Shown: one piece after another, positions 1 to 64,000 of the stretch | How positions within the stretch are numbered: the stretch's first letter is position 1 | How the letters are laid out: the number at the start of each line of letters is the position of its first letter | IMG/VR virus record: IMGVR_UViG_3300023174_000046 | Location: 62,001-126,000 of that record | Direction: 5' to 3' (one strand) | DNA length: 64,000 nucleotides | Program-made: the position numbers and the translations under genes | The notes under the pieces: model-generated | Seen by the model: only the letters and a program-made list of their open reading frames with translations | The model's database searches: none | What the model was told of the DNA's origin: nothing

Positions 1-642
1 AAGTTTCATTTTAATGAACATCATAAGAGTTTTGTAGATAAAGGCCTAGCGGACGAATCACACATACTATTTTGCGACGGTCCTGCAGGATCTGCAAAAA
101 CATACTGTGCAGTGTATGTGGCACTAACGCTTTTAAAAGAAAAGAAGATAGATGAAATTGTTTATATCCGTAGCATAGTAGAGTCTGCTACCAGAAAATT
201 GGGTAGTTTGCCAGGTGAAGCTGATGAAAAATTTAAACCATGGAGCATACCGTTAGTAGAGAAATGTGATGAGCTTGTTGGCAAACAAATAACAAATATG
301 CTGTTTGACAGTGATTATCTTAAATGTACACCAGTAAATTTTCTAAGAGGATCAACATTCTCAAACAGTGTGGTAATAGTTGATGAAGCTCAAAATCTCG
401 AACATAGTGAGCTTGTGACAATATTAACAAGATATGGTAAAAACTGTAAATTGTTTGTAATTGGAGATTCTTTACAATCTGATATTCAGAAATCAGGTTT
501 TGAGAAGATAATGAAAGCTTTTGATACCAATGAAAGTGGTAATAATGGTATTCATGCCTTTCATCTAACAGAAGAAGATATCACACGCAGTAAATTGCTC
601 AAGTTTATTGTTAAAGTAATTGCAAATATCAAGTCAAAATAA
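1..642 (+). CDS. phoH: PhoH-family ATPase (5' truncated by window edge)
   Basis: Frame 1 is open from base 1: ...ILFCDGPAGSAKT (Walker A variant), LGSLPG, FLRGSTF, VIVDEAQN, LTRYG, GDSLQSD, all PhoH hallmarks. Confidence 0.93.
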   Translation, partial: KFHFNEHHKSFVDKGLADESHILFCDGPAGSAKTYCAVYVALTLLKEKKIDEIVYIRSIVESATRKLGSLPGEADEKFKPWSIPLVEKCDELVGKQITNMLFDSDYLKCTPVNFLRGSTFSNSVVIVDEAQNLEHSELVTILTRYGKNCKLFVIGDSLQSDIQKSGFEKIMKAFDTNESGNNGIHAFHLTEEDITRSKLLKFIVKVIANIKSK

Positions 643-840
643 TTATTCGAGCTGTTTTAGCTCTTCAAGTGCCTTGCGAATATTTTCTCGCGCCTCTGTA
701 CTGTAGCCAGTTTGTTGATTATTGATATTTAATATTGGTGTTGTAAGAGGTTTTTTTCCACCATCAACAATTTCACTCATTTTGCCAAAAACATCCGATT
801 TTAATTTTTGTAGAACTGGATCTTTCTCTTTATGTACCAT
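643..840 (-). CDS. Hypothetical protein (65 aa)
   Basis: ORF abuts the queD stop and fills the gap; no recognisable motif. Confidence 0.6.
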   Translation of the reverse strand: MVHKEKDPVLQKLKSDVFGKMSEIVDGGKKPLTTPILNINNQQTGYSTEARENIRKALEELKQLE

Positions 841-1482
841 TTAAACACTCCAAGATGTACCTGCAAAAGGATTGCTCATGCCTTTGGTAACTTTGGTACC
901 AAGAGGTGCACCCATCTCAACGTTAATGCCTGCATTAACTACATTTACCTGCTCAAGTGATGGTTGTAATGTTGTTGCAATTGTATTGTTTGTAACCACA
1001 TGCTTATCAGAAGCATATGGGTTATGATCCGGTACATGTTGATAGCCTGAACTAACAATTGCAGAATTTTTATCATGCTCCCATACTTCAACCCTACTAA
1101 CCCAACATCTATTATTAGTTATGCCTCTTACATGCGCATCAGCTACATCATAACACCAGTCTGCTGTTCTCTCAATACCAACACCTTTGTCCATAACTCT
1201 TAGATCTGCAGCACCTAAGGTGTGTAAATTTTTAAAATGATCTAGCAAAGGATCATCAGCTGAAATGCATAATGTATGATCAAATTGATTTTCTAAGACT
1301 TGCTTAAGTTCCTTTAAACCACCAAAATCTACAACCCAGTTCTTTTCATCTAGATAATTACATTCAAACCAAAATTTTGCTATCAACCTGTATCCATGGA
1401 TATATTTGCAATGGCTGTCTGCTTTCCACTGTCTAAATGCACAACTTCCTAATTCAATTATCTTTGTACTTTCGTATTTCAT
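841..1482 (-). CDS. queD: 6-carboxy-5,6,7,8-tetrahydropterin synthase (QueD/PTPS family) with a ~65 aa low-complexity C-terminal tail
   Basis: SHCKYIHGY, WVVDFGGLKELK, FDHT, VEVWEHDKNSA motifs. Confidence 0.92.
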   Translation of the reverse strand: MKYESTKIIELGSCAFRQWKADSHCKYIHGYRLIAKFWFECNYLDEKNWVVDFGGLKELKQVLENQFDHTLCISADDPLLDHFKNLHTLGAADLRVMDKGVGIERTADWCYDVADAHVRGITNNRCWVSRVEVWEHDKNSAIVSSGYQHVPDHNPYASDKHVVTNNTIATTLQPSLEQVNVVNAGINVEMGAPLGTKVTKGMSNPFAGTSWSV

Positions 1483-1488
1483 GCTCTT

Positions 1489-1516
1489 ATTATAACTACA
1501 CTTTTATATGAATCAA
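1489..1516 (-). promoter_or_regulatory. Sigma70-like promoter 6 nt upstream of the queD ATG (leaderless)
   Basis: Minus strand TTGATT-N16-TATAAT-N6-ATG. Confidence 0.8.
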
Positions 1517-1550
1517 CTCTCAACATACCAACTCTTTATATTACTGTATT

Positions 1551-1578
1551 ATTATAACCGAATTCCAAAAAAAATCAA
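1551..1578 (-). promoter_or_regulatory. Second, tandem sigma70-like promoter upstream of queD
   Basis: Minus strand AGTTGATT-N14-GTTATAATAA, same extended motif as 1489-1516 and 34225-34252. Confidence 0.65.
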
Positions 1579-1757
1579 CTGTGTTTTTTAATAATTCTTA
1601 CGACTGCAGCTTCGAACGACTCTTTGACATTAATGTGAAGTGCTGTAACCTGTCTTTTAGCTTTCTCTTTGGACATCGGTTTTTTTGAAAATGTACGATT
1701 AGTCTTTTTATTGACGACCTTAAACCCACTACCACTTTTGCGTATTGAATAAGGCAT
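1575..1757 (-). CDS. Small basic hypothetical protein (start likely MPYSIRK at 1757)
   Basis: K/R-rich ORF; ATG at 1757 follows the upstream stop by 4 nt. Confidence 0.65.
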   Translation of the reverse strand: MPYSIRKSGSGFKVVNKKTNRTFSKKPMSKEKAKRQVTALHINVKESFEAAVVRIIKKHS

Positions 1758-1761
1758 ATCT

Positions 1762-2493
1762 CTATTTGATTCTTTGAGCATTTTGTTGCATTGTATTTAT
1801 TTGCTTCTGAAGCTGCTGTATTTGCTGCACAAGCTGTTGATTGGCAGGTTGTTGACTCAATTGATTTGTAAGGTTTTGTAGTTTGTCCTGCTGTGTCTTT
1901 ACTTGCACAGCTGGCAGACCTACTGCACGTGGTATGCTACCAATTTGTTGTTGCAAACGATATGGATCGCCACCTGCTGCAGCTTTTAGGGACTGACCAA
2001 GAGCTCTTGGTGCATTTGTTATTGCAGAATATGCACCCACACCCTTCTGCAATGCTTTAATTGGTGCTGAAACTACTTTGCCAAGTATATTTGAGGCACT
2101 AGCTCTTGCAGGTGTATTTGCTGCAGCAATGCCTTTATTAGCATATGTTTGTTGTGCTGCAGCCAGCGGATCATTCTGTACTGCCCTCTGTACTGGTTGC
2201 ACTTTTTTTCTTGCAACTGGAGCTGCAGGTGCCTGTACTACCGCACCAGGTTGTGGTTGCGCTGTCACTTTGGGTTGTGGCTGTAAGGTTGGTTTGCCTT
2301 GTGCAGCTGCAGCTTGTGCTGCAACCTGATTGCGGTAATTTTGATTTGCAACTTGCTTGGGTGCATTAAATGTAACAGGGCTTTGTAGATTTGCTGTGCC
2401 AGTAGTTGTGGGATTGCTCTTCATGGCTTGAGCTCTCCTACTCTTTCTCGATTTCTCTGAAATTATATAATTATATAGGTCGTCAAATTTCAT
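1762..2493 (-). CDS. Gln/Ala/Pro-rich protein with capsid-targeting-like N-terminus (putative internal head protein)
   Basis: MKFDDLYNYIISE N-terminus, low-complexity body; ATGA overlap with the upstream gene. Confidence 0.55.
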   Translation of the reverse strand: MKFDDLYNYIISEKSRKSRRAQAMKSNPTTTGTANLQSPVTFNAPKQVANQNYRNQVAAQAAAAQGKPTLQPQPKVTAQPQPGAVVQAPAAPVARKKVQPVQRAVQNDPLAAAQQTYANKGIAAANTPARASASNILGKVVSAPIKALQKGVGAYSAITNAPRALGQSLKAAAGGDPYRLQQQIGSIPRAVGLPAVQVKTQQDKLQNLTNQLSQQPANQQLVQQIQQLQKQINTMQQNAQRIK

Positions 2494-2891
2494 TGTAACA
2501 TATATTCCTTGTAAAGATCTTTAAGTTGAGCATCATTAATGCCATTATCCTTGAGAATAGCTTCAATTGAAACAATGTCGTTGAGTTGCATTATCATTGC
2601 TGCAACTGTCTCGTTTCCTATTTTATTTGCGAGAAATGTCTTCAATGCTTCGAGTCGTGGATTTGTTGCATCCATCATAGAGGCAGGCATATTGACCATG
2701 GGATTCATTTCTGCTGCCGGCTTGATAACATACACTGAAACTGCACCTTCACACTCTTCTAATACATAGCCTTCGTAGCCTGCATATGCTTTAAAAGCTT
2801 GATGCTCTTTGTTTAGAGGATCATACTTTATGCGTACTCTTCTCAGATTTTGTTCACTTATGGTTTTTTCAATAATATTAAAAAACTTCAT
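2490..2891 (-). CDS. Hypothetical late protein with capsid-targeting-like N-terminus
   Basis: MKFFNIIEKTISE; TAAATA 9 nt upstream of ATG. Confidence 0.6.
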   Translation of the reverse strand: MKFFNIIEKTISEQNLRRVRIKYDPLNKEHQAFKAYAGYEGYVLEECEGAVSVYVIKPAAEMNPMVNMPASMMDATNPRLEALKTFLANKIGNETVAAMIMQLNDIVSIEAILKDNGINDAQLKDLYKEYMLQ

Positions 2892-2945
2892 CTTCTATAT
2901 TATTTATTATTGAAAATTTAAAACCTTAGGTTATATTATGTAAAT

Positions 2946-3596
2946 ATGTCTAAGAAAGTATTAATTCCATACGCAAATCATAACCATCCTCGCTCTGAAC
3001 AAGAGAAGAATGAGATTATTGATCATGCCGCAAAAGCTTATGAAGCTTATCTTGATGCGCTTTGTATTGATTGGCGCAATGATCCAAATAGCTCCAACAC
3101 ACCTCACCGAGTTGCAAAGGCCTTTGTTGAAGATCTAGCTTCTGGTTGCTACAGCACACCACCCAAAGTAACTGCATTTGCTAATGTGGATCAATATGAT
3201 GGCATTGTGTGTCAAAATAATATTAAAGTAACTTCACTTTGTTCACATCATCATGCAGCGTTCACTGGTGTAGCACATGTAGCATACATACCTTCTCGTG
3301 ATGGTAAGGTCATTGGCTTGAGCAAGCTCAATCGCATTGTAGATTGGTTTTCACGCAGACCACAAGTGCAGGAGAATCTCACCATGCAAATTCACCAGCA
3401 TATTGATCAAGCTTGTGAATTAAACAATGGTGTGGCAGTTATGATTGAGGCAAAGCATACTTGTTGTTCCAATCGTGGCATCAAGCATGACTCTACTATG
3501 CGCACTGCGCGCATGTCTGGTGCGTTCTTGGATAACAATGACAACTCTCGTTCTGAGTTTTACAAGTTTATTGAATTTGCACAAAATAGGGATTAA
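2946..3596 (+). CDS. folE: GTP cyclohydrolase I
   Basis: TPHRVAKA, SLCSHHHAAF, GLSKLNRIV, RRPQVQENLT, AKHTCCSNRG; promoter TTGAAA-N16-TATATT at 2910-2937. Confidence 0.96.
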   Translation: MSKKVLIPYANHNHPRSEQEKNEIIDHAAKAYEAYLDALCIDWRNDPNSSNTPHRVAKAFVEDLASGCYSTPPKVTAFANVDQYDGIVCQNNIKVTSLCSHHHAAFTGVAHVAYIPSRDGKVIGLSKLNRIVDWFSRRPQVQENLTMQIHQHIDQACELNNGVAVMIEAKHTCCSNRGIKHDSTMRTARMSGAFLDNNDNSRSEFYKFIEFAQNRD

Positions 3597-3598
3597 GT

Positions 3599-4180
3599 GT
3601 GGACCCATATTATACACATAGACCCCACCTTACCAAGATATTAGAGCAGCTAGATTTTACTAAAACAGTTAGATGTGTAGAGTTTGGTTCAGGTGATGGC
3701 TCGGGAGAAGTTTTTAAACAGTTTACGGAGCGCTACCCAAATCTTAAAGTTGTTTGTCTTGAATCTGACAGGGAGTGGTTTAACAGAACATCAGTAAAGT
3801 ATCAATCAAATAATTATAGGTATAAATTTGTGGAAAATTGGACCAATACAATTAAAAGTATTAGTCCAGAAGAAGTATTTGACCTTGCTTTTATTGACAA
3901 TGGACCGACTTGGGATACACGCATTCAAATTCTGGAACAAATTAAAAATCAATGCAAGCATATCATTATTCATGATTATGATTATTATAATAAAGGCCAC
4001 ATGGGTTTAGCAGATGGTCTCAATCTTGAGTATTATGAAGCATACCGCAACACTGAGCATGATATCTATTCTGTAGGTGCAAATAGTTTTTTTGGTAAGT
4101 ATGCAAAAAATTTTATACTTGAGGCACATAGCACAGAGCTACCACCAACACTTGTATTAACAAATAAGACTTTAATTTAG
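3599..4180 (+). CDS. Class I SAM-dependent methyltransferase (possibly sugar O-methyltransferase)
   Basis: VEFGSGDGS motif I, acidic LESD, FDLAFIDNG, IIIHD; GTG start 2 nt after the folE stop. Confidence 0.7.
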   Translation: MDPYYTHRPHLTKILEQLDFTKTVRCVEFGSGDGSGEVFKQFTERYPNLKVVCLESDREWFNRTSVKYQSNNYRYKFVENWTNTIKSISPEEVFDLAFIDNGPTWDTRIQILEQIKNQCKHIIIHDYDYYNKGHMGLADGLNLEYYEAYRNTEHDIYSVGANSFFGKYAKNFILEAHSTELPPTLVLTNKTLI

Positions 4181-4225
4181 CTAAGGTGCTGGTGGTGTAA
4201 CAGTTGGTGTTAGTGTTACTGTTTA

Positions 4226-7168
4226 TTATATGTACCTTGTTGCAAATGTTGCATAATATGTTCTAATCGCTCCTATATTACAGTATAGCGGGCCACTAGC
4301 GTACGACCAAACACCGCCGGTACTTCTTTTAAGAACATGAAACGAGTTATCAAAATTAGGACTGCCTTCAAAAGTACTTACAAAAAGCCCTATTGAATTG
4401 TCTGAAAAGACATTAAGCTTTAATGATTGTATGCAACTGGCTGCAGCTGGATTTAAAGAAATTCCTCCCAGACCTGCACTCTGGATAGTTGCAATAACTG
4501 TATTTGATATGACTGTGTTTGTAGTAAAATTATATTCTATGAATCCTATTCCACCTCGTATAAAGGAGCTCGTCTTCTTTGTATATGCAATATATGCTAT
4601 ATTTTTATCTGTTTTACTGAAATCTAGTCTAATAAGAGGTGATCTACCGTCAGTATTGACACCACCACCAATGCCAGGATCAGTTTTATAATCAGTAGTT
4701 ATGCTAGCATCTGTATATATAGCATTACTATTAAAATATAGTGCACCGTTTGAATAGCATGCAATATGATAGTTTCCAGAGTAGTCGCAATTGTAATCAT
4801 AATTATAAACAATACTTGGACCACTAAAGATAGCAGTATTGCCTGGGTATGCATATATTGTGCTGCTATTTCCTGCTGGATAAGCCCAGCTATAGTTCAG
4901 CAAATTATTTTTACTCTGTACAGCGACTACCGGAGATCCGTTTACAAAAAAACTATATACAGATGAATTTAACAGCGTTGGTGTCGCCCATGTAACACCC
5001 CTATCATTTGAAGATGAAACATATAGTGATACACCATTAGTAGAGCTGTAATTATTAAAATATATATAATAATACGTATTCATACCGTCTATAAAGAGGT
5101 TATCGTTACAAGGGGAAAATGTTGCAGGTGGTGCAAGATTGGCAGGTGTCGAAATGGTATCCCACGATGCACCGTTCCATCTTTTGAGAGTTCTTACGAG
5201 ATTCGTCCCATCTGTAATCATTGCAACTAAGTTATTATTCGCGTCGTTCTCATAAGCCATAACCATTTGTGTTCTACTGTTTCCCGTATACGGGAGTGTT
5301 GTAACTCTGCTAAGTGTTGCGAGATCATTTGTATATTCTCTTATTTCAAAAGGACTGTTTGCAAGAGAAGTTCCTTGAGCTAAGAAAGACATTTTCTGCA
5401 GATTGCTACCAACAGCACCAAGAGAGAATTCATAGTAATAATTAATGGCTACTGCAGGGCTGAAATAATTTGCCGATGTACCTACAGCTATGAATTTGTT
5501 TATTCCTGGGCAATAACATATATCATTTATAGTTCCCAGACCACCAGCAGTTTCATCTGGTATATCGAGAGAATACCATGTTTGAAGATCAAAGCTATAT
5601 CTACATCCCCTTTTATTTGTATTAAAGTTAATAGGACCTACTAAAACATATACACCGTTACCATATATAATTTTCCAAAACGCATTATTAACAGCAACCG
5701 CTCCTGCATTAACATCAACACTTACCCAATTATTGTTTTGTAGTAATCCAATATCACTTGTTGCACTACCTGTGCGATTGATGGCCATTGTGAAACCTAT
5801 CCAGCTACCATTCACATAATTAGCTGCTTTATATTTTTGATTGTCGGTAAATGCAAGAGGACCAGTTACTGGCGTGCCACCACCATCTGCAAGAGTTGTC
5901 TTTAGATACCCGTTAACTAAAAATTGCGGGCTTGCTATATTATTATTAAATGCAGCACCGTATGTGTTTTGATATACACCCTGCGAAAATTCATATGGCT
6001 TTGTCCAGCTTGTACCGTAGTTACTTGTTTCCTGGATGGCGTTATAAGTTTCTCCTATCAGCGCTATTTTGCTCGAACCGCTGCATATAACATCAATGTG
6101 TGACTGACTACCAAATCCGTTATCTGGCAGTACACTCGATGTCCAAGATATGCCATCGTTTGAAGTATATAAATATCTTGTAGCACCACCGGTACCACCA
6201 TATGTAAGACCGAAAAATTTATTTAATAGAGTTGAGAATTTAACATTACAGCCAGTTGCGCTACCAGGGTTTGGACACATTTGATTGCCCTGCGTCCATG
6301 TTGTGCCGCCATTTGTAGAATAAAAAGATTTTTGCCCAGATTCAAGAACAGGATTTATAACTATTGTAGTATCGTTAGCCGCTACACTGCCCCAGACTTT
6401 TGTAGCGGGTAGAGTTACTTTTTGAAAGCTTACAGTAGCAGGTGTAACAGGCTTGGTCGGTGTGGGTGTTATTGTTGGTGTAGGTGTCAGTGAAATTGTA
6501 GGTGTTACTGTAGGTGTTAGTGAAATTGTAGGAGTTACAGTTGGCGTGGGTGTTAAAGAAATTGTAGGTGTTAGTGAAATTGTGGGGGTTACAGTTGGCG
6601 TGGGTGTTAATGAAATTGTAGGTGTTAGTGAAATTGTGGGGGTTACAGTTGGCGTGCAGGTGCGTGTTGGCGTAAGTGAAATTGTAGGTGTTACTGTTGG
6701 TGTTGCAGTGGGGGTTCCTGTGGGTGGTGGTGGCGTTACAGTTGGTGTTGGTGTCACAGTTGGTGTGCAGGTGCGCGTTGGTGTTAATGAAATTGTAGGT
6801 GTTACTGTTGGTGTAACAGTTGGTGTACAGGTGCGCGTTGGTGTAACAGTTGGTGACACCCCCGGTGTAGGTGTTGGTGTTACAGTTGGAGTACGCGTTG
6901 GTGTAACAGTCGGTGTACAGGTGCGTGTTGGCGTAAGTGAAATTGTAGGTGTCAGTGAAATTGTGGGTGTTGGTGTCAAAACTGGAAGCGGTGTATTGGT
7001 TGGGTTTGGTGTTACATTTGGTGGTGGGGTTACAGGAATTACTTGGTAATCTGTATATACATTTGTAACATTTACTACTGAAGCAAGATTTGTTTTTTTA
7101 TACTGTACACCGTTAATAGTTACATAATTACAGTCTGACGGCACTGCAGCGTCAGGTAGAATTATCAT
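4226..7168 (-). CDS. Putative virion adhesin/fibre: ~200 aa Pro/Thr-repeat stalk followed by BNR/Asp-box beta-propeller domains
   Basis: [16 protein letters not shown] repeats; Asp-box-like [41 protein letters not shown]. Confidence 0.75.
6440..7036 (-). repeat. Coding mosaic minisatellite (12- and 18-bp units encoding [16 protein letters not shown])
   Basis: Repeated gtgaaattgt[ag]gg and caggtgcg[ct]gttgg units directly visible. Confidence 0.95.
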
Positions 7169-7578
7169 ACCTGCCTGCTATTAATATCGATAAGTGCATC
7201 CAAGCTTTTCAAAAACTCTCTTCCCAACAAAACAGGTGTTTCATTTTTGCTTCTATCTGCAATAGAGAATTTTACTTTATTATATTTTTTGCCTTTGAAA
7301 GTGATATCAAACTCTACAATAGGTCTATCTTCATTAACACCCGATCCTATGTGTATTACAATTGTATCAGCAATATCCTTGTGTAGCGGTAAATTTTTTG
7401 TTGTTGAAACAAATCTTACCTTATTACCATCCATTTGTATCTCTCGACCGTCAAGAACGTTAAAAGCACTGTTACCTGAATCGGCCATGCTTTCAACTGT
7501 ACCAACACCTTCAATGGTAATGGGTTCTATTAAATTAACTACGCTTTTTTCGGAATAATAGCAACGAAAGGGCTTCAC
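7165..7578 (-). CDS. Retropepsin-like aspartic protease (RimK-associated 'ATP-dependent Zn protease' family)
   Basis: MADSGN catalytic D-S-G, ERP-like EDRP, FSIADRS...PVLLGREFL; TAAATA 5 nt before GTG. Confidence 0.8.
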   Translation of the reverse strand: MKPFRCYYSEKSVVNLIEPITIEGVGTVESMADSGNSAFNVLDGREIQMDGNKVRFVSTTKNLPLHKDIADTIVIHIGSGVNEDRPIVEFDITFKGKKYNKVKFSIADRSKNETPVLLGREFLKSLDALIDINSRQV

Positions 7579-7582
7579 CCCT

Positions 7583-7792
7583 TTATTTATTGTTTTTATT
7601 GTATGAAAGCTTAGTAGGCTTCTCTATATATTCACCCAAGTGTTTTGAGAATAATTTTACTTGATCAACAATAATATCTTTCTCTTCACCCTTCAATTTC
7701 TTTGTGCGTTCATATAAATCTAGTATAAAATCAGAGCTTATCTTAATATAGCTCACACCATCTTTGAGCTGATTTTTGTGATGAAATTTCAC
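7583..7792 (-). CDS. Hypothetical protein (69 aa)
   Basis: ORF with TAAGTA 5 nt upstream of the GTG start. Confidence 0.6.
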   Translation of the reverse strand: MKFHHKNQLKDGVSYIKISSDFILDLYERTKKLKGEEKDIIVDQVKLFSKHLGEYIEKPTKLSYNKNNK

Positions 7793-7868
7793 CTAAGTAC
7801 TTAAGAGAAAAGTTGATAAGTCTACTATTTATTAAAAAATTTTGCCCCATGTTTGCATAAATATTAAT

Positions 7869-8396
7869 ATGTACAGGAATGATATAGAAAATCTAAATAA
7901 TGCTTTCTTTAAAATACTCAATGAAGGTACTGCAGATTTGGGTCCACAGGCAGATTCTCAGCAAGGCCTTTCACCTGTTATACCAACTATAATCAAAACA
8001 AAAGAAGACGAAGAATGTGAGAATTGTAGTTGTGGTGATTCTGCTGCACCTGCTACAAGAGATCCCGATGAAATAGAGATGTCAAGAAGTGAACTATATA
8101 ACACAATTCATCATGCCGTTAGCTTATATTCAAAGCTCAAGACAATCAATAATCTTGAGGCTTGGGCAAGAGCAAAAATAACAAAAGCAGCCGATTATTT
8201 GAATTCTGTCAAACATTATCTTGATCATGAAGAAGTACAGAGCGAACAAAATGAAGAGATAGATCTCTTTAGCGCGTTTGATAAAGGATCAACAGATATC
8301 ATTGGTAAGCTTTCTGGTATTCTCTCTAGAGAGAGCAAAGAAAATCTCGAAAAGATTCTTTTTGAAGTTGTGCAGTTAATCGAAAAGAAGTCTTAG
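7869..8396 (+). CDS. Conserved T4-like hypothetical protein (LEAW..KIT.A.DYL domain), putative head-internal
   Basis: EMSRSEL...NLEAWARAKITKAADYLNSVKHYL; real start ATG 7869, 5 nt after TAAATA. Confidence 0.7.
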   Translation: MYRNDIENLNNAFFKILNEGTADLGPQADSQQGLSPVIPTIIKTKEDEECENCSCGDSAAPATRDPDEIEMSRSELYNTIHHAVSLYSKLKTINNLEAWARAKITKAADYLNSVKHYLDHEEVQSEQNEEIDLFSAFDKGSTDIIGKLSGILSRESKENLEKILFEVVQLIEKKS

Positions 8397-9181
8397 TAAT
8401 TCATTCTGCCTACAGTTAATTCACCATCAGCCTGATAAGGTGGGTTAGTAAGCTTGTCGTTATATGCTTTATCTCTATCCTTGATTAACTCTTTATTCAT
8501 AAAGCTACTCATTTCATTCTCTTCGCTGCTTTGAATGGTAAGATGTTTATCAAAAATTTTCTTTATCTTATCGTAGTTTTTAATGTAAAGTTTTTTAATT
8601 AAATTTATTTTTTGATTATCATTCAGTGTGCTATAAAGATTGCGTAATTCAGATGCACTTTTAATATTTTTGCCAAAAATTTCACTACCAAATTCTATTG
8701 TTGGGAATGTATAAATGTAGCCATGCTTTGCAAATGGTTCCATATTTTCTTTTGAAAAATCTTGAAAATAAGAAGGTGTACCGTCTTTCTTGACGCGTGT
8801 AAAGAGTGATTTCCTTGTGGGGTCTTGTTTTTCCTTATCACTCATAGCAAATATAACCTTATCTTTCTCTGGGTTATATTTTTTCAGAATCTCTTCTGAC
8901 CTAAACGGTGATTTTACTTCTATGATTTTATTAGGGTCTATTCCTGTAGATGAAATAATAAGTTTCTTCTCTTGAGCTGTAAACGGTCTTTCTTCAGTAT
9001 AGCCTGTTATTGCAATATATGAATCTGCATCGGGAAATGTTTTCTGTATATTTTCAAAAATGCTTTTATGACCTAAATGAAAAGGATGAAAGCCACCTGG
9101 AAAAATTACTATTGTTTTTCCTGCCGACTCAACAATGAAATGTTTCTTAAAGATATTTTCTACTAACAGATCAAATTTCAT
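8393..9181 (-). CDS. HIGH-superfamily (cytidylyltransferase-like) nucleotidyltransferase
   Basis: IVIFPGGFHPFHLGH (HxGH), RPFTAQEK, KSASELR. Confidence 0.82.
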   Translation of the reverse strand: MKFDLLVENIFKKHFIVESAGKTIVIFPGGFHPFHLGHKSIFENIQKTFPDADSYIAITGYTEERPFTAQEKKLIISSTGIDPNKIIEVKSPFRSEEILKKYNPEKDKVIFAMSDKEKQDPTRKSLFTRVKKDGTPSYFQDFSKENMEPFAKHGYIYTFPTIEFGSEIFGKNIKSASELRNLYSTLNDNQKINLIKKLYIKNYDKIKKIFDKHLTIQSSEENEMSSFMNKELIKDRDKAYNDKLTNPPYQADGELTVGRMNY

Positions 9182-9501
9182 TTATTTATATCTATATCCG
9201 GGTCATATTTTCTTACGAGGGTAATAATTTGCGAGAGGACGTCCTTTGCATTTTCAGGATTTACATCCGGCATCTCAAGAATTGTATCTGTATCTGTGGT
9301 ATCGGGTTTAATTACAAGAGCTTTCTTGAGCAATCTTACCAGCATTGCTTCTCCTTCTGATGTAAGTGGTGCGGCTTGAGGTGCTTCTGGAGCAGGTGCA
9401 GCTGCTGGAGGCATTGCTGCGTCTTGTTCTGGTGGTAGTGCAGAAGCAGGTTCTTGCTCAAGTAAAGGTTGATATTTTTTTAGTGTTTCTGTGAATTTCA
9501 T
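9178..9501 (-). CDS. Hypothetical protein with Pro/Ala-rich linker and capsid-targeting-like N-terminus
   Basis: MKFTETLKKYQPLLE. Confidence 0.6.
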   Translation of the reverse strand: MKFTETLKKYQPLLEQEPASALPPEQDAAMPPAAAPAPEAPQAAPLTSEGEAMLVRLLKKALVIKPDTTDTDTILEMPDVNPENAKDVLSQIITLVRKYDPDIDINK

Positions 9502-9504
9502 AAA

Positions 9505-9981
9505 TTAGGTTTGTATTTGATTTGCAACATTTTTTATTTTAGTAGAAAGCTTTTTGAGAAGAACACCGTAAGATCTTTCAATATCTTTCTGCGGGTTATC
9601 AAAAGGATTCAAGCCGCCTCTTGCTTGACCACCTGCAAGAGTTTTTACTAATGCAAGATCATTTGCTGAAATTGTATTTTTACCGAGTATACTTGAAATA
9701 TTCTCTGCATTTTCTTCACCACCCTCTTCTGTGCTGTCTCCTTGCGGTGCAAAGATATCAACAACAAGATTACCATCTTCATCCATATCTACAATGTTAT
9801 AACCTGCAGAATGCTTGCGCATCATGCAATGACACTTCTTTTTAGATGTAGGGTGTTCATAGCTATGTACAATATCAAATTCGTCCGAAATATCAGGCTG
9901 ATTGCCACGTTTTTCGTGTGTCTCTTTGACGAGGTTTAAATTGTCATATATGGAAGATAGTTTAACAAGATACTTGCTCAC
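9505..9981 (-). CDS. Hypothetical late protein
   Basis: TAAATA-N5-GTG. Confidence 0.6.
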   Translation of the reverse strand: MSKYLVKLSSIYDNLNLVKETHEKRGNQPDISDEFDIVHSYEHPTSKKKCHCMMRKHSAGYNIVDMDEDGNLVVDIFAPQGDSTEEGGEENAENISSILGKNTISANDLALVKTLAGGQARGGLNPFDNPQKDIERSYGVLLKKLSTKIKNVANQIQT

Positions 9982-9992
9982 ATATATATTTA

Positions 9993-10559
9993 TTATTTGA
10001 GAAGCAGTTGTTTTGATTTAATTGCATTAAAGTAGATGTTAGATAAGAAGGTTAACCCGTATTTTTGTGAAAAAATGCGTATTTTTTGAAATGTAAACCT
10101 CTCGTAATTAGTCTTTTCAATAAAAGCTTTAATATTGAAGAGAATCTCTATGCCTTTTGCTTCATTTCTTTTCATTAAATGTGTAAAATATTCAAACGAA
10201 TAGCTTGTGATAAAGATCTTAATTGGAAGCAGTTTTGTTATTTTGCGGAGTAAAAGTTCAATAAAGAGAATAAGCTCTTCTTCAGGGACATACTTGTTGA
10301 GATCTGTTTTTGGAAGACTATTTGTATTATAAAAAACTACCACTTTCTCATTACTTTTTGCATGCAACACTTCTTCACATAATGCATATATTATGTTGTG
10401 ATACAATAATTTCTTGATATCTTTATTTCTTAGCTTTATATCTGTTAATTTATACTCGCCTAGATGTGTAAAAAAGTTGTGCAGGAACTTGCCGTTATAT
10501 ATTCTCGTAAAGTTTATAACATTTAAATTGTGATTTGGTAGTGATAGACTATCTATCAT
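9993..10559 (-). CDS. Hypothetical protein, weakly resembling the T4 RNase H N-terminal fold without catalytic Asp residues
   Basis: Promoter TTGAAT-N16-TATACT-N7-ATG (10567-10594); fold similarity judged by eye only. Confidence 0.55.
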   Translation of the reverse strand: MIDSLSLPNHNLNVINFTRIYNGKFLHNFFTHLGEYKLTDIKLRNKDIKKLLYHNIIYALCEEVLHAKSNEKVVVFYNTNSLPKTDLNKYVPEEELILFIELLLRKITKLLPIKIFITSYSFEYFTHLMKRNEAKGIEILFNIKAFIEKTNYERFTFQKIRIFSQKYGLTFLSNIYFNAIKSKQLLLK

Positions 10560-10586
10560 ATCTTACAGTATAGGTGATCCTATATA

Positions 10587-11012
10587 TTATTCAACAAATC
10601 GACTTTTAAATTCAGCAGGCGGTGTACCAATTCTCACATTTATTATTCCATTATAATAATCATCTCGAAGTAGCACATCTCGAGATATCTGTTCTTTTAT
10701 TTCAAAATAAGCCAACTCCCACTTTGAATTGCATGTACGTAAAATCTTAAAAGTAAATTTCTCTTTACCAAGCTTTAGAATATCTGCGTTAAGATCGTTT
10801 GAGGAGCTTGTATAACCCTTCCAGTCCGATTCTTTCATTTCAATTCTATTTCTCGTTTTACCCTTAAGAGGCTTTCTTTTTAACCTGGATTTGCATTGTT
10901 TTTTACCGATGTATTTTTTATTTGTAATTACATTTGTTATTTCATATATAAAACCGAATGTTGTTTCGTCTAAAACGACACCTTCGTGCAGAAGCCAGTG
11001 ACCTGTATCCAT
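10587..11012 (-). CDS. GIY-YIG endonuclease
   Basis: FGFIYEITN...KKYIGKK, ESDWKGYTSS, YFE, YYN; TAAATA-N5-ATG. Confidence 0.88.
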   Translation of the reverse strand: MDTGHWLLHEGVVLDETTFGFIYEITNVITNKKYIGKKQCKSRLKRKPLKGKTRNRIEMKESDWKGYTSSSNDLNADILKLGKEKFTFKILRTCNSKWELAYFEIKEQISRDVLLRDDYYNGIINVRIGTPPAEFKSRFVE

Positions 11013-11041
11013 TACGCTATTTAACTACCGGCTCGCAAAAG

Positions 11042-11302
11042 TCACATGCCAATAAAAGGTCTGCGTATAACAACCATCTTTGATTTATTTTTGCCTTTAG
11101 TTTTTTTGGCGCCCAAAGCAACCGGTTTGCGAAAATCGCCTTCTGCATACTTATCTTTACCGGGTGTACCTGAGGGATTGTCCTTCCAGTCTGATGTCTG
11201 GAATGTGCCCAGCGAACCGCCAGAACCAGCTGTATTTGAGGCAGCAGGTGCACCGCCTATATCCTCCATAAGCTTGGCAAACAATACGTCAAACATTTTC
11301 AC
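11042..11302 (-). CDS. Small late protein with capsid-targeting-like N-terminus and basic tail
   Basis: MKMFDVLFAKLME; perfect TATAAATA at 11309-11316. Confidence 0.6.
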   Translation of the reverse strand: MKMFDVLFAKLMEDIGGAPAASNTAGSGGSLGTFQTSDWKDNPSGTPGKDKYAEGDFRKPVALGAKKTKGKNKSKMVVIRRPFIGM

Positions 11303-11308
11303 TTTAAT

Positions 11309-11316
11309 TATTTATA
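11309..11316 (-). promoter_or_regulatory. T4-type late promoter TATAAATA
   Basis: Exact T4 gp55 consensus, 6 nt before GTG. Confidence 0.8.
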
Positions 11317-11336
11317 ACATATACTATAATAAAGAT

Positions 11337-11735
11337 ATGGAATTTAATATTCAGAAAATATTAATCGAAATTGAGAAAGACGTTGCTGTAGATGAATTAA
11401 ATCTACGGGAAGTGCAGTTCAAGCTACCTGCAATTAAGCATAAGTATGCTGGTCTTTTGATTAGATCGAAGATTGAGCTCAATAATAAGAAGAAGGAGCT
11501 TGATGAGCAGCGCAAGAGCGCTGTAGAGCAGATAAAAGAGAAAAGCCCTGTTAAATTAGCACCCAATACACTATTTGATACTGCAAATGAACTACCTAAT
11601 CTCAAAAAAATACGTAGCGAGATAGAAGAAATTGACTTGCTCATAACATTGTTAGAGAAAACTGAAAAGACCCTTTCTTCAATGACCTATGATATAAAGA
11701 ATATTATTGAAATACAAAAGCTTGAGACAACATGA
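11337..11735 (+). CDS. uvsY: Recombination mediator UvsY (real start ATG 11337)
   Basis: D..IDE..L...LP.IKHKY... and YDIKNIIE C-terminus; directly upstream of uvsW; TATAAT-N6-ATG. Confidence 0.82.
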   Translation: MEFNIQKILIEIEKDVAVDELNLREVQFKLPAIKHKYAGLLIRSKIELNNKKKELDEQRKSAVEQIKEKSPVKLAPNTLFDTANELPNLKKIRSEIEEIDLLITLLEKTEKTLSSMTYDIKNIIEIQKLETT

Positions 11736-13195
11736 TAAAAATTGATTTTGATGGTAAAAAGAATAAGGCTATTCTCTCTGGTGATCATTTTGATGAAATA
11801 AGAGAAAATTTTTCTGTAAAAAATAAAGCCGCAGTTTTTTTAAAAAGATATGCCCGTTACATTCCGTCACGCACCTACAGTATTACTCCCACAGGAAGAT
11901 TTGATCCCTGTCTAACCCCGGAATTACAAAAGTTTTTTCTTGAAAAGCAGTATTCATGTTCTGTTGAAATTTCAGAGGATATTAAAAATATCATAACACC
12001 CGCTCTTTTTACATGGAAAAAAAATGCAAACTTCTCTGATACACCCTATAAACTAAAGCTCGATTTGCGCGATTATCAAGAAGAAATAGTTAAACAATGT
12101 CTTTCTTCTGGCAGAGGAACAGTAGTCCTTGCAACTGCAGGTGGGAAGACACTTGTAATGGCTTCATTAATATCATCTGTCTACCGCTTTAATAATAGCA
12201 AATTTAAATGTTTACTCATAGTACCAGATCGAGGCCTTGTAGAGCAAACATATAATGATTTTGTTCAATACGGTGTACCGTTCTCATTTTCAAAATGGAC
12301 AGGCGATAATAAGCTTGACTTGACTTCTAATATTATAATTGCAAATCTCGGCATTCTACAGAGTAAGAATTCAAATCTATCTTGGTTAGAGAATATTGAT
12401 ATGGTAGTAGTCGATGAAGTGCATAAGATTCGAAAAGGGAATGAAGTTAATAAACTTTTAGCATTAGCCAAAACAGCACATAAATTTGGATTTACAGGGA
12501 CTTTACCTGAGGAGAAAGAGGATCAGTGGAACATTATTGGTAAGATTGGACCAATATTGTATGAAAAGAATAGTTATGAACTACGAACTGAGAATTATGT
12601 AAGCAACGCGAATATACAGATGCTAAATGTTTTCTATAAAACTGTACCTAAGCGTGAAAGCAGCAATTTTAATCCCACAGATTTTTACAAGAAAGAGCTC
12701 GACTTTATTATTGAAAATAAATTCCGAAACGTATTATTATCAAAAATTGTTAATAAAGTTGAAAAAAACGTACTCATTTTAATTGATTTTATAAAGCATG
12801 GTGAAATACTTGAATCGGTTCTCAAGTTAAACTGCAACAATAAGAGGGTATTTTTTATTCGTGGCGAAGTAGAAGTCGAAGAAAGAGAGAAGATTAAAAA
12901 TATTATTGAAACTGATGATAATGTTGTTGTTATAGCTATTTCAAAAATATTTTCTACAGGTATTAATGTTAAGAATTTACACTACATTGTTTTTGCAGGC
13001 GGTGGCAAGGCGAAGATCAAGACTGTACAATCCATTGGTAGAGGTTTACGCTTGCATATCAACAAGGATAAGCTTATAATATTCGACATATCAGATCAAC
13101 TCTATTATGGTATACAACATACCAATAAAAGAAAACAAATTTATGAAAAAGAAAAAATCCAATACTACACCACCGACCTCCACGAAAAAGCCTAA
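11732..13195 (+). CDS. uvsW: SF2 DNA helicase UvsW
   Basis: LRDYQ, LATAGGKT, DEVH, GFTGT, FSTGIN, QSIGRGLR. Confidence 0.93.
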   Translation: MIKIDFDGKKNKAILSGDHFDEIRENFSVKNKAAVFLKRYARYIPSRTYSITPTGRFDPCLTPELQKFFLEKQYSCSVEISEDIKNIITPALFTWKKNANFSDTPYKLKLDLRDYQEEIVKQCLSSGRGTVVLATAGGKTLVMASLISSVYRFNNSKFKCLLIVPDRGLVEQTYNDFVQYGVPFSFSKWTGDNKLDLTSNIIIANLGILQSKNSNLSWLENIDMVVVDEVHKIRKGNEVNKLLALAKTAHKFGFTGTLPEEKEDQWNIIGKIGPILYEKNSYELRTENYVSNANIQMLNVFYKTVPKRESSNFNPTDFYKKELDFIIENKFRNVLLSKIVNKVEKNVLILIDFIKHGEILESVLKLNCNNKRVFFIRGEVEVEEREKIKNIIETDDNVVVIAISKIFSTGINVKNLHYIVFAGGGKAKIKTVQSIGRGLRLHINKDKLIIFDISDQLYYGIQHTNKRKQIYEKEKIQYYTTDLHEKA

Positions 13196-13646
13196 AAAAG
13201 ATAAACCTTTTTATGTTAGCCCGAAGGAATTCGAAGCTGAGATTACTATCTATTACAATACCGGTAACATGTCAATTAATCTTGGTGAATCCATTACTAA
13301 GATTGCAAATGGATTGAGCTACGCACCTAATTTTATTAATTATACATACAAAGACGATATGGTTGGCGATGCAATTGTGAAGATGTTTTCTGCATTAAAG
13401 AATAAGAAATTTAAACTAAATAGCGGGTTTAGTCCTTTTTCATATTTTACTACTATTGCTTTTCATGCATTTATTAATAGAATTAAAAAAGAAAAGAAAC
13501 ACCACGCTGCAATTAATGATTACAGAGAAAAAGTTTATACAGATTTAATTCATTCATGCCCCGGTGGTGAGCAAATTTACGTAAAGCCTTCAGACAGTAA
13601 TAATGAAGATGGTGAAAATGATGTCTTTAGTAATTTGAATGGTTAA
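13143..13646 (+). CDS. gp55: Late-transcription sigma factor gp55 (start likely MKKKK at 13143)
   Basis: YV..KEF, KIANGLSYAPNFINYTYKDDMVGDA, PFSYFTTIAFHAFINRIKKEKK. Confidence 0.92.
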   Translation: MKKKKSNTTPPTSTKKPKKDKPFYVSPKEFEAEITIYYNTGNMSINLGESITKIANGLSYAPNFINYTYKDDMVGDAIVKMFSALKNKKFKLNSGFSPFSYFTTIAFHAFINRIKKEKKHHAAINDYREKVYTDLIHSCPGGEQIYVKPSDSNNEDGENDVFSNLNG

Positions 13647-14688
13647 ACTTAATAACAAGAAAGTATGCTGTTTTTCTGATGTACATATTGGAGTACATCA
13701 GAATAATGTTTTTTGGTATAATGTTGCGCAGAAGTTTTTTACTTGGTTAAGCGAAGAACTCAAAAAAAGACAAATTGAAGACATCATTATTTGTGGTGAT
13801 CTTTTCCACTACCGAGACGAAATATCCGTAAATACTATTCACCTTGCATCACAGCTTCTCGAGAAACTAAAAGACTTCAATATTATAATGTTGGTAGGTA
13901 ATCACGATGCTTATTACAAGGATAGATCGGATATCAATTCATTAGCACCTTTTGCAGGCTGGCCAAACATAAGAGTTATTTCACAAGTTGCATCTTCATT
14001 TAATTTTAATAGAGAGCTCTCCTTTGTACCGTGGGGTACAGATCCAAAGCATCTACCTGACAGTGAAGTAATGTTTGGTCATTTTGAAATTGAAACGTTT
14101 AAGATGAATAGTCATAAAATTTGTGATCACGGTATCAAGGCATCACAATTACTTGAAAAAGCTAAACTAGTTATCTCTGGGCATTTTCATCTTAAAGATG
14201 AGCGAAAATATTCGGAAGGCACAATTTTATATCTTGGAAGCCCTTATCAAATGGATTTTGGTGATGTAGAGAGCCAAAAAGGTATTCATATATTAGACCT
14301 GGCTACCTTAAAATACGAATTTGTTGAAAGTGGTGACTACCCTAAGCATAAAAAAATTAATTTGTCTGATCTTATCAAAGAAAACGGATTTACTGATAAA
14401 GTTAAAAATGAATTCAAGAATAATATAGTTAAATTTATTGTTGATAAAAACATTACTGCAGATGAAATAGACTTCTTACTAAAAAAGCTTTCAGCGCTTA
14501 ATCCCTTATCGATTAACGTTGATTATGCTGCAAATTTTAACAAGTTTAATGTACAGAATGATCCTAACTGTGACTTGTCGGGCGTAGATATTCCAAAAGC
14601 TATTGAAGAATTTGTGAATATGCTTGATCTTAATAATAAAAGAGAGATAATAGATTATACCACAGAACTATTTAAAAAGGTGCGATGA
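13639..14688 (+). CDS. gp47: Recombination endonuclease subunit (Mre11/SbcD-like)
   Basis: SDVHIG, GDLFH, GNHD, GHF, SGHFH, YLGSP. Confidence 0.93.
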   Translation: MVKLNNKKVCCFSDVHIGVHQNNVFWYNVAQKFFTWLSEELKKRQIEDIIICGDLFHYRDEISVNTIHLASQLLEKLKDFNIIMLVGNHDAYYKDRSDINSLAPFAGWPNIRVISQVASSFNFNRELSFVPWGTDPKHLPDSEVMFGHFEIETFKMNSHKICDHGIKASQLLEKAKLVISGHFHLKDERKYSEGTILYLGSPYQMDFGDVESQKGIHILDLATLKYEFVESGDYPKHKKINLSDLIKENGFTDKVKNEFKNNIVKFIVDKNITADEIDFLLKKLSALNPLSINVDYAANFNKFNVQNDPNCDLSGVDIPKAIEEFVNMLDLNNKREIIDYTTELFKKVR

Positions 14689-16490
14689 AAAAAATTATCT
14701 TTAACAAAATTTCAATAAAAAACTTTCTTTCTGTAGGAAGCGAGCCTGTCGTAATTGATTTTAAGACAGGGTTACATATTATTACAGGTCTTAATAAAGA
14801 TAAGGAAGACCGTCGTAATGGTGTTGGTAAATCTACTGTTGCTGATGCTATATACTTTGCTATTTTTGGTTCTACGTTGAGAGAGCTTAAGAAAGAGCAT
14901 ATTGTTAATAATACTAATAGAGAGAACTGTGAAGTTATCCTAGATTTTGATATTGAAGGATTTGATAGAAAAGATGAATATCAAATTATAAGAATGCTTG
15001 AACCGTCACGTTGCTATGTGTACAAGAACGGTGAAGACAAGACACGAGACAGCATTATTAATACTACTGAATATATTTTTGAAAAGATTAATTGTTCACC
15101 TGATATTTTTCAGAATTGTGTTATTATGACTGTTAATAATACTATACCTTTCATGGCAAAGAAGAAGATTGAAAAGCGAAAATTTATTGAAGGGATTTTT
15201 AATTTAGAAGTTTTTAGTACTATGTTGCAACGTCTTCGTGATGAATACAATGAATCAAAGAGAAACTTTGATATTGAATCAACAAAATGTACAGAGATTG
15301 AAAATAGCTTATCTCTACAGGTTACAGCAAAAGAAGTTTACAATAAAGAGCGTGACGCCAAAAGAGAGAAATATACCGGTCGTAAAGAAAGCAACATAAA
15401 GGAACTACAGCTACTTGACAAAAAAATAAATGAATTTACTGCTTTAGATATTAAGAAGATTGAGAAAGACATTAGCACACTTACAACAAAAGCTGAAAAA
15501 ATTGATCAAGAAATTAAAGTGTTGCGTGACAAGACTTCCTCATATCGCACACAGATTGAATTAAAAGAAAAAGACTACAAGCGAATTGGAACAGATAAAG
15601 ATGCTTGCCCTACATGTTTACGTGCACTAGAAGATAAAGATAAAAATCATATTAAAGAGGAGAAACAAAAAATTAAAAAAGAGATTAGTGATTTTGAAAA
15701 TAAGATCAACACTAATGTTGCAAAAGAAGAAGAGTCTTCTGCACTAGAGCTTAAGCTGTATGGAGCAGTAGAGAGCTTGAAGGGCAAGATTAATGCTTTT
15801 AATCTAGAGCAAAAAGAATTAGAGAGTATTAAAACTCGAATAAATCAATTAAATGTATGGCAAAAAGAGCTAGATATTGATCTCGCAGAACTTAGCAAGA
15901 CAAACAATCAACACGATACAAATATTGAAGATATTACAAAGCGACTTGAGGAAATAAAGAGTGTGCTTGAAAAGACAAAGATACATTTCAATATGCTTGA
16001 TGCTGTAAAATTTGTGTTATCTGAAGAAGGCGTAAAATCATATATTGTAAAAAAGATTCTTCAGCTCTTTAATAGCAAACTTGCTTATTATCTAAAGAAA
16101 ATGGATTCGAATTGCATTTGTATTTTTAATGAATATTTTGAAGAAGAGATTATTGATGAAAAGGGCAAACCATGTTCTTATTTTAATTTTAGTGGTGCAG
16201 AACGGAAGAATATAGATCTAGCATGTTTGTTTGCTTTTATGGATATAAGACGTTTACAAGGTAATGTCGCATTTAATTTTAGTGTGTATGATGAGCTGTT
16301 TGATTCATCTCTCGATGAAAAGGGTGTAGAGCTTGTACTGGGTATTTTACGAGAAAGAATTGAAAAATATAATGAATGTATTATGGTGATTAGTCACCGC
16401 AAAGAGAGTGTAAAATTTGCTTCAGGTGATATTATTTTTCTAGAAAAGAAAAACGGTATTACTAAACGTATTGAATACAGCGATTATTAG
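14685..16490 (+). CDS. gp46: Recombination ATPase subunit (Rad50/SbcC-like)
   Basis: KNFLSVG, NGVGKS, coiled coil with CPTC hook, FSGAE signature, DELFDSSLD, ISH. Confidence 0.95.
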   Translation: MKKIIFNKISIKNFLSVGSEPVVIDFKTGLHIITGLNKDKEDRRNGVGKSTVADAIYFAIFGSTLRELKKEHIVNNTNRENCEVILDFDIEGFDRKDEYQIIRMLEPSRCYVYKNGEDKTRDSIINTTEYIFEKINCSPDIFQNCVIMTVNNTIPFMAKKKIEKRKFIEGIFNLEVFSTMLQRLRDEYNESKRNFDIESTKCTEIENSLSLQVTAKEVYNKERDAKREKYTGRKESNIKELQLLDKKINEFTALDIKKIEKDISTLTTKAEKIDQEIKVLRDKTSSYRTQIELKEKDYKRIGTDKDACPTCLRALEDKDKNHIKEEKQKIKKEISDFENKINTNVAKEEESSALELKLYGAVESLKGKINAFNLEQKELESIKTRINQLNVWQKELDIDLAELSKTNNQHDTNIEDITKRLEEIKSVLEKTKIHFNMLDAVKFVLSEEGVKSYIVKKILQLFNSKLAYYLKKMDSNCICIFNEYFEEEIIDEKGKPCSYFNFSGAERKNIDLACLFAFMDIRRLQGNVAFNFSVYDELFDSSLDEKGVELVLGILRERIEKYNECIMVISHRKESVKFASGDIIFLEKKNGITKRIEYSDY

Positions 16491-17374
16491 TCTGAAGAAG
16501 TATAATTTCTATCGCCAACTGCTTGCGGTATAACTCTTCTACCAAATTCTCTTCGCGCAATATCCTCAATATCTGGCTCAAGTCCTGTTTCGAGAGCCTC
16601 TGGCTCTTTTGTTATGTCTTCAGGGTTAGCTAGCTTATAATAATCAACAGCTAGATCTACAAAGTTTTGAAAATAATCAAAATTATCTTTTGGATCAACC
16701 TTAAAAAACTCTTCTTTTTCTTTCTTATCCAACATATCTTCTGCTGTACTACGTGCTGCAGCTTCAATTTGTTTTCTTAGTTCTTCCGGATTGCTTGTTT
16801 CAAATGTATCAGACAATTCATCGTATACTCTTGGACTTATTTTATCATATTTGCCAAAATTTGGTGTTCCTGTTCTTGTAAAAATCTTTTCTGCTTCAAT
16901 GGTTGCAGGCACATCACTCTTTGATATTTCTTTATTTTTTGCTCCTGCTTCTACAGCCTTTTTAACTGCAGCTGGTGATGTGGCATTACCGCCTTCACCA
17001 TCTGTTCGTATAACATTAAGCAAGTTATCTGCAATACGAGCTGTATAACCAGCCTGAGTTTTGCCAAGCTTAAGCTCATTCTTAACAAGATCTATCAATT
17101 CAGCGCGAAACTTATCTTTGCTCCCCGGGTAATAAAGCTGATATTCAACACCATCAACTGTATGTGATGCAGGCTTAAAAAGTTTTGTTTTAATTGTATC
17201 AATTAGTCCCTTGACTTGATCATCAGATAAACCCTTAAAACCATAACCGCCACCTGCGCTTGCCCGTGGATCAGACGAGAAACCTAGATCACCTGGCCCA
17301 AAAACAGGTATTTCACTAATTAATTGTGTTTTTGCGTAAGCTTCAAAAATTAGCTTAGAGTCTTTATTATTCAT
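16487..17374 (-). CDS. Hypothetical late protein with capsid-targeting-like N-terminus
   Basis: MNNKDSKLIFEAY..LISE; TAAATA 8 nt upstream of ATG. Confidence 0.65.
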   Translation of the reverse strand: MNNKDSKLIFEAYAKTQLISEIPVFGPGDLGFSSDPRASAGGGYGFKGLSDDQVKGLIDTIKTKLFKPASHTVDGVEYQLYYPGSKDKFRAELIDLVKNELKLGKTQAGYTARIADNLLNVIRTDGEGGNATSPAAVKKAVEAGAKNKEISKSDVPATIEAEKIFTRTGTPNFGKYDKISPRVYDELSDTFETSNPEELRKQIEAAARSTAEDMLDKKEKEEFFKVDPKDNFDYFQNFVDLAVDYYKLANPEDITKEPEALETGLEPDIEDIARREFGRRVIPQAVGDRNYTSSD

Positions 17375-17410
17375 GCTTGAATTATTTATTGTTTGTATTA
17401 ATATATTTTC

Positions 17411-18628
17411 ATGGTTTCTCCCTTTGCTTCGCCCTTTGCATCACCTTTTGCACAACCCTTCCAAGCAGTACCAACAGGGCCCCAGGCTGCGCCACAGCAA
17501 ATGCCTTCTGTACCGCCTGAGGCAAATTTACCACGCGCAATAAATTACCTTGCAGATTATAGTGGTTGTGGTTTCTGGCGATTAATTTGGCCAGGGCACT
17601 TGCTTTGTGCACACCAAAAAGCTATTGTACATGCTTCTACAGTTATGTGCTTTGATCCACGCTGGTACGGTAACACACAAGCAATTCGCATTCAAAGACA
17701 AGCCACTGGACATCAAAGACAATTTTACGAGTTTCTTAAAAAACTTAGCGGTGAGATGGGATTTAGACTCATATACGAAATTGATGATATTATGTTTCAC
17801 GAAGATATTCCGGAATATAATAAGTTTAAACCTGCATTTAAGAATGATGAGATAAGAAACAATGCAATTGAAATGATGCGCATGTCAGATGAAATTACTG
17901 TTACATGTGATTTCATGAAAGAATATTATATGAATAAAACAGGCAACAAAAATGTTACTGTTATTCCGAATTACCCACCAAAATGGTGGATTGGGCACTT
18001 TTATAATGAAAAGAAAATAAGCCAAAATTATGATACACATCGCAAGCGTCCTCGTATTTTATACGCAGGCTCCGGTGCACACTTTGATGTTGAAAATAGA
18101 GTAAATCAAAATGATGACTTCCGTCACGTATTACAATCGATTGTTGATACACGACACAAATACCAGTGGGTATTTTTAGGAGCGTTTCCTCTCGCCTTAC
18201 AACAATTTGTTAAAGACGGTACATTTGAATACCATCCATGGGAATTACTCTATAGGTATCCAGAAAAAATTTATAACTTGAATATTAACATGATGGTTGC
18301 TCCTTTGCAGGATAATAACTTTAACAAAGCAAAGAGCGATCTCAAGTATATTGAGGCGTGTAGCTACGGCATACCCATTGCTTGTCAAGACCTTTGCACA
18401 TACGCGCAAGCGCCATTTAAATTCAAGACTGGTGAAGAAATGATTCAAAGAATTGAGGAAGTGTTAGAAAAGAAATCCAAATATATGACATACTGCCAGC
18501 ATGCAAGAGCATATGCTGAGACAAGATGGCTAGAAAATGAAGACAACATTAATACCTATCATGAATTGTATACGTTACCTTACGGGCACAAAGATAGAAA
18601 ATTGCTGAATAAAATTAATGGCTTGTAA
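17411..18628 (+). CDS. GT-B fold glycosyltransferase with N-terminal (SPFA)x3 repeat
   Basis: DYSGCGFWRL.WP, IYEIDD, VTVIPN, ILYAGS..H, APLQDNNFNKAKSDLKYIE; promoter TTGAAT-N16-TAATAT-N6-ATG. Confidence 0.85.
   Translation: MVSPFASPFASPFAQPFQAVPTGPQAAPQQMPSVPPEANLPRAINYLADYSGCGFWRLIWPGHLLCAHQKAIVHASTVMCFDPRWYGNTQAIRIQRQATGHQRQFYEFLKKLSGEMGFRLIYEIDDIMFHEDIPEYNKFKPAFKNDEIRNNAIEMMRMSDEITVTCDFMKEYYMNKTGNKNVTVIPNYPPKWWIGHFYNEKKISQNYDTHRKRPRILYAGSGAHFDVENRVNQNDDFRHVLQSIVDTRHKYQWVFLGAFPLALQQFVKDGTFEYHPWELLYRYPEKIYNLNINMMVAPLQDNNFNKAKSDLKYIEACSYGIPIACQDLCTYAQAPFKFKTGEEMIQRIEEVLEKKSKYMTYCQHARAYAETRWLENEDNINTYHELYTLPYGHKDRKLLNKINGL
17417..17461 (+). repeat. 12-bp coding tandem repeat (SPFA SPFA SPFA QPF)
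   Basis: tctccctttgct tcgccctttgca tcaccttttgca caacccttc. Confidence 0.85.
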
Positions 18629-18656
18629 TAGTTAGCTTTTCATTTATTATTATATT

Positions 18657-21233
18657 GTGTATAGGAATGCTGTCTACTTACCTAAGAATGAATGTGTGCG
18701 TGTGTACACATGGGATGCAAATGGCAGGCGAACGTTTTATGACGCAACTTATAGGCCCTACCTTTACATAGAAAGTAATAATGGATCTGATCTAAAGTCA
18801 ATCTTTAATACTAATCTAAAGAAAATTTCCTTTAAGACGCAATATGACCGCAATGAATATATCAAGCGTGGCGCCACGCGAATATTTGAAAACACACCAC
18901 CCATACAGCAGCATTTAATTGATTCATATTGGGAGAAGAACGAAGATAAAGATTTTAGTGAGAATCCGCTCAAGCTTTATTTGCTTGATATTGAAACTTA
19001 TAGCCCAGATGAGTTCCCAGTACCTGACCAAGCTAAACACACAATTAACATCATAACAGTCTACGACTCACTGCAACAGCATTATTATACATGGGGCCTT
19101 AAACCGTATGTCAAGAAGGAAAAAAATGTAACGTATGTAAAGTGTGATAGTGAGAGCGAATTACTTAAGAAATTTATCAAATTTATTGAAATGGATCATC
19201 CTGATATTCTTTCAGGTTGGAATTGTGAATTTTTTGATATACCTTATATTATTAATAGAATAAAAAACATATTAGGCGACGAAGAAGTATTAAAACTTTC
19301 TCCTGTATTGAAACTGTACCCACGGTCTATTAAGGGTAAGTTCGGACAAGATCAAGTAAGATGGCATATTGAAGGCATATCTGTTATTGATTATCTAGAC
19401 ATTTATAAAAGATTTTGCATGGTGCAGAGAGAGAGCTACAAGCTTGATAATATTGCTCAGATTGAATTAAATGAAAGCAAGGTCGATTACGGTGATACTA
19501 ATCTTTCTTCGCTAGCCGATGATAACTGGGAAACGTTTGTTGATTATAATATACAAGACGTAAAGATTTTAGTTAAGCTTGAAGATAAACTAAGATATCT
19601 CGAATTGCTTCGAATGCTTGCATACACAGGGTTAACTACATTTGAAGCGGCAATGGGATCACTGTCTGTTATTACAGGCGCTACTGCAATACGTGCGAGA
19701 TATAGGCAGCAGAGAATTCCTACATTCATCAGAAATGATACTAATAAAGCAAAAAATCCCGGAGCTTACGTGAGCGAACCACAACAAGGCTTTCAAGAGC
19801 ATATTGTATCATTTGATGCAAACAGTCTATATCCCAACACGATGATATCCCTCAATCTTTCACCCGAGACAAAGATGGGTAAAATTGAAAATATTGACAA
19901 AGATACAGGTAACGTTCTCTTTAGAGATGTCAATGGAACATCTTTCACTCTCTCGAGAGAAAAATTCGCACAGCTTATTAAAAAAGAACAATTATCTATA
20001 TCCAGATCAAAGGTTCTTTTTTCACAGAAAAAGAAAGGAATTATACCGGAGATTGTTGATAGGTATTATTCACAGCGAGTTGAGATTAAGCACGAACTCA
20101 AAAAGCTGAAGAAGGTACTCGCAACTCTTGATAAAAAAAGTCAGGAATATATTGATACACAAGCTGAAGTGAATAGATTAAACATCAAACAGCATACAAT
20201 AAAGATTTTTATTAATACGATTTATGGTTACTTTGGTAACAAGCATGCACCCATTGGTGATGATGATTTGGCTTCTTCAATTACTCTTACTGGGCAATCT
20301 GTTATTAAGCAGTGTAACGAATTGGTACGAAATTTTATTAAAGAAAAAATTAATATTGCGGAATTGCCAGTAGATCCTGTCATATATAATGACACCGATA
20401 GCGTATATGTTACGCTTAAGAACCTTGTAACCAATCTCAATGTACCAGTGTTAGATAAGAACAAGCATGTCACAAAAGAATATCACAAACTCGTGGATGA
20501 ACTTGAAGCCTATCTCAATAAGCATATTACTAAGTGGGGTACCGATTCATTGAATTCAACAGATTGTCGGTTTGTCTTTAAGCGCGAAGCAATTGCAGAT
20601 GTTGGTATTTTCTTGCAGAAAAAAAGATACATTCTTCACTTACTCGACGAAGAGGGCATACCTTGCGACAAATTTAAATACACCGGTGTTGAAGTTGTTC
20701 GAACAACAATGCCAAGAGCAATTAAACCACACGTTAAGAAGATTATTACAACAATGCTAATGTCAAAAAATCAAACCGAAACAAATAAAGTTTTAAATGA
20801 GACGTATGATATATTTAAAAATCTTCCTCTAGAAGATATATCTTTTGTGTCGGGTATTAAGAACTACGAAAAATATGCTGCACAGTGTGACAATTTTAGA
20901 GTAGTAAAAGGAATGCCTAACCATGTTAAGGCTGCATACTATCACAATTTCTTGCTTAAAAAACTCAATATCGATAAAAAATACGAAAGTATTAATTCGG
21001 GTGATAAAATAAGATTTTTTTATGTCCGCAAACCCAATCCGTACGGCTTAACATCAATCGCTTTCAAGTACTATTACCCGAAAGAATTTACAAACGTCTT
21101 TGAACCTGACTATGAGCTTATGTTTAACAAAATTGTATTTAGCGCAATAGAAAGGTTATATGACGCTGTGCAATGGAAAGCTATTGAACCTGGACAACAG
21201 GTACAATGTGATTTATTTGAATTACTATCTTGA
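18657..21233 (+). CDS. gp43: Family B DNA polymerase
   Basis: DIET (ExoI), GWN..FFDIPY, YN.QDV, SFDANSLYP, K...NTIYGYFG, YNDTDS, KKRY; promoter TTGTAA-N16-TATTAT-N6-GTG. Confidence 0.97.
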   Translation: MYRNAVYLPKNECVRVYTWDANGRRTFYDATYRPYLYIESNNGSDLKSIFNTNLKKISFKTQYDRNEYIKRGATRIFENTPPIQQHLIDSYWEKNEDKDFSENPLKLYLLDIETYSPDEFPVPDQAKHTINIITVYDSLQQHYYTWGLKPYVKKEKNVTYVKCDSESELLKKFIKFIEMDHPDILSGWNCEFFDIPYIINRIKNILGDEEVLKLSPVLKLYPRSIKGKFGQDQVRWHIEGISVIDYLDIYKRFCMVQRESYKLDNIAQIELNESKVDYGDTNLSSLADDNWETFVDYNIQDVKILVKLEDKLRYLELLRMLAYTGLTTFEAAMGSLSVITGATAIRARYRQQRIPTFIRNDTNKAKNPGAYVSEPQQGFQEHIVSFDANSLYPNTMISLNLSPETKMGKIENIDKDTGNVLFRDVNGTSFTLSREKFAQLIKKEQLSISRSKVLFSQKKKGIIPEIVDRYYSQRVEIKHELKKLKKVLATLDKKSQEYIDTQAEVNRLNIKQHTIKIFINTIYGYFGNKHAPIGDDDLASSITLTGQSVIKQCNELVRNFIKEKINIAELPVDPVIYNDTDSVYVTLKNLVTNLNVPVLDKNKHVTKEYHKLVDELEAYLNKHITKWGTDSLNSTDCRFVFKREAIADVGIFLQKKRYILHLLDEEGIPCDKFKYTGVEVVRTTMPRAIKPHVKKIITTMLMSKNQTETNKVLNETYDIFKNLPLEDISFVSGIKNYEKYAAQCDNFRVVKGMPNHVKAAYYHNFLLKKLNIDKKYESINSGDKIRFFYVRKPNPYGLTSIAFKYYYPKEFTNVFEPDYELMFNKIVFSAIERLYDAVQWKAIEPGQQVQCDLFELLS

Positions 21234-21263
21234 TTTTTTTATTCTTTATTATAATATTTAAAT

Positions 21264-21650
21264 ATGAGCAAAACATTAAACGTTACTACATTCGTTGACC
21301 ATATTGGTCGCGTTATTCTTGGTGAAGTTGTATCTGATACAAAAGATACACTCAAGATTAAGAACCCTGCAATCGTCCATATTGGACAAAACCCACAAAC
21401 TGGTCAAATCCAGGTACAGACAATTCCTTATTTCTTTAGGGAATTTGTTGCTGCAAATGCACAAAAAGAAGGTACAACGTGGAACTTTGGCAAAGATAAG
21501 ATTGTTACTGGCGATGTTGAGCTTGATTCCAGGCTTATTGAGCAGTACGAGAAGCTCTTCAGTGGCGTACCACAAGCGGTAGCCCCTGCACCTCAGCAGA
21601 GATCTGCTGGTGCCGATAAAGCTGAAGTTATTAAGTTGTTTGACGAATAA
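21264..21650 (+). CDS. Conserved hypothetical protein (possibly Sm-like beta fold)
   Basis: Beta-rich GRVILGEV...LKIKNPAIV; own promoter TTGATT-N16-TAATAT-N6-ATG. Confidence 0.65.
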   Translation: MSKTLNVTTFVDHIGRVILGEVVSDTKDTLKIKNPAIVHIGQNPQTGQIQVQTIPYFFREFVAANAQKEGTTWNFGKDKIVTGDVELDSRLIEQYEKLFSGVPQAVAPAPQQRSAGADKAEVIKLFDE

Positions 21651-22801
21651 TGTCTCTCAATAAAGATATCCGGAGCGTACTTGATACTATTGATAGTATC
21701 AATCCACATGCAACCTACCTTTCGGAAGGCACTCTTTCAAAGGTAGACGGTTGGATTAGTACAGGTTCATATGTATTAAACGCTATTATTTCAGGTAGCA
21801 TCAATAAAGGTGTGCCTAGAAATAGAGTAACTTTGTTTGCAGGAGAGAGCATGACTGGTAAAACCTATGTTATTACTAAAATCCTCGCTAATGCTCAAAA
21901 GGAAGGGTTAGTTCCGGTTATTTTTGATACCGAAGGCGCCATTGATTCTGAATCAGCAGCTAAGCTCGGCCTTGACACAACAAAAGTAAAATATGTTCCC
22001 TGTTTTTCAATTGAAGAGACAAGAAACACAATTTATAATTTCCTTACAAAAGTTAAGGAAAATGGTCAAGAGGGAAAGTTTATTATTGCTATTGATTCTC
22101 TTGGTAATCTTGAGAATCAGCTCTCTTTAGATAGAATGACTAAAGAGAGCAGCTCAACTGATATGGGTACAAGAGCAAGAGCAATTAAGAGCTTGCTCAA
22201 GACGTGCACAAATATGTCACGCTTAACTAAGACAACATTCTTAATTACCAACCATACGTATGATGACCCAAGTGCAATGTATGAAAGTATGATCAAGCAG
22301 CAACCAGGCGGTAAAAGTGTTTGGTATTTGTCAGATGTAACAGTACAATTAGCACGTAAGCCTGAAAAAGATGACGGCGGTAAAGCAGTAGATAGCAAAT
22401 TAGCTGTTGGTCAACGCAATTACCCAGGTGTCATTCTCCGTGCACTTACTGTTAAGAATAGATTTGTCCGCCAATACCTACAAGGTGAAATGTATTTGAG
22501 TTTTGAGTCTGGTCTTAACAAATACTATGGTCTACTGGACCTTGCAGTTGGTTTCGGTATTGTTGTACAGAATGGTGCAACATATGCTCTTGCTGATGGC
22601 ACTAAGTTGGGATATTATAAGACATGGAGAACAGATGAAGAGCTTTGGAATACGAAATTGTTACCTGCTATTGAAGCTAAGATTAATATCGAGTGGCAGT
22701 ACGGTAATTCAGATGAAGTACCGGACGAACTACCTTCTGAAGAAGCACCAGTTGCAAAGAAAACAAAAGGTGCTAAACTGGCTGAAGATGTCGACGAATA
22801 A
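21650..22801 (+). CDS. uvsX: RecA-like recombinase UvsX
   Basis: WISTGSYVLN, AGESMTGKT, FDTE, IDSLGNL, DMGTRA, TNHTY, PGG. Confidence 0.95.
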   Translation: MSLNKDIRSVLDTIDSINPHATYLSEGTLSKVDGWISTGSYVLNAIISGSINKGVPRNRVTLFAGESMTGKTYVITKILANAQKEGLVPVIFDTEGAIDSESAAKLGLDTTKVKYVPCFSIEETRNTIYNFLTKVKENGQEGKFIIAIDSLGNLENQLSLDRMTKESSSTDMGTRARAIKSLLKTCTNMSRLTKTTFLITNHTYDDPSAMYESMIKQQPGGKSVWYLSDVTVQLARKPEKDDGGKAVDSKLAVGQRNYPGVILRALTVKNRFVRQYLQGEMYLSFESGLNKYYGLLDLAVGFGIVVQNGATYALADGTKLGYYKTWRTDEELWNTKLLPAIEAKINIEWQYGNSDEVPDELPSEEAPVAKKTKGAKLAEDVDE

Positions 22802-23525
22802 GAAACCTGCTATAGTAGTTCCTGTTAGTGGTGGTATGGATAGTACCGTGCTGCTATATAAAGCTGCAGGTGAGTTTGAAAAACTACACTGCATAAGCTT
22901 TGACTACAATCAAAAGCATAGAAAAGAATTAAATTATGCAACACTGCAAGTAGGCTTAATAAGAGATAAAATTGGTAAAGAAAATATTACTCACGATATA
23001 ATTGATCTATCTTTTTTTAAAGATATTGCTTCGACATCTGCTCTCACAAATACTAATATTGCTGTTGCAAAAGCTCGTAATGTAATGGGCGATCCACAAA
23101 CAGTAAATTATGTACCGTTTAGAAATTTAATGCTACTTAGCATATGTCTTGCACATGCTGAAAGTCATAACACTACAACAGTATGGCATGGGGCTGCGCA
23201 AGCTGATAGTATTGCTGGTTATTGGGATGGCAGTACTGAGTTTATTACCGAGCTCAATAAAGTGGCTAGTTTGAATCGTAGATTACGAATTAATGTGGAG
23301 GCGCCTTTATTAACAAAGTCAAAGTTAGATATTGTTACATTGGGTGTACACTTGAACGTACCCTTTAAAGATACATGGACATGCTATGAGGGTGAACAAG
23401 AAGCATGCGGTGAATGTACTGCATGCAGTCTTCGCTTACAAGGTTTTATTAAAGCAGGCTTTATTGATCCTATCCCTTATAAGAAAGAAATAGACTGGAA
23501 TTCTTTCAACTGTATTCCATTATAA
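22788..23525 (+). CDS. queC: 7-cyano-7-deazaguanine synthase (real start MSTNKK at 22788)
   Basis: SGGMDS PP-loop, FDYNQKH..E, YVPFRN, TWTCY..CGECTAC..R Zn site. Confidence 0.95.
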   Translation: MSTNKKPAIVVPVSGGMDSTVLLYKAAGEFEKLHCISFDYNQKHRKELNYATLQVGLIRDKIGKENITHDIIDLSFFKDIASTSALTNTNIAVAKARNVMGDPQTVNYVPFRNLMLLSICLAHAESHNTTTVWHGAAQADSIAGYWDGSTEFITELNKVASLNRRLRINVEAPLLTKSKLDIVTLGVHLNVPFKDTWTCYEGEQEACGECTACSLRLQGFIKAGFIDPIPYKKEIDWNSFNCIPL

Positions 23526-23529
23526 TAAA

Positions 23530-24180
23530 ATGTGTGGTATATTTGGAGCTACAGATAAAGAAAGATTTAAATCTCTTTATAATTTAAATAAGCAGAGAGG
23601 TAATTTTTCTTTTGGTTGCTGCTTCTTAACACAAGATAGACGGTCTCAGTATTGTGAATCTGCACCTGGTGAAGTTAATCTTGATGATTTAATGAGCGAT
23701 AATTACTACTATCTTCTAGGTCATACACAGGCCCCTACTTCATCAGCTCGTGGGTATGATAGAGCCACTTCACATCCTTTTGTGGATGGTGATTGGGTTG
23801 TTGCACATAACGGTGTATTATCTAATTTTGAAATCTTAAAGCAAAAATATGTACCAGAGCACGCAAACCCTGTCGATAGTAGCATCATACCAGTGCTCTT
23901 AAGCTATATGCAGGAAGATGATGAGGTACAGACAATTAAAAATGTATTAGAAGCTATTGAGGGAACTTATAGTTTGTGGCTCTTCAATCATGTTAGTAAA
24001 AATATCTATGTTGTACGGTGCGGTAGTACACTCTATGGTGATATTATTAAATGTGAGTTCTCATCATACCCAGATATTGGCTTGAGTGAACTTGATGATA
24101 ATGCTCTTTATTTGGTTACACAAGAGGGGTTAACAAAGGTCTCAGGATTTGATGGCAACAGCCCGTTTTTTATTATATGA
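23530..24180 (+). CDS. Stand-alone class II (Ntn) glutamine amidotransferase
   Basis: MCGIFG N-terminal nucleophile, RG, GHTQAPT, HPF, AHNGVL.NF, VDS. Confidence 0.88.
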   Translation: MCGIFGATDKERFKSLYNLNKQRGNFSFGCCFLTQDRRSQYCESAPGEVNLDDLMSDNYYYLLGHTQAPTSSARGYDRATSHPFVDGDWVVAHNGVLSNFEILKQKYVPEHANPVDSSIIPVLLSYMQEDDEVQTIKNVLEAIEGTYSLWLFNHVSKNIYVVRCGSTLYGDIIKCEFSSYPDIGLSELDDNALYLVTQEGLTKVSGFDGNSPFFII

Positions 24181-24851
24181 ATATTTGTATTTTTAGCTGT
24201 ACTACTAAGAGCGATGAGACACAGACAGATCTATATAAGAGTTGTTTAGAATTTGAGCATCTAGATGTGTATTTTAAGAAGGAAAACGCAGATGGGTTAT
24301 CTAAATCGTATAATAATTTTTTATATAGTAAGGAGGCTAGCGAATATGATATTGTTGTTTTTTGCCATGATGATGTTTTTATCGATGATCTTAAGCTAAA
24401 AAACAAATTACAAGCTGCAACTGACCTTGGTTACGATATTATAGGTCTTGCTGGCTGTGTTAATCCGAAAATTATAAGACCTGCACTATGGCATCTTATG
24501 GCAGGCGGATTTAATAGCAATAATTTAAGAGGAATTGTAAATCACTATCAGGATGAAACACGCGCGCATCATTTTGCAACAAATTTTGGACCTACACCTT
24601 CGCGGGTTGCATTATTAGATGGTCTTTTTCTTGCTGTTAACGTTGGAAAGGCAAAAGAGGTTGGATGGGGCTTTAATGAAAACTACAATTTTCATCACTA
24701 TGATATTGCCTCTTGTCTAGACGCAAATAATAAAAAATTAAAATTAGGCGTTTACCCTATAAATGTTATTCACTGCTCGCACGGGCTCCGATCTTTTGAT
24801 GACAACTTTAAGAATAGTGAAGATGCCTTTATGCGAGAATATTCTCGTTGA
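24177..24851 (+). CDS. GT-A fold glycosyltransferase-like protein
   Basis: GLSKSYN, VVFCHDDV (DxD-like), IIGLAG, LDGLFLA, FHHYD, H.S.G. Confidence 0.8.
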   Translation: MNICIFSCTTKSDETQTDLYKSCLEFEHLDVYFKKENADGLSKSYNNFLYSKEASEYDIVVFCHDDVFIDDLKLKNKLQAATDLGYDIIGLAGCVNPKIIRPALWHLMAGGFNSNNLRGIVNHYQDETRAHHFATNFGPTPSRVALLDGLFLAVNVGKAKEVGWGFNENYNFHHYDIASCLDANNKKLKLGVYPINVIHCSHGLRSFDDNFKNSEDAFMREYSR

Positions 24852-24881
24852 TTAATTTATACTTTCTTTTATTATTAAATT

Positions 24882-26216
24882 ATGCAAGACCGTGCTTTAG
24901 ATTTGGATTTCTTTGAGCATGTTGTTTTATATAAATCGCTTACTGACGAAAAATTTTTAGGCTCGATTGTAGATATTGTTAAGCCAGCTTTCTTTAAAGA
25001 CAAGAATATTAAGAGTATTTTTAGTATTATTAAAGAATTTTATATTAAAAATACCACAGTACCTACCTTAACTGAAATTAAGGCTTACTTGAGCACTGAT
25101 AAGCTTAAAGAAAGCTTCAAAGAATCAATTTCGAAATTTAAAGATATTGACAAAAACTTTAATGAAGAAGAACTTTACCGCAATACAGAAAGATTTTTAA
25201 GAGAAAAAGCTGTTTATACAACAATGCTTGAAGTTGCAGATAAATGCTCAAAAGGTGAGATCAATACTGCAGAAATTTTGGAAAAGTTTGATAGTTCTTG
25301 CAGTATTAATCTGTCAGTAGATCTTGGTATAGAGATACTTTCAAACTCACAGCTCATTGTTGATGATTTAAATAAAGTTGAAAGCTTTATTTCTACTGGG
25401 TACCCTTGGATTGATCAACGTATAGGTGGAGGCTTGCAAGAAAACGGCAGGTCTTTGTATGTTTTTGCAGGTGAAACAAATATTGGCAAGTCAATTTTTC
25501 TCGCTAACGTCGCTACTAATATTGCAAAACAAAATAAAACGGTTTTATTGATTTCACTAGAAATGCCTGAATTGATATATGCAAAACGACTTTCGTCTAA
25601 TATTACAAAAATTCCAATCTTTAGATTAAAGGGTGAACAGGATCAGCTCAAGATTGGCTTGGATGAATTTAATAGAAAAAACCCTAATGCCCGGATTTAT
25701 GTAAAAGAGTTTCCACCATCGACTATTTCACCCTTACAACTAAATGCATTTATTAAGAAGTTTATTGCAAAAGGAATAAAAGTAGATGCAATTGTATTAG
25801 ATTATCTCAATCTCATACACTCTCCTACAGGGACCAATTCATATGAAAGGGTAAAATATGTTACTGAAAAGATTCGAGCTTTGTCTTATATTTTTAATTG
25901 TCCTATTATTTCAGCAACACAATTAAATCGCTCTGGTTATAGTGAATCAGACCCATCTATAGCCACAATTAGTGAAAGCATTGGTTTAGCTGCGACTGCA
26001 GATGTTGTCATGAGTATTTTTCAGACAGATGAAGAAAGAGAGCTGGGAGTTATTCACTTAGGTATGATGAAAAATCGCTTTGGACCAAATTTTGGAAACG
26101 TTTTATTGAGAATAGATTACCCCACATTAACAATTTCACAAGATGATACTATAAATGATACTGACGAAAGCAATTCGTTGACGTCAACCCTCAAAGTATT
26201 AGCAGATAACAATTGA
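24882..26216 (+). CDS. gp41: Replicative DnaB-like helicase
   Basis: AGETNIGKS, SLEM, DYLNL, SATQLNRSG, SESIGLAATAD, KNRFG; promoter TTGATT-N16-TATTAT-N6-ATG. Confidence 0.95.
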   Translation: MQDRALDLDFFEHVVLYKSLTDEKFLGSIVDIVKPAFFKDKNIKSIFSIIKEFYIKNTTVPTLTEIKAYLSTDKLKESFKESISKFKDIDKNFNEEELYRNTERFLREKAVYTTMLEVADKCSKGEINTAEILEKFDSSCSINLSVDLGIEILSNSQLIVDDLNKVESFISTGYPWIDQRIGGGLQENGRSLYVFAGETNIGKSIFLANVATNIAKQNKTVLLISLEMPELIYAKRLSSNITKIPIFRLKGEQDQLKIGLDEFNRKNPNARIYVKEFPPSTISPLQLNAFIKKFIAKGIKVDAIVLDYLNLIHSPTGTNSYERVKYVTEKIRALSYIFNCPIISATQLNRSGYSESDPSIATISESIGLAATADVVMSIFQTDEERELGVIHLGMMKNRFGPNFGNVLLRIDYPTLTISQDDTINDTDESNSLTSTLKVLADNN

Positions 26217-26247
26217 TTATCAATAGATTTTCCTAAATACTTATAGA

Positions 26248-27132
26248 ATGCAGGGAAAATACTGTTTTGTGGTGCCATCAAATATTGAGGCAGCCGCTTG
26301 TGTATTGTCATTTTTATGGCTTACCAAGAAAGAGGATATTACCACAATTGTGTCTTCAGAAAATAATTTACAAAAAGATCTCGAAAAAATAAAATTAGAT
26401 TCTTTTAAGTTTGTTTATATTGTTGGTTTTTATGATTTTAAAAACTTTAACCATGCATATGATCGCAAGAATGTTTACATTATTAATAAGAAAATTACCA
26501 ACATGCCTAGTTTCAATGAAGCACACATCATTACAGACGGTGATACAACTCTTGATTTATTAATAAATTTACTTCAAAAACATACTGAAAACAAATTTAG
26601 CAATAACCAAGAAATCTTCTTAGATAATATTAAAAAATACTTAACTTTTACGTTTGATAACGATCTTATACCGTTAAAGTTGTTTTATTACTTTAAAACA
26701 CAACCCGATATGAATAAGGTTGATGCGTTTATACGTAAATTTAATTCCGGTTTAATTTTATTCAGTGAAACAGAAAACTACAAAATAAACTTACTACTTA
26801 AAGAGTTAGCTATAACACTTAAATCGCTAAAACTATTCAAAGGTACTTTAAATCACAACAATAAAACCTTATCTGTAGTTTCTACTTTTAGTGCTAAATT
26901 TAAAAATGAAGTTGCACACAAGATTCTCAAGAAAGGTTTTAACATCTCTCTTGTATTGGATCTTGAAAAGAAAACAGCACATTTCCGAAAAAGTAAAGGG
27001 ATTGACATTGACTTAGGAGATTATGTGCATAAATGTTTTTCAGGCTATGGAACAGAATATGCAGCATTTTGTAAGCTCAACGAACAAATTATTGACTTAA
27101 CTAAGAACTTCTTCCCACTAAATGAACATTAA
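26248..27132 (+). CDS. Degenerate DHH/DHHA1-family phosphoesterase-like protein
   Basis: C-terminal DHHA1-like HFRKSK..DIDLG.Y...FSGYG.EYAA; catalytic DxD, DHH and GGGH motifs replaced. Confidence 0.6.
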   Translation: MQGKYCFVVPSNIEAAACVLSFLWLTKKEDITTIVSSENNLQKDLEKIKLDSFKFVYIVGFYDFKNFNHAYDRKNVYIINKKITNMPSFNEAHIITDGDTTLDLLINLLQKHTENKFSNNQEIFLDNIKKYLTFTFDNDLIPLKLFYYFKTQPDMNKVDAFIRKFNSGLILFSETENYKINLLLKELAITLKSLKLFKGTLNHNNKTLSVVSTFSAKFKNEVAHKILKKGFNISLVLDLEKKTAHFRKSKGIDIDLGDYVHKCFSGYGTEYAAFCKLNEQIIDLTKNFFPLNEH

Positions 27133-27409
27133 AGAACTCAATCCTTCCTTTAAAATGGTTGAGTCAGAAACAATGCATAACTTCCTATCTTTTTGCACCT
27201 TTATATACCTTATCAATGGAAAAAAGCTTAATCTTGCTAATATTTTTCTATTATGCCTAAAAAACGAAAACATCAAAAAGCTCTATAAAAGAATTTTAGA
27301 AGTGGATAATGATTTTTATGCATTTAAAATGTTCTTTGAATTTGATCCAACCCTGTACAAGAGTAAATATATAATGAAATTTTTAAGTAAGGATAAATGT
27401 GAGAAATAA
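27122..27409 (+). CDS. Hypothetical protein (95 aa)
   Basis: Overlaps both neighbours within the operon. Confidence 0.65.
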   Translation: MNIKELNPSFKMVESETMHNFLSFCTFIYLINGKKLNLANIFLLCLKNENIKKLYKRILEVDNDFYAFKMFFEFDPTLYKSKYIMKFLSKDKCEK

Positions 27410-27602
27410 TGCTGAAGTAAAACTAGAGCTGAAGAAATCTTCTAATAAAGAATATTTTGACAAAAAGCTAAATGCATTTTCAAAATTAGTCAAGAGAAGC
27501 GGCATACTCGAAGACTTGAAGTGGAAGAAGTGCGCCTACAAACCATCAATGCTTAAGAAATTAAAGAAAAAGAATGCACACTTGAAGTGGAAGTTCTATT
27601 GA
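27399..27602 (+). CDS. rpsU: Phage-encoded 30S ribosomal protein bS21 homolog
   Basis: EYFDKKLNAFSKLVKRSGILEDLK....YKPS..KKLKKK aligns by eye to bS21 E.FD.ALRRFKR...KAG.L.E...R.FYEKP...RK.K; 67 aa, basic. Confidence 0.8.
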   Translation: MRNNAEVKLELKKSSNKEYFDKKLNAFSKLVKRSGILEDLKWKKCAYKPSMLKKLKKKNAHLKWKFY

Positions 27603-28234
27603 TGTTAAGCGATTTCGAAAAATTCATTTATAATAAACATTTAAGCTGCACGAAGAGGGTACAAAATAAGCCCTACACTCTTCGTAAAGACTTCTCCAAT
27701 GTTGATAATTCTACCGCTTTTTATCTTAAAAAGTTGGGTCTTTTTTTTAATAAATTTAAACAAATAGAGATAGATGATTTTTTTAACGCCCCGTTCAAGC
27801 TGTATAAAGATGAAAATTATTTTGACTTAAAATATTACATCTCACCGAAAGCAGTTAACACATATAACATATATAAAAAACAAAAAGAGACGCAGGATCC
27901 CGATACTACTGAAATTCTCAAACACACATTATCCTCACTAAAATTTATAAAAGATTATTGCTGTCAGCATAATATACAAATAAAAGATTACTTAAACTTT
28001 ACTGAAGACAATAATACTTTACCTGCATTTATAGGACATCTTCAAGCACACAGTATTAATTTTTACTCACTAATGGGGTTCAGCAATTTTATGAAGAAAT
28101 TAACACAAAATTTTGAAACCCATAAATTTGTTCTCGGAAGCGTTCTCGACAATATAAATGAAATTTATGGCAATTTTGTGCGGTCGAAAAAACTAAAAGT
28201 TTTAGTAAGAGAAGGTATAAAGAAAATCGCTTGA
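27602..28234 (+). CDS. gp59: Helicase loader gp59-like protein
   Basis: ~210 aa immediately upstream of gp32 as in T4; AFIGHLQAHSINFYSL resembles T4 gp59 YIFKLLQSNIISFETF. Confidence 0.6.
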   Translation: MLSDFEKFIYNKHLSCTKRVQNKPYTLRKDFSNVDNSTAFYLKKLGLFFNKFKQIEIDDFFNAPFKLYKDENYFDLKYYISPKAVNTYNIYKKQKETQDPDTTEILKHTLSSLKFIKDYCCQHNIQIKDYLNFTEDNNTLPAFIGHLQAHSINFYSLMGFSNFMKKLTQNFETHKFVLGSVLDNINEIYGNFVRSKKLKVLVREGIKKIA

Positions 28235-28266
28235 TATATTTTAAGCTTCCTATATTATATTTAAAT

Positions 28267-29115
28267 ATGAATGACATCACCAAATCAATGTTTGAAAGCA
28301 TTAAAACCGCATTAGTCCGTCAAGATAGTAACAATTCCTCTTATCGAGATATTCTTAGAATGGAAGCCGATAAGACATATGTTGTACGCTTGCTTCCTAA
28401 TATTAAGGATCCTGCTAAAACGTTTTTCCACTTTTATCAACATGCTTTCAATAGCTTTGCATCAGGTAAGTTTATGTCAGTTGTTTCACCTTCTTCTTTT
28501 GGTGAAAGAGATCCCATCTCTGAGCTCAAGTATAAACTACTACGCACAGGCTCAGAAGAAGATAAGAAGAAAGCAAGCTCTTTGGTATGGTCTGAGCGCT
28601 GGCTTGTTAATGCATATATTGTTGATGACCCTACTAATCCTGATAATAACGGGAAAGTTAAGATTGTTCAGTTCGGTAAGCAATTACATAAAATTATTAT
28701 GCGCGCTATTGATGGTGATGATGCTGATGATCTAGGTGCAAAAGTCTTTTCCTTAAAAGCAGATGGTGTTAATCTCAAGATTACCTGTGAAACACAGGGC
28801 GGGTATAAGACGTATACTTCTTCGAAGTTTTCGATGCCAAGAGCTATTGATGGTGTTACTGATAAGAACATCGATGAAATCCTCGGCGGTATCCATGATC
28901 TCGAGAAAATTAACCCTGTTAAGACATACGATGAACTTAAGAAGATTCTTGATGAGCATTTTCTCTGTGTAGAATCAACTGATAATGATACACAGGAAGC
29001 TGTAACCAAGCCAGTTGAAAGACAACCTGTGGTAGCAGCTGCAGCTACTTCAAAACCATCAACAGCTGTTGATGACGATGAAGTAAAGAGACTGCTTGAC
29101 GGTTTAGATGAATAA
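28267..29115 (+). CDS. gp32: Single-stranded DNA-binding protein (real start 28267)
   Basis: VVRLLP, H.F, DP.SE, N.YIVDDPTNPDNNGKVK...FGK, G.NLK, Y..SKF, acidic tail; promoter TTGATA-N16-TATTAT. Confidence 0.92.
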   Translation: MNDITKSMFESIKTALVRQDSNNSSYRDILRMEADKTYVVRLLPNIKDPAKTFFHFYQHAFNSFASGKFMSVVSPSSFGERDPISELKYKLLRTGSEEDKKKASSLVWSERWLVNAYIVDDPTNPDNNGKVKIVQFGKQLHKIIMRAIDGDDADDLGAKVFSLKADGVNLKITCETQGGYKTYTSSKFSMPRAIDGVTDKNIDEILGGIHDLEKINPVKTYDELKKILDEHFLCVESTDNDTQEAVTKPVERQPVVAAAATSKPSTAVDDDEVKRLLDGLDE

Positions 29116-29548
29116 AACACAACAAGAAGAATATCAAGAGAAAGTAGATTTGCTTAAGTTTTTTGGAGCTGTAAAAGGCTCTTTAAACGAAATCAATACT
29201 AAAGTTATTGATGGCAGTAATCTGCGACCTGCAAATTTTGATATTCAAAAACTTGCTTTAGAACACGACAAAGCAACAGGTGCACCTGTCGCGGCAGGTG
29301 CTAACCAGCAGATATCACATCAACAACTGCCTAATGCTGATTTTGTTCCTCTACAATACCCTGTATTAACGACTGATCAATCCCACCAACAAGAAGACCC
29401 AAATCAACTGGCACTACCTTTTGATAAAAAGTATGACCTAAATGATATTTTTTCAAAAATAGACGATGTTTATAGAAAAATAATAACTCTTGAAAATGAA
29501 GTATATAAATTAAGAGAGTTAGTTGAAAATAAAAAAAAAGAACTATAA
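29108..29548 (+). CDS. Hypothetical protein with C-terminal coiled coil
   Basis: ORF overlapping the gp32 stop. Confidence 0.65.
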   Translation: MNKTQQEEYQEKVDLLKFFGAVKGSLNEINTKVIDGSNLRPANFDIQKLALEHDKATGAPVAAGANQQISHQQLPNADFVPLQYPVLTTDQSHQQEDPNQLALPFDKKYDLNDIFSKIDDVYRKIITLENEVYKLRELVENKKKEL

Positions 29549-29557
29549 TATACCAAG

Positions 29558-30298
29558 ATGGTTCTCAAGATTCATAACCTAAAAAACTTTAATAACGGGT
29601 TTTTAAACAACATATCTAAATTAACAGATAGTTGTATTTTAAGATTCGAAAAAAATGACGCATCATGTATTGCAAGCAATAACGACAACACTGTCGTCTA
29701 TTATAGTTCTACTAATCAAGATGATTCGTTTATAAGTGACAATCTTATCACACTCAATATACCTGATGTAAAGAAGCTAATAAAAATATTTTCTTGTATT
29801 GAAGAAAACAGCATTCAACTTAATATTGAAAATAATAATATATCTTTTGCAAACAACTATTTCAAATTTAAATACCACCTTTTAGAGGATGGTATTGTTG
29901 TTGTACCGAAGATAAACATCTCGAAGATATTTGCTTTGCAATTTAATACCATATTTAAAATTAGAAAGAATGAATTGCAGAATATTCTCAAAGCTAGCAC
30001 TATTGCATTAGATGTTACTAAGCTTTATCTTTACAGTGATGATAATGGCATATTCTGTGATTTTACTGATAATAATAGACATAATGTTGATAGTATTGCG
30101 CTAAAGATTACAGATGCGTTTGAAGGTGATAAAATTAAGCAACCTGTACCAATTAATTTTGAAATCGTGAGGTTGATATCTTCTTCAAAATCTAACGAAC
30201 TAAACATAAGATACAATAATAGTCTCGGTGTATTTCTTTTTGATCTTGAAGAATCTGGATACACCTGTAAGTATATTGTATCAGCACTTGTAAATTAA
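29558..30298 (+). CDS. gp45: Sliding clamp (gp45/PCNA-like)
   Basis: 246 aa, two-domain clamp-like alternation, LNIPDVKKL, ends YIVSAL; replication context. Confidence 0.72.
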   Translation: MVLKIHNLKNFNNGFLNNISKLTDSCILRFEKNDASCIASNNDNTVVYYSSTNQDDSFISDNLITLNIPDVKKLIKIFSCIEENSIQLNIENNNISFANNYFKFKYHLLEDGIVVVPKINISKIFALQFNTIFKIRKNELQNILKASTIALDVTKLYLYSDDNGIFCDFTDNNRHNVDSIALKITDAFEGDKIKQPVPINFEIVRLISSSKSNELNIRYNNSLGVFLFDLEESGYTCKYIVSALVN

Positions 30299-30302
30299 AA
30301 TT

Positions 30303-30671
30303 ATGAAATTAGCTAAAAATAAAATTCGTACAGCTGGTTATTTTATTAAGAGATTAAGAGATAACGGCTTTATTGTTCTGAAGATGTTCTTTAGATATGG
30401 CAAACATGATCCACGCCGCTGGACATTGTTAGTTGACCCTAGCGGTGCATCTGTCTTTATTACTTGCTATGAGAATAAGGATTTTATGGATGAAATTATG
30501 TTTGAATTTAATGATGGTGGTGTTAAATTTCCTAAGAATTATAGCATCAAAACAGATTCCCTGGAGGTTATCATACAACATCTTATTACAAATGGTGTTT
30601 GCAATAACTATCCCAACAGTTTATACCTAAAGAAACCAATAAATATTATTAATGAAAAAGAGGAAGGATAA
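30303..30671 (+). CDS. Conserved hypothetical protein
   Basis: YFIKRLRDNGF...DPRRWT.LVDP. Confidence 0.65.
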   Translation: MKLAKNKIRTAGYFIKRLRDNGFIVLKMFFRYGKHDPRRWTLLVDPSGASVFITCYENKDFMDEIMFEFNDGGVKFPKNYSIKTDSLEVIIQHLITNGVCNNYPNSLYLKKPINIINEKEEG

Positions 30672-31008
30672 TTCTAATCCGGGTGATGATGGTGAGAATA
30701 TGAAGAAGAAGAAAGAAGACAATCTCAAGCAATCACAGGAATTAGATAAAATTCTTAAGACTGCTCTTAATAACTATTTGATGTCGCAAGCATCAGAGGT
30801 TAAGAGCAAGACTCGCGATATTGATGCACTGAGAGCAACCATAGAAGAGTTTTTAAACAGCTATATTCTCCTGGGGTACTCACCGGTAGGTGAACCGGTG
30901 CATGTTATTTCAGCTCACAATCAACAAGAAGCAGATTCACTTTCTGCTTTACTAAATAAATTTCTTTTGAATCAAAGCGATAGGCCCGAAAAAGATTTTC
31001 CCTTTTAA
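30652..31008 (+). CDS. Hypothetical late protein
   Basis: TAAATA-N6-ATG embedded in the upstream gene. Confidence 0.6.
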   Translation: MKKRKDNSNPGDDGENMKKKKEDNLKQSQELDKILKTALNNYLMSQASEVKSKTRDIDALRATIEEFLNSYILLGYSPVGEPVHVISAHNQQEADSLSALLNKFLLNQSDRPEKDFPF

Positions 31009-31019
31009 ATTCTAAAACA

Positions 31020-31877
31020 ATGATTGTTATTCTTGGTGGCGGATTTGTCGGTAAGCATCTATATAATTTTTTACAAGATAAATATTTTAACGTAAAGCTC
31101 GTAACTAAATCTGAAGTAGATTATTCTGATGAAAAGGTTTTAACTGATTTCTTTTTTAGTTGCAAGCCACGTTTTGTTATTAATTGTTCTGGTTATACCG
31201 GTTACCCTAACGTTGATGGTTGTGAAGCAAATAAAGAAGATTGTTTATTCTACAATGTACAAGCACCACTCAACGTATGCAATGTATGTTCAAAGCTTAA
31301 TATTAAAGTTATACACATTTCTTCAGGCTGTATATACAGCGGCTATGAAAAATACTTTACAGAAGAAGATGTACCTAACTTCGGTATTTTTAATAGTGAG
31401 TCGAGCTTTTATTCAAAAACAAAGCATTTGTTCGAAGTTGCATGTGCCCCATTTAAAGACAATACTGCTATATTACGTGTACGGATGCCTTTTACAAATA
31501 CAATAGATCGCAAGAATTATCTCTATAAATTATACAAATATAACAATCTTATTAGCCTTAAAAACAGTGTGACATATCTTGAGGATTTAAATCGGTTTAT
31601 TTTTACACTGTGTCAAGGTAATAATTTTAAAGGCGGTATATACAATGTAGTCAGCTCAGAGCCCATACTTGCAACTGATGTTGTCTCTATTTTTAAAAGC
31701 AATGGAATCGAGAATACTGAATGGCGCTATGTGGATTTAAACGAACTTGATATCAAAGCTAATCGATCAAACTGTCTTCTTTCTAATGACAAGATAACCA
31801 ACCTTGGGTTTACCTTTCCAAATGCGCATGATGTTATTGATAAGTGCGTTAAAGATATCAAGCAGCTAATTGTATGA
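31020..31877 (+). CDS. NDP-4-keto-6-deoxyglucose 3,5-epimerase/4-reductase (RmlD-like, NRS/ER type; NDP-rhamnose synthesis)
   Basis: ILGGGFVG Rossmann fold, GYTGYPNVDGCE, SSGCIY, EED.PNF, FYSKTK, LRVRMP. Confidence 0.85.
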   Translation: MIVILGGGFVGKHLYNFLQDKYFNVKLVTKSEVDYSDEKVLTDFFFSCKPRFVINCSGYTGYPNVDGCEANKEDCLFYNVQAPLNVCNVCSKLNIKVIHISSGCIYSGYEKYFTEEDVPNFGIFNSESSFYSKTKHLFEVACAPFKDNTAILRVRMPFTNTIDRKNYLYKLYKYNNLISLKNSVTYLEDLNRFIFTLCQGNNFKGGIYNVVSSEPILATDVVSIFKSNGIENTEWRYVDLNELDIKANRSNCLLSNDKITNLGFTFPNAHDVIDKCVKDIKQLIV

Positions 31878-32158
31878 ATATTGTAAAGCACGTTAAGAAA
31901 CTATTTAAACGTTATAATCCCGGTTCCATACTTGCATATAAAAAGGGTCTTTACACAGGTAAGATGATTGCATTAATTTGTATCAATAAGAGTGACAAGA
32001 CCTTTTTTTTATTACCAGATATGCTGCCGTATAATATTACAAATAGTGATTTTAACTATTTACTTGCTACAGATGAACTTGAATATATAGAAGAACTGCC
32101 AGTTGATGTTTTTGACGTAATAAAAGCTCAGTATTTAAAAAACATCCACGCGGTGTAA
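31874..32158 (+). CDS. Hypothetical protein
   Basis: ATGA overlap with the upstream gene. Confidence 0.6.
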   Translation: MNIVKHVKKLFKRYNPGSILAYKKGLYTGKMIALICINKSDKTFFLLPDMLPYNITNSDFNYLLATDELEYIEELPVDVFDVIKAQYLKNIHAV

Positions 32159-32166
32159 ATAATAGC

Positions 32167-32373
32167 ATGAATAATCATAATAATAATCCTGGTAATTTTG
32201 TCAGACCAGCAAAGATAGTCTCGCCTATAAGTGGCCAATCTTCTACACCTAAAATTGTAGAGCGTGTTGTCGGTGATAAGCTTCACGTAGAAGCACATTG
32301 GTATGATCCTGCTAGCGGCGCCTTCATTCGCAAGGGCACTATCGAAATAAGAGATTTGCCCTCAAACAAATAA
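32167..32373 (+). CDS. Small hypothetical late protein
   Basis: TAAATA-N5-ATG; SPISG...WYDPASG.FIRKG. Confidence 0.65.
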   Translation: MNNHNNNPGNFVRPAKIVSPISGQSSTPKIVERVVGDKLHVEAHWYDPASGAFIRKGTIEIRDLPSNK

Positions 32374-32409
32374 TATTGTTTTTTTAAAAACTTCATACAT
32401 AATAAGTGT

Positions 32410-33453
32410 GTGATATTATTGCCCGAAGAGTTTGTTGTAACTAAATTTTTACAATATGCAGGTTATGCCAAGTATAAGCGATTAGCAAATGTATATGAGG
32501 GTGGCTGTCCTATATGCAGGGAAGGCAAGAGTTGGGGCAGTAAGCGCAGATTATTCTATCTGCCAAAAAAGAAAGTAATTTGTTGTCATAATTGTGGTTG
32601 GTATAGTGCGCCTTTAACGTGGATAAAAAAAGTAAGCGGGTTGGATGATATTGAGATTATAAAAGAAGTTAAAGGATTTAGCCATATTATTGTACAGGAT
32701 TTAACTAAAGAGAGTGAAGAACCAAAGAAAGAAGTTATTAAGAGCACTCTACCAGATAATTGCATCAATTTAAATGACCCGTCACAAATAAACTTTTATA
32801 AAAATGAAAAGGTTGTCAAGCTTGCATTGGATTATCTCAAAGAAAGAAGACTTGATACGTGTATAAATCCACCACCAGCATTTTACGTTTCTTTAACTGA
32901 TAAGGTGCATAAGAACCGATTGGTTATCCCTTTCTTCTACAACAAAGAAATTGTTTTTTATCAAACCCGTACCCTGCTACAATCAGACAATAAAACTAAA
33001 CCTAAATATCTTTCAAAAATTTCCGGTGAAAAGTCTCTCTTTAATATTGACAACATAAAAGATGATTTGGATTATATTTTTATTTTTGAAGGACCCATCG
33101 ATTCTTGTTTTCTTAAGAATGGTGTCGGTGTTACAGGTATTCAAGAGCGAAGCAAACAAACGTTCAATGAGCTGCAAAAGAAACAGCTTGACCAATACAA
33201 GTTTCATAAGCAAATTTTTATATTAGATTCGCAATGGCAAGATGAAGCTAGTTTAAGAAAAACAAAAATTCTGTTACAACAAAATGAAAAAGTATTCTTA
33301 TGGCCAGAAAAACTGGGCAAAAAATTTAAAGATTTTAACGATATCTGTGTTAACACGAAACGAGATTTTATTAAACCTGAGATTATTCTAAATCACACTT
33401 TTGAGGGTGTTAAGGGTTTGGTACAATTAAGTAAAATTAAGCGTTATCGTTAG
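32410..33453 (+). CDS. gp61: DNA primase
   Basis: CPICREG...CHNCG Zn ribbon, RLVIPF, PKYL, TOPRIM EGPIDS, KDFND; promoter TTGTTT-N16-CATAAT-N6-GTG. Confidence 0.93.
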   Translation: MILLPEEFVVTKFLQYAGYAKYKRLANVYEGGCPICREGKSWGSKRRLFYLPKKKVICCHNCGWYSAPLTWIKKVSGLDDIEIIKEVKGFSHIIVQDLTKESEEPKKEVIKSTLPDNCINLNDPSQINFYKNEKVVKLALDYLKERRLDTCINPPPAFYVSLTDKVHKNRLVIPFFYNKEIVFYQTRTLLQSDNKTKPKYLSKISGEKSLFNIDNIKDDLDYIFIFEGPIDSCFLKNGVGVTGIQERSKQTFNELQKKQLDQYKFHKQIFILDSQWQDEASLRKTKILLQQNEKVFLWPEKLGKKFKDFNDICVNTKRDFIKPEIILNHTFEGVKGLVQLSKIKRYR

Positions 33454-33847
33454 AACCAGCAATCAAGTAGCCCTTGAATGATTCTGCAAGCGAGCTCAAA
33501 TCAACGGCAACACGTGCAATTTTCTTTGTTTCACTACGTGCGATTTTTTCAAATAAAGAATCACAACCAGAGCTATGTAATTTTGTTTGAATAGAGTCAG
33601 CATTAACACCGTTGAGGTAATTGATAAATTCATCAATTCTGCCAATCCATGATTCTAATTCTACTAATTGTTGTGTTTGTGATTGTTTTTTAGCTTGCGA
33701 TACTTGATCACTGCCAGGTGTTGCACCTAATTCCTTAACATCTGTTGTCTGAAGCTGTTGATTTGCAGCTTCTTGATCAGTTGTTGGCTGCACTTCGTCT
33801 GCTTCAAATAAAGAAATAAATCTATCAGAAAAACTTTTCATAGTCAT
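33437..33847 (-). CDS. Hypothetical late protein with capsid-targeting-like N-terminus
   Basis: MKSFSDRFISLFE; TATAAATA on the minus strand at 33860-33867. Confidence 0.65.
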   Translation of the reverse strand: MTMKSFSDRFISLFEADEVQPTTDQEAANQQLQTTDVKELGATPGSDQVSQAKKQSQTQQLVELESWIGRIDEFINYLNGVNADSIQTKLHSSGCDSLFEKIARSETKKIARVAVDLSSLAESFKGYLIAGSNDNA

Positions 33848-33855
33848 AATTATAT

Positions 33856-33865
33856 TAAATATTTA
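33856..33865. promoter_or_regulatory. Palindromic bidirectional late promoter TAAATATTTA
   Basis: Perfect 10-bp palindrome in the 19-bp gap between divergent genes. Confidence 0.7.
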
Positions 33866-33866
33866 T

Positions 33867-34235
33867 ATGATCTCGTTCAAAAAAATGTGTGAAGATGCAC
33901 AAATGTATTCTGCTGATAGGTACGTTGCAGGTATAGCCTCCAGGGATCTCAAGTCAAATCCTGTTAGTTTAGCGGATCTATATGGTAGACAAGAGCAATA
34001 CCCCAACAAGCAGAATGTTGCGCGTGTTACCCCTTCTGAATTAACAAACATCATAGATCAACTCGGTCAATTGTATTTGGTATGCGAGAACTTGTTTGCA
34101 AAATATAATCTTGCGTTGAACAACCCAACAATAAAGAATAAAGCGCTTTTAAAATTAGCTTTGCTTATTGTTCGGAAGATGTATGATGCGACTAAAAAAT
34201 TAGCATTTATAACAAGAAAAGTAGTTGATAGTTAA
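33867..34235 (+). CDS. Hypothetical late protein
   Basis: MISFKKMCE; TAAATA-N5-ATG. Confidence 0.65.
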   Translation: MISFKKMCEDAQMYSADRYVAGIASRDLKSNPVSLADLYGRQEQYPNKQNVARVTPSELTNIIDQLGQLYLVCENLFAKYNLALNNPTIKNKALLKLALLIVRKMYDATKKLAFITRKVVDS

Positions 34236-34252
34236 GACATTTCCGTTATAAT
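34225..34252 (+). promoter_or_regulatory. Sigma70-like promoter (leaderless)
   Basis: TTGATA-N16-TATAAT-N6-GTG. Confidence 0.8.
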
Positions 34253-34258
34253 AAGTTT

Positions 34259-34633
34259 GTGAATAATATATTAAAAAGCGTTATAACGACTTTTGTAGTT
34301 AGCATTGCAGTCACAATATTGCTTCTCCCTGTACAACCTCATTATTTTATTGTCTTTGTATTGGCTACTATAATACAGTTTGTTATCTTCTATATTATAG
34401 GCAGCATTATGGAGTATATTGGTGAGATAAAATTGAAGGAAATTAATGCTTTTAAATTATCAGAACTTTCCAAACAAAGCATGCAGTTAGAATGCCCTTG
34501 CTTTAAGAAAGTAAAAGAAATTGTTCCGATAAATTTAAATGCAAAAAACACCTACAAGTGCAGTGAATGTGACAAAACAAATACTGTTTTAATTACAACT
34601 GAAACTGCACATACCACAGACCCTATTGTATAA
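34259..34633 (+). CDS. Membrane protein with two predicted TM helices and a C-terminal Zn ribbon
   Basis: Hydrophobic aa ~8-24 and 29-50; CPC...CSEC. Confidence 0.65.
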   Translation: MNNILKSVITTFVVSIAVTILLLPVQPHYFIVFVLATIIQFVIFYIIGSIMEYIGEIKLKEINAFKLSELSKQSMQLECPCFKKVKEIVPINLNAKNTYKCSECDKTNTVLITTETAHTTDPIV

Positions 34634-35001
34634 TGGAATTCAAGGAAGTACCATCCACATCAATCAATGTCCCGTTGCCTGTGATAAAAGATTTCGGTGA
34701 ATTGAGACCCTTTGTAGAGAACTTTTTTAATAAAAAAGATATTAATAACGGTGTCATCTTGAGTTACCCGTCGACTACTGTAGGTGAGTTTATTGATATT
34801 CTTTTTCTTCTCTTAAAAGAAGTAACAATTAAAGATGCTACAACAGACAATGAACTGTTCAAGGCACAATCTATTCTTAAAGCTATCTACAAAGATAATA
34901 ATAATTTAGAAAAACTATTGACTATGTTATTAGGTTCCATTATAAAAATATGTAATGAATACAAAAAGAACAATACAAGTACAGACAAAAGTAAAAACTG
35001 A
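34633..35001 (+). CDS. Hypothetical protein
   Basis: TAATG-coupled ORF. Confidence 0.55.
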   Translation: MEFKEVPSTSINVPLPVIKDFGELRPFVENFFNKKDINNGVILSYPSTTVGEFIDILFLLLKEVTIKDATTDNELFKAQSILKAIYKDNNNLEKLLTMLLGSIIKICNEYKKNNTSTDKSKN

Positions 35002-35296
35002 AGAACTATCAATTGAGTGCACTGCACGGTGGCTTGCACTCATGGAAGCTATTTATATTGTGGGCAAAAAAGCTGATGACATGGGCGTTAATATTGATAA
35101 AAATGTTTCATGGATCAAGCCTATTAGTTTCCAGAAATATATGGATGAAAGATTGCCTTCTATGATTCATGAAATTGAAATGGATCTGGGTATCTTCAAG
35201 GGTGGTCTGGAGCGTGGCGGTAAGCTTGAAGCAAAAATTGTAGAAAAAGAAACAGAAGAAATTGAAGAAGTAGAGAGCGAAGAAGCTTATTCGTAA
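34955..35296 (+). CDS. Hypothetical protein with acidic tail
   Basis: RWLALMEA..WIKP..FQKYMDER. Confidence 0.6.
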   Translation: MNTKRTIQVQTKVKTEELSIECTARWLALMEAIYIVGKKADDMGVNIDKNVSWIKPISFQKYMDERLPSMIHEIEMDLGIFKGGLERGGKLEAKIVEKETEEIEEVESEEAYS

Positions 35297-36048
35297 TCGC
35301 CGTATACACCGGTATTATTTGTGCCATCAAAAACAGTTGTCTTGGATAACACATTAACATCAAACGGGTAGTTCTTATCAGCACCGGTGACACTGTTATC
35401 TTTGGCATCATCAAATACTTGTGTGTTACCTTTTTCAGCTGTAAGGCCTGGCTCAAAGCTTGTTTCATATCTCTTAGCTTTTAATAACCAAACATAGTGA
35501 CCCAATAGTGGGTTAATCTTGTTAATGTCTTGATCTAAGCGTTCGGTAATTTCAAACATTTTCCCATCTCGTTCACCTGGTCTGTCTGAACCGTATTCAG
35601 TTAGTTTGAATACATCACCAGATTTTGGTTCAATACTGTAACCGTAAAATAAAGCAGATAATGAAGGTGTGTGATAAGCTTCATAAAAGGAGCTTATGTG
35701 GATATACATTGTTATATCATCCTCTGACTGAAAACCATACTTGCTAAGAAGAAGCGAATTTTCATTCAAATCAATATAAGCAATAAAGCTGATAGGTATG
35801 CCATATACGGATAAAGGCTGTTCTCCGTAAAAATTATCACCTGAAAGATTTGGATTATATGTATTAATGAAATATGTTACTTTGGTTCCATAAAGGTTAA
35901 TCTGTTCTCTAAACACATTTGATACCATATCACGCTCACATTGATTATTCTCTTTGTCCATGAACCGAAAACATGCATTCTCAGTTGTGTTTGAGGGAAG
36001 AGGGTAATACCTTACATCTGGATTGCCTGTATATCTGTCGACACTCAT
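35287..36048 (-). CDS. gp14: Neck/head-completion protein gp14-like
   Basis: E.INLYG..V.Y, FYGE, LSKYGFQSEDDIT..I, P.SGD, FEIT, YVW.L. Confidence 0.78.
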   Translation of the reverse strand: MSVDRYTGNPDVRYYPLPSNTTENACFRFMDKENNQCERDMVSNVFREQINLYGTKVTYFINTYNPNLSGDNFYGEQPLSVYGIPISFIAYIDLNENSLLLSKYGFQSEDDITMYIHISSFYEAYHTPSLSALFYGYSIEPKSGDVFKLTEYGSDRPGERDGKMFEITERLDQDINKINPLLGHYVWLLKAKRYETSFEPGLTAEKGNTQVFDDAKDNSVTGADKNYPFDVNVLSKTTVFDGTNNTGVYGDYE

Positions 36049-36049
36049 A

Positions 36050-36406
36050 TTACCTTTTCATTATATATCGATTTGTTTGTTTATCGAGATATACGCTAAT
36101 TCCTGTGTTTCCGAGTTTTTTAACTTCTCCAGGCAAAATTATACCAATATTATATCTTTGTTTAATTTTGTTTAATTCAGAAGGCGACAATACCTTTGTT
36201 CCGGTCTTGCCTTTACGTAAGTTATCTAATTTAGAAAAAGATCCCATATCAGGTTGATGCATGTCTGGTACAAACCCTCTATGCTTCCTATTAATACCTG
36301 AACGTCCAATTGGATGTTGATGACGCTTCTTTGTGCCTATCTTCATGCCCACAATTTTATCTACGCTTCTTTTATTTGATTTAGCGAAGTAATCCTTGAA
36401 CGTCAT
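36050..36406 (-). CDS. Basic hypothetical late protein
   Basis: MTFKDYF; TAAATA-N5-ATG. Confidence 0.6.
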   Translation of the reverse strand: MTFKDYFAKSNKRSVDKIVGMKIGTKKRHQHPIGRSGINRKHRGFVPDMHQPDMGSFSKLDNLRKGKTGTKVLSPSELNKIKQRYNIGIILPGEVKKLGNTGISVYLDKQTNRYIMKR

Positions 36407-36420
36407 ATAGTTATTTAATC

Positions 36421-36447
36421 AAAAAAAAGCCCCTCTTACGAGGGGCT
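36421..36447 (-). terminator. Rho-independent terminator
   Basis: Minus strand AGCCCCTC-GTAA-GAGGGGCT hairpin (GNRA loop) followed by a T run, downstream of 36475..37410. Confidence 0.9.
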
Positions 36448-36474
36448 CAAAAATTTATTTTTTAATCTATTTTT

Positions 36475-37410
36475 TTAGAGATTGAATGCTGATTTACCAG
36501 CAACGATCTTTGAGTTAACAACGTTTGCTTTGCCTTTTACTGAGGTAGGAGCACCACCGCTAACACCGCCACCTACTAGTGCATGGCCTTTTTCACCATC
36601 GTTACCAACTTTATCGGTGTACTTACCGTCACCACCCTTACCAGCTTTCTTACCAGCTGTTGATACTTCACTTGGAACGACATTGGAACCGGATGAAACC
36701 TTGTTCAAGCCTTTGGCAAGCTTCTCTGAATCAACCACTGCGTGGCCAATATCTTCTGCATCAACTGCTTCACCAGCAACTTCCTTATCGTCTTCTTTCT
36801 TATCTTCTTGTTGCTCTTGACCGACTTCTAAATTATCTTCTGAAGCACCTTCTTCACCGGCACCTTCTTCATCGCCACCCTCTTCAGAAGGGCACTTTTC
36901 ATGAGCGAGTTGAAGAAGCTCTAATGCCTTAGCGATAAGATCTTTTGAGCTCATCTCGGCTTCGGATTTTTCACCTTCACCGCCGGTATTAATATCGAGC
37001 TCTTGTGCGTCGAGAGTCTCGAGATCTTGTGGTTGGCCTTGGCCACCCATTACATCTTCGTAAAGTTTGTCAAAAATAGATTTATTGTTCATAAAATTAT
37101 TTATATTCTCTTTTACCTTTTTTTGCACATTATTTGAAAATTTTTCTGGCTCAAAGTGATTTTCTTTACCTTTATTGATCTTGGGATCAACAACATTCTT
37201 GTTAATTCCATTGGCGCTCTCTGGGCCTGAGTCTTTTTGGAAGAAAGGTTGCTCTGGCTGACCATCATCTTTGAGTGGTTCTTTAATGCTTACAGTAGGA
37301 ATTGCTTGCAGTGGCTTGCCTGGCTTGGTGCCAAATTTTGCTTTGGGGTCAGACATTTTTGCAGACTCATAGAGAGCTGATAAATCTAATAGATCGCGAA
37401 CTTTATTCAT
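36475..37410 (-). CDS. Low-complexity acidic/Gly-Lys-rich late protein (putative prohead core or internal head protein)
   Basis: LSALYE N-terminal motif, second internal MNNKSIFDKLYE motif, own late promoter and terminator. Confidence 0.6.
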   Translation of the reverse strand: MNKVRDLLDLSALYESAKMSDPKAKFGTKPGKPLQAIPTVSIKEPLKDDGQPEQPFFQKDSGPESANGINKNVVDPKINKGKENHFEPEKFSNNVQKKVKENINNFMNNKSIFDKLYEDVMGGQGQPQDLETLDAQELDINTGGEGEKSEAEMSSKDLIAKALELLQLAHEKCPSEEGGDEEGAGEEGASEDNLEVGQEQQEDKKEDDKEVAGEAVDAEDIGHAVVDSEKLAKGLNKVSSGSNVVPSEVSTAGKKAGKGGDGKYTDKVGNDGEKGHALVGGGVSGGAPTSVKGKANVVNSKIVAGKSAFNL

Positions 37411-37411
37411 A

Positions 37412-37421
37412 TAAGTATTTA
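37412..37421. promoter_or_regulatory. Overlapping bidirectional late promoter TAAGTATTTA
   Basis: 15-bp gap between divergent ATGs: TAAATA-N5-ATG on minus, TAAGTA-N8-ATG on plus. Confidence 0.65.
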
Positions 37422-37425
37422 TGGC

Positions 37426-39129
37426 ATGCGTGACAAAGAAAACAAATTTTATTTAGGTAACAAGAATTTACCCACGCCTGAAACAAAATTCGAATGGACA
37501 TCAGAGATGTTGTCCGAGCTTAAAAAATGTAGTAAGAACATTCTACATTTTGCAGAAAACTACTTTTATATTGTTAATTTGGATAGAGGTAAAGAAAAAA
37601 TCAAACTACATAATTATCAAAAAAGAATTTTAAGATCTCTGCGTGATAACCGATTTGTTTGTTTTCTATCATCCAGACAAAGTGGTAAAACCACATTAAT
37701 GACAATATATGCATTATGGATATCGTGCTTCTTCGAAGATCAGCGTATTCTCATTGTAGCAAATAAAGAACAAACCGCCATCAACATATTTAAACGTGTA
37801 CGGTTAGCATACGAACAGCTTCCAAACTATTTAAAACCTGGCGCCATTGAATATGGTAAAACTTCCATGGTACTAGGTAACGGCAGTAGCATTGGCATAT
37901 CTACAACCTCATCTGATGCAGGTCGAGGCGATAGTTGCAACGTTCTTATTCTGGATGAGTTAGCATTTATTGATGATGGCATGGTTCAGGATTTCTGGAA
38001 ATCAGTTTATCCAATTATTTCATCATCCAAGAAATCAAAAATATTTGTCGCAAGCACTCCCAACGGCACAGGAAATCTTTTTCATGAATTATATTCTGGT
38101 GCTATTGAAGACTCAAATGGATGGAAAGCAGAAAGAGTTGATTGGTGGGAAGTACCAGGCCGCGACGAAGAATGGAAAGACAAAACAATTCGCTCTTTGG
38201 GCAGCAGAGAATATTTTGATCAAGAATTTGGTAATGTATTTTTACAGTCTGGTGAAAGTTCTTTATCAGAGAAACTTTTTGAAGAATTAAAAGGCGGTTG
38301 CAAGGATCCTGAATTTGTTTTTGAAAATGGCAAATACAGAGTTTGGGAAGAACCAAACGAAAAAAATATTTATGCAGTAGGAGTGGACGTTGCAGAAGGT
38401 GTAAACAGCAATTACAGTGTTGTGCAGGTACTTGATATTACCAATTTAAAAGAAATTAAGCAAGTTGCAGTTTACGGAGACAACAACATCACCCCTTTCA
38501 ATTTTATTTCTAAACTTCTAGAAATTTTAAAACAGTGGGGATCACCACCAGTTTTAATTGAAAGAAACAATTGCGGCGCGCAAGTAGTGGATCAATTAAA
38601 GCTAACACACAATTATGAGAACATAGTTTCATATTCACCAAAAATTAATGGACAAGAATATGCAAAACGCGCAGGTGTAGTTGCGCATACAAATACCAAA
38701 TATAAAGGTGTCACAAATATGCGTTATTGGCTTAATGAGTTAAAAGTTGTTAAGCTTTTTGATCGTGATACAGTGTTAGAATTAAAAAACTTTGTACGAT
38801 ATCCAAACGGTACATGGGCAGCTCGTCAAGGCGATCATAATGATGATAGAGTAATGTCTCTCATATGGGCTTTAATGATTCTTGAAAATGAAGTATGTGA
38901 AAAGTACTTTGATATTTTAGAGTTTGATGCAAACCGTAAGCCTCTTCTCTTGAAGCTGTTTGACTATGGCATAAGAAGCTTCATGAAACCATCATCCTAC
39001 TTAAATAATGAAAAGGGATATGATGGAAACAATAACAGCATGCCTATTATTATGTCAAATAATACCGGTGATATGTTTGAAATTGATGACCTCAAATCTC
39101 AAGGTTGGAGGATGCTAAATGGCAACTGA
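37426..39129 (+). CDS. gp17: Terminase large subunit
   Basis: FYLGNKNLP, YQ, SRQSGKT, LILDELAF, STPNG, FDQEF, GVDVAEG, ERNN, HNDDRVM. Confidence 0.96.
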   Translation: MRDKENKFYLGNKNLPTPETKFEWTSEMLSELKKCSKNILHFAENYFYIVNLDRGKEKIKLHNYQKRILRSLRDNRFVCFLSSRQSGKTTLMTIYALWISCFFEDQRILIVANKEQTAINIFKRVRLAYEQLPNYLKPGAIEYGKTSMVLGNGSSIGISTTSSDAGRGDSCNVLILDELAFIDDGMVQDFWKSVYPIISSSKKSKIFVASTPNGTGNLFHELYSGAIEDSNGWKAERVDWWEVPGRDEEWKDKTIRSLGSREYFDQEFGNVFLQSGESSLSEKLFEELKGGCKDPEFVFENGKYRVWEEPNEKNIYAVGVDVAEGVNSNYSVVQVLDITNLKEIKQVAVYGDNNITPFNFISKLLEILKQWGSPPVLIERNNCGAQVVDQLKLTHNYENIVSYSPKINGQEYAKRAGVVAHTNTKYKGVTNMRYWLNELKVVKLFDRDTVLELKNFVRYPNGTWAARQGDHNDDRVMSLIWALMILENEVCEKYFDILEFDANRKPLLLKLFDYGIRSFMKPSSYLNNEKGYDGNNNSMPIIMSNNTGDMFEIDDLKSQGWRMLNGN

Positions 39130-39727
39130 TTACACACAATCACCTTTCAATAAGCAACGCAAAGATAAATTTCTTTTTGTAATGTCTCTACCTGAGGCAT
39201 TAAAAGACATCAACAAAAAAATTACCCGATCTACCACCTCTATTCAGTTTGATTCAATTTCTTTTTCTGTTTACGGGGTGGTTGTGCCAAGTGTATCGAT
39301 AAATGAGATAGCTACCAGATATGCCGGTCAAACTCTGCATGTATCTTCAGAATCTCGCCCACCTTATACAAATGTAACTGTTAATTTTACCATAGATAAC
39401 TATTTCAATAACTACTGGGCAATATATAGCTGGCTAGATTTAATTAATAATCAAAAATACAATGACCTTGACAACAGGGATTTAGTCAACAGTACTACAT
39501 CAGAAGTATATAAATCTACCTTTACATTGTATGGGTTAGATGAATATGATAATAAAATAATACAATTTGATTTTACCAAGGCATTTCCTACATCTCTAGG
39601 TGAAATAAACTATAGCTATAGAGACGCTGCGCAAATAGATACTTCTTTTGAATTTGCTTTTGATCAGCTTATAACAAAATTGATTGCTCCAACAGAAACA
39701 CAACCAACAACTACAACTAATTTGTAA
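39119..39727 (+). CDS. Tail completion/terminator protein (gp3-like, tube fold)
   Basis: VPSVSI...VTVNFTIDNYFNNY.AIYSW...FTKAFPTSLG.I.Y. Confidence 0.65.
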   Translation: MATDYTQSPFNKQRKDKFLFVMSLPEALKDINKKITRSTTSIQFDSISFSVYGVVVPSVSINEIATRYAGQTLHVSSESRPPYTNVTVNFTIDNYFNNYWAIYSWLDLINNQKYNDLDNRDLVNSTTSEVYKSTFTLYGLDEYDNKIIQFDFTKAFPTSLGEINYSYRDAAQIDTSFEFAFDQLITKLIAPTETQPTTTTNL

Positions 39728-39754
39728 AAAGCAAAGAATTTTGTGACGGAAAGA

Positions 39755-39762
39755 TATAAATA
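39755..39762 (+). promoter_or_regulatory. T4-type late promoter TATAAATA
   Basis: Exact consensus 8 nt before the sheath ATG. Confidence 0.85.
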
Positions 39763-39770
39763 ATTTTAAT

Positions 39771-42080
39771 ATGGCAAGAGTAATCCAAAGTCCCGGTGTA
39801 CAGATAAACGAATTTGATCAGTCATTAAGAGCAGCAACCAACGACACAACAAATGTATTAGTTGCTGGTTTTGCATCACAAGGTCCAACCTACGAACCAA
39901 TCGTGGTTTCAACACTTTCAGAATTTGAACAAATCTTCGGTCAACCATCAAATGGTGCCGAGAGATACTTTTATCACACTGCAAAGGCAGTATTAGCAAG
40001 TCCTGCTACAGTTTACGCTGGTAGAATTGCTTATGGCCCTGGCCTTGGTGACGGGTACGGTTCTAAATACTCAGCATTAGTATATCCAGTTCGCGGCAAG
40101 GTTGCAGGTACCGGTGATATACAAACAAATTTACAAATTATTAGCGGTAATGGCGATATGTATGTCTTGGGCAGACCAAACTTGGTTGAACTCTCAGACA
40201 CAGATTATCAAAACGTTTTAAATGGCAGCGCATTCACATGGTCTGCAACTTCTGACAGCGCCAATGGTGTTATTACTTCAATTAGTAATTTTGGTCAAGC
40301 AGGATTAATCATTTTAAACAAGCAAAAATATACCACCAATTCAAACTTTGAAGGTTACTATGTTGGCTTGATTGATAATACCACAGTTAATCCACAAGTT
40401 GATTACCGCGGTATCAATCAAGCTTATACTGTTAGCTTAACTGGTGGTAAGAATGGTGGCTTGAATTCAGGATACACACAACTGCTACCATCAAGACTTA
40501 ATTTTGCATTGAGTGCAACATTTGCAGGTATCGATGGTTCTGTATCACAAGATATGGAATTCACAACATTCAATATCGGCACTACCGCATATAGAGATTG
40601 CTTAAATCTTGGTGTATTCAGACTACGTCAAACAGTATTTTCACCAACTGTATTGACACTAAGCAAAGTTTTAGCTGAACCATATACAGGATCAATCAAC
40701 TACTACCGTCAACAATTTCCACAAAATGGTGGATCACCTCAAAGTTTCTTCATTGGTGATGTTGAAGACAGTTCCACCTCAATTCAAGTTTTAGTTAACC
40801 CTAATATCTCTAAGAGAGATTCAAGCACAAACAATTCTACTGATGCAGGTGACCCAAAAGTTGCTATCCGTGTTCTTGGTGCAGGCCTTCGTTATGCCTC
40901 AGAGTTAGACAGCGCCTTTACTGGTATATCACCTGCACAAGTTGATTCTTTTGTATCATCTGGGAATGGAATCGGTGATGCTGGTGCATTATTCCCACTT
41001 GGTACATACACACTAGATAATCCTTACACAAAGAGTATCGGTAATGTTCCAGGCAAAGTTAATAAGCTCTTACAAAAACTCGACAATTATGATGTTTACC
41101 CTCTAACATTGACAGTTGAAGGTGGTCTCGGAACAATTTATGCAAGCGCATCAGCTAATAATGATATCTTTGATGATTATAAGTATGTAACTGGTTACAA
41201 CGGATTATCATCATCCACTGGTATAACCGGTGATGCAAAAGTCTTGAGAGATGCATATGCAAGCGTATTTGAAGAATTCAGAGTATTTGCTCAAGATTCA
41301 CGCAAAGACCATATGTTTATTGCTGATGCACCTCTACCGATCTTTGTACAAGGTAGAAACACCAAGACAATTGATAGAAACGATACAAACTTTACATCCA
41401 ACATTTACTGGCCATTACGCAATGTGTTTGATCCAATCAATACAAGTTATGCTTGTGTGTATGCAAACTGCGCACGCGTTAATGATCCTGCTTCTAACTC
41501 ACAAGTTTGGGTACCATTCTCAGGTTTCGCAGCAAACTTAATGGCAAGAACTGATACAAACTTCCAACCATGGTTTGCCCCAGCTGGATTCAATCGCGGC
41601 AATGTTGCAGGTGCAGTTGATATTGCACTATATCCTAAACAAAAGCAGCGTGATCAACTGTACAAGATTAGTGTTAATCCAGTTGCATTCTTCCCTGCTG
41701 AAGGATTTGTCGTGTACGGTCAAAAGACACTACAGAGACAACCAAGTGCATTTGATCGTATCAATGTACGTAGATTGTTTATCAATCTTGAGACACTTGT
41801 ACGCAACACAGTTAAGAGCTTCATATTCGAGCCTAACACCCTCTTTACTCGTACACAAGTAATCAACACAATCACACCATTCTTTGAAAATGCAAAGAAT
41901 ACACAAGGCATATATGATTACTTGATCATTTGCGATGAAAAGAACAACACACCTTCAGTAATTGATGATAATACACTTGTTGTTGACATTTACATGAAGC
42001 CAACAAGAACAGCGGAGTATATCTTGGTTAACTTCTACGCAACGAAGACAAGTCAAGATTTCAACGAAATCATCGCATAA
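39771..42080 (+). CDS. gp18: Tail sheath protein
   Basis: SPGVQINE.D, IFG.P, PWFAPAGFNRG, RDQLY..SVNP, YGQKT, SAFDRINVRRL, FEPN, CDE.NNT. Confidence 0.96.
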   Translation: MARVIQSPGVQINEFDQSLRAATNDTTNVLVAGFASQGPTYEPIVVSTLSEFEQIFGQPSNGAERYFYHTAKAVLASPATVYAGRIAYGPGLGDGYGSKYSALVYPVRGKVAGTGDIQTNLQIISGNGDMYVLGRPNLVELSDTDYQNVLNGSAFTWSATSDSANGVITSISNFGQAGLIILNKQKYTTNSNFEGYYVGLIDNTTVNPQVDYRGINQAYTVSLTGGKNGGLNSGYTQLLPSRLNFALSATFAGIDGSVSQDMEFTTFNIGTTAYRDCLNLGVFRLRQTVFSPTVLTLSKVLAEPYTGSINYYRQQFPQNGGSPQSFFIGDVEDSSTSIQVLVNPNISKRDSSTNNSTDAGDPKVAIRVLGAGLRYASELDSAFTGISPAQVDSFVSSGNGIGDAGALFPLGTYTLDNPYTKSIGNVPGKVNKLLQKLDNYDVYPLTLTVEGGLGTIYASASANNDIFDDYKYVTGYNGLSSSTGITGDAKVLRDAYASVFEEFRVFAQDSRKDHMFIADAPLPIFVQGRNTKTIDRNDTNFTSNIYWPLRNVFDPINTSYACVYANCARVNDPASNSQVWVPFSGFAANLMARTDTNFQPWFAPAGFNRGNVAGAVDIALYPKQKQRDQLYKISVNPVAFFPAEGFVVYGQKTLQRQPSAFDRINVRRLFINLETLVRNTVKSFIFEPNTLFTRTQVINTITPFFENAKNTQGIYDYLIICDEKNNTPSVIDDNTLVVDIYMKPTRTAEYILVNFYATKTSQDFNEIIA

Positions 42081-42095
42081 CGAATAAATAATTTT

Positions 42096-42641
42096 ATGGC
42101 AGACGTAAATCAACTCATATCAGACTTTTACAGAGTCGCGCAAGAAAGAGATTTCGCACGCGATTTTCAATTCAGAGTACTATCAATCAATGCAGGTGAT
42201 TCCGGTGTAACATTCGATAATAGTGATCTTGTATACATCCGCACTGCAACATTACCTGAAAGAGCAATTACTAACAAACAAGTACCTTACATGGGTCTTA
42301 ATTTCAACGTTCCAGGAAATGCTACATACCCAAACAGTGAAGCATATCAAGTAGAATTTTATGCTGATGCACAATCACAGCTTCGTCAAAAATTCGAAGA
42401 TTGGTCAAGAAGCACATTTGATGATGCTAATAGCACAGGCAATTACTTTACACCAAAACAAAATTCAACAATTGATCTAGTACAATTAGATTCAAAACTT
42501 GTTAAAGTTGCACAATATCAACTAGTTGGTGTATCAGTTCGTAATGTTGGTCCTCTTACCTATAACATTGCTGATGGTACCGGTGAAATTCTAAGATTTA
42601 CTGCTACATTAGCATATCATTATTGGAAGAGAGTATCGTAA
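42096..42641 (+). CDS. gp19: Tail tube protein
   Basis: Follows sheath; AR..QF.V, TATLP, VPYMG..PG, LRQKFEDW, QLD, F.ATLAY.YW. Confidence 0.88.
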   Translation: MADVNQLISDFYRVAQERDFARDFQFRVLSINAGDSGVTFDNSDLVYIRTATLPERAITNKQVPYMGLNFNVPGNATYPNSEAYQVEFYADAQSQLRQKFEDWSRSTFDDANSTGNYFTPKQNSTIDLVQLDSKLVKVAQYQLVGVSVRNVGPLTYNIADGTGEILRFTATLAYHYWKRVS

Positions 42642-42670
42642 TTTCCCTAATAGTTCATTAAATATTTTTA

Positions 42671-43597
42671 GTGAACAACCCTATAACCGACGCCGCGTCT
42701 GGCTTAGTACAAAACGCACAAGGTTTAATTACTGGTCAGAATCCATTATTTGCCCCACAAGTTACAAATTTGTTCGGATTTAATATTCCCGCAGTACCTT
42801 TGATTGGTGTTCGTGATTATTTTCTCACACAAATGGAATCGTGGTCCACGTCCATTCCATTACGTACACAGTGGGTTGTTTTAATTGATCGTTATCCTGC
42901 TGCGTTAAATACAAAAATTATACAAGGGTTAGAAATTATTGGTGGTGATAAAAAAGGATACGATATTAATCCTGCATTAGATATTTTAAAAAGCTATCCT
43001 CTACAAAGAATTATAGGTTGTTTGTTTGCATCATCTGTTTCTATACCACCTGAAACACTCGATACAGATTTTGCTACTATTAAAAATAATAGAGGGTTTC
43101 TTGGAGGACCTGTAACTTCCGAGCGTCAAAAATACGGCTCATTTTTACGTATTGGATTTAGAGAAACAAATACATCGTTTGTGGATGTTGTTATAAGGCC
43201 TTGGATAATTCTAGCATCGCATATGGGATTTTCTGCTCGCCCAGGTGATTTAGGTGGTAAACGAGATTATTACAATGTTAAAACTGATATCACTATCATG
43301 CAATATGCACAAACATACCAAAATATTTCCATGGTGCCAAGAAAGGTTTGGCAATTTTATAATTGTGCGCCAATAACATTAGATGCAGAAGAAGCAGTTT
43401 ATGATCCTAGTGGTGAAGTACTTGATATCTTTCAAACTAGCTGGATATTTTCACACTATACTGTAACACCAAACTTGTATTTCCCTCTTGTCAACATAAT
43501 TAAGCGTATAGAACAGGGTCAACTACCTATTATCTCTCCCGTACAAAGCGGGTTTCAAGGCGGTTTTGGTAGTATTAACCCTTACGGCTTGATATGA
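42671..43597 (+). CDS. Tube-fold baseplate/tube initiator (gp54-like)
   Basis: SVSIP.E, L.IGFRETN.SF.D..IRPW, W.FYNC.P; TAAATA-N6-GTG. Confidence 0.55.
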   Translation: MNNPITDAASGLVQNAQGLITGQNPLFAPQVTNLFGFNIPAVPLIGVRDYFLTQMESWSTSIPLRTQWVVLIDRYPAALNTKIIQGLEIIGGDKKGYDINPALDILKSYPLQRIIGCLFASSVSIPPETLDTDFATIKNNRGFLGGPVTSERQKYGSFLRIGFRETNTSFVDVVIRPWIILASHMGFSARPGDLGGKRDYYNVKTDITIMQYAQTYQNISMVPRKVWQFYNCAPITLDAEEAVYDPSGEVLDIFQTSWIFSHYTVTPNLYFPLVNIIKRIEQGQLPIISPVQSGFQGGFGSINPYGLI

Positions 43598-44484
43598 TAG
43601 ATAAATTTAAATTACAATTATATATTCCTAGTTTAGATAGTAGAGCTTATTTTAATGAGCTTAAAAACTACCATCTTCTTAATATTTTAAAATTTACAAC
43701 CAATAAAGACAGTAAAGGCCTCGCCGAATACTTTGAATATATTATAGAAGATCTAATACAAGATAAAAAATTATTTTTTAAATTAGATAGTTTTGATAAA
43801 TTTATTATTCTATTACAGTTCAAAGCAATTAATATTAACCCCGAATTAAAATTTAAAATAAATGTTCAAAACGAAAATAAAATACTAGCATATAACATTT
43901 TTCAAGAAATAAAGAGTTTAACAGAAGCTAAGCTAATTAAAGAAAAGGAACTCAAGATTGATGATAATTTTTATGTATATCTAAGTATACCTTCAAAACT
44001 TTATATTGAAAACTTTGATGACATATTTTTTCATTGTATAAAGTTAGTTAAAATAGATGATCAAAATTTTAACTTTGAATCGTTTACTGACGAAGAAAAA
44101 AACAAAATATTTGAAAGTATATCTGGAAACTTTTTAAACCAAATAATAGACTTTTTAAATGAGAGTAAGAAGAGTTGTGAAGATGTAAACTTTCTTAAAG
44201 TTAATAATTTTATAAAAGAACTTAATAGCTTAAAATTAAATTTCTTTAATAATTCAATGCTAGGGTTTTTGGAGCTGGTATATTCAGAAGATTTGAAGAA
44301 TTTATTCGAATTAATATATGTGCTAGTTAATAAAGTTAAACTCGGTATAACAGAATTTTATGACTTGGTACCGTCCGAATCACTGTTATTGTATTCTCTT
44401 TATGCAAAGGATGTTAAGAATCAAAACGAAGAAATGGAAAAATCGACCAAAAAATCTAGCATGCCGTTGCAAACACAGCCCTAA
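43594..44484 (+). CDS. Baseplate hub assembly protein (gp26-like with gp51-like C-terminus)
   Basis: YIPSL N-terminus; C-terminal LFELIYVLV..LGITEFYDLVPSE. Confidence 0.55.
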   Translation: MIDKFKLQLYIPSLDSRAYFNELKNYHLLNILKFTTNKDSKGLAEYFEYIIEDLIQDKKLFFKLDSFDKFIILLQFKAININPELKFKINVQNENKILAYNIFQEIKSLTEAKLIKEKELKIDDNFYVYLSIPSKLYIENFDDIFFHCIKLVKIDDQNFNFESFTDEEKNKIFESISGNFLNQIIDFLNESKKSCEDVNFLKVNNFIKELNSLKLNFFNNSMLGFLELVYSEDLKNLFELIYVLVNKVKLGITEFYDLVPSESLLLYSLYAKDVKNQNEEMEKSTKKSSMPLQTQP

Positions 44485-44500
44485 CCTTTAAATAATTGTA

Positions 44501-45277
44501 ATGAGTTCAGATCTATTGCTGCAAAAGCTTAAAGAAATTAATGGAAAAAGCATAGATGTGTATATACCTTCCTTAGATAAGGAAGTGCCATTTAAACCTC
44601 TTAACATCAGACAGCAAAAAGAAATTATTAAAGCTTCTTTTGATAAGAATATACCTGGTATTTCTTTTAATAATGTTCTTAACATTATAATTAAAGAAAA
44701 TTGCCAAGAGCAAAATATAGAATTGCTTGTTACAGACAGACCTTCAATAGCTATTGCACTACGTAAAAATATTTTTGGCACAAAGATTAAGAACGCTGTT
44801 AAATCAGACACTCTCAACGAAGAGAACATTGAATTCGATCTTGAACAGGTAATTCAAACAAAGTCTAAACTCGATATTGAATTAACAAAAGCAGTAAAAT
44901 CTGAAGGACTAGAAGTTCAATTAAGGATACCTACCCTTACTGCAGACAGTAGAGTCAATAAAGAAAGCCAAAAAGTACTGTCCCATTTAGTTGAACAAAA
45001 TAATTCTATAAAAGATCTTATTAGTGAGTTGTTTGTATATGAGCTTGTTAAGTTTATTGATTTTGTTGAAGTGCTTGATGTAGGAAAAGCTATTTTTTCA
45101 GAAATTAGTGTAGTAGATCAAATTAAGCTTGTGGAAAGCCTAACTGCAGAGGTTAATAAGAATATAATGGAGTATATTGAAGAAGTAAGAGCATTTGAAA
45201 AGAAATACCTCTCCTTTGCAAAAAATAACAAAGAATACAATATCAATTTAGACGCATCATTCTTTAGTAACGAATAA
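44501..45277 (+). CDS. Baseplate hub subunit gp26-like
   Basis: YIPSLDKEVPFKPLNIRQQKEII, D...I.IALRK, ends ASFF. Confidence 0.65.
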   Translation: MSSDLLLQKLKEINGKSIDVYIPSLDKEVPFKPLNIRQQKEIIKASFDKNIPGISFNNVLNIIIKENCQEQNIELLVTDRPSIAIALRKNIFGTKIKNAVKSDTLNEENIEFDLEQVIQTKSKLDIELTKAVKSEGLEVQLRIPTLTADSRVNKESQKVLSHLVEQNNSIKDLISELFVYELVKFIDFVEVLDVGKAIFSEISVVDQIKLVESLTAEVNKNIMEYIEEVRAFEKKYLSFAKNNKEYNINLDASFFSNE

Positions 45278-45291
45278 GTATTAATATACTT

Positions 45292-47187
45292 ATGGCGGAT
45301 AATATTGACGTTGCTCAAGTCGTAGGAGATCTAGTTAATGCACTAGATAAAATGAATGTTAAGCTTGATAAAATGCAAGCCGATTCAATCTATATTGACG
45401 AATTTAAAAGAAGCAAAAATGCAAAATTTAAGACGTTTGCTGACTTAATTAAAAAAGAATTTAAAGATTATCTCAAGAACATGGTTAATGGTATAGGCAA
45501 CCAAACTACTTCTAGTACAGGCAAGAAAGAGGGTCAAGCCTCTGATTTAGTAGAAGCAGGTGCTGAGAAGATAGGTGGTCCTGTTTCGAAGGTAAGAATA
45601 GAAGAAATTAATCCTGCTGTATTTAAAATGCTTCGCGATCTTCTAAAAGATACATTCAAGCAAAAAGAAGAAAAAGAAGAAGTAAAAAAGAAGAGCGGTT
45701 TTGGTTGGGTTTTTGGCTTGTTAGCTTTACTAAGTGGTGTAATTTTAGGAGTAATTGAATGGATTCGTGAGCGATTTCAAGCCATAAAAACAATGCTCAA
45801 AGGAATCAGAATCTTTGATTGGATAGTAGATGGGTTTAGATTCTTAAAGTCTAGAATATTTGCAGCCGCAGAATTTATATACAAGCAGCTTAGAGAGTCT
45901 AGACTATTTAAAAGAATTGAACAAATTTGGGAAGGCATCATTGCATCTATCCGTGAGTCTGCTTTTGTAAAAAAACTTAGAACATTTTTTAGCGAAGAAT
46001 CGTTTCTTGGCAGGCTCTTTAAAGGTATAGGTGAATTTTTTAAAGGTGAGGGCAGAGCGGGTGGTGTTGTACGGTCAATTGGCAGAGCTTTTGAAATTAT
46101 GAAAGATTCTTTACGTGGTGTTGGTAGAGTAATGAAAGGAATTGTTGATGCAATTAAAGGAGCAGGAAGCTTTGCAATGAACTTATTGAAAAATTCACCG
46201 CTATTTAAGATAGGTAAAGTTATAGGTAGAGTTCTTGGTCCACTCTTTTTGGCGTTTGATGTAATCATGAATACAATTGATAGTATTAAAGAGCAAGGAT
46301 TTACTTTTAAAGCAGTGCTGGATGGTGTTTTAGGCGGGTTAGCGAGCTTTTTTACATTAGGTATTTTAAATTTTCAAAATATAAAGAAAATAACTGATCA
46401 AATTACCGAAGCTTTTAAAGAAGGTAATTTTATTGAAGGTATAATGCGAATCCTTCTCGGAATACCTGATTTAATATTTCAAGGCATAGGAAAAATAGCC
46501 ACATGGATATCCGGTTTTTTTGGTGATGATGTAAAGAAAAAGGTTGAAAATTTCTTTAATGTTTCTTTTACTGATCAAGTATTGATGGTAATTAAAGATG
46601 TAATGAATACTCTTCTATGGCCTATTAATAAAACGTTAGAAATTCTTAAAAATGTGTTTAATATTGATGTGGTTAAATGGCTAAGAGAGCATGTACCTGC
46701 ACCGTTGCTCGGTATCTTTGATAAAATAGTAAAAGGTGGTACTGATATTAAGGAAAGACCAGCACAACCTGTCGATCAAGCAAAACTAGAACAAGCTAAA
46801 ATAGCAAAAGAAGAGCAAAAAGCAGGTGGCTGGTTTGATTGGTTCAATAAAAAAGATGAAGCACAATCTACAGATATTGAAAAGGTTGAAGACAGTGATT
46901 ACACTGAAGACGACGAATATACAAAAACATCTGATCTACCCATAGTAACAACTAATAAAGCACCCGAAATAAAAGCAAAAAAAATCGAACAAGAGAATAT
47001 TTTTGATAGCGATAAAATCATTGAAGTGTTACAAAAACAGCTTGAAATAATGACACAAACGAAAAATTACTTAGAGAATCTTAAATCATCAAACAATGTT
47101 GCAACAAGTGTTAATAATCAAAGTGTTGTTAATATGAGTGGCAATACAGGTGTATCATCTTGGCGCCAAGGTGTTATCGCGAGATAA
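45292..47187 (+). CDS. Tape-measure-like / gp29-like protein
   Basis: Long amphipathic helical repeats with G/F/W periodicity and hydrophobic segments, within the baseplate cluster. Confidence 0.6.
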   Translation: MADNIDVAQVVGDLVNALDKMNVKLDKMQADSIYIDEFKRSKNAKFKTFADLIKKEFKDYLKNMVNGIGNQTTSSTGKKEGQASDLVEAGAEKIGGPVSKVRIEEINPAVFKMLRDLLKDTFKQKEEKEEVKKKSGFGWVFGLLALLSGVILGVIEWIRERFQAIKTMLKGIRIFDWIVDGFRFLKSRIFAAAEFIYKQLRESRLFKRIEQIWEGIIASIRESAFVKKLRTFFSEESFLGRLFKGIGEFFKGEGRAGGVVRSIGRAFEIMKDSLRGVGRVMKGIVDAIKGAGSFAMNLLKNSPLFKIGKVIGRVLGPLFLAFDVIMNTIDSIKEQGFTFKAVLDGVLGGLASFFTLGILNFQNIKKITDQITEAFKEGNFIEGIMRILLGIPDLIFQGIGKIATWISGFFGDDVKKKVENFFNVSFTDQVLMVIKDVMNTLLWPINKTLEILKNVFNIDVVKWLREHVPAPLLGIFDKIVKGGTDIKERPAQPVDQAKLEQAKIAKEEQKAGGWFDWFNKKDEAQSTDIEKVEDSDYTEDDEYTKTSDLPIVTTNKAPEIKAKKIEQENIFDSDKIIEVLQKQLEIMTQTKNYLENLKSSNNVATSVNNQSVVNMSGNTGVSSWRQGVIAR

Positions 47188-47207
47188 TTGCTTGATTAAA
47201 TAATATT

Positions 47208-48515
47208 ATGGCCGCTTCTTATCTATGGCAGTTTTCGCAAGATCTTACAAAGACAAAGATATACAAAAGCACACCACCTACTCTAATACCAGCCAATACA
47301 AAAGCTATTAACTCAGAAAGTCCGAATTATCTCAAATCTTCTTTTGCTACACCATATAACGTTGACGTGGTTAACTCTTTTTATTGGACTATTCAAAACC
47401 CTAAAACCCAATCAGGCCAATTGTATAGAAATGAAGTACCAAGAATAGAATTAGTAGAAAAGAGAATTAAGATCAATGCGATTGTAAATCAAGCCTTTTA
47501 CGCTGTTGCAACTGGCGTTTCCAAGACCGGTGATGTATCAAATGAAGTGGGTCAATTCTTTACAGATCAAGCTTCGAAAATTAGCGGCACAGGTGGAAGC
47601 TTGCTGGGTGGACTTGGATCAAGCATCACAAATGCAGTTGATTATTTAAAAAGTGGTGTTGATAAATTAACATCAAAGGTTGGCTTGACAAAAGACTTTA
47701 ATGGTGTGTTGGCACCATATGAAGGGTTGTATCTCACTGAAGATACAGGATGGAAGTATAACATACCATATTTTGAAAACTTAAATAATGAAGTTGGTAA
47801 TGTGTTTGGTGATTTAGATAATAGCGCTTTCGCCGAACTTGCACAAGGAATCGGCGCATTTGTAAAAGCAGGCACTGACTTTATTAATATTAAAGAGCCT
47901 GGCACATATATAGAGAGAACGAAAATGTTTCAGTTTGCTGATGGTGGCGATGATATCACTTTTGAGTTTCCTTTAATCAATACTGGTAACGCTACTTTTA
48001 TTGACGTAGTCAGAAACTGGCAATTGATATTTTTGCTTATATATCAAAACAGACCACAAAGAATTTCAAGAGATATTATTGAACCTTGTGTAATGTACGA
48101 AGCATTAATACCAGGTATTAAATACACACCATTTTCATATATAAAGAAATTAAGCGTAGAATTTATGGGTGCGAGAAGAACAATGTCATTGCCCATCCCT
48201 CAAATAGGCTCCACAGGCCAGTCACTAACAAATACGGAAAGTTTTGAGACCATTGTTCCTGATGCATATAAAGTTTCAATCACGCTTACAAGCTTAGTTG
48301 CTGAGACAAGAAACTTCCTTTATTCAATGTTGTATGAGAAAAAAAATCTTGTTTCGGCATCGTCCCGCTCTGGCTCTGTTGCAGGTATTTTAAATTTTTC
48401 AGATCCTACAAGAAATGCTTTACTTGCAAATGGTGGGACAAATCTTCTAACAGGAGCCACAAACAGCTTAAATGAAGTATTACCAAACTTAGGAGTTAAT
48501 AATATACCTATATGA
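47208..48515 (+). CDS. Baseplate tail-tube cap (gp48-like)
   Basis: Position before gp53; ITFEFPLINT, IKKLSVEF.G, VPDAYKVSITL.SL; TAAATA-N5-ATG. Confidence 0.5.
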   Translation: MAASYLWQFSQDLTKTKIYKSTPPTLIPANTKAINSESPNYLKSSFATPYNVDVVNSFYWTIQNPKTQSGQLYRNEVPRIELVEKRIKINAIVNQAFYAVATGVSKTGDVSNEVGQFFTDQASKISGTGGSLLGGLGSSITNAVDYLKSGVDKLTSKVGLTKDFNGVLAPYEGLYLTEDTGWKYNIPYFENLNNEVGNVFGDLDNSAFAELAQGIGAFVKAGTDFINIKEPGTYIERTKMFQFADGGDDITFEFPLINTGNATFIDVVRNWQLIFLLIYQNRPQRISRDIIEPCVMYEALIPGIKYTPFSYIKKLSVEFMGARRTMSLPIPQIGSTGQSLTNTESFETIVPDAYKVSITLTSLVAETRNFLYSMLYEKKNLVSASSRSGSVAGILNFSDPTRNALLANGGTNLLTGATNSLNEVLPNLGVNNIPI

Positions 48516-48883
48516 ACCCAGATCAAGAAGGTCAGTTTCAAAATTCTATAAATGGTTTGCCTAGACTTTTACCCACCAGGTATGAAAACATATTCAAAAT
48601 GTACAAGACCAACTACAATCAATATTATTATAATATTCTAAATACAGTACAGTTTCCGGAAAATTTAAACCCTTCTGTTTACTACGAAATTACTGTATCT
48701 TCAAAAATGCCTTGGACAATGATAAGTTTTAATGAGTATGAAACTATGGATCTATGGTGGTTAATATGTCTTGTAAATAAAATAGACAACCCGCTTGACT
48801 TTGCAGCTGTTGGCCAAATATTAAAAATTGTAAGAAAAGAGTTTTTAAAGTTTATTTTAGACGAAATCAGAATAAAGATATAA
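48512..48883 (+). CDS. gp53: Baseplate wedge gp53-like (LysM-like)
   Basis: WTMISFNEY...LWWLICLVNKIDNP. Confidence 0.75.
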   Translation: MNPDQEGQFQNSINGLPRLLPTRYENIFKMYKTNYNQYYYNILNTVQFPENLNPSVYYEITVSSKMPWTMISFNEYETMDLWWLICLVNKIDNPLDFAAVGQILKIVRKEFLKFILDEIRIKI

Positions 48884-48884
48884 A

Positions 48885-50480
48885 ATGGGCACATTCAATA
48901 CAGCGCTACCATCTCCAAACACGGATAATATATACAGGTTTGGAGACAATACTGAATACTATTACGATCTAATGCTATATAATGCAAACGAAGAGTTTGT
49001 AAGATTAAAGACACAGAGCGTCAAGGAATTAATAATAAACGATAACCTTCTAGATTTCTATCATAAGGGTACACTCACTTTTAGAAATGACATAGATGCT
49101 ATAGAAAAAATTACTACTGAACCAGACGGTACATCACAGAATAGCTTTGGTACTAATTTTGCACCATCTAAAGGTGGTCAAAATACCCTCCTTCCTTTTG
49201 CATTTAGGGGCGATTGCCGTGACTATCTTATTGTAGATATATGCCCCAGACTAAATGATCAAGTGAATTACAATTACGGAGAACAGCTCAATAAAATATG
49301 GAGACTTAAATTTGTTTTTGCTATATATGATATCGAAGATATTACTGGTCAAACAGTAGAAGAAAAATATAAAAAATTACATTTCTGGGACTATAGCTAC
49401 CAAATAATGACAGAAAAAAATATTGATTTTTCTACTACCATGTTCACTAATGCTGTAGATAAGATTAATCTCGATGATAGTGAACGAACAATGAAAACAG
49501 GAGCAGCATTAAAAGAAATAATTAATGCAACTTTCCCATCCCGGGAAGGTTTTACAATTAAATTTGGTGAATTTGACGAAGGCAGTACAGATATTTTCTA
49601 TTCTTCACCTATTGCGTCAAAAGCTCTAATAGATTATCAATATGTAGATTCATTTCATGTAAGCAGCCCTAGCAATAACTATGATTTTAGTCTTTTACGT
49701 AAAGAGAGATTCACAAACGAGTGGACATATAAATCATTAAAAACTTATTTTGATAATGCATACGAAAGAAGAGTTACGAACAATCTTGATGGTGGTGGTC
49801 CTTTACATCTGGAAAAATTTCTCGTCGGCAGTTACAGTGATAGCAACAGTACAAATTACACGAATGTTTCAAGAACTCCGGTAAGTTCAAAAAATAATGC
49901 TTATTTACCTGATTATTCACAAATACAAAAGTATAGATTTTTTCCTACCGCAGGCAACGATGTACAAAATTTTATTACTACAAATCAAGTTCATGCGTAT
50001 GATTTTACTGGTAAAGAATTTGTTATAGATGTACAAGAAAATGACTTCACAAGAATACTAGACATATTTGAAACAAACTATGTTCAAGCATTCAAAGGTA
50101 ATGCTACAGGCCCTTGGTCGACATTAACAAAAAATGAATACCGTAGAAACAATAGAAACTATAATGCTGATTATAGCGTTGCAAATTCTCGTGATCAAAG
50201 ACTCTCTGCTGGGCGAAATGAAGTGTTAAAAAAGGCTCTCTTTTTAAACAATACTATTAATTTTATAGCTCCAGGATTAACTATGAGACAAGCAGGTAGA
50301 TTTATTTCAATTGATAGAGATAGCTCCCAGCCGAGTAATAAATTTGATGATAAATTTCTTGGCACTTATTTTGTTGTAGAAGTAAACCATGTGTTTCGTG
50401 GTAATATGTATGAAACAGAAATGACTTGCGTTAAACCCTACATCTTTTCTAATCCTAAAAATGTGGAGGATGTCATATGA
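48885..50480 (+). CDS. Baseplate hub protein (gp27/GPD-like)
   Basis: C-terminal F..PG...RQAGRFI.I...GTYFVVEV.H.F....YET...CVK. Confidence 0.65.
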   Translation: MGTFNTALPSPNTDNIYRFGDNTEYYYDLMLYNANEEFVRLKTQSVKELIINDNLLDFYHKGTLTFRNDIDAIEKITTEPDGTSQNSFGTNFAPSKGGQNTLLPFAFRGDCRDYLIVDICPRLNDQVNYNYGEQLNKIWRLKFVFAIYDIEDITGQTVEEKYKKLHFWDYSYQIMTEKNIDFSTTMFTNAVDKINLDDSERTMKTGAALKEIINATFPSREGFTIKFGEFDEGSTDIFYSSPIASKALIDYQYVDSFHVSSPSNNYDFSLLRKERFTNEWTYKSLKTYFDNAYERRVTNNLDGGGPLHLEKFLVGSYSDSNSTNYTNVSRTPVSSKNNAYLPDYSQIQKYRFFPTAGNDVQNFITTNQVHAYDFTGKEFVIDVQENDFTRILDIFETNYVQAFKGNATGPWSTLTKNEYRRNNRNYNADYSVANSRDQRLSAGRNEVLKKALFLNNTINFIAPGLTMRQAGRFISIDRDSSQPSNKFDDKFLGTYFVVEVNHVFRGNMYETEMTCVKPYIFSNPKNVEDVI

Positions 50481-52096
50481 GTATTAAAACTATGGTACCA
50501 CAACTTTGCGATATTAATCTTGCATCGTCAAAGTTTATACTTGAAAAATATACTAACTATCTCGAATACTTAGGCGATTTTGTAGATCAAATAGAAACAG
50601 CCTTAAAGTATAGAGATACTTTTTTTGATAACGACTCAATAAAAAATAGAATTAATTTCTTTGATAGCTTACAAGATAAATTTGAAACTTTTAGTGATGA
50701 TTTTGTTGCTTATTGGTACGAAATATACAGAAGTAATCCCGATTTTATAAAATCTGAAGTTAATAGCAGTACACTCAAGCTTGATAGTGATAGTATTGGA
50801 AAATTTACCAATTCTACTTATATCATTGATGATAGTATAAGCCCTATTTCTGATTGGTCGATGAATAGCTCCCCACCACCTTCATATATACCTTATAATA
50901 CACTACAAAAGATTTCACCTTGGACAAAGCAAATGATTGAAAGGGCAAGCTTCAGAACTACTAATATGTATCGTAGTAATATTGTAATGGTACAGCCGCA
51001 GGACGCAAGCCCCGTAAGAGCACACGGGACAAACCTCGTTACAGATGAATTATACTTTACAAGAACAGTATCAGAAATTAAAAGAATAGCTGTAGAAAAA
51101 ATTACCAAAAAATTTGAAAAAGAGATAAAAGTATTACTACGTTATTGTAATATTAACGATAACGAAGCCTTAAATTATCAAGATTTAAATCAAAACAAAA
51201 GCTATGTTGGGCAATATACTTTTGAAATAGATGTTGAACGCGTACGGTATCAAGTAGATGTTTTATCAAATAGAATCAAGTACCTTAAAAGTAGAATATC
51301 TAACGAAGAAGTCTTATCATCAGAAAAAATTGCTACTGTTAATATTGAACAAAAATCAACATCTCAATTGGATAGGATTTACAAAAACAATCTACTTACA
51401 CGTTTAGATCAATTGGTACCACGCAATATATACAAAACAGTTTCAGTCATTGAGCAAACAAAAACAATACCAGCTTCTGAAACGTTTGGTGAATTAAATG
51501 TAGCTGCTGAAAATACTGGTAATACACAAACTGCACCCAAGCAAAATATACCTTCAACGTTTCAACATTACCCCGATAACGTATCTCTCCCAACATACCA
51601 AGCCCCAAAGTGGGTAAACGATTTTGCGCAGTGTTTGGGTGTCGGCTCTACACTCAAAGCTTTTGAAGGGTTTGCAGATCCTCTTACAAACTTTGCTAAT
51701 GCTTCTTCTACCGATTTTGATCTTTTCGGTGCATTAAACAAAATTAATCCTTTCGGAATAGATCTAGCAGGGTTTAATATTGAACCTGATGCATTCTTAC
51801 AGCAATTACAGCAAATGCTCAATTCGTTTGATGTATCCACTATACCTGCATTATTCGGTTCAAGCTTCCCAATACCATCATTCACTCTTGGCGAGCTCTT
51901 TGATATGGGTGGCAAAGTTGGTGATCTGAAAGAAGTAGCACTTAAGCAAGCACAAGACATTGCTCTAAACACTATAAAGGATCAAACACTTAACTTGCTC
52001 AATAGCTTAGTTTGCGGCACCGCTCAGAATGTGTTGGCCGGTAGTGGTGGTGGTTTCGGTCCGTTCAATAGCTTGACTAGCGGGCTCATTGGTTGA
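50477..52096 (+). CDS. Hypothetical structural-module protein
   Basis: ATGA-coupled to the hub gene; 3' end overlaps the gp16-like gene by 90 nt. Confidence 0.6.
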   Translation: MSIKTMVPQLCDINLASSKFILEKYTNYLEYLGDFVDQIETALKYRDTFFDNDSIKNRINFFDSLQDKFETFSDDFVAYWYEIYRSNPDFIKSEVNSSTLKLDSDSIGKFTNSTYIIDDSISPISDWSMNSSPPPSYIPYNTLQKISPWTKQMIERASFRTTNMYRSNIVMVQPQDASPVRAHGTNLVTDELYFTRTVSEIKRIAVEKITKKFEKEIKVLLRYCNINDNEALNYQDLNQNKSYVGQYTFEIDVERVRYQVDVLSNRIKYLKSRISNEEVLSSEKIATVNIEQKSTSQLDRIYKNNLLTRLDQLVPRNIYKTVSVIEQTKTIPASETFGELNVAAENTGNTQTAPKQNIPSTFQHYPDNVSLPTYQAPKWVNDFAQCLGVGSTLKAFEGFADPLTNFANASSTDFDLFGALNKINPFGIDLAGFNIEPDAFLQQLQQMLNSFDVSTIPALFGSSFPIPSFTLGELFDMGGKVGDLKEVALKQAQDIALNTIKDQTLNLLNSLVCGTAQNVLAGSGGGFGPFNSLTSGLIG

Positions 52097-52522
52097 TACA
52101 TCGATAACGTTAGCTTCTTTTACGAGCTTCTTGAACATATCCTCTCTTGTACCGACAAGCATGTCCTTAGCTTCACCGATAAGATCTTTCTTGATTTCAT
52201 GGTCCATTTTTTTTAAGTCTTTAAGAGTATTGCTCTTTTTATCCTGCACAATTATTTTGTTTAAAGTCTCTATAGCAGTTGATGTTGCATTTAATAATTC
52301 TGCATATGCAGATAAATCTTTTGCATCAGGCGCCGCGTTTAAATAAACATTTAAATTCTTTACTAAATCTAAACCTTCATTAATTACAGTACTAGCACTT
52401 TCAATCACATACTCTTCTAAATTTTCTTTTGTAGCAGCTTTACGAAATTCTTTCTTAACTTCAGTATTTTTTTCTTTTAAAGCATCTATTATATTGTCAA
52501 TGTCATCACTATTATCAGGCAT
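52007..52522 (-). CDS. gp16: Terminase small subunit gp16-like
   Basis: Helical core G...V..L.......DA....AYAELL......IE.L.KI and late LVGTREDMFK motif as in T4-like gp16; TAAATA-N7-ATG. Confidence 0.62.
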   Translation of the reverse strand: MPDNSDDIDNIIDALKEKNTEVKKEFRKAATKENLEEYVIESASTVINEGLDLVKNLNVYLNAAPDAKDLSAYAELLNATSTAIETLNKIIVQDKKSNTLKDLKKMDHEIKKDLIGEAKDMLVGTREDMFKKLVKEANVIDVSTNEPASQAIERTETTTTTGQHILSGAAN

Positions 52523-52570
52523 ATATAGTTATTTATCTTGATTTCTAGAATTCTATATTATTATTAATAT

Positions 52571-53005
52571 ATGAGATCAGTACTAGAATTTATTAAGACG
52601 CATGAAGACGCGGTTTTACCCACGAAAAACCATGTTAATGATACAGGATATGATGTTTATAGTATTAAGAGTGTATGTATACCGGCACGAGGCTCTAATA
52701 TTGTGCCTGTAGGTCTTCAGTTTGCATATATTCCAGAAGATTATTGGGTAAGAGTAGAGTCGCGCAGCGGTTTAGGGTTCAAGCACGGTATAATGGCGCA
52801 TCCAGGTATTATTGATAATGGTTACCGTGGTGATGCAGGTATTAAGCTCTACAATTTAACTGAAAAGGACTATACAGTTTCGCGTGGTGATAGAATTGCA
52901 CAGTTTGTCTTGTACCCATTAATTTCAAATGTAACAGTTGGGTTTACTGAAGTAGTAGCTGAATCAGATAGAGGTGACAAGGGGTTTGGAAGCTCTGGTA
53001 AATGA
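52571..53005 (+). CDS. dut: Trimeric dUTPase
   Basis: DTGYD, SRSGLG, GIIDNGYRG, GDRIAQ, RGDKGFGSSG. Confidence 0.96.
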   Translation: MRSVLEFIKTHEDAVLPTKNHVNDTGYDVYSIKSVCIPARGSNIVPVGLQFAYIPEDYWVRVESRSGLGFKHGIMAHPGIIDNGYRGDAGIKLYNLTEKDYTVSRGDRIAQFVLYPLISNVTVGFTEVVAESDRGDKGFGSSGK

Positions 53006-53934
53006 ATTTTAATAATCTCTGGGTTGAAAAATACCGACCTAAATCTTTGTCTGATATTGTACTTGTTGAAGAGACGAGATCAATAGTTAATTCATTTAAA
53101 GACAAAAAAGAGATACCGAATCTCCTGTTAATCGGCATACAAGGTATTGGAAAAACTTCTCTGGCAAAAATCATTGTCAATGACATCTTAGGGTGTCAAT
53201 ATCTTTATATTAATGCAAGCGATGAGAATGGTATTGATACTATACGAAACAAGGTTGTAAGCTTTTCTAAGACCAAAAGCTTTGATGGTGGTATCAAGGT
53301 CATTATACTAGATGAGGTAGATGGTATTAGCCTAGAAGCGCAAAAAGCATTAAGAAATACAATGGAGGAATATTCTGCTAATACGCGTTTTATTTTGACA
53401 GGAAATTACAAGCATAAAATCATACAAGCGCTGCAAAGTCGTTGTCAGGAGTTAAATCTTATTCCCCCTTTAGAAGGCATGGCTAAGCGAGTATTAACAA
53501 TTTTAAGAAGTGAAAGTATAAAGCTAGATGATGCTCAAAAGAAAGACCTTGTTACTTTAATAAAAAAGCTGTACCCAGACTTTAGAAAAATAATTAACGA
53601 GATTCAAAAATTTAGCAGCTCTGGCTCTCTAACCATACCACAGCTATCCATTAACAACGATATTATTGTGAAGATAGCTGGATTTATAAAAGAAAAGAAG
53701 AGTAATATTGGTAGAAAATATTATATTGAAAATGAAGAAAAATTTCAAGGTGACTACACAACACTATTGCGTGAGCTTTTCAATTTTACAAATGATGCGT
53801 TAGATTTTAATAATGAAAAAGCAAAAAAAGCTTTGCTTGTTATTTCGGAGCATTTATATAGGAGCAGTTTTGTAGTTGATCAGGAGATTAACTTTTACAG
53901 TTGTATTATTGCGCTTGAAGGGCTAATAAGTTAG
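53002..53934 (+). CDS. gp44: Clamp loader large subunit (RFC-like AAA+)
   Basis: LWVEKYRP, G.QGIGKT, INASDENGIDTIR, ILDEVD, Q.ALR, LQSRC, YPDFRK. Confidence 0.95.
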   Translation: MNFNNLWVEKYRPKSLSDIVLVEETRSIVNSFKDKKEIPNLLLIGIQGIGKTSLAKIIVNDILGCQYLYINASDENGIDTIRNKVVSFSKTKSFDGGIKVIILDEVDGISLEAQKALRNTMEEYSANTRFILTGNYKHKIIQALQSRCQELNLIPPLEGMAKRVLTILRSESIKLDDAQKKDLVTLIKKLYPDFRKIINEIQKFSSSGSLTIPQLSINNDIIVKIAGFIKEKKSNIGRKYYIENEEKFQGDYTTLLRELFNFTNDALDFNNEKAKKALLVISEHLYRSSFVVDQEINFYSCIIALEGLIS

Positions 53935-54524
53935 CGCTTTGGCAAGTAACGGTGTACGTAGCTAGCTACCGAAGGTGACTTGTCGCCTTCCGCAGGCACT
54001 GCAGGAATCTTAACATTTTTATTAAGAAGCTTTCTATCGCCCTTTATAAGTTTACCTTTACCGTCATCGGAAGTTACTGTATGTGCAATTTGTTGCTCAT
54101 CTTCAGGTTTTTCTTGTTCAGGTTTAATTTGTGTCTTATCTTTTCTCTTTAATGAATCAGGAATAGGTGGTAAGTCCGTGCCATTATTATAAGGTTGTAA
54201 GAATTTTCCTGGAACTGTCAAGTACTCAACATATCTTCCAGGGGCAATTTCTTGTGTAATATCTACATCAAATTCACTGCCTGTAATCTCTGCATTGCCA
54301 CCACCTTGTGTTGTGGGTCTGATAGGCTTCACAGCACCTACTCTCAACAGAAGATCTGATTCTGCCCACGATTTTAACTTATTTTGGTATGCTTCTGTCT
54401 GATCTTTAAAAAAGTCCGATTTAAAAACTTCTGGTTTAATATGCACCATGTAACCATATAAAAACCCGCCACGTGTAAATTGCTGCAGGTATGACTCTAG
54501 CAAACCATTAAACTTTCTTTTCAT
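53931..54524 (-). CDS. Hypothetical late protein with capsid-targeting-like N-terminus
   Basis: MKRKFNGLLE; TATAAATA at 54531-54538, 6 nt before ATG. Confidence 0.65.
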   Translation of the reverse strand: MKRKFNGLLESYLQQFTRGGFLYGYMVHIKPEVFKSDFFKDQTEAYQNKLKSWAESDLLLRVGAVKPIRPTTQGGGNAEITGSEFDVDITQEIAPGRYVEYLTVPGKFLQPYNNGTDLPPIPDSLKRKDKTQIKPEQEKPEDEQQIAHTVTSDDGKGKLIKGDRKLLNKNVKIPAVPAEGDKSPSVASYVHRYLPKR

Positions 54525-54586
54525 TATATATATTTATATCTTTAAAACTAATTTTGTAGATATAATTTGGTACTAAATACTTATAT

Positions 54587-55057
54587 ATGAGTATTAAGAT
54601 AGAGAGCATTAAAGACGTAACTAATGTAAATGATCTTAAGTATCAAGACTTAAAGCTAGATTTTGAATACACATATACACAAAATTCCGAATTTTTAAAG
54701 AAAAATGAAATTATTGATTTGAAGGTAGATTACGATCTAAATGCTATTAAAAATAGTCTTAGAAACATGTTTTTGACTAATCGTGGGGAAAAGCTATTAA
54801 ACCCATATTTTGGCATTGGTTTAGCAAATTTTGTGTTCGATCAAGTCACGCAATCAACTGCCAAAGCGATTGGTGACGCTATTTTAAGCAATATAACCAC
54901 ATTTGAACCTAGAGTTCAAGTAAACAAAGTAAATGTTATTGCAAACGAAGATGACAATAGCTATACAATTAATATAATTTTAAGTGTGCCTCAATTAAAA
55001 GCTGAATTAGTAAATCTAACAGGCCTATTAAATAATAAAGGATTTAATTTTGCCTAA
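54587..55057 (+). CDS. gp25: Baseplate wedge subunit gp25
   Basis: AIKNSLRN.FLT..GEK..NP.FG..L, FEPRV. Confidence 0.92.
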   Translation: MSIKIESIKDVTNVNDLKYQDLKLDFEYTYTQNSEFLKKNEIIDLKVDYDLNAIKNSLRNMFLTNRGEKLLNPYFGIGLANFVFDQVTQSTAKAIGDAILSNITTFEPRVQVNKVNVIANEDDNSYTINIILSVPQLKAELVNLTGLLNNKGFNFA

Positions 55058-55059
55058 TC

Positions 55060-56916
55060 ATGAGCTCAACAATAAACCAAGACGCCAACCTAACAATTAA
55101 CCAGCAAGGGTATGCTGCATTTGATGCAACATCTTTAAAGCAGTTAATCATAGACAGACTTAATAACGGAACACTTTTTACAGATCAAAATTATGAAGGT
55201 AGCAATATTTCTGCAGTTATTGATATTGTGTCTTATGCATATCATGTTTTGCTTTTTTATCTCAACAGAACAGCATCAGAGAGTCTATTTAGTCAAGCAA
55301 CGCTATATGAAAATATAAACAAAATTGTAAAAGAGCTAAACTACAAACCGATCGGCTACCAATCTGCTCTCTTGAGCTTTCAAGCTACAGCTTCTAAAAA
55401 TCTTGTAAAAGATACCTACACAATTAAGCGGTACTCATATTTTACAGTAAACGGTATTAATTATAGCTTTAACAATGATGCTACTTTTGTAAAGAATACT
55501 AACACTGACGAAGTATTAACACTTTTTAGTGAAAACAATCTACTATATCAAGGAACGTATGTAGAATACCCACTATACACTGCAATTGGTGACGATTTTG
55601 AATCACTAAACATAACCTATGTCGCGAATAATGAAAATCAAAAAATAGATCATTTTAATATTGACGTTTATGTAAAAGAAAAAACTACCGGCAAATATTA
55701 CAAATATGCTGAATCATCATCATTATTTTTAAATGATTCCAACGCTCGTGTATTTGAAAAACGTTTTGATGAAAATGAAAGGTATGAAATTAAATTTGGT
55801 AACGGTATCACAGGTAGAAAATTAGAAGCAGGGGATGAGATAGCAATTTATTTCTTACAAACAGATGGCAAAGAAGGCGAAATAGATATTGGCATTTTAA
55901 ATGGTAATAAACTATTTTTATATAATTCTGCTAGATACAATACCATCTTAACTGATACAATATCTGAAAACTTACTCCTCTTACAAGACACTCAAACAAA
56001 ATATATTTCATTCTCAAATACTGACCCATCTACAAAATATCAAGATAAAGAATCAACTGATCAAATTAAATCGAATGCTCCAAAAATTTATAACTCTCAA
56101 TATAGACTCGTCACAGCTAGCGATTATGAAACGTTTGTGAATAGAAATTTTGCCAACATTATAAGCTCTACAAGAGCAGTTAATAATTGGGATTATTTAA
56201 ATGGTCATTTTAGATATTTCTACGATATACAGTTAAACAAACCTAATGATGATTCTCGTGTATTGTTTAACCAAACACGCTTTGCTGATACTTGTGATTT
56301 TAATAATGTTTATATATACGGCATACCAAGACTAGAAAAAATCACATCTCTTACCCAAAGAACAAACTATTTAAATGCCGCGCAAAAAGAACTCCTACTC
56401 AATCAATTGCAGAACTACAAGACGTTAACAGCTGAAATAATTATTACAGACCCGGTTTATGTAGCGGTTGATTTTGGAATAAAAAGAGCCGGTGAAGTGA
56501 CTTCACCAGATTTAACTAATCAGTGCAAACTCGTTATTACCAAGAATGTATTATCACAAATTGATAACCAAACAATTAAAAATAACGCGTATAATATTAT
56601 AAAAACATTCTTTGATTCAACAAATAACAGTTTAGGTATTCTATTTGATATCAACGCACTAACATCACAAATTTTTAATATAGCTGGTGTAGAAGATTTT
56701 TACGTTGAAAGAACAGATGATCAAGGCACATTCAGTGTACCAGGGTTAAATTTTGTTGTATGGAACCCTGTATACCCTGATGGTGATACACAAATAGTTT
56801 CACAAAACTATCAACTACCTTACTTTAAATACCCCTTCCTAAACAACCCATTAGACTTTTTAAACAAAATAGAGGTACTAACAACAACAAATGTTAATAC
56901 AAAAATTGAGTATTAA
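55060..56916 (+). CDS. gp6: Baseplate wedge subunit gp6
   Basis: F.D.NYEGSN.S..ID..SY, L.YKP, YEIKFGNGITG.K, ES.D.IK.NAP, RLVT..DY. Confidence 0.9.
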   Translation: MSSTINQDANLTINQQGYAAFDATSLKQLIIDRLNNGTLFTDQNYEGSNISAVIDIVSYAYHVLLFYLNRTASESLFSQATLYENINKIVKELNYKPIGYQSALLSFQATASKNLVKDTYTIKRYSYFTVNGINYSFNNDATFVKNTNTDEVLTLFSENNLLYQGTYVEYPLYTAIGDDFESLNITYVANNENQKIDHFNIDVYVKEKTTGKYYKYAESSSLFLNDSNARVFEKRFDENERYEIKFGNGITGRKLEAGDEIAIYFLQTDGKEGEIDIGILNGNKLFLYNSARYNTILTDTISENLLLLQDTQTKYISFSNTDPSTKYQDKESTDQIKSNAPKIYNSQYRLVTASDYETFVNRNFANIISSTRAVNNWDYLNGHFRYFYDIQLNKPNDDSRVLFNQTRFADTCDFNNVYIYGIPRLEKITSLTQRTNYLNAAQKELLLNQLQNYKTLTAEIIITDPVYVAVDFGIKRAGEVTSPDLTNQCKLVITKNVLSQIDNQTIKNNAYNIIKTFFDSTNNSLGILFDINALTSQIFNIAGVEDFYVERTDDQGTFSVPGLNFVVWNPVYPDGDTQIVSQNYQLPYFKYPFLNNPLDFLNKIEVLTTTNVNTKIEY

Positions 56917-56918
56917 AA

Positions 56919-59900
56919 ATGGCTTTAATCAATACAAATGAACTTTACATTAAAGTTTTCGATCACACTGGCGCCCCTATACTAAGCACATACGCACTAC
57001 CACAGACACCATTAACATTTGTTCCAGATTACTCAATAGTGCAGCTTTTATCCTCTGTATCATTTGTTTCATCACTCACATCTTATACAAATACTTTTTA
57101 TATTCCCGATACAAATGATTACTCAAATATTAAAATAAGATGGGATTTTGGTGACGGCACATATCAAATAAGCCCCACAGGCGTACATGCATACAAATAC
57201 CCCGGTCTTTACAAAGTTAAGCTGTATCTTATTAATGAAAACGGCGAAAGTTTTAAAAACAACTTCGTCGCAAATGTTAATATATACAATTTTTTAAAAG
57301 ATGAATGGAATTTTTCTCCGTATAAAGATTTTATAGTAGACATACCAGCCGGAAGACTTTCAGATAAAATTACCATTAATAGGCAAAATAGTTGGCAAAC
57401 TTATAACGTCTTATCCGGTACAGGTTATACATTCAATCTGTACTCAAGTGGTTCAGGCACTTACTACTATGATGTAAAAAATTATTACATGGATAAATGG
57501 GCACACTTAAAAAAGTTTTTTAAATTTATAGAAAAACAAACAATTAATGATGTCTTGCAAGACGTTATAGTAGATAAAGTAAAAACATCTAATACAGAAA
57601 TTTATGCAAAAAAAGTTTCTGATAATATAGTAATTTGCAATAAAGATGATAGCGGTGCATTTTTTGTAGGCACTACCGGAAGCGCAGATTTTTATTATAC
57701 CGACGATAGCAATAAAAATAACACTTCAACAAATGACCCCATCTTTATTTTTGCAAATTTAGATACAAGTAAATTCTATGATAGTTTAGGATTTGCAGAT
57801 CAAGTATATGATAAATTAACACCTTTAGAATTGAGCTATTTAAATACAATTCCCGCTGTGTTACCGATTATCAAAACGCGATACAATCCCGCAGCAACTT
57901 TTACAATAACCTCTAATGGGCTAGACGGTGAAGGAGACACTACAATTAATAGCTTTGCTTTAAACAAGACAAGTTTTGCAAATACTAAAATACCTTTTGT
58001 TTTAAAGCTAAAAGATCAAGATAATTATACAACAAAAAGCTACCCATATTTATCTTCAACTGATTCCATGCCACTCACTTCATACTTTTTTAAAATAAAT
58101 TTATTAGATGAGAATAACACAATAGTGCCTTCTGTATCATTCTTTAAAACAGATTTCGAAAAAGACATCTTTCAATCTGGTGGATTTTATAGAGGCTATT
58201 TTGTATGCGACCGAGAGGTTCAAAATGCAAAACTTTCTGCATCTGTTTATATTGATGACATACCAAACTTTGAGCAAGACACAGCATTTGTATTTTACTC
58301 GCAACCTTATACACATTATATACCGAGAATTTTCTCTAATATACTTTATAATAGCATCCCCGGTCAACAGTTCGCTACAACAACTACAACATACGACTTT
58401 CTCGATACAATAGACAATAGAAGTATATTCACAATCACTCAAATCCCTTCTTCCAATAACTCTGATAATGATTATTGCTTCTGGGCTGCAGATTCAGACT
58501 CAGATAGGCTATTAAAAATGAGCTATACAGGTGATATACTTGCAACAATAAATCTTTCTGCTGCAACACTAAGTGACGGTACTGTTGCTGATTTGCGCAA
58601 TATATATGGTAGTGCATCACCTTCTAGTATTGCATTGGATAACAACAACAATGCTTTTGTAACATTATTCGATAGTGGTTCTGTTATTCGAATTAATAAT
58701 ATAACAAATTTAATTGATAGAATTGGAATTCCACCGGTAAGCGCTATTACAACAAACACATTTTTAACATCATCAGATTATATAGCTAATCAAGGTTGGG
58801 TTGGAGAATTTACATTATTGCCCTCAAGTGTTGATGTTGACAAAAACGGAGAAGTGTATGTTGTCTATACACATCCACAGTTTACTGCACTCACACGTTT
58901 TGATAACAATTTAAACTATAAAAAAAGAATTTCCGGTTTTTTTGGTCTTAATAATTATGCGCAAAAAATAGTTATTGATAGAAATAATAACATATGGATG
59001 GCTACAACTCGTAAAGATACCAGTTCCACGGGCAGCGCAAACTTGTCAGGTAAAAATGACTTTATTTGGATACTAAAAGACACAGCTGCAACTCCGTTAG
59101 GTATACCTGCTCTAACTACATTTGCAGGGTTCAAGCAAATAAGTGATATCACAGTGGACGGTAATCAAAATTGCTGGGTATCACATGATATTTCTACAGT
59201 AACAAAACTTGAATATAACCCTATTACACAAGAATCTACACGTTACGATTTCAATATGGGTGAAGTTTATGGTAATGCAACAGATTATTTACAGAGCATA
59301 GAAGGTATCTCATGTAATTCTTTAAATGAAATTGTAATTGTTAATAATTTTGATTTAAAAATATATTTTCTAGATGCATCTTCAACAACCCAACCTGTAT
59401 TAAGCAGCTTAAAGCAAATACAACTACAATCAGCACCAAATAATTTCATGGAGTATCCAATATCTGCTTATTATGATAGCAAGTATCAAGCAGGTGGCGA
59501 TTTCTTAGGCTATAACTGGATAAACAAATATTATTATTTCTCATCCAATACAAAGATATTAACAGGCACATCTTCAACCTTCAATATTTACCCTGCATCA
59601 GGATATAATTTGATGTTCAAAGAGAATGAAAACTTTGATGGTGAGCAAATGTACAGAAATATGGCATTAATGGAAACACTTCAAGATAAAAATGTATTCT
59701 TTGATGACTTTTTAGGTAAAATTGTAGGTAATCAGCAATCAAATGCAAATAGCGCATTATTAAAAAAGATCTACGAAAAAATAGCTAATTTTTCCGATAA
59801 TATTGCAAACGTTGACACATGTAATGTTGATTCTTTGATATCCAAATGCAATATGTTTGATGTTACATATGAAAATTATAATTACCCGTACCCTGCATCA

Positions 59901-60425
59901 CTTAAGCGTGTTCTTGACCTTGCAAGTATTAAGCGAAACAAATTATTCGGTAATAAAAATCAAAATAATTACAGCTTTTCGAGCAATTTGCTTGAAACTA
60001 ATCTTGGCAATATCATAAATCTCGAAACTGACACTTTTTCAGCTACAGAAATACTTGTTGCGAAAGAAAAGTTTTCCAGTACTTACAAACCTGTAAACAC
60101 AACAATTATTAATGAGTATTCAGCAACTGATATAATTCCTTTTTCAGAATTTTCCTATGATTGGGGTTGGGGATTGGTAGCACCACAAACACTTTCAGGC
60201 TTGAATATTGGTGGTTATTATGACTTTTATCGTCTTAATATTACAGATCAACAGATTTATGATAATATAATTGATTTTAATAACCAAAATTCAAATATTA
60301 CACCCAATCTCAGCACATACAATGATTTTTACGGTGAAAATGGAATTGTAGATCAAAATATTACATACGCCTTTGTTAACGGCTTGAGATTAATCTCCAG
60401 TGCAATGAACGTATATTACAATTAA
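56919..60425 (+). CDS. Large baseplate protein (gp7-like position) with PKD domain and NHL-like beta-propeller
   Basis: WDFGDGT...H.YKYPG.Y.V.L (PKD); repeats PSSIALD, PSSVDVD, IVIDRN, ITVDGN. Confidence 0.7.
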   Translation: MALINTNELYIKVFDHTGAPILSTYALPQTPLTFVPDYSIVQLLSSVSFVSSLTSYTNTFYIPDTNDYSNIKIRWDFGDGTYQISPTGVHAYKYPGLYKVKLYLINENGESFKNNFVANVNIYNFLKDEWNFSPYKDFIVDIPAGRLSDKITINRQNSWQTYNVLSGTGYTFNLYSSGSGTYYYDVKNYYMDKWAHLKKFFKFIEKQTINDVLQDVIVDKVKTSNTEIYAKKVSDNIVICNKDDSGAFFVGTTGSADFYYTDDSNKNNTSTNDPIFIFANLDTSKFYDSLGFADQVYDKLTPLELSYLNTIPAVLPIIKTRYNPAATFTITSNGLDGEGDTTINSFALNKTSFANTKIPFVLKLKDQDNYTTKSYPYLSSTDSMPLTSYFFKINLLDENNTIVPSVSFFKTDFEKDIFQSGGFYRGYFVCDREVQNAKLSASVYIDDIPNFEQDTAFVFYSQPYTHYIPRIFSNILYNSIPGQQFATTTTTYDFLDTIDNRSIFTITQIPSSNNSDNDYCFWAADSDSDRLLKMSYTGDILATINLSAATLSDGTVADLRNIYGSASPSSIALDNNNNAFVTLFDSGSVIRINNITNLIDRIGIPPVSAITTNTFLTSSDYIANQGWVGEFTLLPSSVDVDKNGEVYVVYTHPQFTALTRFDNNLNYKKRISGFFGLNNYAQKIVIDRNNNIWMATTRKDTSSTGSANLSGKNDFIWILKDTAATPLGIPALTTFAGFKQISDITVDGNQNCWVSHDISTVTKLEYNPITQESTRYDFNMGEVYGNATDYLQSIEGISCNSLNEIVIVNNFDLKIYFLDASSTTQPVLSSLKQIQLQSAPNNFMEYPISAYYDSKYQAGGDFLGYNWINKYYYFSSNTKILTGTSSTFNIYPASGYNLMFKENENFDGEQMYRNMALMETLQDKNVFFDDFLGKIVGNQQSNANSALLKKIYEKIANFSDNIANVDTCNVDSLISKCNMFDVTYENYNYPYPASLKRVLDLASIKRNKLFGNKNQNNYSFSSNLLETNLGNIINLETDTFSATEILVAKEKFSSTYKPVNTTIINEYSATDIIPFSEFSYDWGWGLVAPQTLSGLNIGGYYDFYRLNITDQQIYDNIIDFNNQNSNITPNLSTYNDFYGENGIVDQNITYAFVNGLRLISSAMNVYYN

Positions 60426-60437
60426 ATAATACATAAT

Positions 60438-63400
60438 ATGTCCGATATTCTAGAGAATAATGTAATAGCAGTATCGGTTCCCGACTCTATAGTCTCGGGT
60501 GTTACACAAAATGCTGTTGACTTCAATAAACCACTATCTTTTACCGAATGGTTGGTGCGTACCAATCCAACTGAAACTGATAATGCTTATTTGATTGGCC
60601 AATACAAGTTATACCTATTAGCTTGGTATAAGAGTAAAAATTTAGATACTAAAAATACAGAAGATTTTGTTCGCTCTTCTTTTATTTCTCTATTAAGAGA
60701 GATTTTATTAAACTACTCAACATTAGAGGAACGTAGATTTGTAAGCAATGCTGATTTTACTAATGATTTAGATCTTTACGCAATTTTACCTTTTTTTGTT
60801 AAAAAAATAAAAGAAATCTGCAATTATTACGCGCTATTAAGACAGAATGTCAATTTTAAAAAATACGAAAACAGCTTGAAGGGCTCACAAGGTGGTGTTC
60901 TTTCTCTCTTAAAAAATGAAATTTATAAAAGCTTGCAAGCAATTCAGATATCATCAGCTGAATCAAACTTACTAAATCTATCTGCAGTTAAAAATAACTT
61001 AACTCTTGAAATAAAAGAATTGTTTGACGATTCACAATACTTTGATTTGAACCCTGCGCTCCCTGCTACAACATACAATCCCACGTTTACATCACAATTC
61101 TACTCATCAAACCTTAACGATTTAAATTCTACCTTATATACTGATTTTGATCAAAGTATAGTAGACGCAATAAAATCTTACCCATTCTTCTTAAATGATT
61201 TTAAAACTTCTTATTCAATTAATGTACAAGTACAAGCAACTGATCTAGAATATCTCAGAGACAAAGACTTTATAAACCAAATTAATAATCAAGATAAAAC
61301 TAATTTAAATCTTAATCTCGAAAAAGAGTTAATAGAAAAATTTATAGGTACCGATTACTACTATATTAGTACTGGAACAACTACAACAGATTTTGTATCT
61401 GGTGTTCTTTTTAAAGCTCAAGATAAAGCATCCAACTTTCTCAATAAACGTTTTCCTTCTGTTGCATCAGTACAAAACGAAAGTGATTTAAAAACTATAC
61501 GAGAGATTGGTGGTTTCTTTTTACCTGATAGATTAGGTGTTTTAAACTTTAATAATTTTAAGTATAAAGTAGAAATTGATAAAACACAACTACAACCTAA
61601 TAAAGTTTATGTTTTTCCGGACCCCTACAAATATGGTAATATTTCAAACCTTTCTTTAACTGATTTTGAAAGCCCTTTAATTTACGAAGAAGATGTGTCA
61701 TGGATGCATTACAACAGAACAGCTCAATATCTTTATGGTAACATTGTAAATAACCCACTCTATAAAAACTTTCACGCCTATCATAGTAGAAGTCAAACAG
61801 TTGGTTATGAGCCCATTGGTGTATCACGTGATATTGATAGCACTGAATTTTTTGAAGGCACAGGTAAAGATATTTGGGCAAATTCAGATGTATTTCCTGT
61901 TGTAGAAAATGTGCTGCCTATAGATGCACGTCAACTCAATTTACTTGCTATAAACAAAACTCTCGTCAAATATAAAAATGATATTTACGGCAATAATTAC
62001 GGGTTGTTTAAAGAAATTAACCCTGTAGGTGTTGGCCCCGATGGTAGCAATCAAGGTGATTTTATTTCTCAAGATGAATTAAACTTTTTTAATTTTACTG
62101 GTGGTCGTGGTGGACTAAACGGTACTGGTCGCAAAGGACTCTCTTATAATCAATTTAACGAACTAAGATCAACACAGAAAAAACCGTGTATGATACTTGA
62201 TGGGTATGTATTTTACGATATAACGGACGGTTATAATTTTAATTACTCAGTACCTAATCCTGACAAAAGAGTGTCTGGTGTCTTTACAAGAACTGTAACT
62301 CAAATACCACCAGGCAGCGGTTACTACACATCTGGACCCAGTATTCTCTCTGCAGCACCCGATCCATATATTAATTATAAAATTTCGTTTCCTTATTCTG
62401 CACCACCTAGCTTTAAGCCACTACCAACACCTTTGCTTCTTGTAGCGTACGGCAAAGGTCATTTTGTGCCTGATGATTTTTGCGATGTTAATACTGTAAG
62501 TTATTGTTTAGTGTTAGATTGTGTTACCTTTCTCGATTCACTGAGCAATGCAAGATTAGACGTATCATCTGATTTACCTTCATGGTCAACCGCTATACCT
62601 GTATATTACAGTGAATTACTCGAAGGCAGCTTAACAACTTCACTAACTAAGCCAAACAATATAGATAGAGCTACCTTCTCTTACACATACCCCGCTTCCG
62701 CGCAAGTAATACAGGAGTTAAATGGTTACAGGTTTAATCTTCAAGGACAAACACCTTGCGCAGTGAATAATACTGCAATTACACCAGGATTGGATTACAA
62801 TATTGATAATTCAAGCTTTGTAAACTTGCCTGTTCTGCCTGCTTTTGAAACCAAGGTTCAAGACTTATCTACTTCTCTTATTGGCAACAAAACCATTTAT
62901 GCAGGCCGTAACGAAGTAGTTGGTACTATGTATTACAAAAACGCTAATACCTCACGGGTAGATCTCATTCAAGATGCACTATCTTCTGTTTTTGCAAAAT
63001 ATCCAATAGATGTTCAAAATAATATATCACAAGGTGTAATCAACTTTGATCTCATTTTCAATGTTATTTTCATTGAAACAGTTAATTATTTTATAATTGA
63101 TAAATTAGACTATGATTACGAACAAAATAATGTTGAACCGTACAATAGCGATAAAAATTTCTTACCTACATACATAGTAGATAAAAATATTGAAAAAATA
63201 AGCAATATTTTCTATAATGAAAAATTAAACGAAGTTGTCTTTACCCGCATGGTATTGCTACCAACAATGAGTGCCAGCAATTTAAAGATTATCTACCCTG
63301 AAATTTATAAAATTGATATAACAACCCCGGTAATTAAAAAACTTTATCCAAATTTTGAATTAACTTATAATAACTTATCGAGCTTTATTCATATTGACGC

Positions 63401-64000
63401 AGATACAAATGTTGAGCGAATTGATAAGCCTATTATTTCATATAATGAAGATTCAAAAACATATCTAATAAATTATCTTGCTAAAGATAGCAATAACGTA
63501 TTTTTTAATGTTTTTGAAGAATTTCAAATAAAGAATAGTGATATTATTTTCTTACAAAACGTATTCTATAAGCCTGAATACTTTATTAAAGATTATAATT
63601 TTACAGTTATCAATTCAATAACTGCACTCCAAGGCAATTTACTAGCCGGTACACTTTCATCTTTTCAAAATATCAATACACACACATATTGGTTCTGTAT
63701 TTCCTCTGAGCCTATAGTTATTGTTCCTGAATACATTGTTTGTTCTTATGGTATAGCGTTTGAACCAATAACTACTCCTGTGCCTACACCTTCTGTGACA
63801 CCAACAGTCACACCAACACCAACACCTACACCACCACCAACACCTACACTTCCTCCGTGGACCAATACATGTTCCACTTACAGCATCCAAGTTAGCGGGG
63901 CAGGTCTACTTGCAGCAAATGGCATGTATATTTTCTCTGCTGGTGACACTCTATTTTTCAGTGATTCATCACAATTTACTGTATTTTATCAATCAACAAG
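60438..64000 (+). CDS. Large virion structural protein, 3' truncated (missing from the ORF track because it has no stop in the window)
   Basis: TAAATA-N9-ATG, MSDILENNVIAVSVPDS...; the Pro/Thr repeat at 63762-63858 lies in the same frame (both ends translated by hand, middle not checked codon by codon). Confidence 0.8.
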   Translation, partial: MSDILENNVIAVSVPDSIVSGVTQNAVDFNKPLSFTEWLVRTNPTETDNAYLIGQYKLYLLAWYKSKNLDTKNTEDFVRSSFISLLREILLNYSTLEERRFVSNADFTNDLDLYAILPFFVKKIKEICNYYALLRQNVNFKKYENSLKGSQGGVLSLLKNEIYKSLQAIQISSAESNLLNLSAVKNNLTLEIKELFDDSQYFDLNPALPATTYNPTFTSQFYSSNLNDLNSTLYTDFDQSIVDAIKSYPFFLNDFKTSYSINVQVQATDLEYLRDKDFINQINNQDKTNLNLNLEKELIEKFIGTDYYYISTGTTTTDFVSGVLFKAQDKASNFLNKRFPSVASVQNESDLKTIREIGGFFLPDRLGVLNFNNFKYKVEIDKTQLQPNKVYVFPDPYKYGNISNLSLTDFESPLIYEEDVSWMHYNRTAQYLYGNIVNNPLYKNFHAYHSRSQTVGYEPIGVSRDIDSTEFFEGTGKDIWANSDVFPVVENVLPIDARQLNLLAINKTLVKYKNDIYGNNYGLFKEINPVGVGPDGSNQGDFISQDELNFFNFTGGRGGLNGTGRKGLSYNQFNELRSTQKKPCMILDGYVFYDITDGYNFNYSVPNPDKRVSGVFTRTVTQIPPGSGYYTSGPSILSAAPDPYINYKISFPYSAPPSFKPLPTPLLLVAYGKGHFVPDDFCDVNTVSYCLVLDCVTFLDSLSNARLDVSSDLPSWSTAIPVYYSELLEGSLTTSLTKPNNIDRATFSYTYPASAQVIQELNGYRFNLQGQTPCAVNNTAITPGLDYNIDNSSFVNLPVLPAFETKVQDLSTSLIGNKTIYAGRNEVVGTMYYKNANTSRVDLIQDALSSVFAKYPIDVQNNISQGVINFDLIFNVIFIETVNYFIIDKLDYDYEQNNVEPYNSDKNFLPTYIVDKNIEKISNIFYNEKLNEVVFTRMVLLPTMSASNLKIIYPEIYKIDITTPVIKKLYPNFELTYNNLSSFIHIDADTNVERIDKPIISYNEDSKTYLINYLAKDSNNVFFNVFEEFQIKNSDIIFLQNVFYKPEYFIKDYNFTVINSITALQGNLLAGTLSSFQNINTHTYWFCISSEPIVIVPEYIVCSYGIAFEPITTPVPTPSVTPTVTPTPTPTPPPTPTLPPWTNTCSTYSIQVSGAGLLAANGMYIFSAGDTLFFSDSSQFTVFYQST
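63762..63858 (+). repeat. Coding Pro/Thr repeat linker ([32 protein letters not shown])
   Basis: acacca/acacct tandem units. Confidence 0.85.

What the first reader, a model, noticed from the sequence alone, without database searches (positions are those of the whole stretch)
22788..24851. QueC + stand-alone Gat + glycosyltransferase cassette wedged between uvsX and gp41: candidate novel 7-deazaguanine DNA hypermodification
Seen: queC, an Ntn amidotransferase and a GT-A protein are tightly linked inside the core replisome operon, and folE and queD lie at 0.8-3.6 kb. Established: FolE-QueD-QueE-QueC make preQ0. A fused Gat-QueC makes archaeosine (G+) in phages such as 9g, where DpdA inserts the base into DNA. 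T4-like phages place DNA-modifying transferases near uvsX/gp43. Inference: this is a split Gat/QueC producing G+ or a related base, and the co-transcribed GT may add a sugar, giving a glycosylated deazaguanine. No DpdA or QueE is visible in the window, so the insertion route is open.
Basis: partly seen in the sequence, partly recalled or inferred. Interest (0 to 1): 0.75.

Follow-up and report, generated by a model that had tools for sequence, protein, structure and literature searches.

The report
Deazaguanine DNA-modification genes in lake phage
The three genes are real. They belong to a complete, scattered gene set by which an uncultured freshwater T4-like phage most likely replaces guanine in its DNA with a preQ1-type 7-deazaguanine; the amidotransferase probably feeds nitrogen to QueC, and the role of the glycosyltransferase is still open.

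Summary
Observation confirmed. queC (22788-23525), a 216-aa stand-alone Ntn glutamine amidotransferase (Gat, 23530-24180) and a 224-aa GT-A glycosyltransferase (24177-24851) lie packed between uvsX and gp41. folE and queD are also in the window.

Interpretation partly supported. The "open insertion route" is closed. The 217-kb genome encodes, outside the window:
- QueE, 140 bp before the window;
- a DpdA3 transglycosylase (43-48% identical to those of Flavobacterium phage immuto_2-6A and Campylobacter phage CPt10; its model matches only TGT structures);
- a DpdN-like formyltransferase;
- QueF.

This is the gene set of immuto_2-6A, whose DNA carries formyl-preQ1 in place of all G. Archaeosine is therefore unlikely.

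The stand-alone Gat is not unique. Unannotated homologues follow QueC in Pseudomonas phage pf16 and in KVP40-like vibriophages, one of which contains dPreQ1. I infer that it is a glutaminase supplying ammonia to QueC. A complex prediction gives weak support (0.35 against controls of 0.00).

The GT is absent from 50,697 isolate genomes but is kept next to Gat throughout a large aquatic clade. Its acceptor is unknown, and a glycosylated deazaguanine remains speculative (about 0.2).

The parts
22788..23525 (+). queC, 7-cyano-7-deazaguanine (preQ0) synthase, 245 aa
   Evidence: PF06508 E 4e-55; TIGR00364 162 bits against a cut-off of 150. Closest isolates are KVP40-like vibriophages at 37% identity. 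Its start overlaps the uvsX stop by 14 nt.
23530..24180 (+). Stand-alone class II (Ntn) glutamine amidotransferase, 216 aa; inferred glutaminase partner of QueC
   Evidence: Conserved motifs: MCG N-terminus, RG, HxQAPT, HNG, D116. GATase_6/7. Profile hits to the N-domains of GlmS and PurF. Homologues follow QueC in pf16, nt-1 and 6E35-1b. Complex prediction with QueC: 0.35 against best control 0.00, weak support.
24177..24851 (+). GT-A fold glycosyltransferase-like protein, 224 aa, acceptor unknown
   Evidence: PF13712 E 6e-11. AF2 model pLDDT 91.8. Best structural matches are majastridin with UDP (TM 0.74) and StrF (TM 0.76). Invariant H-D-D and FHHYD motifs. No homologue in 50,697 phage isolate records. 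In every clade relative examined it lies just upstream of gp41, usually directly after Gat.
21650..22801 (+). uvsX recombinase, upstream flank of the cassette
   Evidence: RecA family, E 1e-14.
24882..26216 (+). gp41-type DnaB-like helicase, downstream flank of the cassette
   Evidence: DnaB_C, E 9e-29.
2946..3596 (+). folE, GTP cyclohydrolase I (first pathway step)
   Evidence: PF01227 E 8e-48; best NCBIfam match is FolE, E 3e-49, 167.5 bits, below that model's cut-off of 202.
841..1482 (-). queD-like 6-carboxytetrahydropterin synthase (PTPS fold) with a C-terminal extension
   Evidence: PF01242 E 2e-17; TIGR03367 E 7e-9, below its cut-off.
18657..21233 (+). gp43 family B DNA polymerase (same replisome block)
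   Evidence: DNA_pol_B and exonuclease domains. Only about 31% identical to any isolated phage.

Best explanation
The cassette is one of three scattered blocks of a complete DpdA3-type system for modifying DNA with 7-deazaguanine. It sits in an uncultured freshwater T4-like phage.

Proposed pathway:
1. FolE, QueD and QueE turn GTP into 7-carboxy-7-deazaguanine.
2. QueC turns that into preQ0. The adjacent stand-alone Gat hydrolyses glutamine to supply the ammonia QueC needs (inferred).
3. QueF reduces preQ0 to preQ1.
4. DpdA3 swaps the base for guanine in phage DNA.
5. The DpdN-like formyltransferase makes formyl-preQ1.

The expected result is DNA shielded from restriction enzymes.

The GT-A protein, translationally coupled to Gat, is an addition specific to this clade. 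It binds a nucleotide sugar, but its acceptor is unknown. It may decorate the base further or act on something else.

Shown here: gene identities, homology to experimentally studied phages, and conservation. Inferred: the chemistry of the final base, the Gat-QueC partnership, and any role for the GT.
For: - Gene identities.
- QueE at genome 61102-61860 (minus strand): phmmer E 2e-31 to Cellulophaga phi47:1 QueE; Fer4_12.
- DpdA3 at genome 38139-38951: 43% identity, E 6e-66 to the immuto_2-6A DpdA; 48% to a CPt10 ORF. The AF2 model (pLDDT 90.9) has only tRNA-guanine transglycosylases among its top 50 PDB matches, TM 0.53-0.72.
- DpdN-like: 45% identity, E 6e-56.
- QueF: 46% to immuto QueF, with the catalytic Cys and the ESKSIKLY motif present.
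- immuto_2-6A DNA is fully substituted with fdPreQ1, and CP220-type DNA fully with dADG (PMC10516641).
- The DpdA3-DpdN-...-QueF block is conserved in 53 IMG/VR loci.
- All 7 contigs of at least 74 kb that carry DpdA3 also carry the GT. Whole-contig checks agree.
- Gat homologues follow QueC in pf16, nt-1, 6E35-1b and Vibrio phage 2.275.O. 6E35-1A DNA holds 15% dPreQ1 (PMC12028318).
- QueC+Gat complex: ipSAE 0.35 (runs 0.30-0.41) against best control 0.00. That mark was reached by 58 of 80 solved complexes and 2 of 110 mismatched pairs, and the tool rates it weak. The interface uses the conserved NSPFF tail and HNG loop of Gat and the Zn-Cys region of QueC.
Against: - No chemistry was measured; the base identity is extrapolated from phages at 43-46% identity.
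- immuto_2-6A and CPt10 reach full substitution without any Gat, so Gat is not required.
- The complex score is in the weak range.
- QueF scores 260 bits, below the 293-bit equivalog cut-off.
- The phage carries tRNA-Asp, tRNA-Asn and tRNA-Tyr, which are possible queuosine substrates.
- Conserved kinases and a GMP-reductase-like gene in the DpdA3 block have no place in the simple post-replicative model.
- Co-occurrence of the GT with the pathway comes from a single clade with conserved gene order, so it is not independent evidence.
Confidence: 0.6

Rival explanations
1. One reading: Gat and QueC act as a split Gat-QueC archaeosine synthase. The base goes into DNA as dG+ and the co-transcribed GT adds a sugar, giving a glycosylated deazaguanine.
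For: - Gat lies next to QueC, and the Gat profile aligns with the Gat domain of 9g Gat-QueC at 95% probability.
- The GT overlaps Gat by 4 nt and is kept with it across the clade.
- nt-1, which has the same QueC-Gat pair, does contain traces of dG+ (PMC6884629).
Against: - The genome has an apparently intact QueF and a DpdN-like formyltransferase, both of which need preQ0 or preQ1 rather than G+.
- In QueF-QueC-Gat phages the measured base is dPreQ1 (PMC12028318). In nt-1, dPreQ0 outweighs dG+ five to one, and the authors link dG+ to ArcS.
- The Gat is equally similar to GlmS and PurF.
- In relatives, unrelated genes separate queC from gat.
- No link between the GT and DNA was found.
Confidence: 0.1
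2. The GT has nothing to do with nucleic acids. It glycosylates a protein, a small molecule or a cell-envelope component, and sits between Gat and gp41 only because the uvsX-gp41 interval is a hot spot for accessory genes.
For: - The interval accepts unrelated inserts in relatives: heme oxygenase, bilin reductase, thioredoxin and a mobile acidic ORF.
- Out-of-clade family members lie in bacterial housekeeping contexts, next to a GT41-type gene, or fused to TPR repeats.
- The nearest structures are majastridin and StrF, not DNA glycosyltransferases.
- The genome has other glycan genes: a GT2, an RXYLT1-like gene and an epimerase.
- immuto_2-6A, pf16, nt-1 and CPt10 run deazaguanine pathways without this GT.
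- Formyl-preQ1 offers no obvious sugar acceptor.
Against: - The GT is retained in every clade member examined, next to Gat and usually with overlapping stop and start codons, while its neighbours vary.
- It lies inside the replisome operon, where other T4-like phages keep their deazaguanine genes.
- No ThyA-type or ThyX-type enzyme was found that could supply a hydroxymethyl or hydroxy pyrimidine as an alternative DNA acceptor.
Confidence: 0.4
3. Auxiliary tRNA role: the phage makes preQ1 to raise queuosine levels in host and phage tRNAs, not to modify DNA.
For: [quoted passage not shown]
- The phage carries tRNA-Asp(GTC), tRNA-Asn(GTT) and tRNA-Tyr(GTA).
Against: - A DpdA3 homologue is present. 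This is the protein family proposed as the signature of deazaguanine DNA modification and found in fully substituted phages (PMC10516641).
- A DpdN-like formyltransferase has no role in queuosine synthesis.
Confidence: 0.05
4. Nucleotide-level route: the deazaguanine is converted to a deoxynucleotide and incorporated by the phage polymerase while dGTP is depleted. DpdA3 plays only a minor or proofreading part.
For: - AAA_28 / deoxynucleoside-kinase-like proteins are conserved beside QueE and between DpdN and QueF. One is 30% identical to the immuto_2-6A 'thymidylate kinase'.
- A GMP-reductase/IMPDH-like gene and a DUF1599-like gene sit in the DpdA3 block.
- In one relative the GMP-reductase-like gene lies directly upstream of Gat-GT.
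- Deazaguanine genes are embedded among replisome genes.
Against: - The authors who defined DpdA3 argue for post-replicative exchange in all known cases (PMC10516641).
- No phosphoribosyltransferase was identified here.
- The kinases may serve NAD or nucleotide salvage instead.
Confidence: 0.12

Closest known systems
[quoted passage not shown]
   Same: All seven components have homologues here: DpdA3 43%, DpdN 45%, QueF 46%, and the neighbouring kinase 30%. The local order DpdA3-DpdN-...-kinase-QueF is the same.
   Different: - The host virus is a T4-like phage with a family B polymerase; immuto_2-6A has a family A polymerase.
- The genes are split into three blocks 20-47 kb apart.
- This genome has extra GMP-reductase-like and DUF1599-like genes, a twitch radical SAM, and the Gat and GT. 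The last two have no homologue in immuto_2-6A.
QueF-QueC-Gat clusters of T4-like phages pf16 and the KVP40/nt-1/6E35-1 group (DpdA2 type; PMC6884629, PMC12028318)
   Same: A stand-alone Ntn amidotransferase of 200-216 aa follows QueC, with full-length homology including the C-terminal NSPFF-like tail. QueF is present in pf16 and 6E35-1b but not in the nt-1 cluster. In pf16 the cluster abuts the replisome genes.
   Different: - Those phages use DpdA2 and reach only partial substitution (0.1-15% of G).
- They lack DpdN and the GT.
- Their Gat is annotated only as a hypothetical protein, and its role has not been studied in the papers read here.
Gat-QueC archaeosine synthase of phage 9g and archaea
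   Same: A class II Gat and a QueC-type PP-loop ATPase are combined; remote homology of the Gat parts (hhalign 95%).
   Different: - Here they are two genes, not a fusion, and other genes separate them in relatives.
- QueC is canonical, above the QueC equivalog cut-off.
- QueF and DpdN are present.
- The Gat is not specifically closer to the 9g Gat than to GlmS.
Campylobacter Firehammervirus (CP220/CPt10) dADG system
   Same: T4-like phage with DpdA3 (48% identical). QueC and FolE lie among the replisome genes, immediately upstream of gp43 and gp41 respectively.
   Different: No homologue of Gat or GT was found. According to PMC10516641 the base is ADG, made by a QueC variant.
Majastridin (PDB 2qgi/2nxv) and StrF, GT-A proteins structurally closest to this PF13712-type GT
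   Same: Same compact GT-A fold (TM 0.74-0.76). Majastridin was solved with UDP bound. An acidic DxD-type motif is present.
   Different: About 16-18% identity. The function of majastridin is unknown and StrF belongs to an antibiotic pathway. Neither acts on DNA.

Membership tests
DpdA3-type 7-deazaguanine DNA modification system (preQ1/fdPreQ1 branch) | [quoted passage not shown] | tested here: met
   FolE, QueD and QueC are in the window. QueE is at genome 61102-61860.
DpdA3-type 7-deazaguanine DNA modification system (preQ1/fdPreQ1 branch) | A DpdA3-subfamily DNA transglycosylase with a TGT fold | tested here: met
   43-48% identity to the immuto_2-6A DpdA and to a CPt10 ORF. All top 50 structural matches are TGT enzymes. 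Pfam TGT misses this subfamily even in known carriers.
DpdA3-type 7-deazaguanine DNA modification system (preQ1/fdPreQ1 branch) | QueF nitrile reductase and DpdN formyltransferase | tested here: met
   QueF: TIGR03138 260 bits (below the 293 cut-off), catalytic Cys and QueF motif present, 46% to immuto QueF. DpdN-like: 45% identity, E 6e-56, adjacent to DpdA3.
DpdA3-type 7-deazaguanine DNA modification system (preQ1/fdPreQ1 branch) | Virion DNA actually contains the modified base | not testable with these tools
   Only assembled contigs of short-read metagenomes are available. No mass spectrometry or raw long-read signal.
Gat-QueC archaeosine (G+) synthase | Gat and QueC domains fused in one polypeptide | tested here: not met
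   Separate ORFs 4 nt apart. In relatives 1.1-1.3 kb of unrelated genes separate them.
Gat-QueC archaeosine (G+) synthase | Specific sequence kinship with the Gat-QueC clade rather than canonical QueC or generic Gat | tested here: not met
   - QueC passes the canonical QueC equivalog cut-off.
- QueC matches phrog_1550 (QueC) at E 3e-57 against E 1e-19 for the Gat-QueC phrog.
- phmmer of 9g Gat-QueC against the Gat gives E 0.26.
- hhalign E 2e-8 is similar to the GlmS match, E 4e-9.
Gat-QueC archaeosine (G+) synthase | Product is G+ | not testable with these tools
   Indirect evidence only: phages with the same split pair contain dPreQ1 or mainly dPreQ0 (PMC12028318, PMC6884629).
Class II (Ntn) glutamine amidotransferase | N-terminal catalytic Cys after Met, plus the Arg, Asn-Gly and Asp glutaminase residues | tested here: met
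   R23-G24, H93-N94-G95 and D116 are invariant and the M-C-G start is invariant or nearly so across 18 homologues. GATase_6 28.9 bits against a cut-off of 27.
Class II (Ntn) glutamine amidotransferase | A partner synthase domain that accepts the ammonia | tested here: inconclusive
   There is no fused domain. QueC is the recurrent neighbour in four phage lineages. Complex score 0.35 against control 0.00, rated weak.
GT-A glycosyltransferase (Pfam PF13712, Glyco_tranf_2_5) | GT-A Rossmann-like fold with a DxD-type metal and nucleotide-sugar site | tested here: met
   PF13712 42.9 bits against a cut-off of 27. Model pLDDT 91.8. TM 0.74 to the UDP-bound majastridin structure. H64-D65-D66 invariant or nearly so.
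DNA base glycosyltransferase (as in T-even phages and other hypermodifying phages) | Acts on a modified base in DNA, or is related to a known DNA glycosyltransferase | tested here: inconclusive
   - No sequence homologue among phage isolates.
- No DNA glycosyltransferase ranks above generic GT-A matches.
- No ThyA-type or ThyX-type enzyme that could make a hydroxylated pyrimidine acceptor.
- Only position and co-inheritance speak for this role.

The most novel reading that the evidence does not exclude
The clade-specific GT-A enzyme, translationally coupled to the QueC-associated Gat, adds a sugar to a preQ1-type 7-deazaguanine, either in DNA or at the base or nucleotide stage. This abundant group of freshwater and marine T4-like phages would then carry a glycosylated purine analogue in its DNA, a kind of modification not described in the literature searched here.
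Probability: 0.2. Interest if true: 0.85.

Novelty: new variant of a known kind. Interest (0 to 1): 0.55.

Why it matters
1. **Ecological reach.** DpdA3-type full-replacement deazaguanine systems are so far known from a handful of isolates. Here the system appears in a large, widespread clade of uncultured aquatic T4-like phages: 53 IMG/VR loci, hundreds of metagenomic homologues, and several independent lake studies. This bears on how these phages escape restriction. It also bears on how well their DNA is recovered by sequencing.
2. **An overlooked component.** A stand-alone glutamine amidotransferase recurs next to QueC in several T4-like lineages, including cultivable ones (pf16, the KVP40 group). 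A glutamine-dependent QueC is a simple hypothesis that can be tested in those phages.
3. **A candidate for new chemistry.** The GT is a defined, conserved candidate for a further, unknown step.

Tried and rejected
- **Pfam TGT (PF01702) and DUF6610 (DpdA4) on the whole genome:** negative. The TGT model also failed on CPt10 and nt-1, which are known to carry DpdA3 and DpdA2, so that negative was discarded.
- **Pfam Radical_SAM search for QueE:** found two unrelated radical SAM proteins and missed QueE. QueE was found only with a phage QueE query.
- **DpdA1 (9g), the phi47:1 DpdA and DpdA2 (nt-1) as queries:** no hit.
- **The ORF between queD and folE (1762-2493) as a possible QueE or DpdA:** rejected; it is a low-complexity Q/A/P-rich protein.
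- **blastn of the cassette against phage isolates:** nothing.
- **GT against isolates by tblastn:** nothing.
- **Fusion partners of GT relatives:** only TPR repeats.
- **Out-of-clade GT contexts:** uninformative for DNA.
- **5-hydroxymethyl or 5-hydroxy pyrimidine as the GT acceptor:** no ThyA or ThyX homologue found. This tool's sensitivity is limited, as the first two items show.
- **Sequencing runs:** only assembled short-read contigs, so no base-level signal of modification. Lake metatranscriptomes hold short pieces of relatives' queC, gat and GT (80-95% alike), and one 243-nt piece bridges uvsX and queC. This is weak, because DNA can be present in such libraries.
- **Whether the DpdN-less subclade keeps the GT:** could not be tested; those contigs stop before the replisome block.


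Full report
**What is there**

The window is bases 62001-126000 of a 217,413-bp IMG/VR virus record that CheckV rates as complete. Near-identical sequence occurs in lake-water and freshwater metagenomes from several studies.

The phage is T4-like: it has gp43, uvsX, gp41, uvsY and gp23. It is far from every cultured phage. Its polymerase is at most about 31% identical to any isolate's, and blastn of the cassette finds nothing.

At the flagged coordinates four genes are packed head to tail:

| Gene | Coordinates | Junction | Evidence |
|---|---|---|---|
| uvsX | 21650-22801 | – | RecA family |
| queC | 22788-23525 | 14-nt overlap with uvsX | PF06508 E 4e-55; above the QueC equivalog cut-off |
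| Gat (216 aa) | 23530-24180 | 4-nt gap after queC | Ntn amidotransferase starting MCG; GATase_6/7 |
| GT (224 aa) | 24177-24851 | ATGA overlap with Gat | PF13712, E 6e-11 |
| gp41 | from 24882 | 30 nt after GT | DnaB_C |

folE (2946-3596) and a QueD-like gene (841-1482, minus strand) are also in the window.

**The rest of the pathway lies outside the window**

A control showed the TGT negative to be worthless: the same search also misses the known DpdA3 of Campylobacter phage CPt10 and the known DpdA2 of Vibrio phage nt-1.

Searching all six reading frames with phage proteins gave the following.

- **QueE** is at genome 61102-61860 (minus strand), 140 bp before the window. The match to Cellulophaga phi47:1 QueE is E 2e-31, and a Fer4_12 domain is present.
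[quoted passage not shown] That phage's annotated cluster pointed to the missing genes.
- **DpdA3.** The ORF at genome 38139-38951 is 43% identical (E 6e-66) to the immuto_2-6A DpdA. It is 48% identical to an ORF of CPt10.
- **DpdN.** The next ORF is 45% identical (E 6e-56) to the immuto formyltransferase, which is DpdN.
- **Kinase.** A kinase-like ORF is 30% identical to immuto's "thymidylate kinase".
- **Order.** QueF follows in the same relative order as in immuto_2-6A.

An AlphaFold model of the DpdA3 candidate (pLDDT 90.9) has only tRNA-guanine transglycosylases among its 50 best PDB matches, with TM 0.53-0.72.

According to PMC10516641, DpdA3 is the subfamily linked to complete replacement of G. 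In immuto_2-6A all G is replaced by 7-(formylamino)methyl-7-deazaguanine (fdPreQ1), and in CP220-type Campylobacter phages by ADG. The insertion route is therefore settled at the level of homology, and the predicted base is preQ1-derived.

**Conservation**

- The order uvsX-queC-...-Gat-GT-gp41 holds in every relative examined, down to about 50% gp41 identity. This covers contigs of 93-229 kb from lakes and from other metagenomes whose habitat was not determined.
- The interval is plastic. Relatives insert heme oxygenase plus a bilin reductase, thioredoxin, or a fast-evolving acidic ORF on the opposite strand, between queC and Gat or between Gat and GT.
- The DpdA3-DpdN-(GMP-reductase-like)-DUF1599-kinase-QueF block next to gp23 is conserved in 53 IMG/VR loci. 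One subclade lacks DpdN.
- All seven contigs of at least 74 kb that carry DpdA3 also carry the GT. Whole-contig comparisons show all three blocks together.
- All of this comes from one clade with conserved gene order. The co-occurrence is real, but it is not independent evidence of shared function.

**The amidotransferase**

Its glutaminase residues are invariant: M-C-G, R-G, H-N-G and Asp. As a glutaminase domain alone it needs an acceptor enzyme.

It is not unique to this clade. Unannotated proteins of 200-216 aa, homologous over their full length and sharing the C-terminal NSPFF-like tail, follow QueC directly in several isolates:

- Pseudomonas phage pf16 (gp77; gene order QueF-QueC-Gat-pyrophosphohydrolase-gp43);
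- Vibrio phage nt-1 (ORF392);
- Vibrio phage 6E35-1b;
- Vibrio phage 2.275.O.

Measured bases argue against this pair being an archaeosine synthase. DNA of 6E35-1A, a close relative of 6E35-1b, contains 15% dPreQ1 (PMC12028318). nt-1 DNA contains mainly dPreQ0 with traces of dADG and dG+ (PMC6884629).

By profile comparison the Gat is no closer to the Gat domain of 9g Gat-QueC (E 2e-8) than to GlmS or PurF (E 4e-9 and 2e-7).

From my own knowledge of the enzyme's published biochemistry, QueC uses ammonia to convert the carboxylate through the amide to the nitrile. The simplest inference is that Gat supplies that ammonia from glutamine.

A complex prediction of QueC with Gat scored 0.35 (three runs, 0.30-0.41) against 0.00 for the best of three controls. 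In the tool's calibration that mark was reached by 58 of 80 solved complexes and 2 of 110 mismatched pairs, and the tool itself rates a score in this range as weak. The interface involves the HNG loop and conserved C-terminal tail of Gat and the Zn-Cys region of QueC.

immuto_2-6A and CPt10 have no Gat. It is therefore an accessory, not a requirement.

**The glycosyltransferase**

- The model is confident (pLDDT 91.8) and has a GT-A fold.
- The best structural matches are majastridin with bound UDP (TM 0.74) and StrF (TM 0.76).
- H-D-D and FHHYD motifs are invariant or nearly so.
- No homologue exists in 50,697 phage isolate records, nor in immuto_2-6A, nt-1, CPt10 or phi47:1.
- The family is nevertheless large in metagenomes: 363 close relatives, and 3,073 cluster representatives by profile search. 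Most atlas clusters are viral.
- Outside the clade, relatives lie in bacterial housekeeping contexts, next to a GT41-type gene, or fused to TPR repeats.
- One relative places the GMP-reductase-like gene of the DpdA3 block directly upstream of Gat-x-GT. This is a small extra link between the blocks.
- No ThyA-like or ThyX-like gene was found that could provide a hydroxylated pyrimidine acceptor. The sensitivity of that search is limited.

Position and co-inheritance favour a role in the modification pathway. Formyl-preQ1 offers no obvious acceptor, and nothing else ties the enzyme to DNA. I put a nucleic-acid role at roughly 0.2-0.35 and an unrelated role at about 0.4.

**Mechanism proposed**

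GTP is converted by FolE, QueD and QueE to CDG. QueC, with Gat delivering glutamine-derived ammonia, makes preQ0. QueF reduces it to preQ1. DpdA3 exchanges it for G in phage DNA, and the DpdN-like enzyme formylates it.

- Shown here: gene identities, homology and conservation.
- Inferred: every chemical step in this phage.

The conserved kinases, the GMP-reductase-like gene and the DUF1599-like gene are not explained by this scheme. They keep a nucleotide-level route alive as a minor rival.

The tRNA-queuosine reading is weakened by DpdA3 and DpdN. The phage does carry tRNA-Asp, tRNA-Asn and tRNA-Tyr.

**Comparison and novelty**

The system is a member of the DpdA3/DpdN kind described in 2023. 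It is new in several respects:

- it sits in a T4-like backbone and is spread over three blocks;
- it carries a QueC-associated stand-alone Gat, shared with pf16 and KVP40-type phages but not discussed in the papers I could read (PMC6884629, PMC10516641, PMC13329287);
- it carries a clade-specific GT.

In other T4-like phages, deazaguanine genes also sit among or directly upstream of the replisome genes (CPt10; pf16). I rate it a new variant of a known kind, of moderate interest, with a speculative but testable high-interest reading for the GT.

Noticed in passing
outside the window: genome 41584-42903 (L018:5584-6903): A 439-aa twitch-domain radical SAM protein (NF033640, 301 bits) sits between the kinase and QueF in this genome only. 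It is absent at that position in 53 related loci. Relative G010 has four paralogues elsewhere.
   Followed up: partly
L008:1779-3015 and L009:3193-4429: In distant relatives a heme oxygenase and a ferredoxin-dependent bilin reductase (a pigment-synthesis pair) are inserted between queC and gat.
   Followed up: partly
window 16487-17374 (-); L009:5100-5975, L021:5061-5960, L022:6684-7565: A fast-evolving, acidic ORF of about 290-300 aa on the opposite strand, sharing an N-terminal motif, occupies different positions inside the cassette in relatives. In this genome it lies upstream of gp43. No family match.
   Followed up: partly
L112:41-2854: In one relative the GMP-reductase/IMPDH-like gene lies directly upstream of Gat-orf-GT-gp41. 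In this genome it lies in the DpdA3 block.
   Followed up: no
outside the window: genome 60351-61097 (L017:10351-11097, minus strand) and 41027-41614: Two AAA_28 / deoxynucleoside-kinase-like proteins are conserved beside QueE (this one also has a KH domain) and between DpdN and QueF. Their role in the pathway is unexplained.
   Followed up: partly
window 3599-4180 (+): A 193-aa ORF directly after folE has a class I SAM-methyltransferase-like glycine motif (weak Methyltransf_25 match, E 0.01).
   Followed up: no
window 1762-2493 (-): A low-complexity 243-aa ORF rich in Q, A and P lies between queD and folE. No family match.
   Followed up: no
outside the window: genome 25059-32095 and 175844-190839: Sixteen tRNA genes, including Asp(GTC), Asn(GTT) and Tyr(GTA), the anticodon class that carries queuosine in bacteria.
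   Followed up: no
outside the window: genome 52190-58630 (L017:2190-8630): A group of glycan-related genes lies near QueE: a GT2 glycosyltransferase, an RXYLT1_C-like protein and an NAD-dependent epimerase/dehydratase.
   Followed up: no
L007:6593-9546: In one relative the gp41 helicase match is split by about 1.7 kb, suggesting an intein, an intron or a homing-endonuclease insertion.
   Followed up: no
relative G010, whole contig (L090-L098): Mosaic divergence. DpdA3, the GMP-reductase-like gene, FolE and PhoH are 80-82% identical to this genome, while uvsX, gp41, gp43, queC, Gat and GT are only 45-62% identical.
   Followed up: no
L027:8254-8460: A relative encodes a ribosomal protein S21 homologue between gp41 and gp32.
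   Followed up: no

What the first reader, a model, noticed from the sequence alone, without database searches (positions are those of the whole stretch)
27399..27602. Divergent phage bS21 inside the replication operon, a candidate ribosome-retuning factor for leaderless mRNAs
Seen: a 67-aa bS21-like ORF overlapping its neighbours between gp41 and gp59-gp32, in the slot T4 uses for gp33. The usual RRF and REFYEKP residues are replaced (NAF, KKCAYKP), and the tail is short, ending KWKFY. Established: bS21 sits by the anti-SD/mRNA exit channel and affects initiation, and phage-encoded bS21 genes are known. Inference: together with the leaderless promoter layout, this variant may displace host bS21 to mask the anti-SD and bias ribosomes towards phage mRNAs. 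I have not seen this pairing described, but could not check the literature.
Basis: partly seen in the sequence, partly recalled or inferred. Interest (0 to 1): 0.75.

Follow-up and report, generated by a model that had tools for sequence, protein, structure and literature searches.

The report
Divergent phage ribosomal protein S21 gene
A lake-water T4-like phage carries a real, well-conserved but unusually divergent copy of ribosomal protein bS21 inside its replication operon; phage bS21 genes are already known, and here the gene is an optional extra that does not track the phage's striking 'leaderless' gene layout.

Summary
The ORF at 27399-27602 (+) is real. It encodes a 67-aa, very basic protein that is a divergent homologue of ribosomal protein bS21. 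It scores below the curated Pfam and NCBIfam cut-offs by itself, but its family profile hits only bS21 chains in the PDB, and hhalign, Foldseek (AFDB) and ESM Atlas agree. It belongs to a small, apparently phage-only clade with an invariant C-terminal K-W. It is under strong purifying selection (dN/dS 0.03-0.11).

The genome is a 217-kb uncultivated freshwater T4-like phage. There is no Shine-Dalgarno signal, and T4-type late (TAAATA) and sigma70-type early promoters end 5-8 nt before start codons.

The proposed link between the two is not supported. Sister phages of the same clade lack S21 yet have the same layout. Pelagiphage HTVC008M has S21 yet uses SD. S21 is an accessory insertion between a conserved 95-aa ORF (the true occupant of T4's gene-33 position) and a gp59-like gene, and it has been gained or lost at least four times.

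Most likely it enters host 30S subunits at the bS21 site. Which mRNAs it favours is unknown. It is a new variant of a known kind, of moderate interest.

The parts
27399..27602 (+). Gene for a divergent bS21 homologue (67 aa, pI 10.2, 21 K+R). GTG start. Predicted helices at residues 17-34, 36-45 and 49-62. Residues invariant across the family: K17, F20, F27, P49, S50, K63, W64.
27388..27393 (+). SD-like TAAGGA, 5 nt before the GTG start. It lies inside the coding end of the upstream ORF. It is shared only with the closest relatives, so it is not a conserved element.
27122..27409 (+). Conserved 95-aa ORF of unknown function. It is found in all 100 related loci and sits directly upstream of the gp59-like gene wherever S21 is absent. 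It holds the position that gene 33 has in T4, but shows no sequence similarity to gp33.
27602..28234 (+). gp59-like helicase loader candidate. Its ATG overlaps the S21 stop codon (TGATG).
   Evidence: Foldseek top hit T4 gp59 1C1K, probability 1.00, E 0.014, TM 0.35; sequence comparisons not significant
28231..29115 (+). gp32 single-stranded DNA binding protein.
24882..26216 (+). gp41-type DnaB-like replicative helicase.
26234..26239 (+). TAAATA late-promoter-like motif, 8 nt before the ATG of ORF 26248-27132. It is the nearest upstream promoter-like site for the run ORF294-ORF95-S21-gp59-like-gp32.
13107..13646 (+). gp55-type late sigma factor. Its presence supports reading TAAATA as the late promoter core.
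   Evidence: phrog_234, E 1e-24
42085..42098 (+). Example of the leaderless-type layout: TAAATA, 5 nt, then the ATG of the tail tube gene (42096-42641).

Best explanation
The ORF is a functional phage gene for a divergent bS21 homologue. It belongs to a small clade that looks phage-only and has an invariant K-W near the C-terminus.

It is an accessory gene of the moron type. It is inserted between a conserved 95-aa ORF and the gp59-like loader gene in the replication operon of an uncultivated freshwater T4-like phage (217 kb).

Shown: it lies inside a tightly packed run of genes and overlaps both neighbours. Inferred: it is made from a polycistronic mRNA by translational coupling, not from a leaderless mRNA of its own.

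Inferred mechanism, from homology and from the published behaviour of pelagiphage bS21: the protein enters host 30S subunits at the exchangeable bS21 site on the platform, beside the 3' end of 16S rRNA. There it supplements or replaces host bS21 and so maintains or biases translation initiation during infection.

Which mRNAs it favours is unknown. The data here argue against a specific tie to the phage's leaderless, SD-free gene layout.
For: Homology to bS21.

A real, selected gene:
- dN/dS is 0.03-0.11, with synonymous sites saturated.
- The slot is the same in 42 loci whose gp41 is as low as 55-60% identical.
- It diverges at a rate like gp32 and gp59-like.

Small clade: an exhaustive HMM search of 1.84 billion representatives gives only 6 clusters at E<1e-10, then a gap to ordinary S21 at E about 1e-4.

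Accessory and mobile:
- The gp41+gp32 tree needs at least 4 gains or losses. Sister pairs L066/L071 (with S21) and L088/L091 (without) separate with 100/100 support.
- One relative (L010) has the gene in another slot.

Operon-internal: it overlaps both neighbours. 124 of 230 same-strand neighbour pairs in the genome overlap or lie within 10 nt.

Transcription: metatranscriptome contigs of about 90-95% identical relatives span the S21 3' part and the junction into the next gene in two runs.

Precedent: HTVC008M bS21 enters E. coli 70S ribosomes and changes their activity. bS21 is one of the loosely bound, exchangeable ribosomal proteins (PMC6375957).
Against: - The window protein is under the curated cut-offs of Pfam (24.1 against 27) and NCBIfam S21p (16.7 against 28.95).
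- The R-R-F and E-x-Y-E residues of cellular bS21 are replaced.
- Foldseek against solved structures found nothing, and the AFDB matches have E 0.6-4.
- No ribosome-binding data exist for this clade.
- The host is unknown.
- Repeated loss shows the gene is dispensable.
- The RNA evidence comes from assembled contigs of relatives and does not exclude DNA carry-over.
Confidence: 0.6

Rival explanations
1. The variant displaces host bS21, masks or repositions the anti-SD, and so shifts ribosomes from SD-led host mRNAs to the phage's leaderless and SD-free mRNAs. In effect this would be selective host shut-off.
For: - The phage is SD-free. Early and late promoters stand at leaderless distance, so anti-SD masking would cost it nothing.
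- bS21 does sequester the anti-SD in Bacteroidia (PMC7797042).
- Ribosomes carrying HTVC008M bS21 translated an ordinary reporter at about 5% of control in vitro (PMC6375957).
- HTVC008M also has 10 genes with TAAATA-N5-start.
- An invariant Trp and C-terminal aromatic residues could stack on rRNA bases.
Against: - S21-less members of the same clade have the same or a stronger leaderless layout and no SD.
- HTVC008M has S21 but uses SD in about 46% of crude gene starts, like T4.
- In E. coli, loss of bS21, not its gain, favours leaderless mRNA (PMC10491246).
- Extrapolating the HMM coordinates, F. johnsoniae Tyr54 falls on position 62 (Leu here). The tail is Lys-rich, unlike the less basic Bacteroidia tail.
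- Early promoters are TTGACx-N16/17-TATAAT, so the host is probably not a Bacteroidota member.
Confidence: 0.13
2. An exapted small basic RNA-binding protein that no longer works on the ribosome. It might be, for example, a translational regulator or RNA chaperone for the replication-operon mRNAs next to which it is encoded.
For: - It diverges strongly from all cellular bS21 (nearest at E about 1e-4) and scores under both curated cut-offs.
- It has a conserved clade-specific signature (K-W, Y-F-D).
- Its fixed position in front of gp59-like and gp32 recalls T4, where translation of the replication genes is regulated at the mRNA level (own knowledge).
Against: - The hydrophobic core, the K-P-S motif, the length and the basic tail of bS21 are kept.
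- One relative has the gene in a different, non-replication slot, so function is not tied to these neighbours.
- Other phage bS21 proteins do bind ribosomes.
Confidence: 0.15
3. A plain supply gene. It tops up bS21 so that 30S subunits stay complete while host gene expression collapses, with no change in mRNA choice.
For: - bS21 is added late in 30S assembly and exchanges readily (PMC7797042; PMC6375957).
- The gene is optional in the clade, as auxiliary genes usually are.
Against: A simple substitute would be expected to stay close to the host protein, as in HTVC008M (54% identical to its host's). This clade has no close cellular relative.
Confidence: 0.2
4. A chance ORF, or a mis-annotated overlap region.
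For: It is short, has a GTG start, overlaps both neighbours, and scores under the curated HMM cut-offs.
Against: - It is conserved in 42 loci with dN/dS 0.03-0.11.
- The start position is consistent across ATG, GTG and TTG variants.
- Several independent homology methods agree.
Confidence: 0.01

Closest known systems
bS21 of Pelagibacter myophage HTVC008M (Mizuno et al. 2019, PMC6375957)
   Same: A ribosomal protein S21 homologue encoded by an aquatic T4-like myophage. It is under purifying selection and is proposed to replace host bS21.
   Different: The HTVC008M protein is 54% identical to its host's bS21 and is not part of a specific gene cluster (PMC7029224). The protein here has no close cellular relative and sits in a fixed slot of the replication operon. 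HTVC008M uses SD widely and this phage does not. tblastn of this protein against 50,697 phage records found nothing.
bS21 of freshwater phages predicted to infect Bacteroidetes (Chen et al. 2022, PMC9723584)
   Same: A freshwater, phage-encoded bS21 with a clade-specific conserved C-terminus. The phages have few or no SD sequences. The published hypothesis is substitution into host ribosomes to favour phage transcripts.
   Different: Those genes lie on the reverse strand among capsid and terminase genes. They resemble Flavobacteriia bS21 and keep an aromatic residue at Tyr54. This one lies among replication genes, is far from any cellular bS21, has Leu at the extrapolated position, and belongs to a phage with sigma70-type TTGACx/TATAAT early promoters.
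Cellular bS21 of Flavobacterium johnsoniae (anti-SD sequestration; PMC7797042, PMC9976891)
   Same: The same protein family.
   Different: The match of the family profile to the F. johnsoniae chain is weak (E 0.057). The signature Tyr54 and the less basic tail are not reproduced. The conserved strong SD upstream of rpsU is not reproduced either: SD-like pairing at or below -5 kcal/mol occurs upstream of 23% of S21 genes here.
Short cellular bS21 of the Lactococcus/Firmicutes type (PDB 5myj chain AU)
   Same: The best solved-structure match (E 3e-5). The alignment covers residues 17-65 against 9-57 of 58, with the same tail length, the K-P-S motif and a basic C-terminus.
   Different: An eight-residue longer N-terminal part. 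R-R-F is replaced by N-A-F and E-H-Y-E by C-A-Y-K. An invariant Trp lies near the end.

Membership tests
Ribosomal protein bS21 (Pfam PF01165, NCBIfam TIGR00030) | The single sequence scores over the curated family cut-off. | tested here: not met
   Pfam 24.1 bits against 27. TIGR00030 16.7 bits against 28.95. One clade member passes (L023, 31.3 bits). Several relatives carry a precomputed PF01165 hit.
Ribosomal protein bS21 (Pfam PF01165, NCBIfam TIGR00030) | Profile-level homology to bS21 and to nothing else. | tested here: met
   All 9 close relatives hit PF01165. The family profile hits 27 bS21 chains in the PDB, best E 3e-5, and the only other hit has E 1. hhalign gives 96.5%. 99 of 100 Atlas neighbours are S21.
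Ribosomal protein bS21 (Pfam PF01165, NCBIfam TIGR00030) | Small (about 55-75 aa), very basic, helical protein with a K-P-S/T motif and a basic tail. | tested here: met
   67 aa, pI 10.2, 21 K+R. P49 and S50 are invariant and K48 nearly so. Three predicted helices.
Ribosomal protein bS21 (Pfam PF01165, NCBIfam TIGR00030) | The fold matches bS21. | tested here: inconclusive
   All 30 best AFDB Swiss-Prot matches are bS21, with TM 0.47-0.63 but E 0.6-4. Foldseek against the PDB found no match. The protein is short and helical and takes its final shape only on rRNA.
Ribosomal protein bS21 (Pfam PF01165, NCBIfam TIGR00030) | It is a component of the 30S subunit at the platform beside the 16S 3' end. 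| not testable with these tools
   This needs ribosome purification or cryo-EM from infected or expressing cells.
Bacteroidia-type anti-SD-sequestering bS21 | A signature aromatic residue at Tyr54 (F. johnsoniae numbering) and a less basic C-terminal part. | tested here: not met
   By the HMM coordinates (query 18-59 against chain 10-51), Tyr54 falls on position 62. That position is Leu here and mostly N, L or F in the family. The tail is Lys-rich. This is an extrapolation without a direct alignment of the tails. An invariant Trp lies two residues further on.
Bacteroidia-type anti-SD-sequestering bS21 | The host is a Bacteroidota member, and the S21 gene carries a conserved strong SD for autoregulation. 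| tested here: not met
   Early promoters are TTGACx-N16/17-TATAAT, which by inference is not the Bacteroidota type. SD-like pairing at or below -5 kcal/mol occurs upstream of 23% of distinct S21 genes, against 0-9% for neighbouring genes. It is not conserved.
   T4's order is dsbA-33-59-segG-32. In all 100 related loci the conserved 95-aa ORF holds that place. S21 is present after it in only 42.

The most novel reading that the evidence does not exclude
A whole clade of aquatic T4-like phages expresses early and late genes from leaderless, SD-free mRNAs. Within it, a phage-evolved bS21 variant (invariant K-W tail) acts as an optional ribosome-specialising factor. It would reshape the platform and anti-SD region so that ribosomes favour 5'-terminal or SD-less starts over host SD-led mRNAs. 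S21-less relatives would then do without it, or use another factor.
Probability: 0.12. Interest if true: 0.75.

Novelty: new variant of a known kind. Interest (0 to 1): 0.4.

Why it matters
Phage-encoded bS21 is the commonest ribosomal protein gene in viruses, yet its function has never been shown. This clade offers a natural experiment. Closely related phages with and without the gene share the same slot and the same unusual expression layout, which has no SD and has promoters abutting start codons. Comparing such pairs, or testing the protein on SD-led, SD-less and leaderless reporters, could show what a viral bS21 really does. The leaderless layout of a T4-like clade is itself worth a 5'-end mapping study. 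For the claim as made, that S21 is paired with leaderless mRNAs, the result is mainly negative.

Tried and rejected
- **Foldseek against solved structures:** the S21 model gave no match.
- **tblastn of S21 against 50,697 phage records:** no match.
- **Host identification failed.**
  - There are no tRNAs in the window, and the 16 tRNAs elsewhere in the genome are not diagnostic.
  - The genome has no WhiB or psbA.
  - A gp32-profile scan of 185,579 species genomes found nothing.
  - Atlas neighbours of a sugar epimerase are viral.
  - The nearest cultured phages are only 27-31% identical in gp32 and gp41.
- **ORF95 as gp33:** no PDB, Pfam, PHROG or hhalign support.
- **gp59-like by sequence:** not significant. 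Only the fold search supports the label.
- **A conserved SD upstream of S21, as in Flavobacteriia rpsU:** only a weak enrichment, confounded by the coding sequence of the upstream ORF.
- **The generic sigma70 scan of the region:** no better than shuffles. The informative signal came from a stricter custom scan.
- **RNA runs:** none holds this phage itself. Only assembled contigs of relatives could be laid, so there is no 5'-end information.
- **Complex prediction:** not run. Without rRNA and without the host's proteins a null result would mean nothing.

Full report
**The observation**

The window holds an ORF at 27399-27602 on the + strand, with a GTG start, encoding 67 aa. It overlaps the preceding 95-aa ORF (27122-27409) by 11 nt. 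Its TGA shares a base with the ATG at 27602 of the next gene.

The protein has pI 10.2, with 21 Lys+Arg against 6 acidic residues.

By itself it matches the following families:

| Library | Family | Score |
|---|---|---|
| Pfam | Ribosomal_S21 | E 3e-5, 24.1 bits (cut-off 27) |
| PHROGs | ribosomal protein S21 | E 0.0018 |
| NCBIfam | S21p | 16.7 bits (cut-off 28.95) |

So it falls below every curated threshold when taken alone.

**Is it a bS21 homologue?**

- A word-indexed search of 5.8 billion proteins found 8 relatives of 60-94% identity. A source names two of them ribosomal protein S21.
- All nine family members hit PF01165, best E 3.6e-8.
- A profile of the nine hits 27 bS21 chains in the PDB, best E 3e-5 for Lactococcus bS21. 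The only other hit has E 1.
- hhalign of a 30-member family alignment against a canonical-looking S21 gives probability 96.5%.
- An AlphaFold2 model (pLDDT 80.7, three helices) found nothing in the PDB by Foldseek. Against AFDB Swiss-Prot the 30 best matches are all bS21, with TM 0.47-0.63, although E is only 0.6-4.
- 99 of 100 nearest ESM Atlas clusters are S21 clusters, and those shown are viral.

I take homology to bS21 as established and equivalence of function as not established.

The 'short tail' holds only against the 71-aa E. coli protein. Against the 58-aa Lactococcus protein the alignment runs to both ends, and the phage protein is instead about eight residues longer at the N-terminus.

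**How wide is the family?**

An exhaustive HMM search of 1.84 billion cluster representatives gave six clusters at E<1e-10. After that there is a gap to ordinary S21 proteins at E about 1e-4.

The family alignment has these invariant residues: K17, F20, F27, P49, S50, K63 and W64. Most members end K-W-K-F-Y.

No close cellular relative was seen, so the donor lineage cannot be named.

**The genome**

The window is bases 62001-126000 of a 217,413-bp IMG/VR virus record rated complete. It comes from lake-water metagenomes.

It is T4-like. It encodes the following:

- UvsY, a UvsW-type helicase, the gp55 late sigma factor, gp47/gp46, the gp43 polymerase and UvsX.
- gp41 and gp32.
- Tail sheath and tail tube proteins.

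Cultured phages are at most 27-31% identical in gp32 and gp41. The genome carries 16 tRNA genes.

**Is the gene real, and how is it placed?**

S21-based and gp32-based scans of IMG/VR gave 100 related loci. At least 423 relatives of this gp32 exist.

The order gp41 - (ORF294) - ORF95 - [S21] - gp59-like - gp32 - (ORF146) - ORF246 - ORF122 is kept throughout. S21 is present in 42 loci. In 41 of them it lies between ORF95 and the gp59-like gene; the exception is L010, described under "The gene is accessory". In the other 58 loci ORF95 is followed directly by the gp59-like gene.

S21 diverges at about the rate of its neighbours: 44-52% identity where gp41 is 55-60% and gp32 46-50%. dN/dS is 0.03-0.11, with synonymous sites saturated.

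**The gene is accessory**

A gp41+gp32 tree needs at least four gains or losses of S21. L066/L071 (with S21) and L088/L091 (without) are sisters with full support.

One relative, L010, carries the same family of gene in a different slot, between homologues of genome genes at 164-165.6 kb.

Seven long S21-negative contigs (64-105 kb held) have no S21 anywhere. Positive controls ring at E 1e-30 or better.

The gene is therefore a selected but optional and mobile insertion.

**The neighbours**

*The gp59-like gene.* The 210-aa protein has no significant sequence match to T4 gp59. Its model (pLDDT 90.5) has T4 gp59 (1C1K) as its top Foldseek hit over the full length, with probability 1.00, E 0.014 and TM 0.35. 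The label is reasonable.

*ORF95.* T4's order is dsbA-33-59-segG-32. So the place of gene 33 is held here by ORF95, not by S21. ORF95 shows no similarity to gp33, and its function is open.

**The leaderless layout**

I used a crude longest-ORF gene caller throughout and checked it on control phages.

| Phage | S21 | Starts with an SD core at -20..-4 | G at -11..-8 | TAAATA spacing before the start |
|---|---|---|---|---|
| This genome (G000) | yes | 8.5% of 295 | no peak | 5 nt in 33 genes, 6 nt in 14 |
| T4 | no | 43% | clear peak | 9-24 nt |
| HTVC008M | yes | 46% | clear peak | 5 nt in 10 genes |
| S-CRM01 (cyanophage) | no | 16% | – | mostly 18-24 nt |

TAAATA is the core of the T4-type late promoter, and its 5-6 nt spacing is a sharp peak. 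The tail tube gene has the 5-nt spacing; the tail sheath gene has TAAATA 8 nt before its ATG.

Given the known geometry of T4 late promoters (TATAAATA at about -13 to -6; own knowledge), a 5-nt spacer puts the transcription start on the A of the start codon.

In the early region (genome 197-217 kb and 0-3 kb), canonical TTGACx-N16/17-TATAAT promoters are followed by ATG 6-8 nt after the -10 box in 17 of 59 hits. That includes nearly all the best ones.

There are no 5'-end data.

The promoter type argues, by inference, against a Bacteroidota host. The host remains unknown.

**Is S21 tied to this layout?**

It is not, as far as sequence can tell.

- In the replication module, 11.6% of gene starts in S21+ loci and 11.4% in S21- loci have TAAATA 4-8 nt upstream. 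SD-like cores stand at 7.1% and 9.4%.
- Over whole contigs, TAAATA-N5-ATG occurs at 0.166 per kb in six S21+ contigs and 0.129 per kb in seven S21- contigs. The reversed-pattern control is about 0.03 per kb.
- Two S21- contigs analysed gene by gene have the motif at 5-6 nt in 16 of 83 genes (G005) and 21 of 67 genes (G006). SD cores stand at 5-10%.
- Conversely, HTVC008M has S21 but uses SD as much as T4 does, although it also has ten genes with the 5-nt spacing.

The S21 gene itself is operon-internal, not leaderless. The nearest promoter-like site is a TAAATA at 26234-26239, 8 nt before ORF294.

More than half of the same-strand neighbour pairs in the genome overlap or lie within 10 nt. This fits translational coupling for internal genes.

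**Literature**

- Phage bS21 is the commonest virus-encoded ribosomal protein and is almost wholly aquatic. The HTVC008M protein enters E. coli ribosomes, and such ribosomes translated a reporter at about 5% of control (PMC6375957).
- Chen et al. proposed that phage bS21 substitutes into Bacteroidetes ribosomes to favour late phage transcripts. They noted a conserved aromatic residue at Tyr54 (PMC9723584).
- In F. johnsoniae, bS21 with bS18 and bS6 sequesters the anti-SD, and rpsU carries a strong SD (PMC7797042; PMC9976891).
- In E. coli, ribosomes lacking uS2 and bS21 handle leaderless lambda cI mRNA better (PMC10491246).
- I found no paper linking phage bS21 to leaderless mRNAs, and none on leaderless late genes in T4-like phages.

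**Checks of the Bacteroidia-type mechanism**

- Extrapolating the HMM coordinates, Tyr54 falls on position 62, which is Leu here. An invariant Trp lies two residues on, and the tail is Lys-rich rather than less basic.
- The window gene has TAAGGA 5 nt before its GTG. However, SD-like pairing at or below -5 kcal/mol is found upstream of only 23% of distinct S21 genes, against 0-9% for neighbouring genes. That stretch also encodes the Lys/Glu-rich end of ORF95.

**Expression**

No RNA run holds this phage itself. In two lake metatranscriptomes, assembled contigs of about 90-95% identical relatives cover 27478-27669 and 27537-27680, which is the S21 3' part and the junction into the next gene. 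gp32 is covered in all four runs laid. This fits co-transcription but does not exclude DNA carry-over.

**Conclusion**

The finding is a genuine, divergent, phage-specific bS21 homologue under purifying selection. It is an optional insertion in the replication operon of an uncultivated freshwater T4-like phage.

The most likely mode of action is entry into the exchangeable bS21 site of host 30S subunits. This rests on homology and precedent, not on data for this protein.

The attractive idea that it retunes ribosomes for leaderless mRNAs is not excluded mechanistically. However, it gains no support from co-occurrence, from the E. coli data or from the Bacteroidia signature residues.

The clade-wide SD-free, leaderless-type layout is the more unusual observation and deserves its own test.

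Noticed in passing
whole genome G000; in the window e.g. 42085-42098, 47197-47210, 33856-33869, 37408-37421 (-): There is no Shine-Dalgarno signal anywhere: 8.5% of crude gene starts have an SD core, against 43% in T4. The T4-type late promoter core TAAATA ends exactly 5 nt (33 genes) or 6 nt (14 genes) before start codons. This predicts leaderless late mRNAs. In T4 and in cyanophage S-CRM01 the same motif lies 9-24 nt upstream. No paper on this was found.
   Followed up: partly
G000 genome coordinates 197000-217413 and 1-3500 (outside the window): Canonical TTGACx-N16/17-TATAAT promoters are followed by ATG 6-8 nt after the -10 box, often as ATGATG. This occurs in 17 of 59 hits. It predicts leaderless early mRNAs and a host with an ordinary sigma70, not the Bacteroidota promoter type.
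   Followed up: partly
window 27122-27409: A 95-aa ORF is conserved in all 100 related loci, with an invariant S-K-Y-I motif near its C-terminus. It sits where T4 has gene 33 but shows no detectable similarity to gp33 or to any known family.
   Followed up: partly
L010:1416-1619: A related phage contig carries the same S21 family gene in a different slot, between homologues of G000 genes at 164085-165161 and 165172-165616. The gene has therefore moved within the clade.
   Followed up: partly
window 27388-27393: TAAGGA lies 5 nt before the S21 start codon in a genome that otherwise lacks SD sequences. This is reminiscent of the SD on rpsU in Flavobacteriia. It is shared only with the closest relatives, and similar cores occur in about a quarter of the family.
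   Followed up: yes
L105-L112 (Pelagibacter phage HTVC008M, KC465899): HTVC008M, which also encodes bS21, uses SD widely. Yet it has ten genes with TAAATA exactly 5 nt before the start codon, which suggests some leaderless late genes there too.
   Followed up: no
window 29558-30298 and 30303-30671: Two ORFs conserved across the clade lie downstream of gp32, of 246 aa and 122 aa. The 246-aa one has only a faint Hus1 match (E 0.007) and could be the sliding clamp. Neither was identified.
   Followed up: no
G000 genome coordinates 25059-32095, 175844-175935 and 190587-190839 (outside the window): There are sixteen tRNA genes, mostly in two clusters. Two are unusually long predictions: Ile-tat at 95 nt and Leu-taa at 92 nt.
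   Followed up: no
window 17411-18628, 23530-24851, 31020-31877: Sugar-modifying genes lie among the replication genes: a glycosyltransferase, a glutamine-amidotransferase-like ORF with a second transferase-like ORF, and an RmlD/epimerase-family protein. They may serve DNA or surface glycan modification.
   Followed up: no
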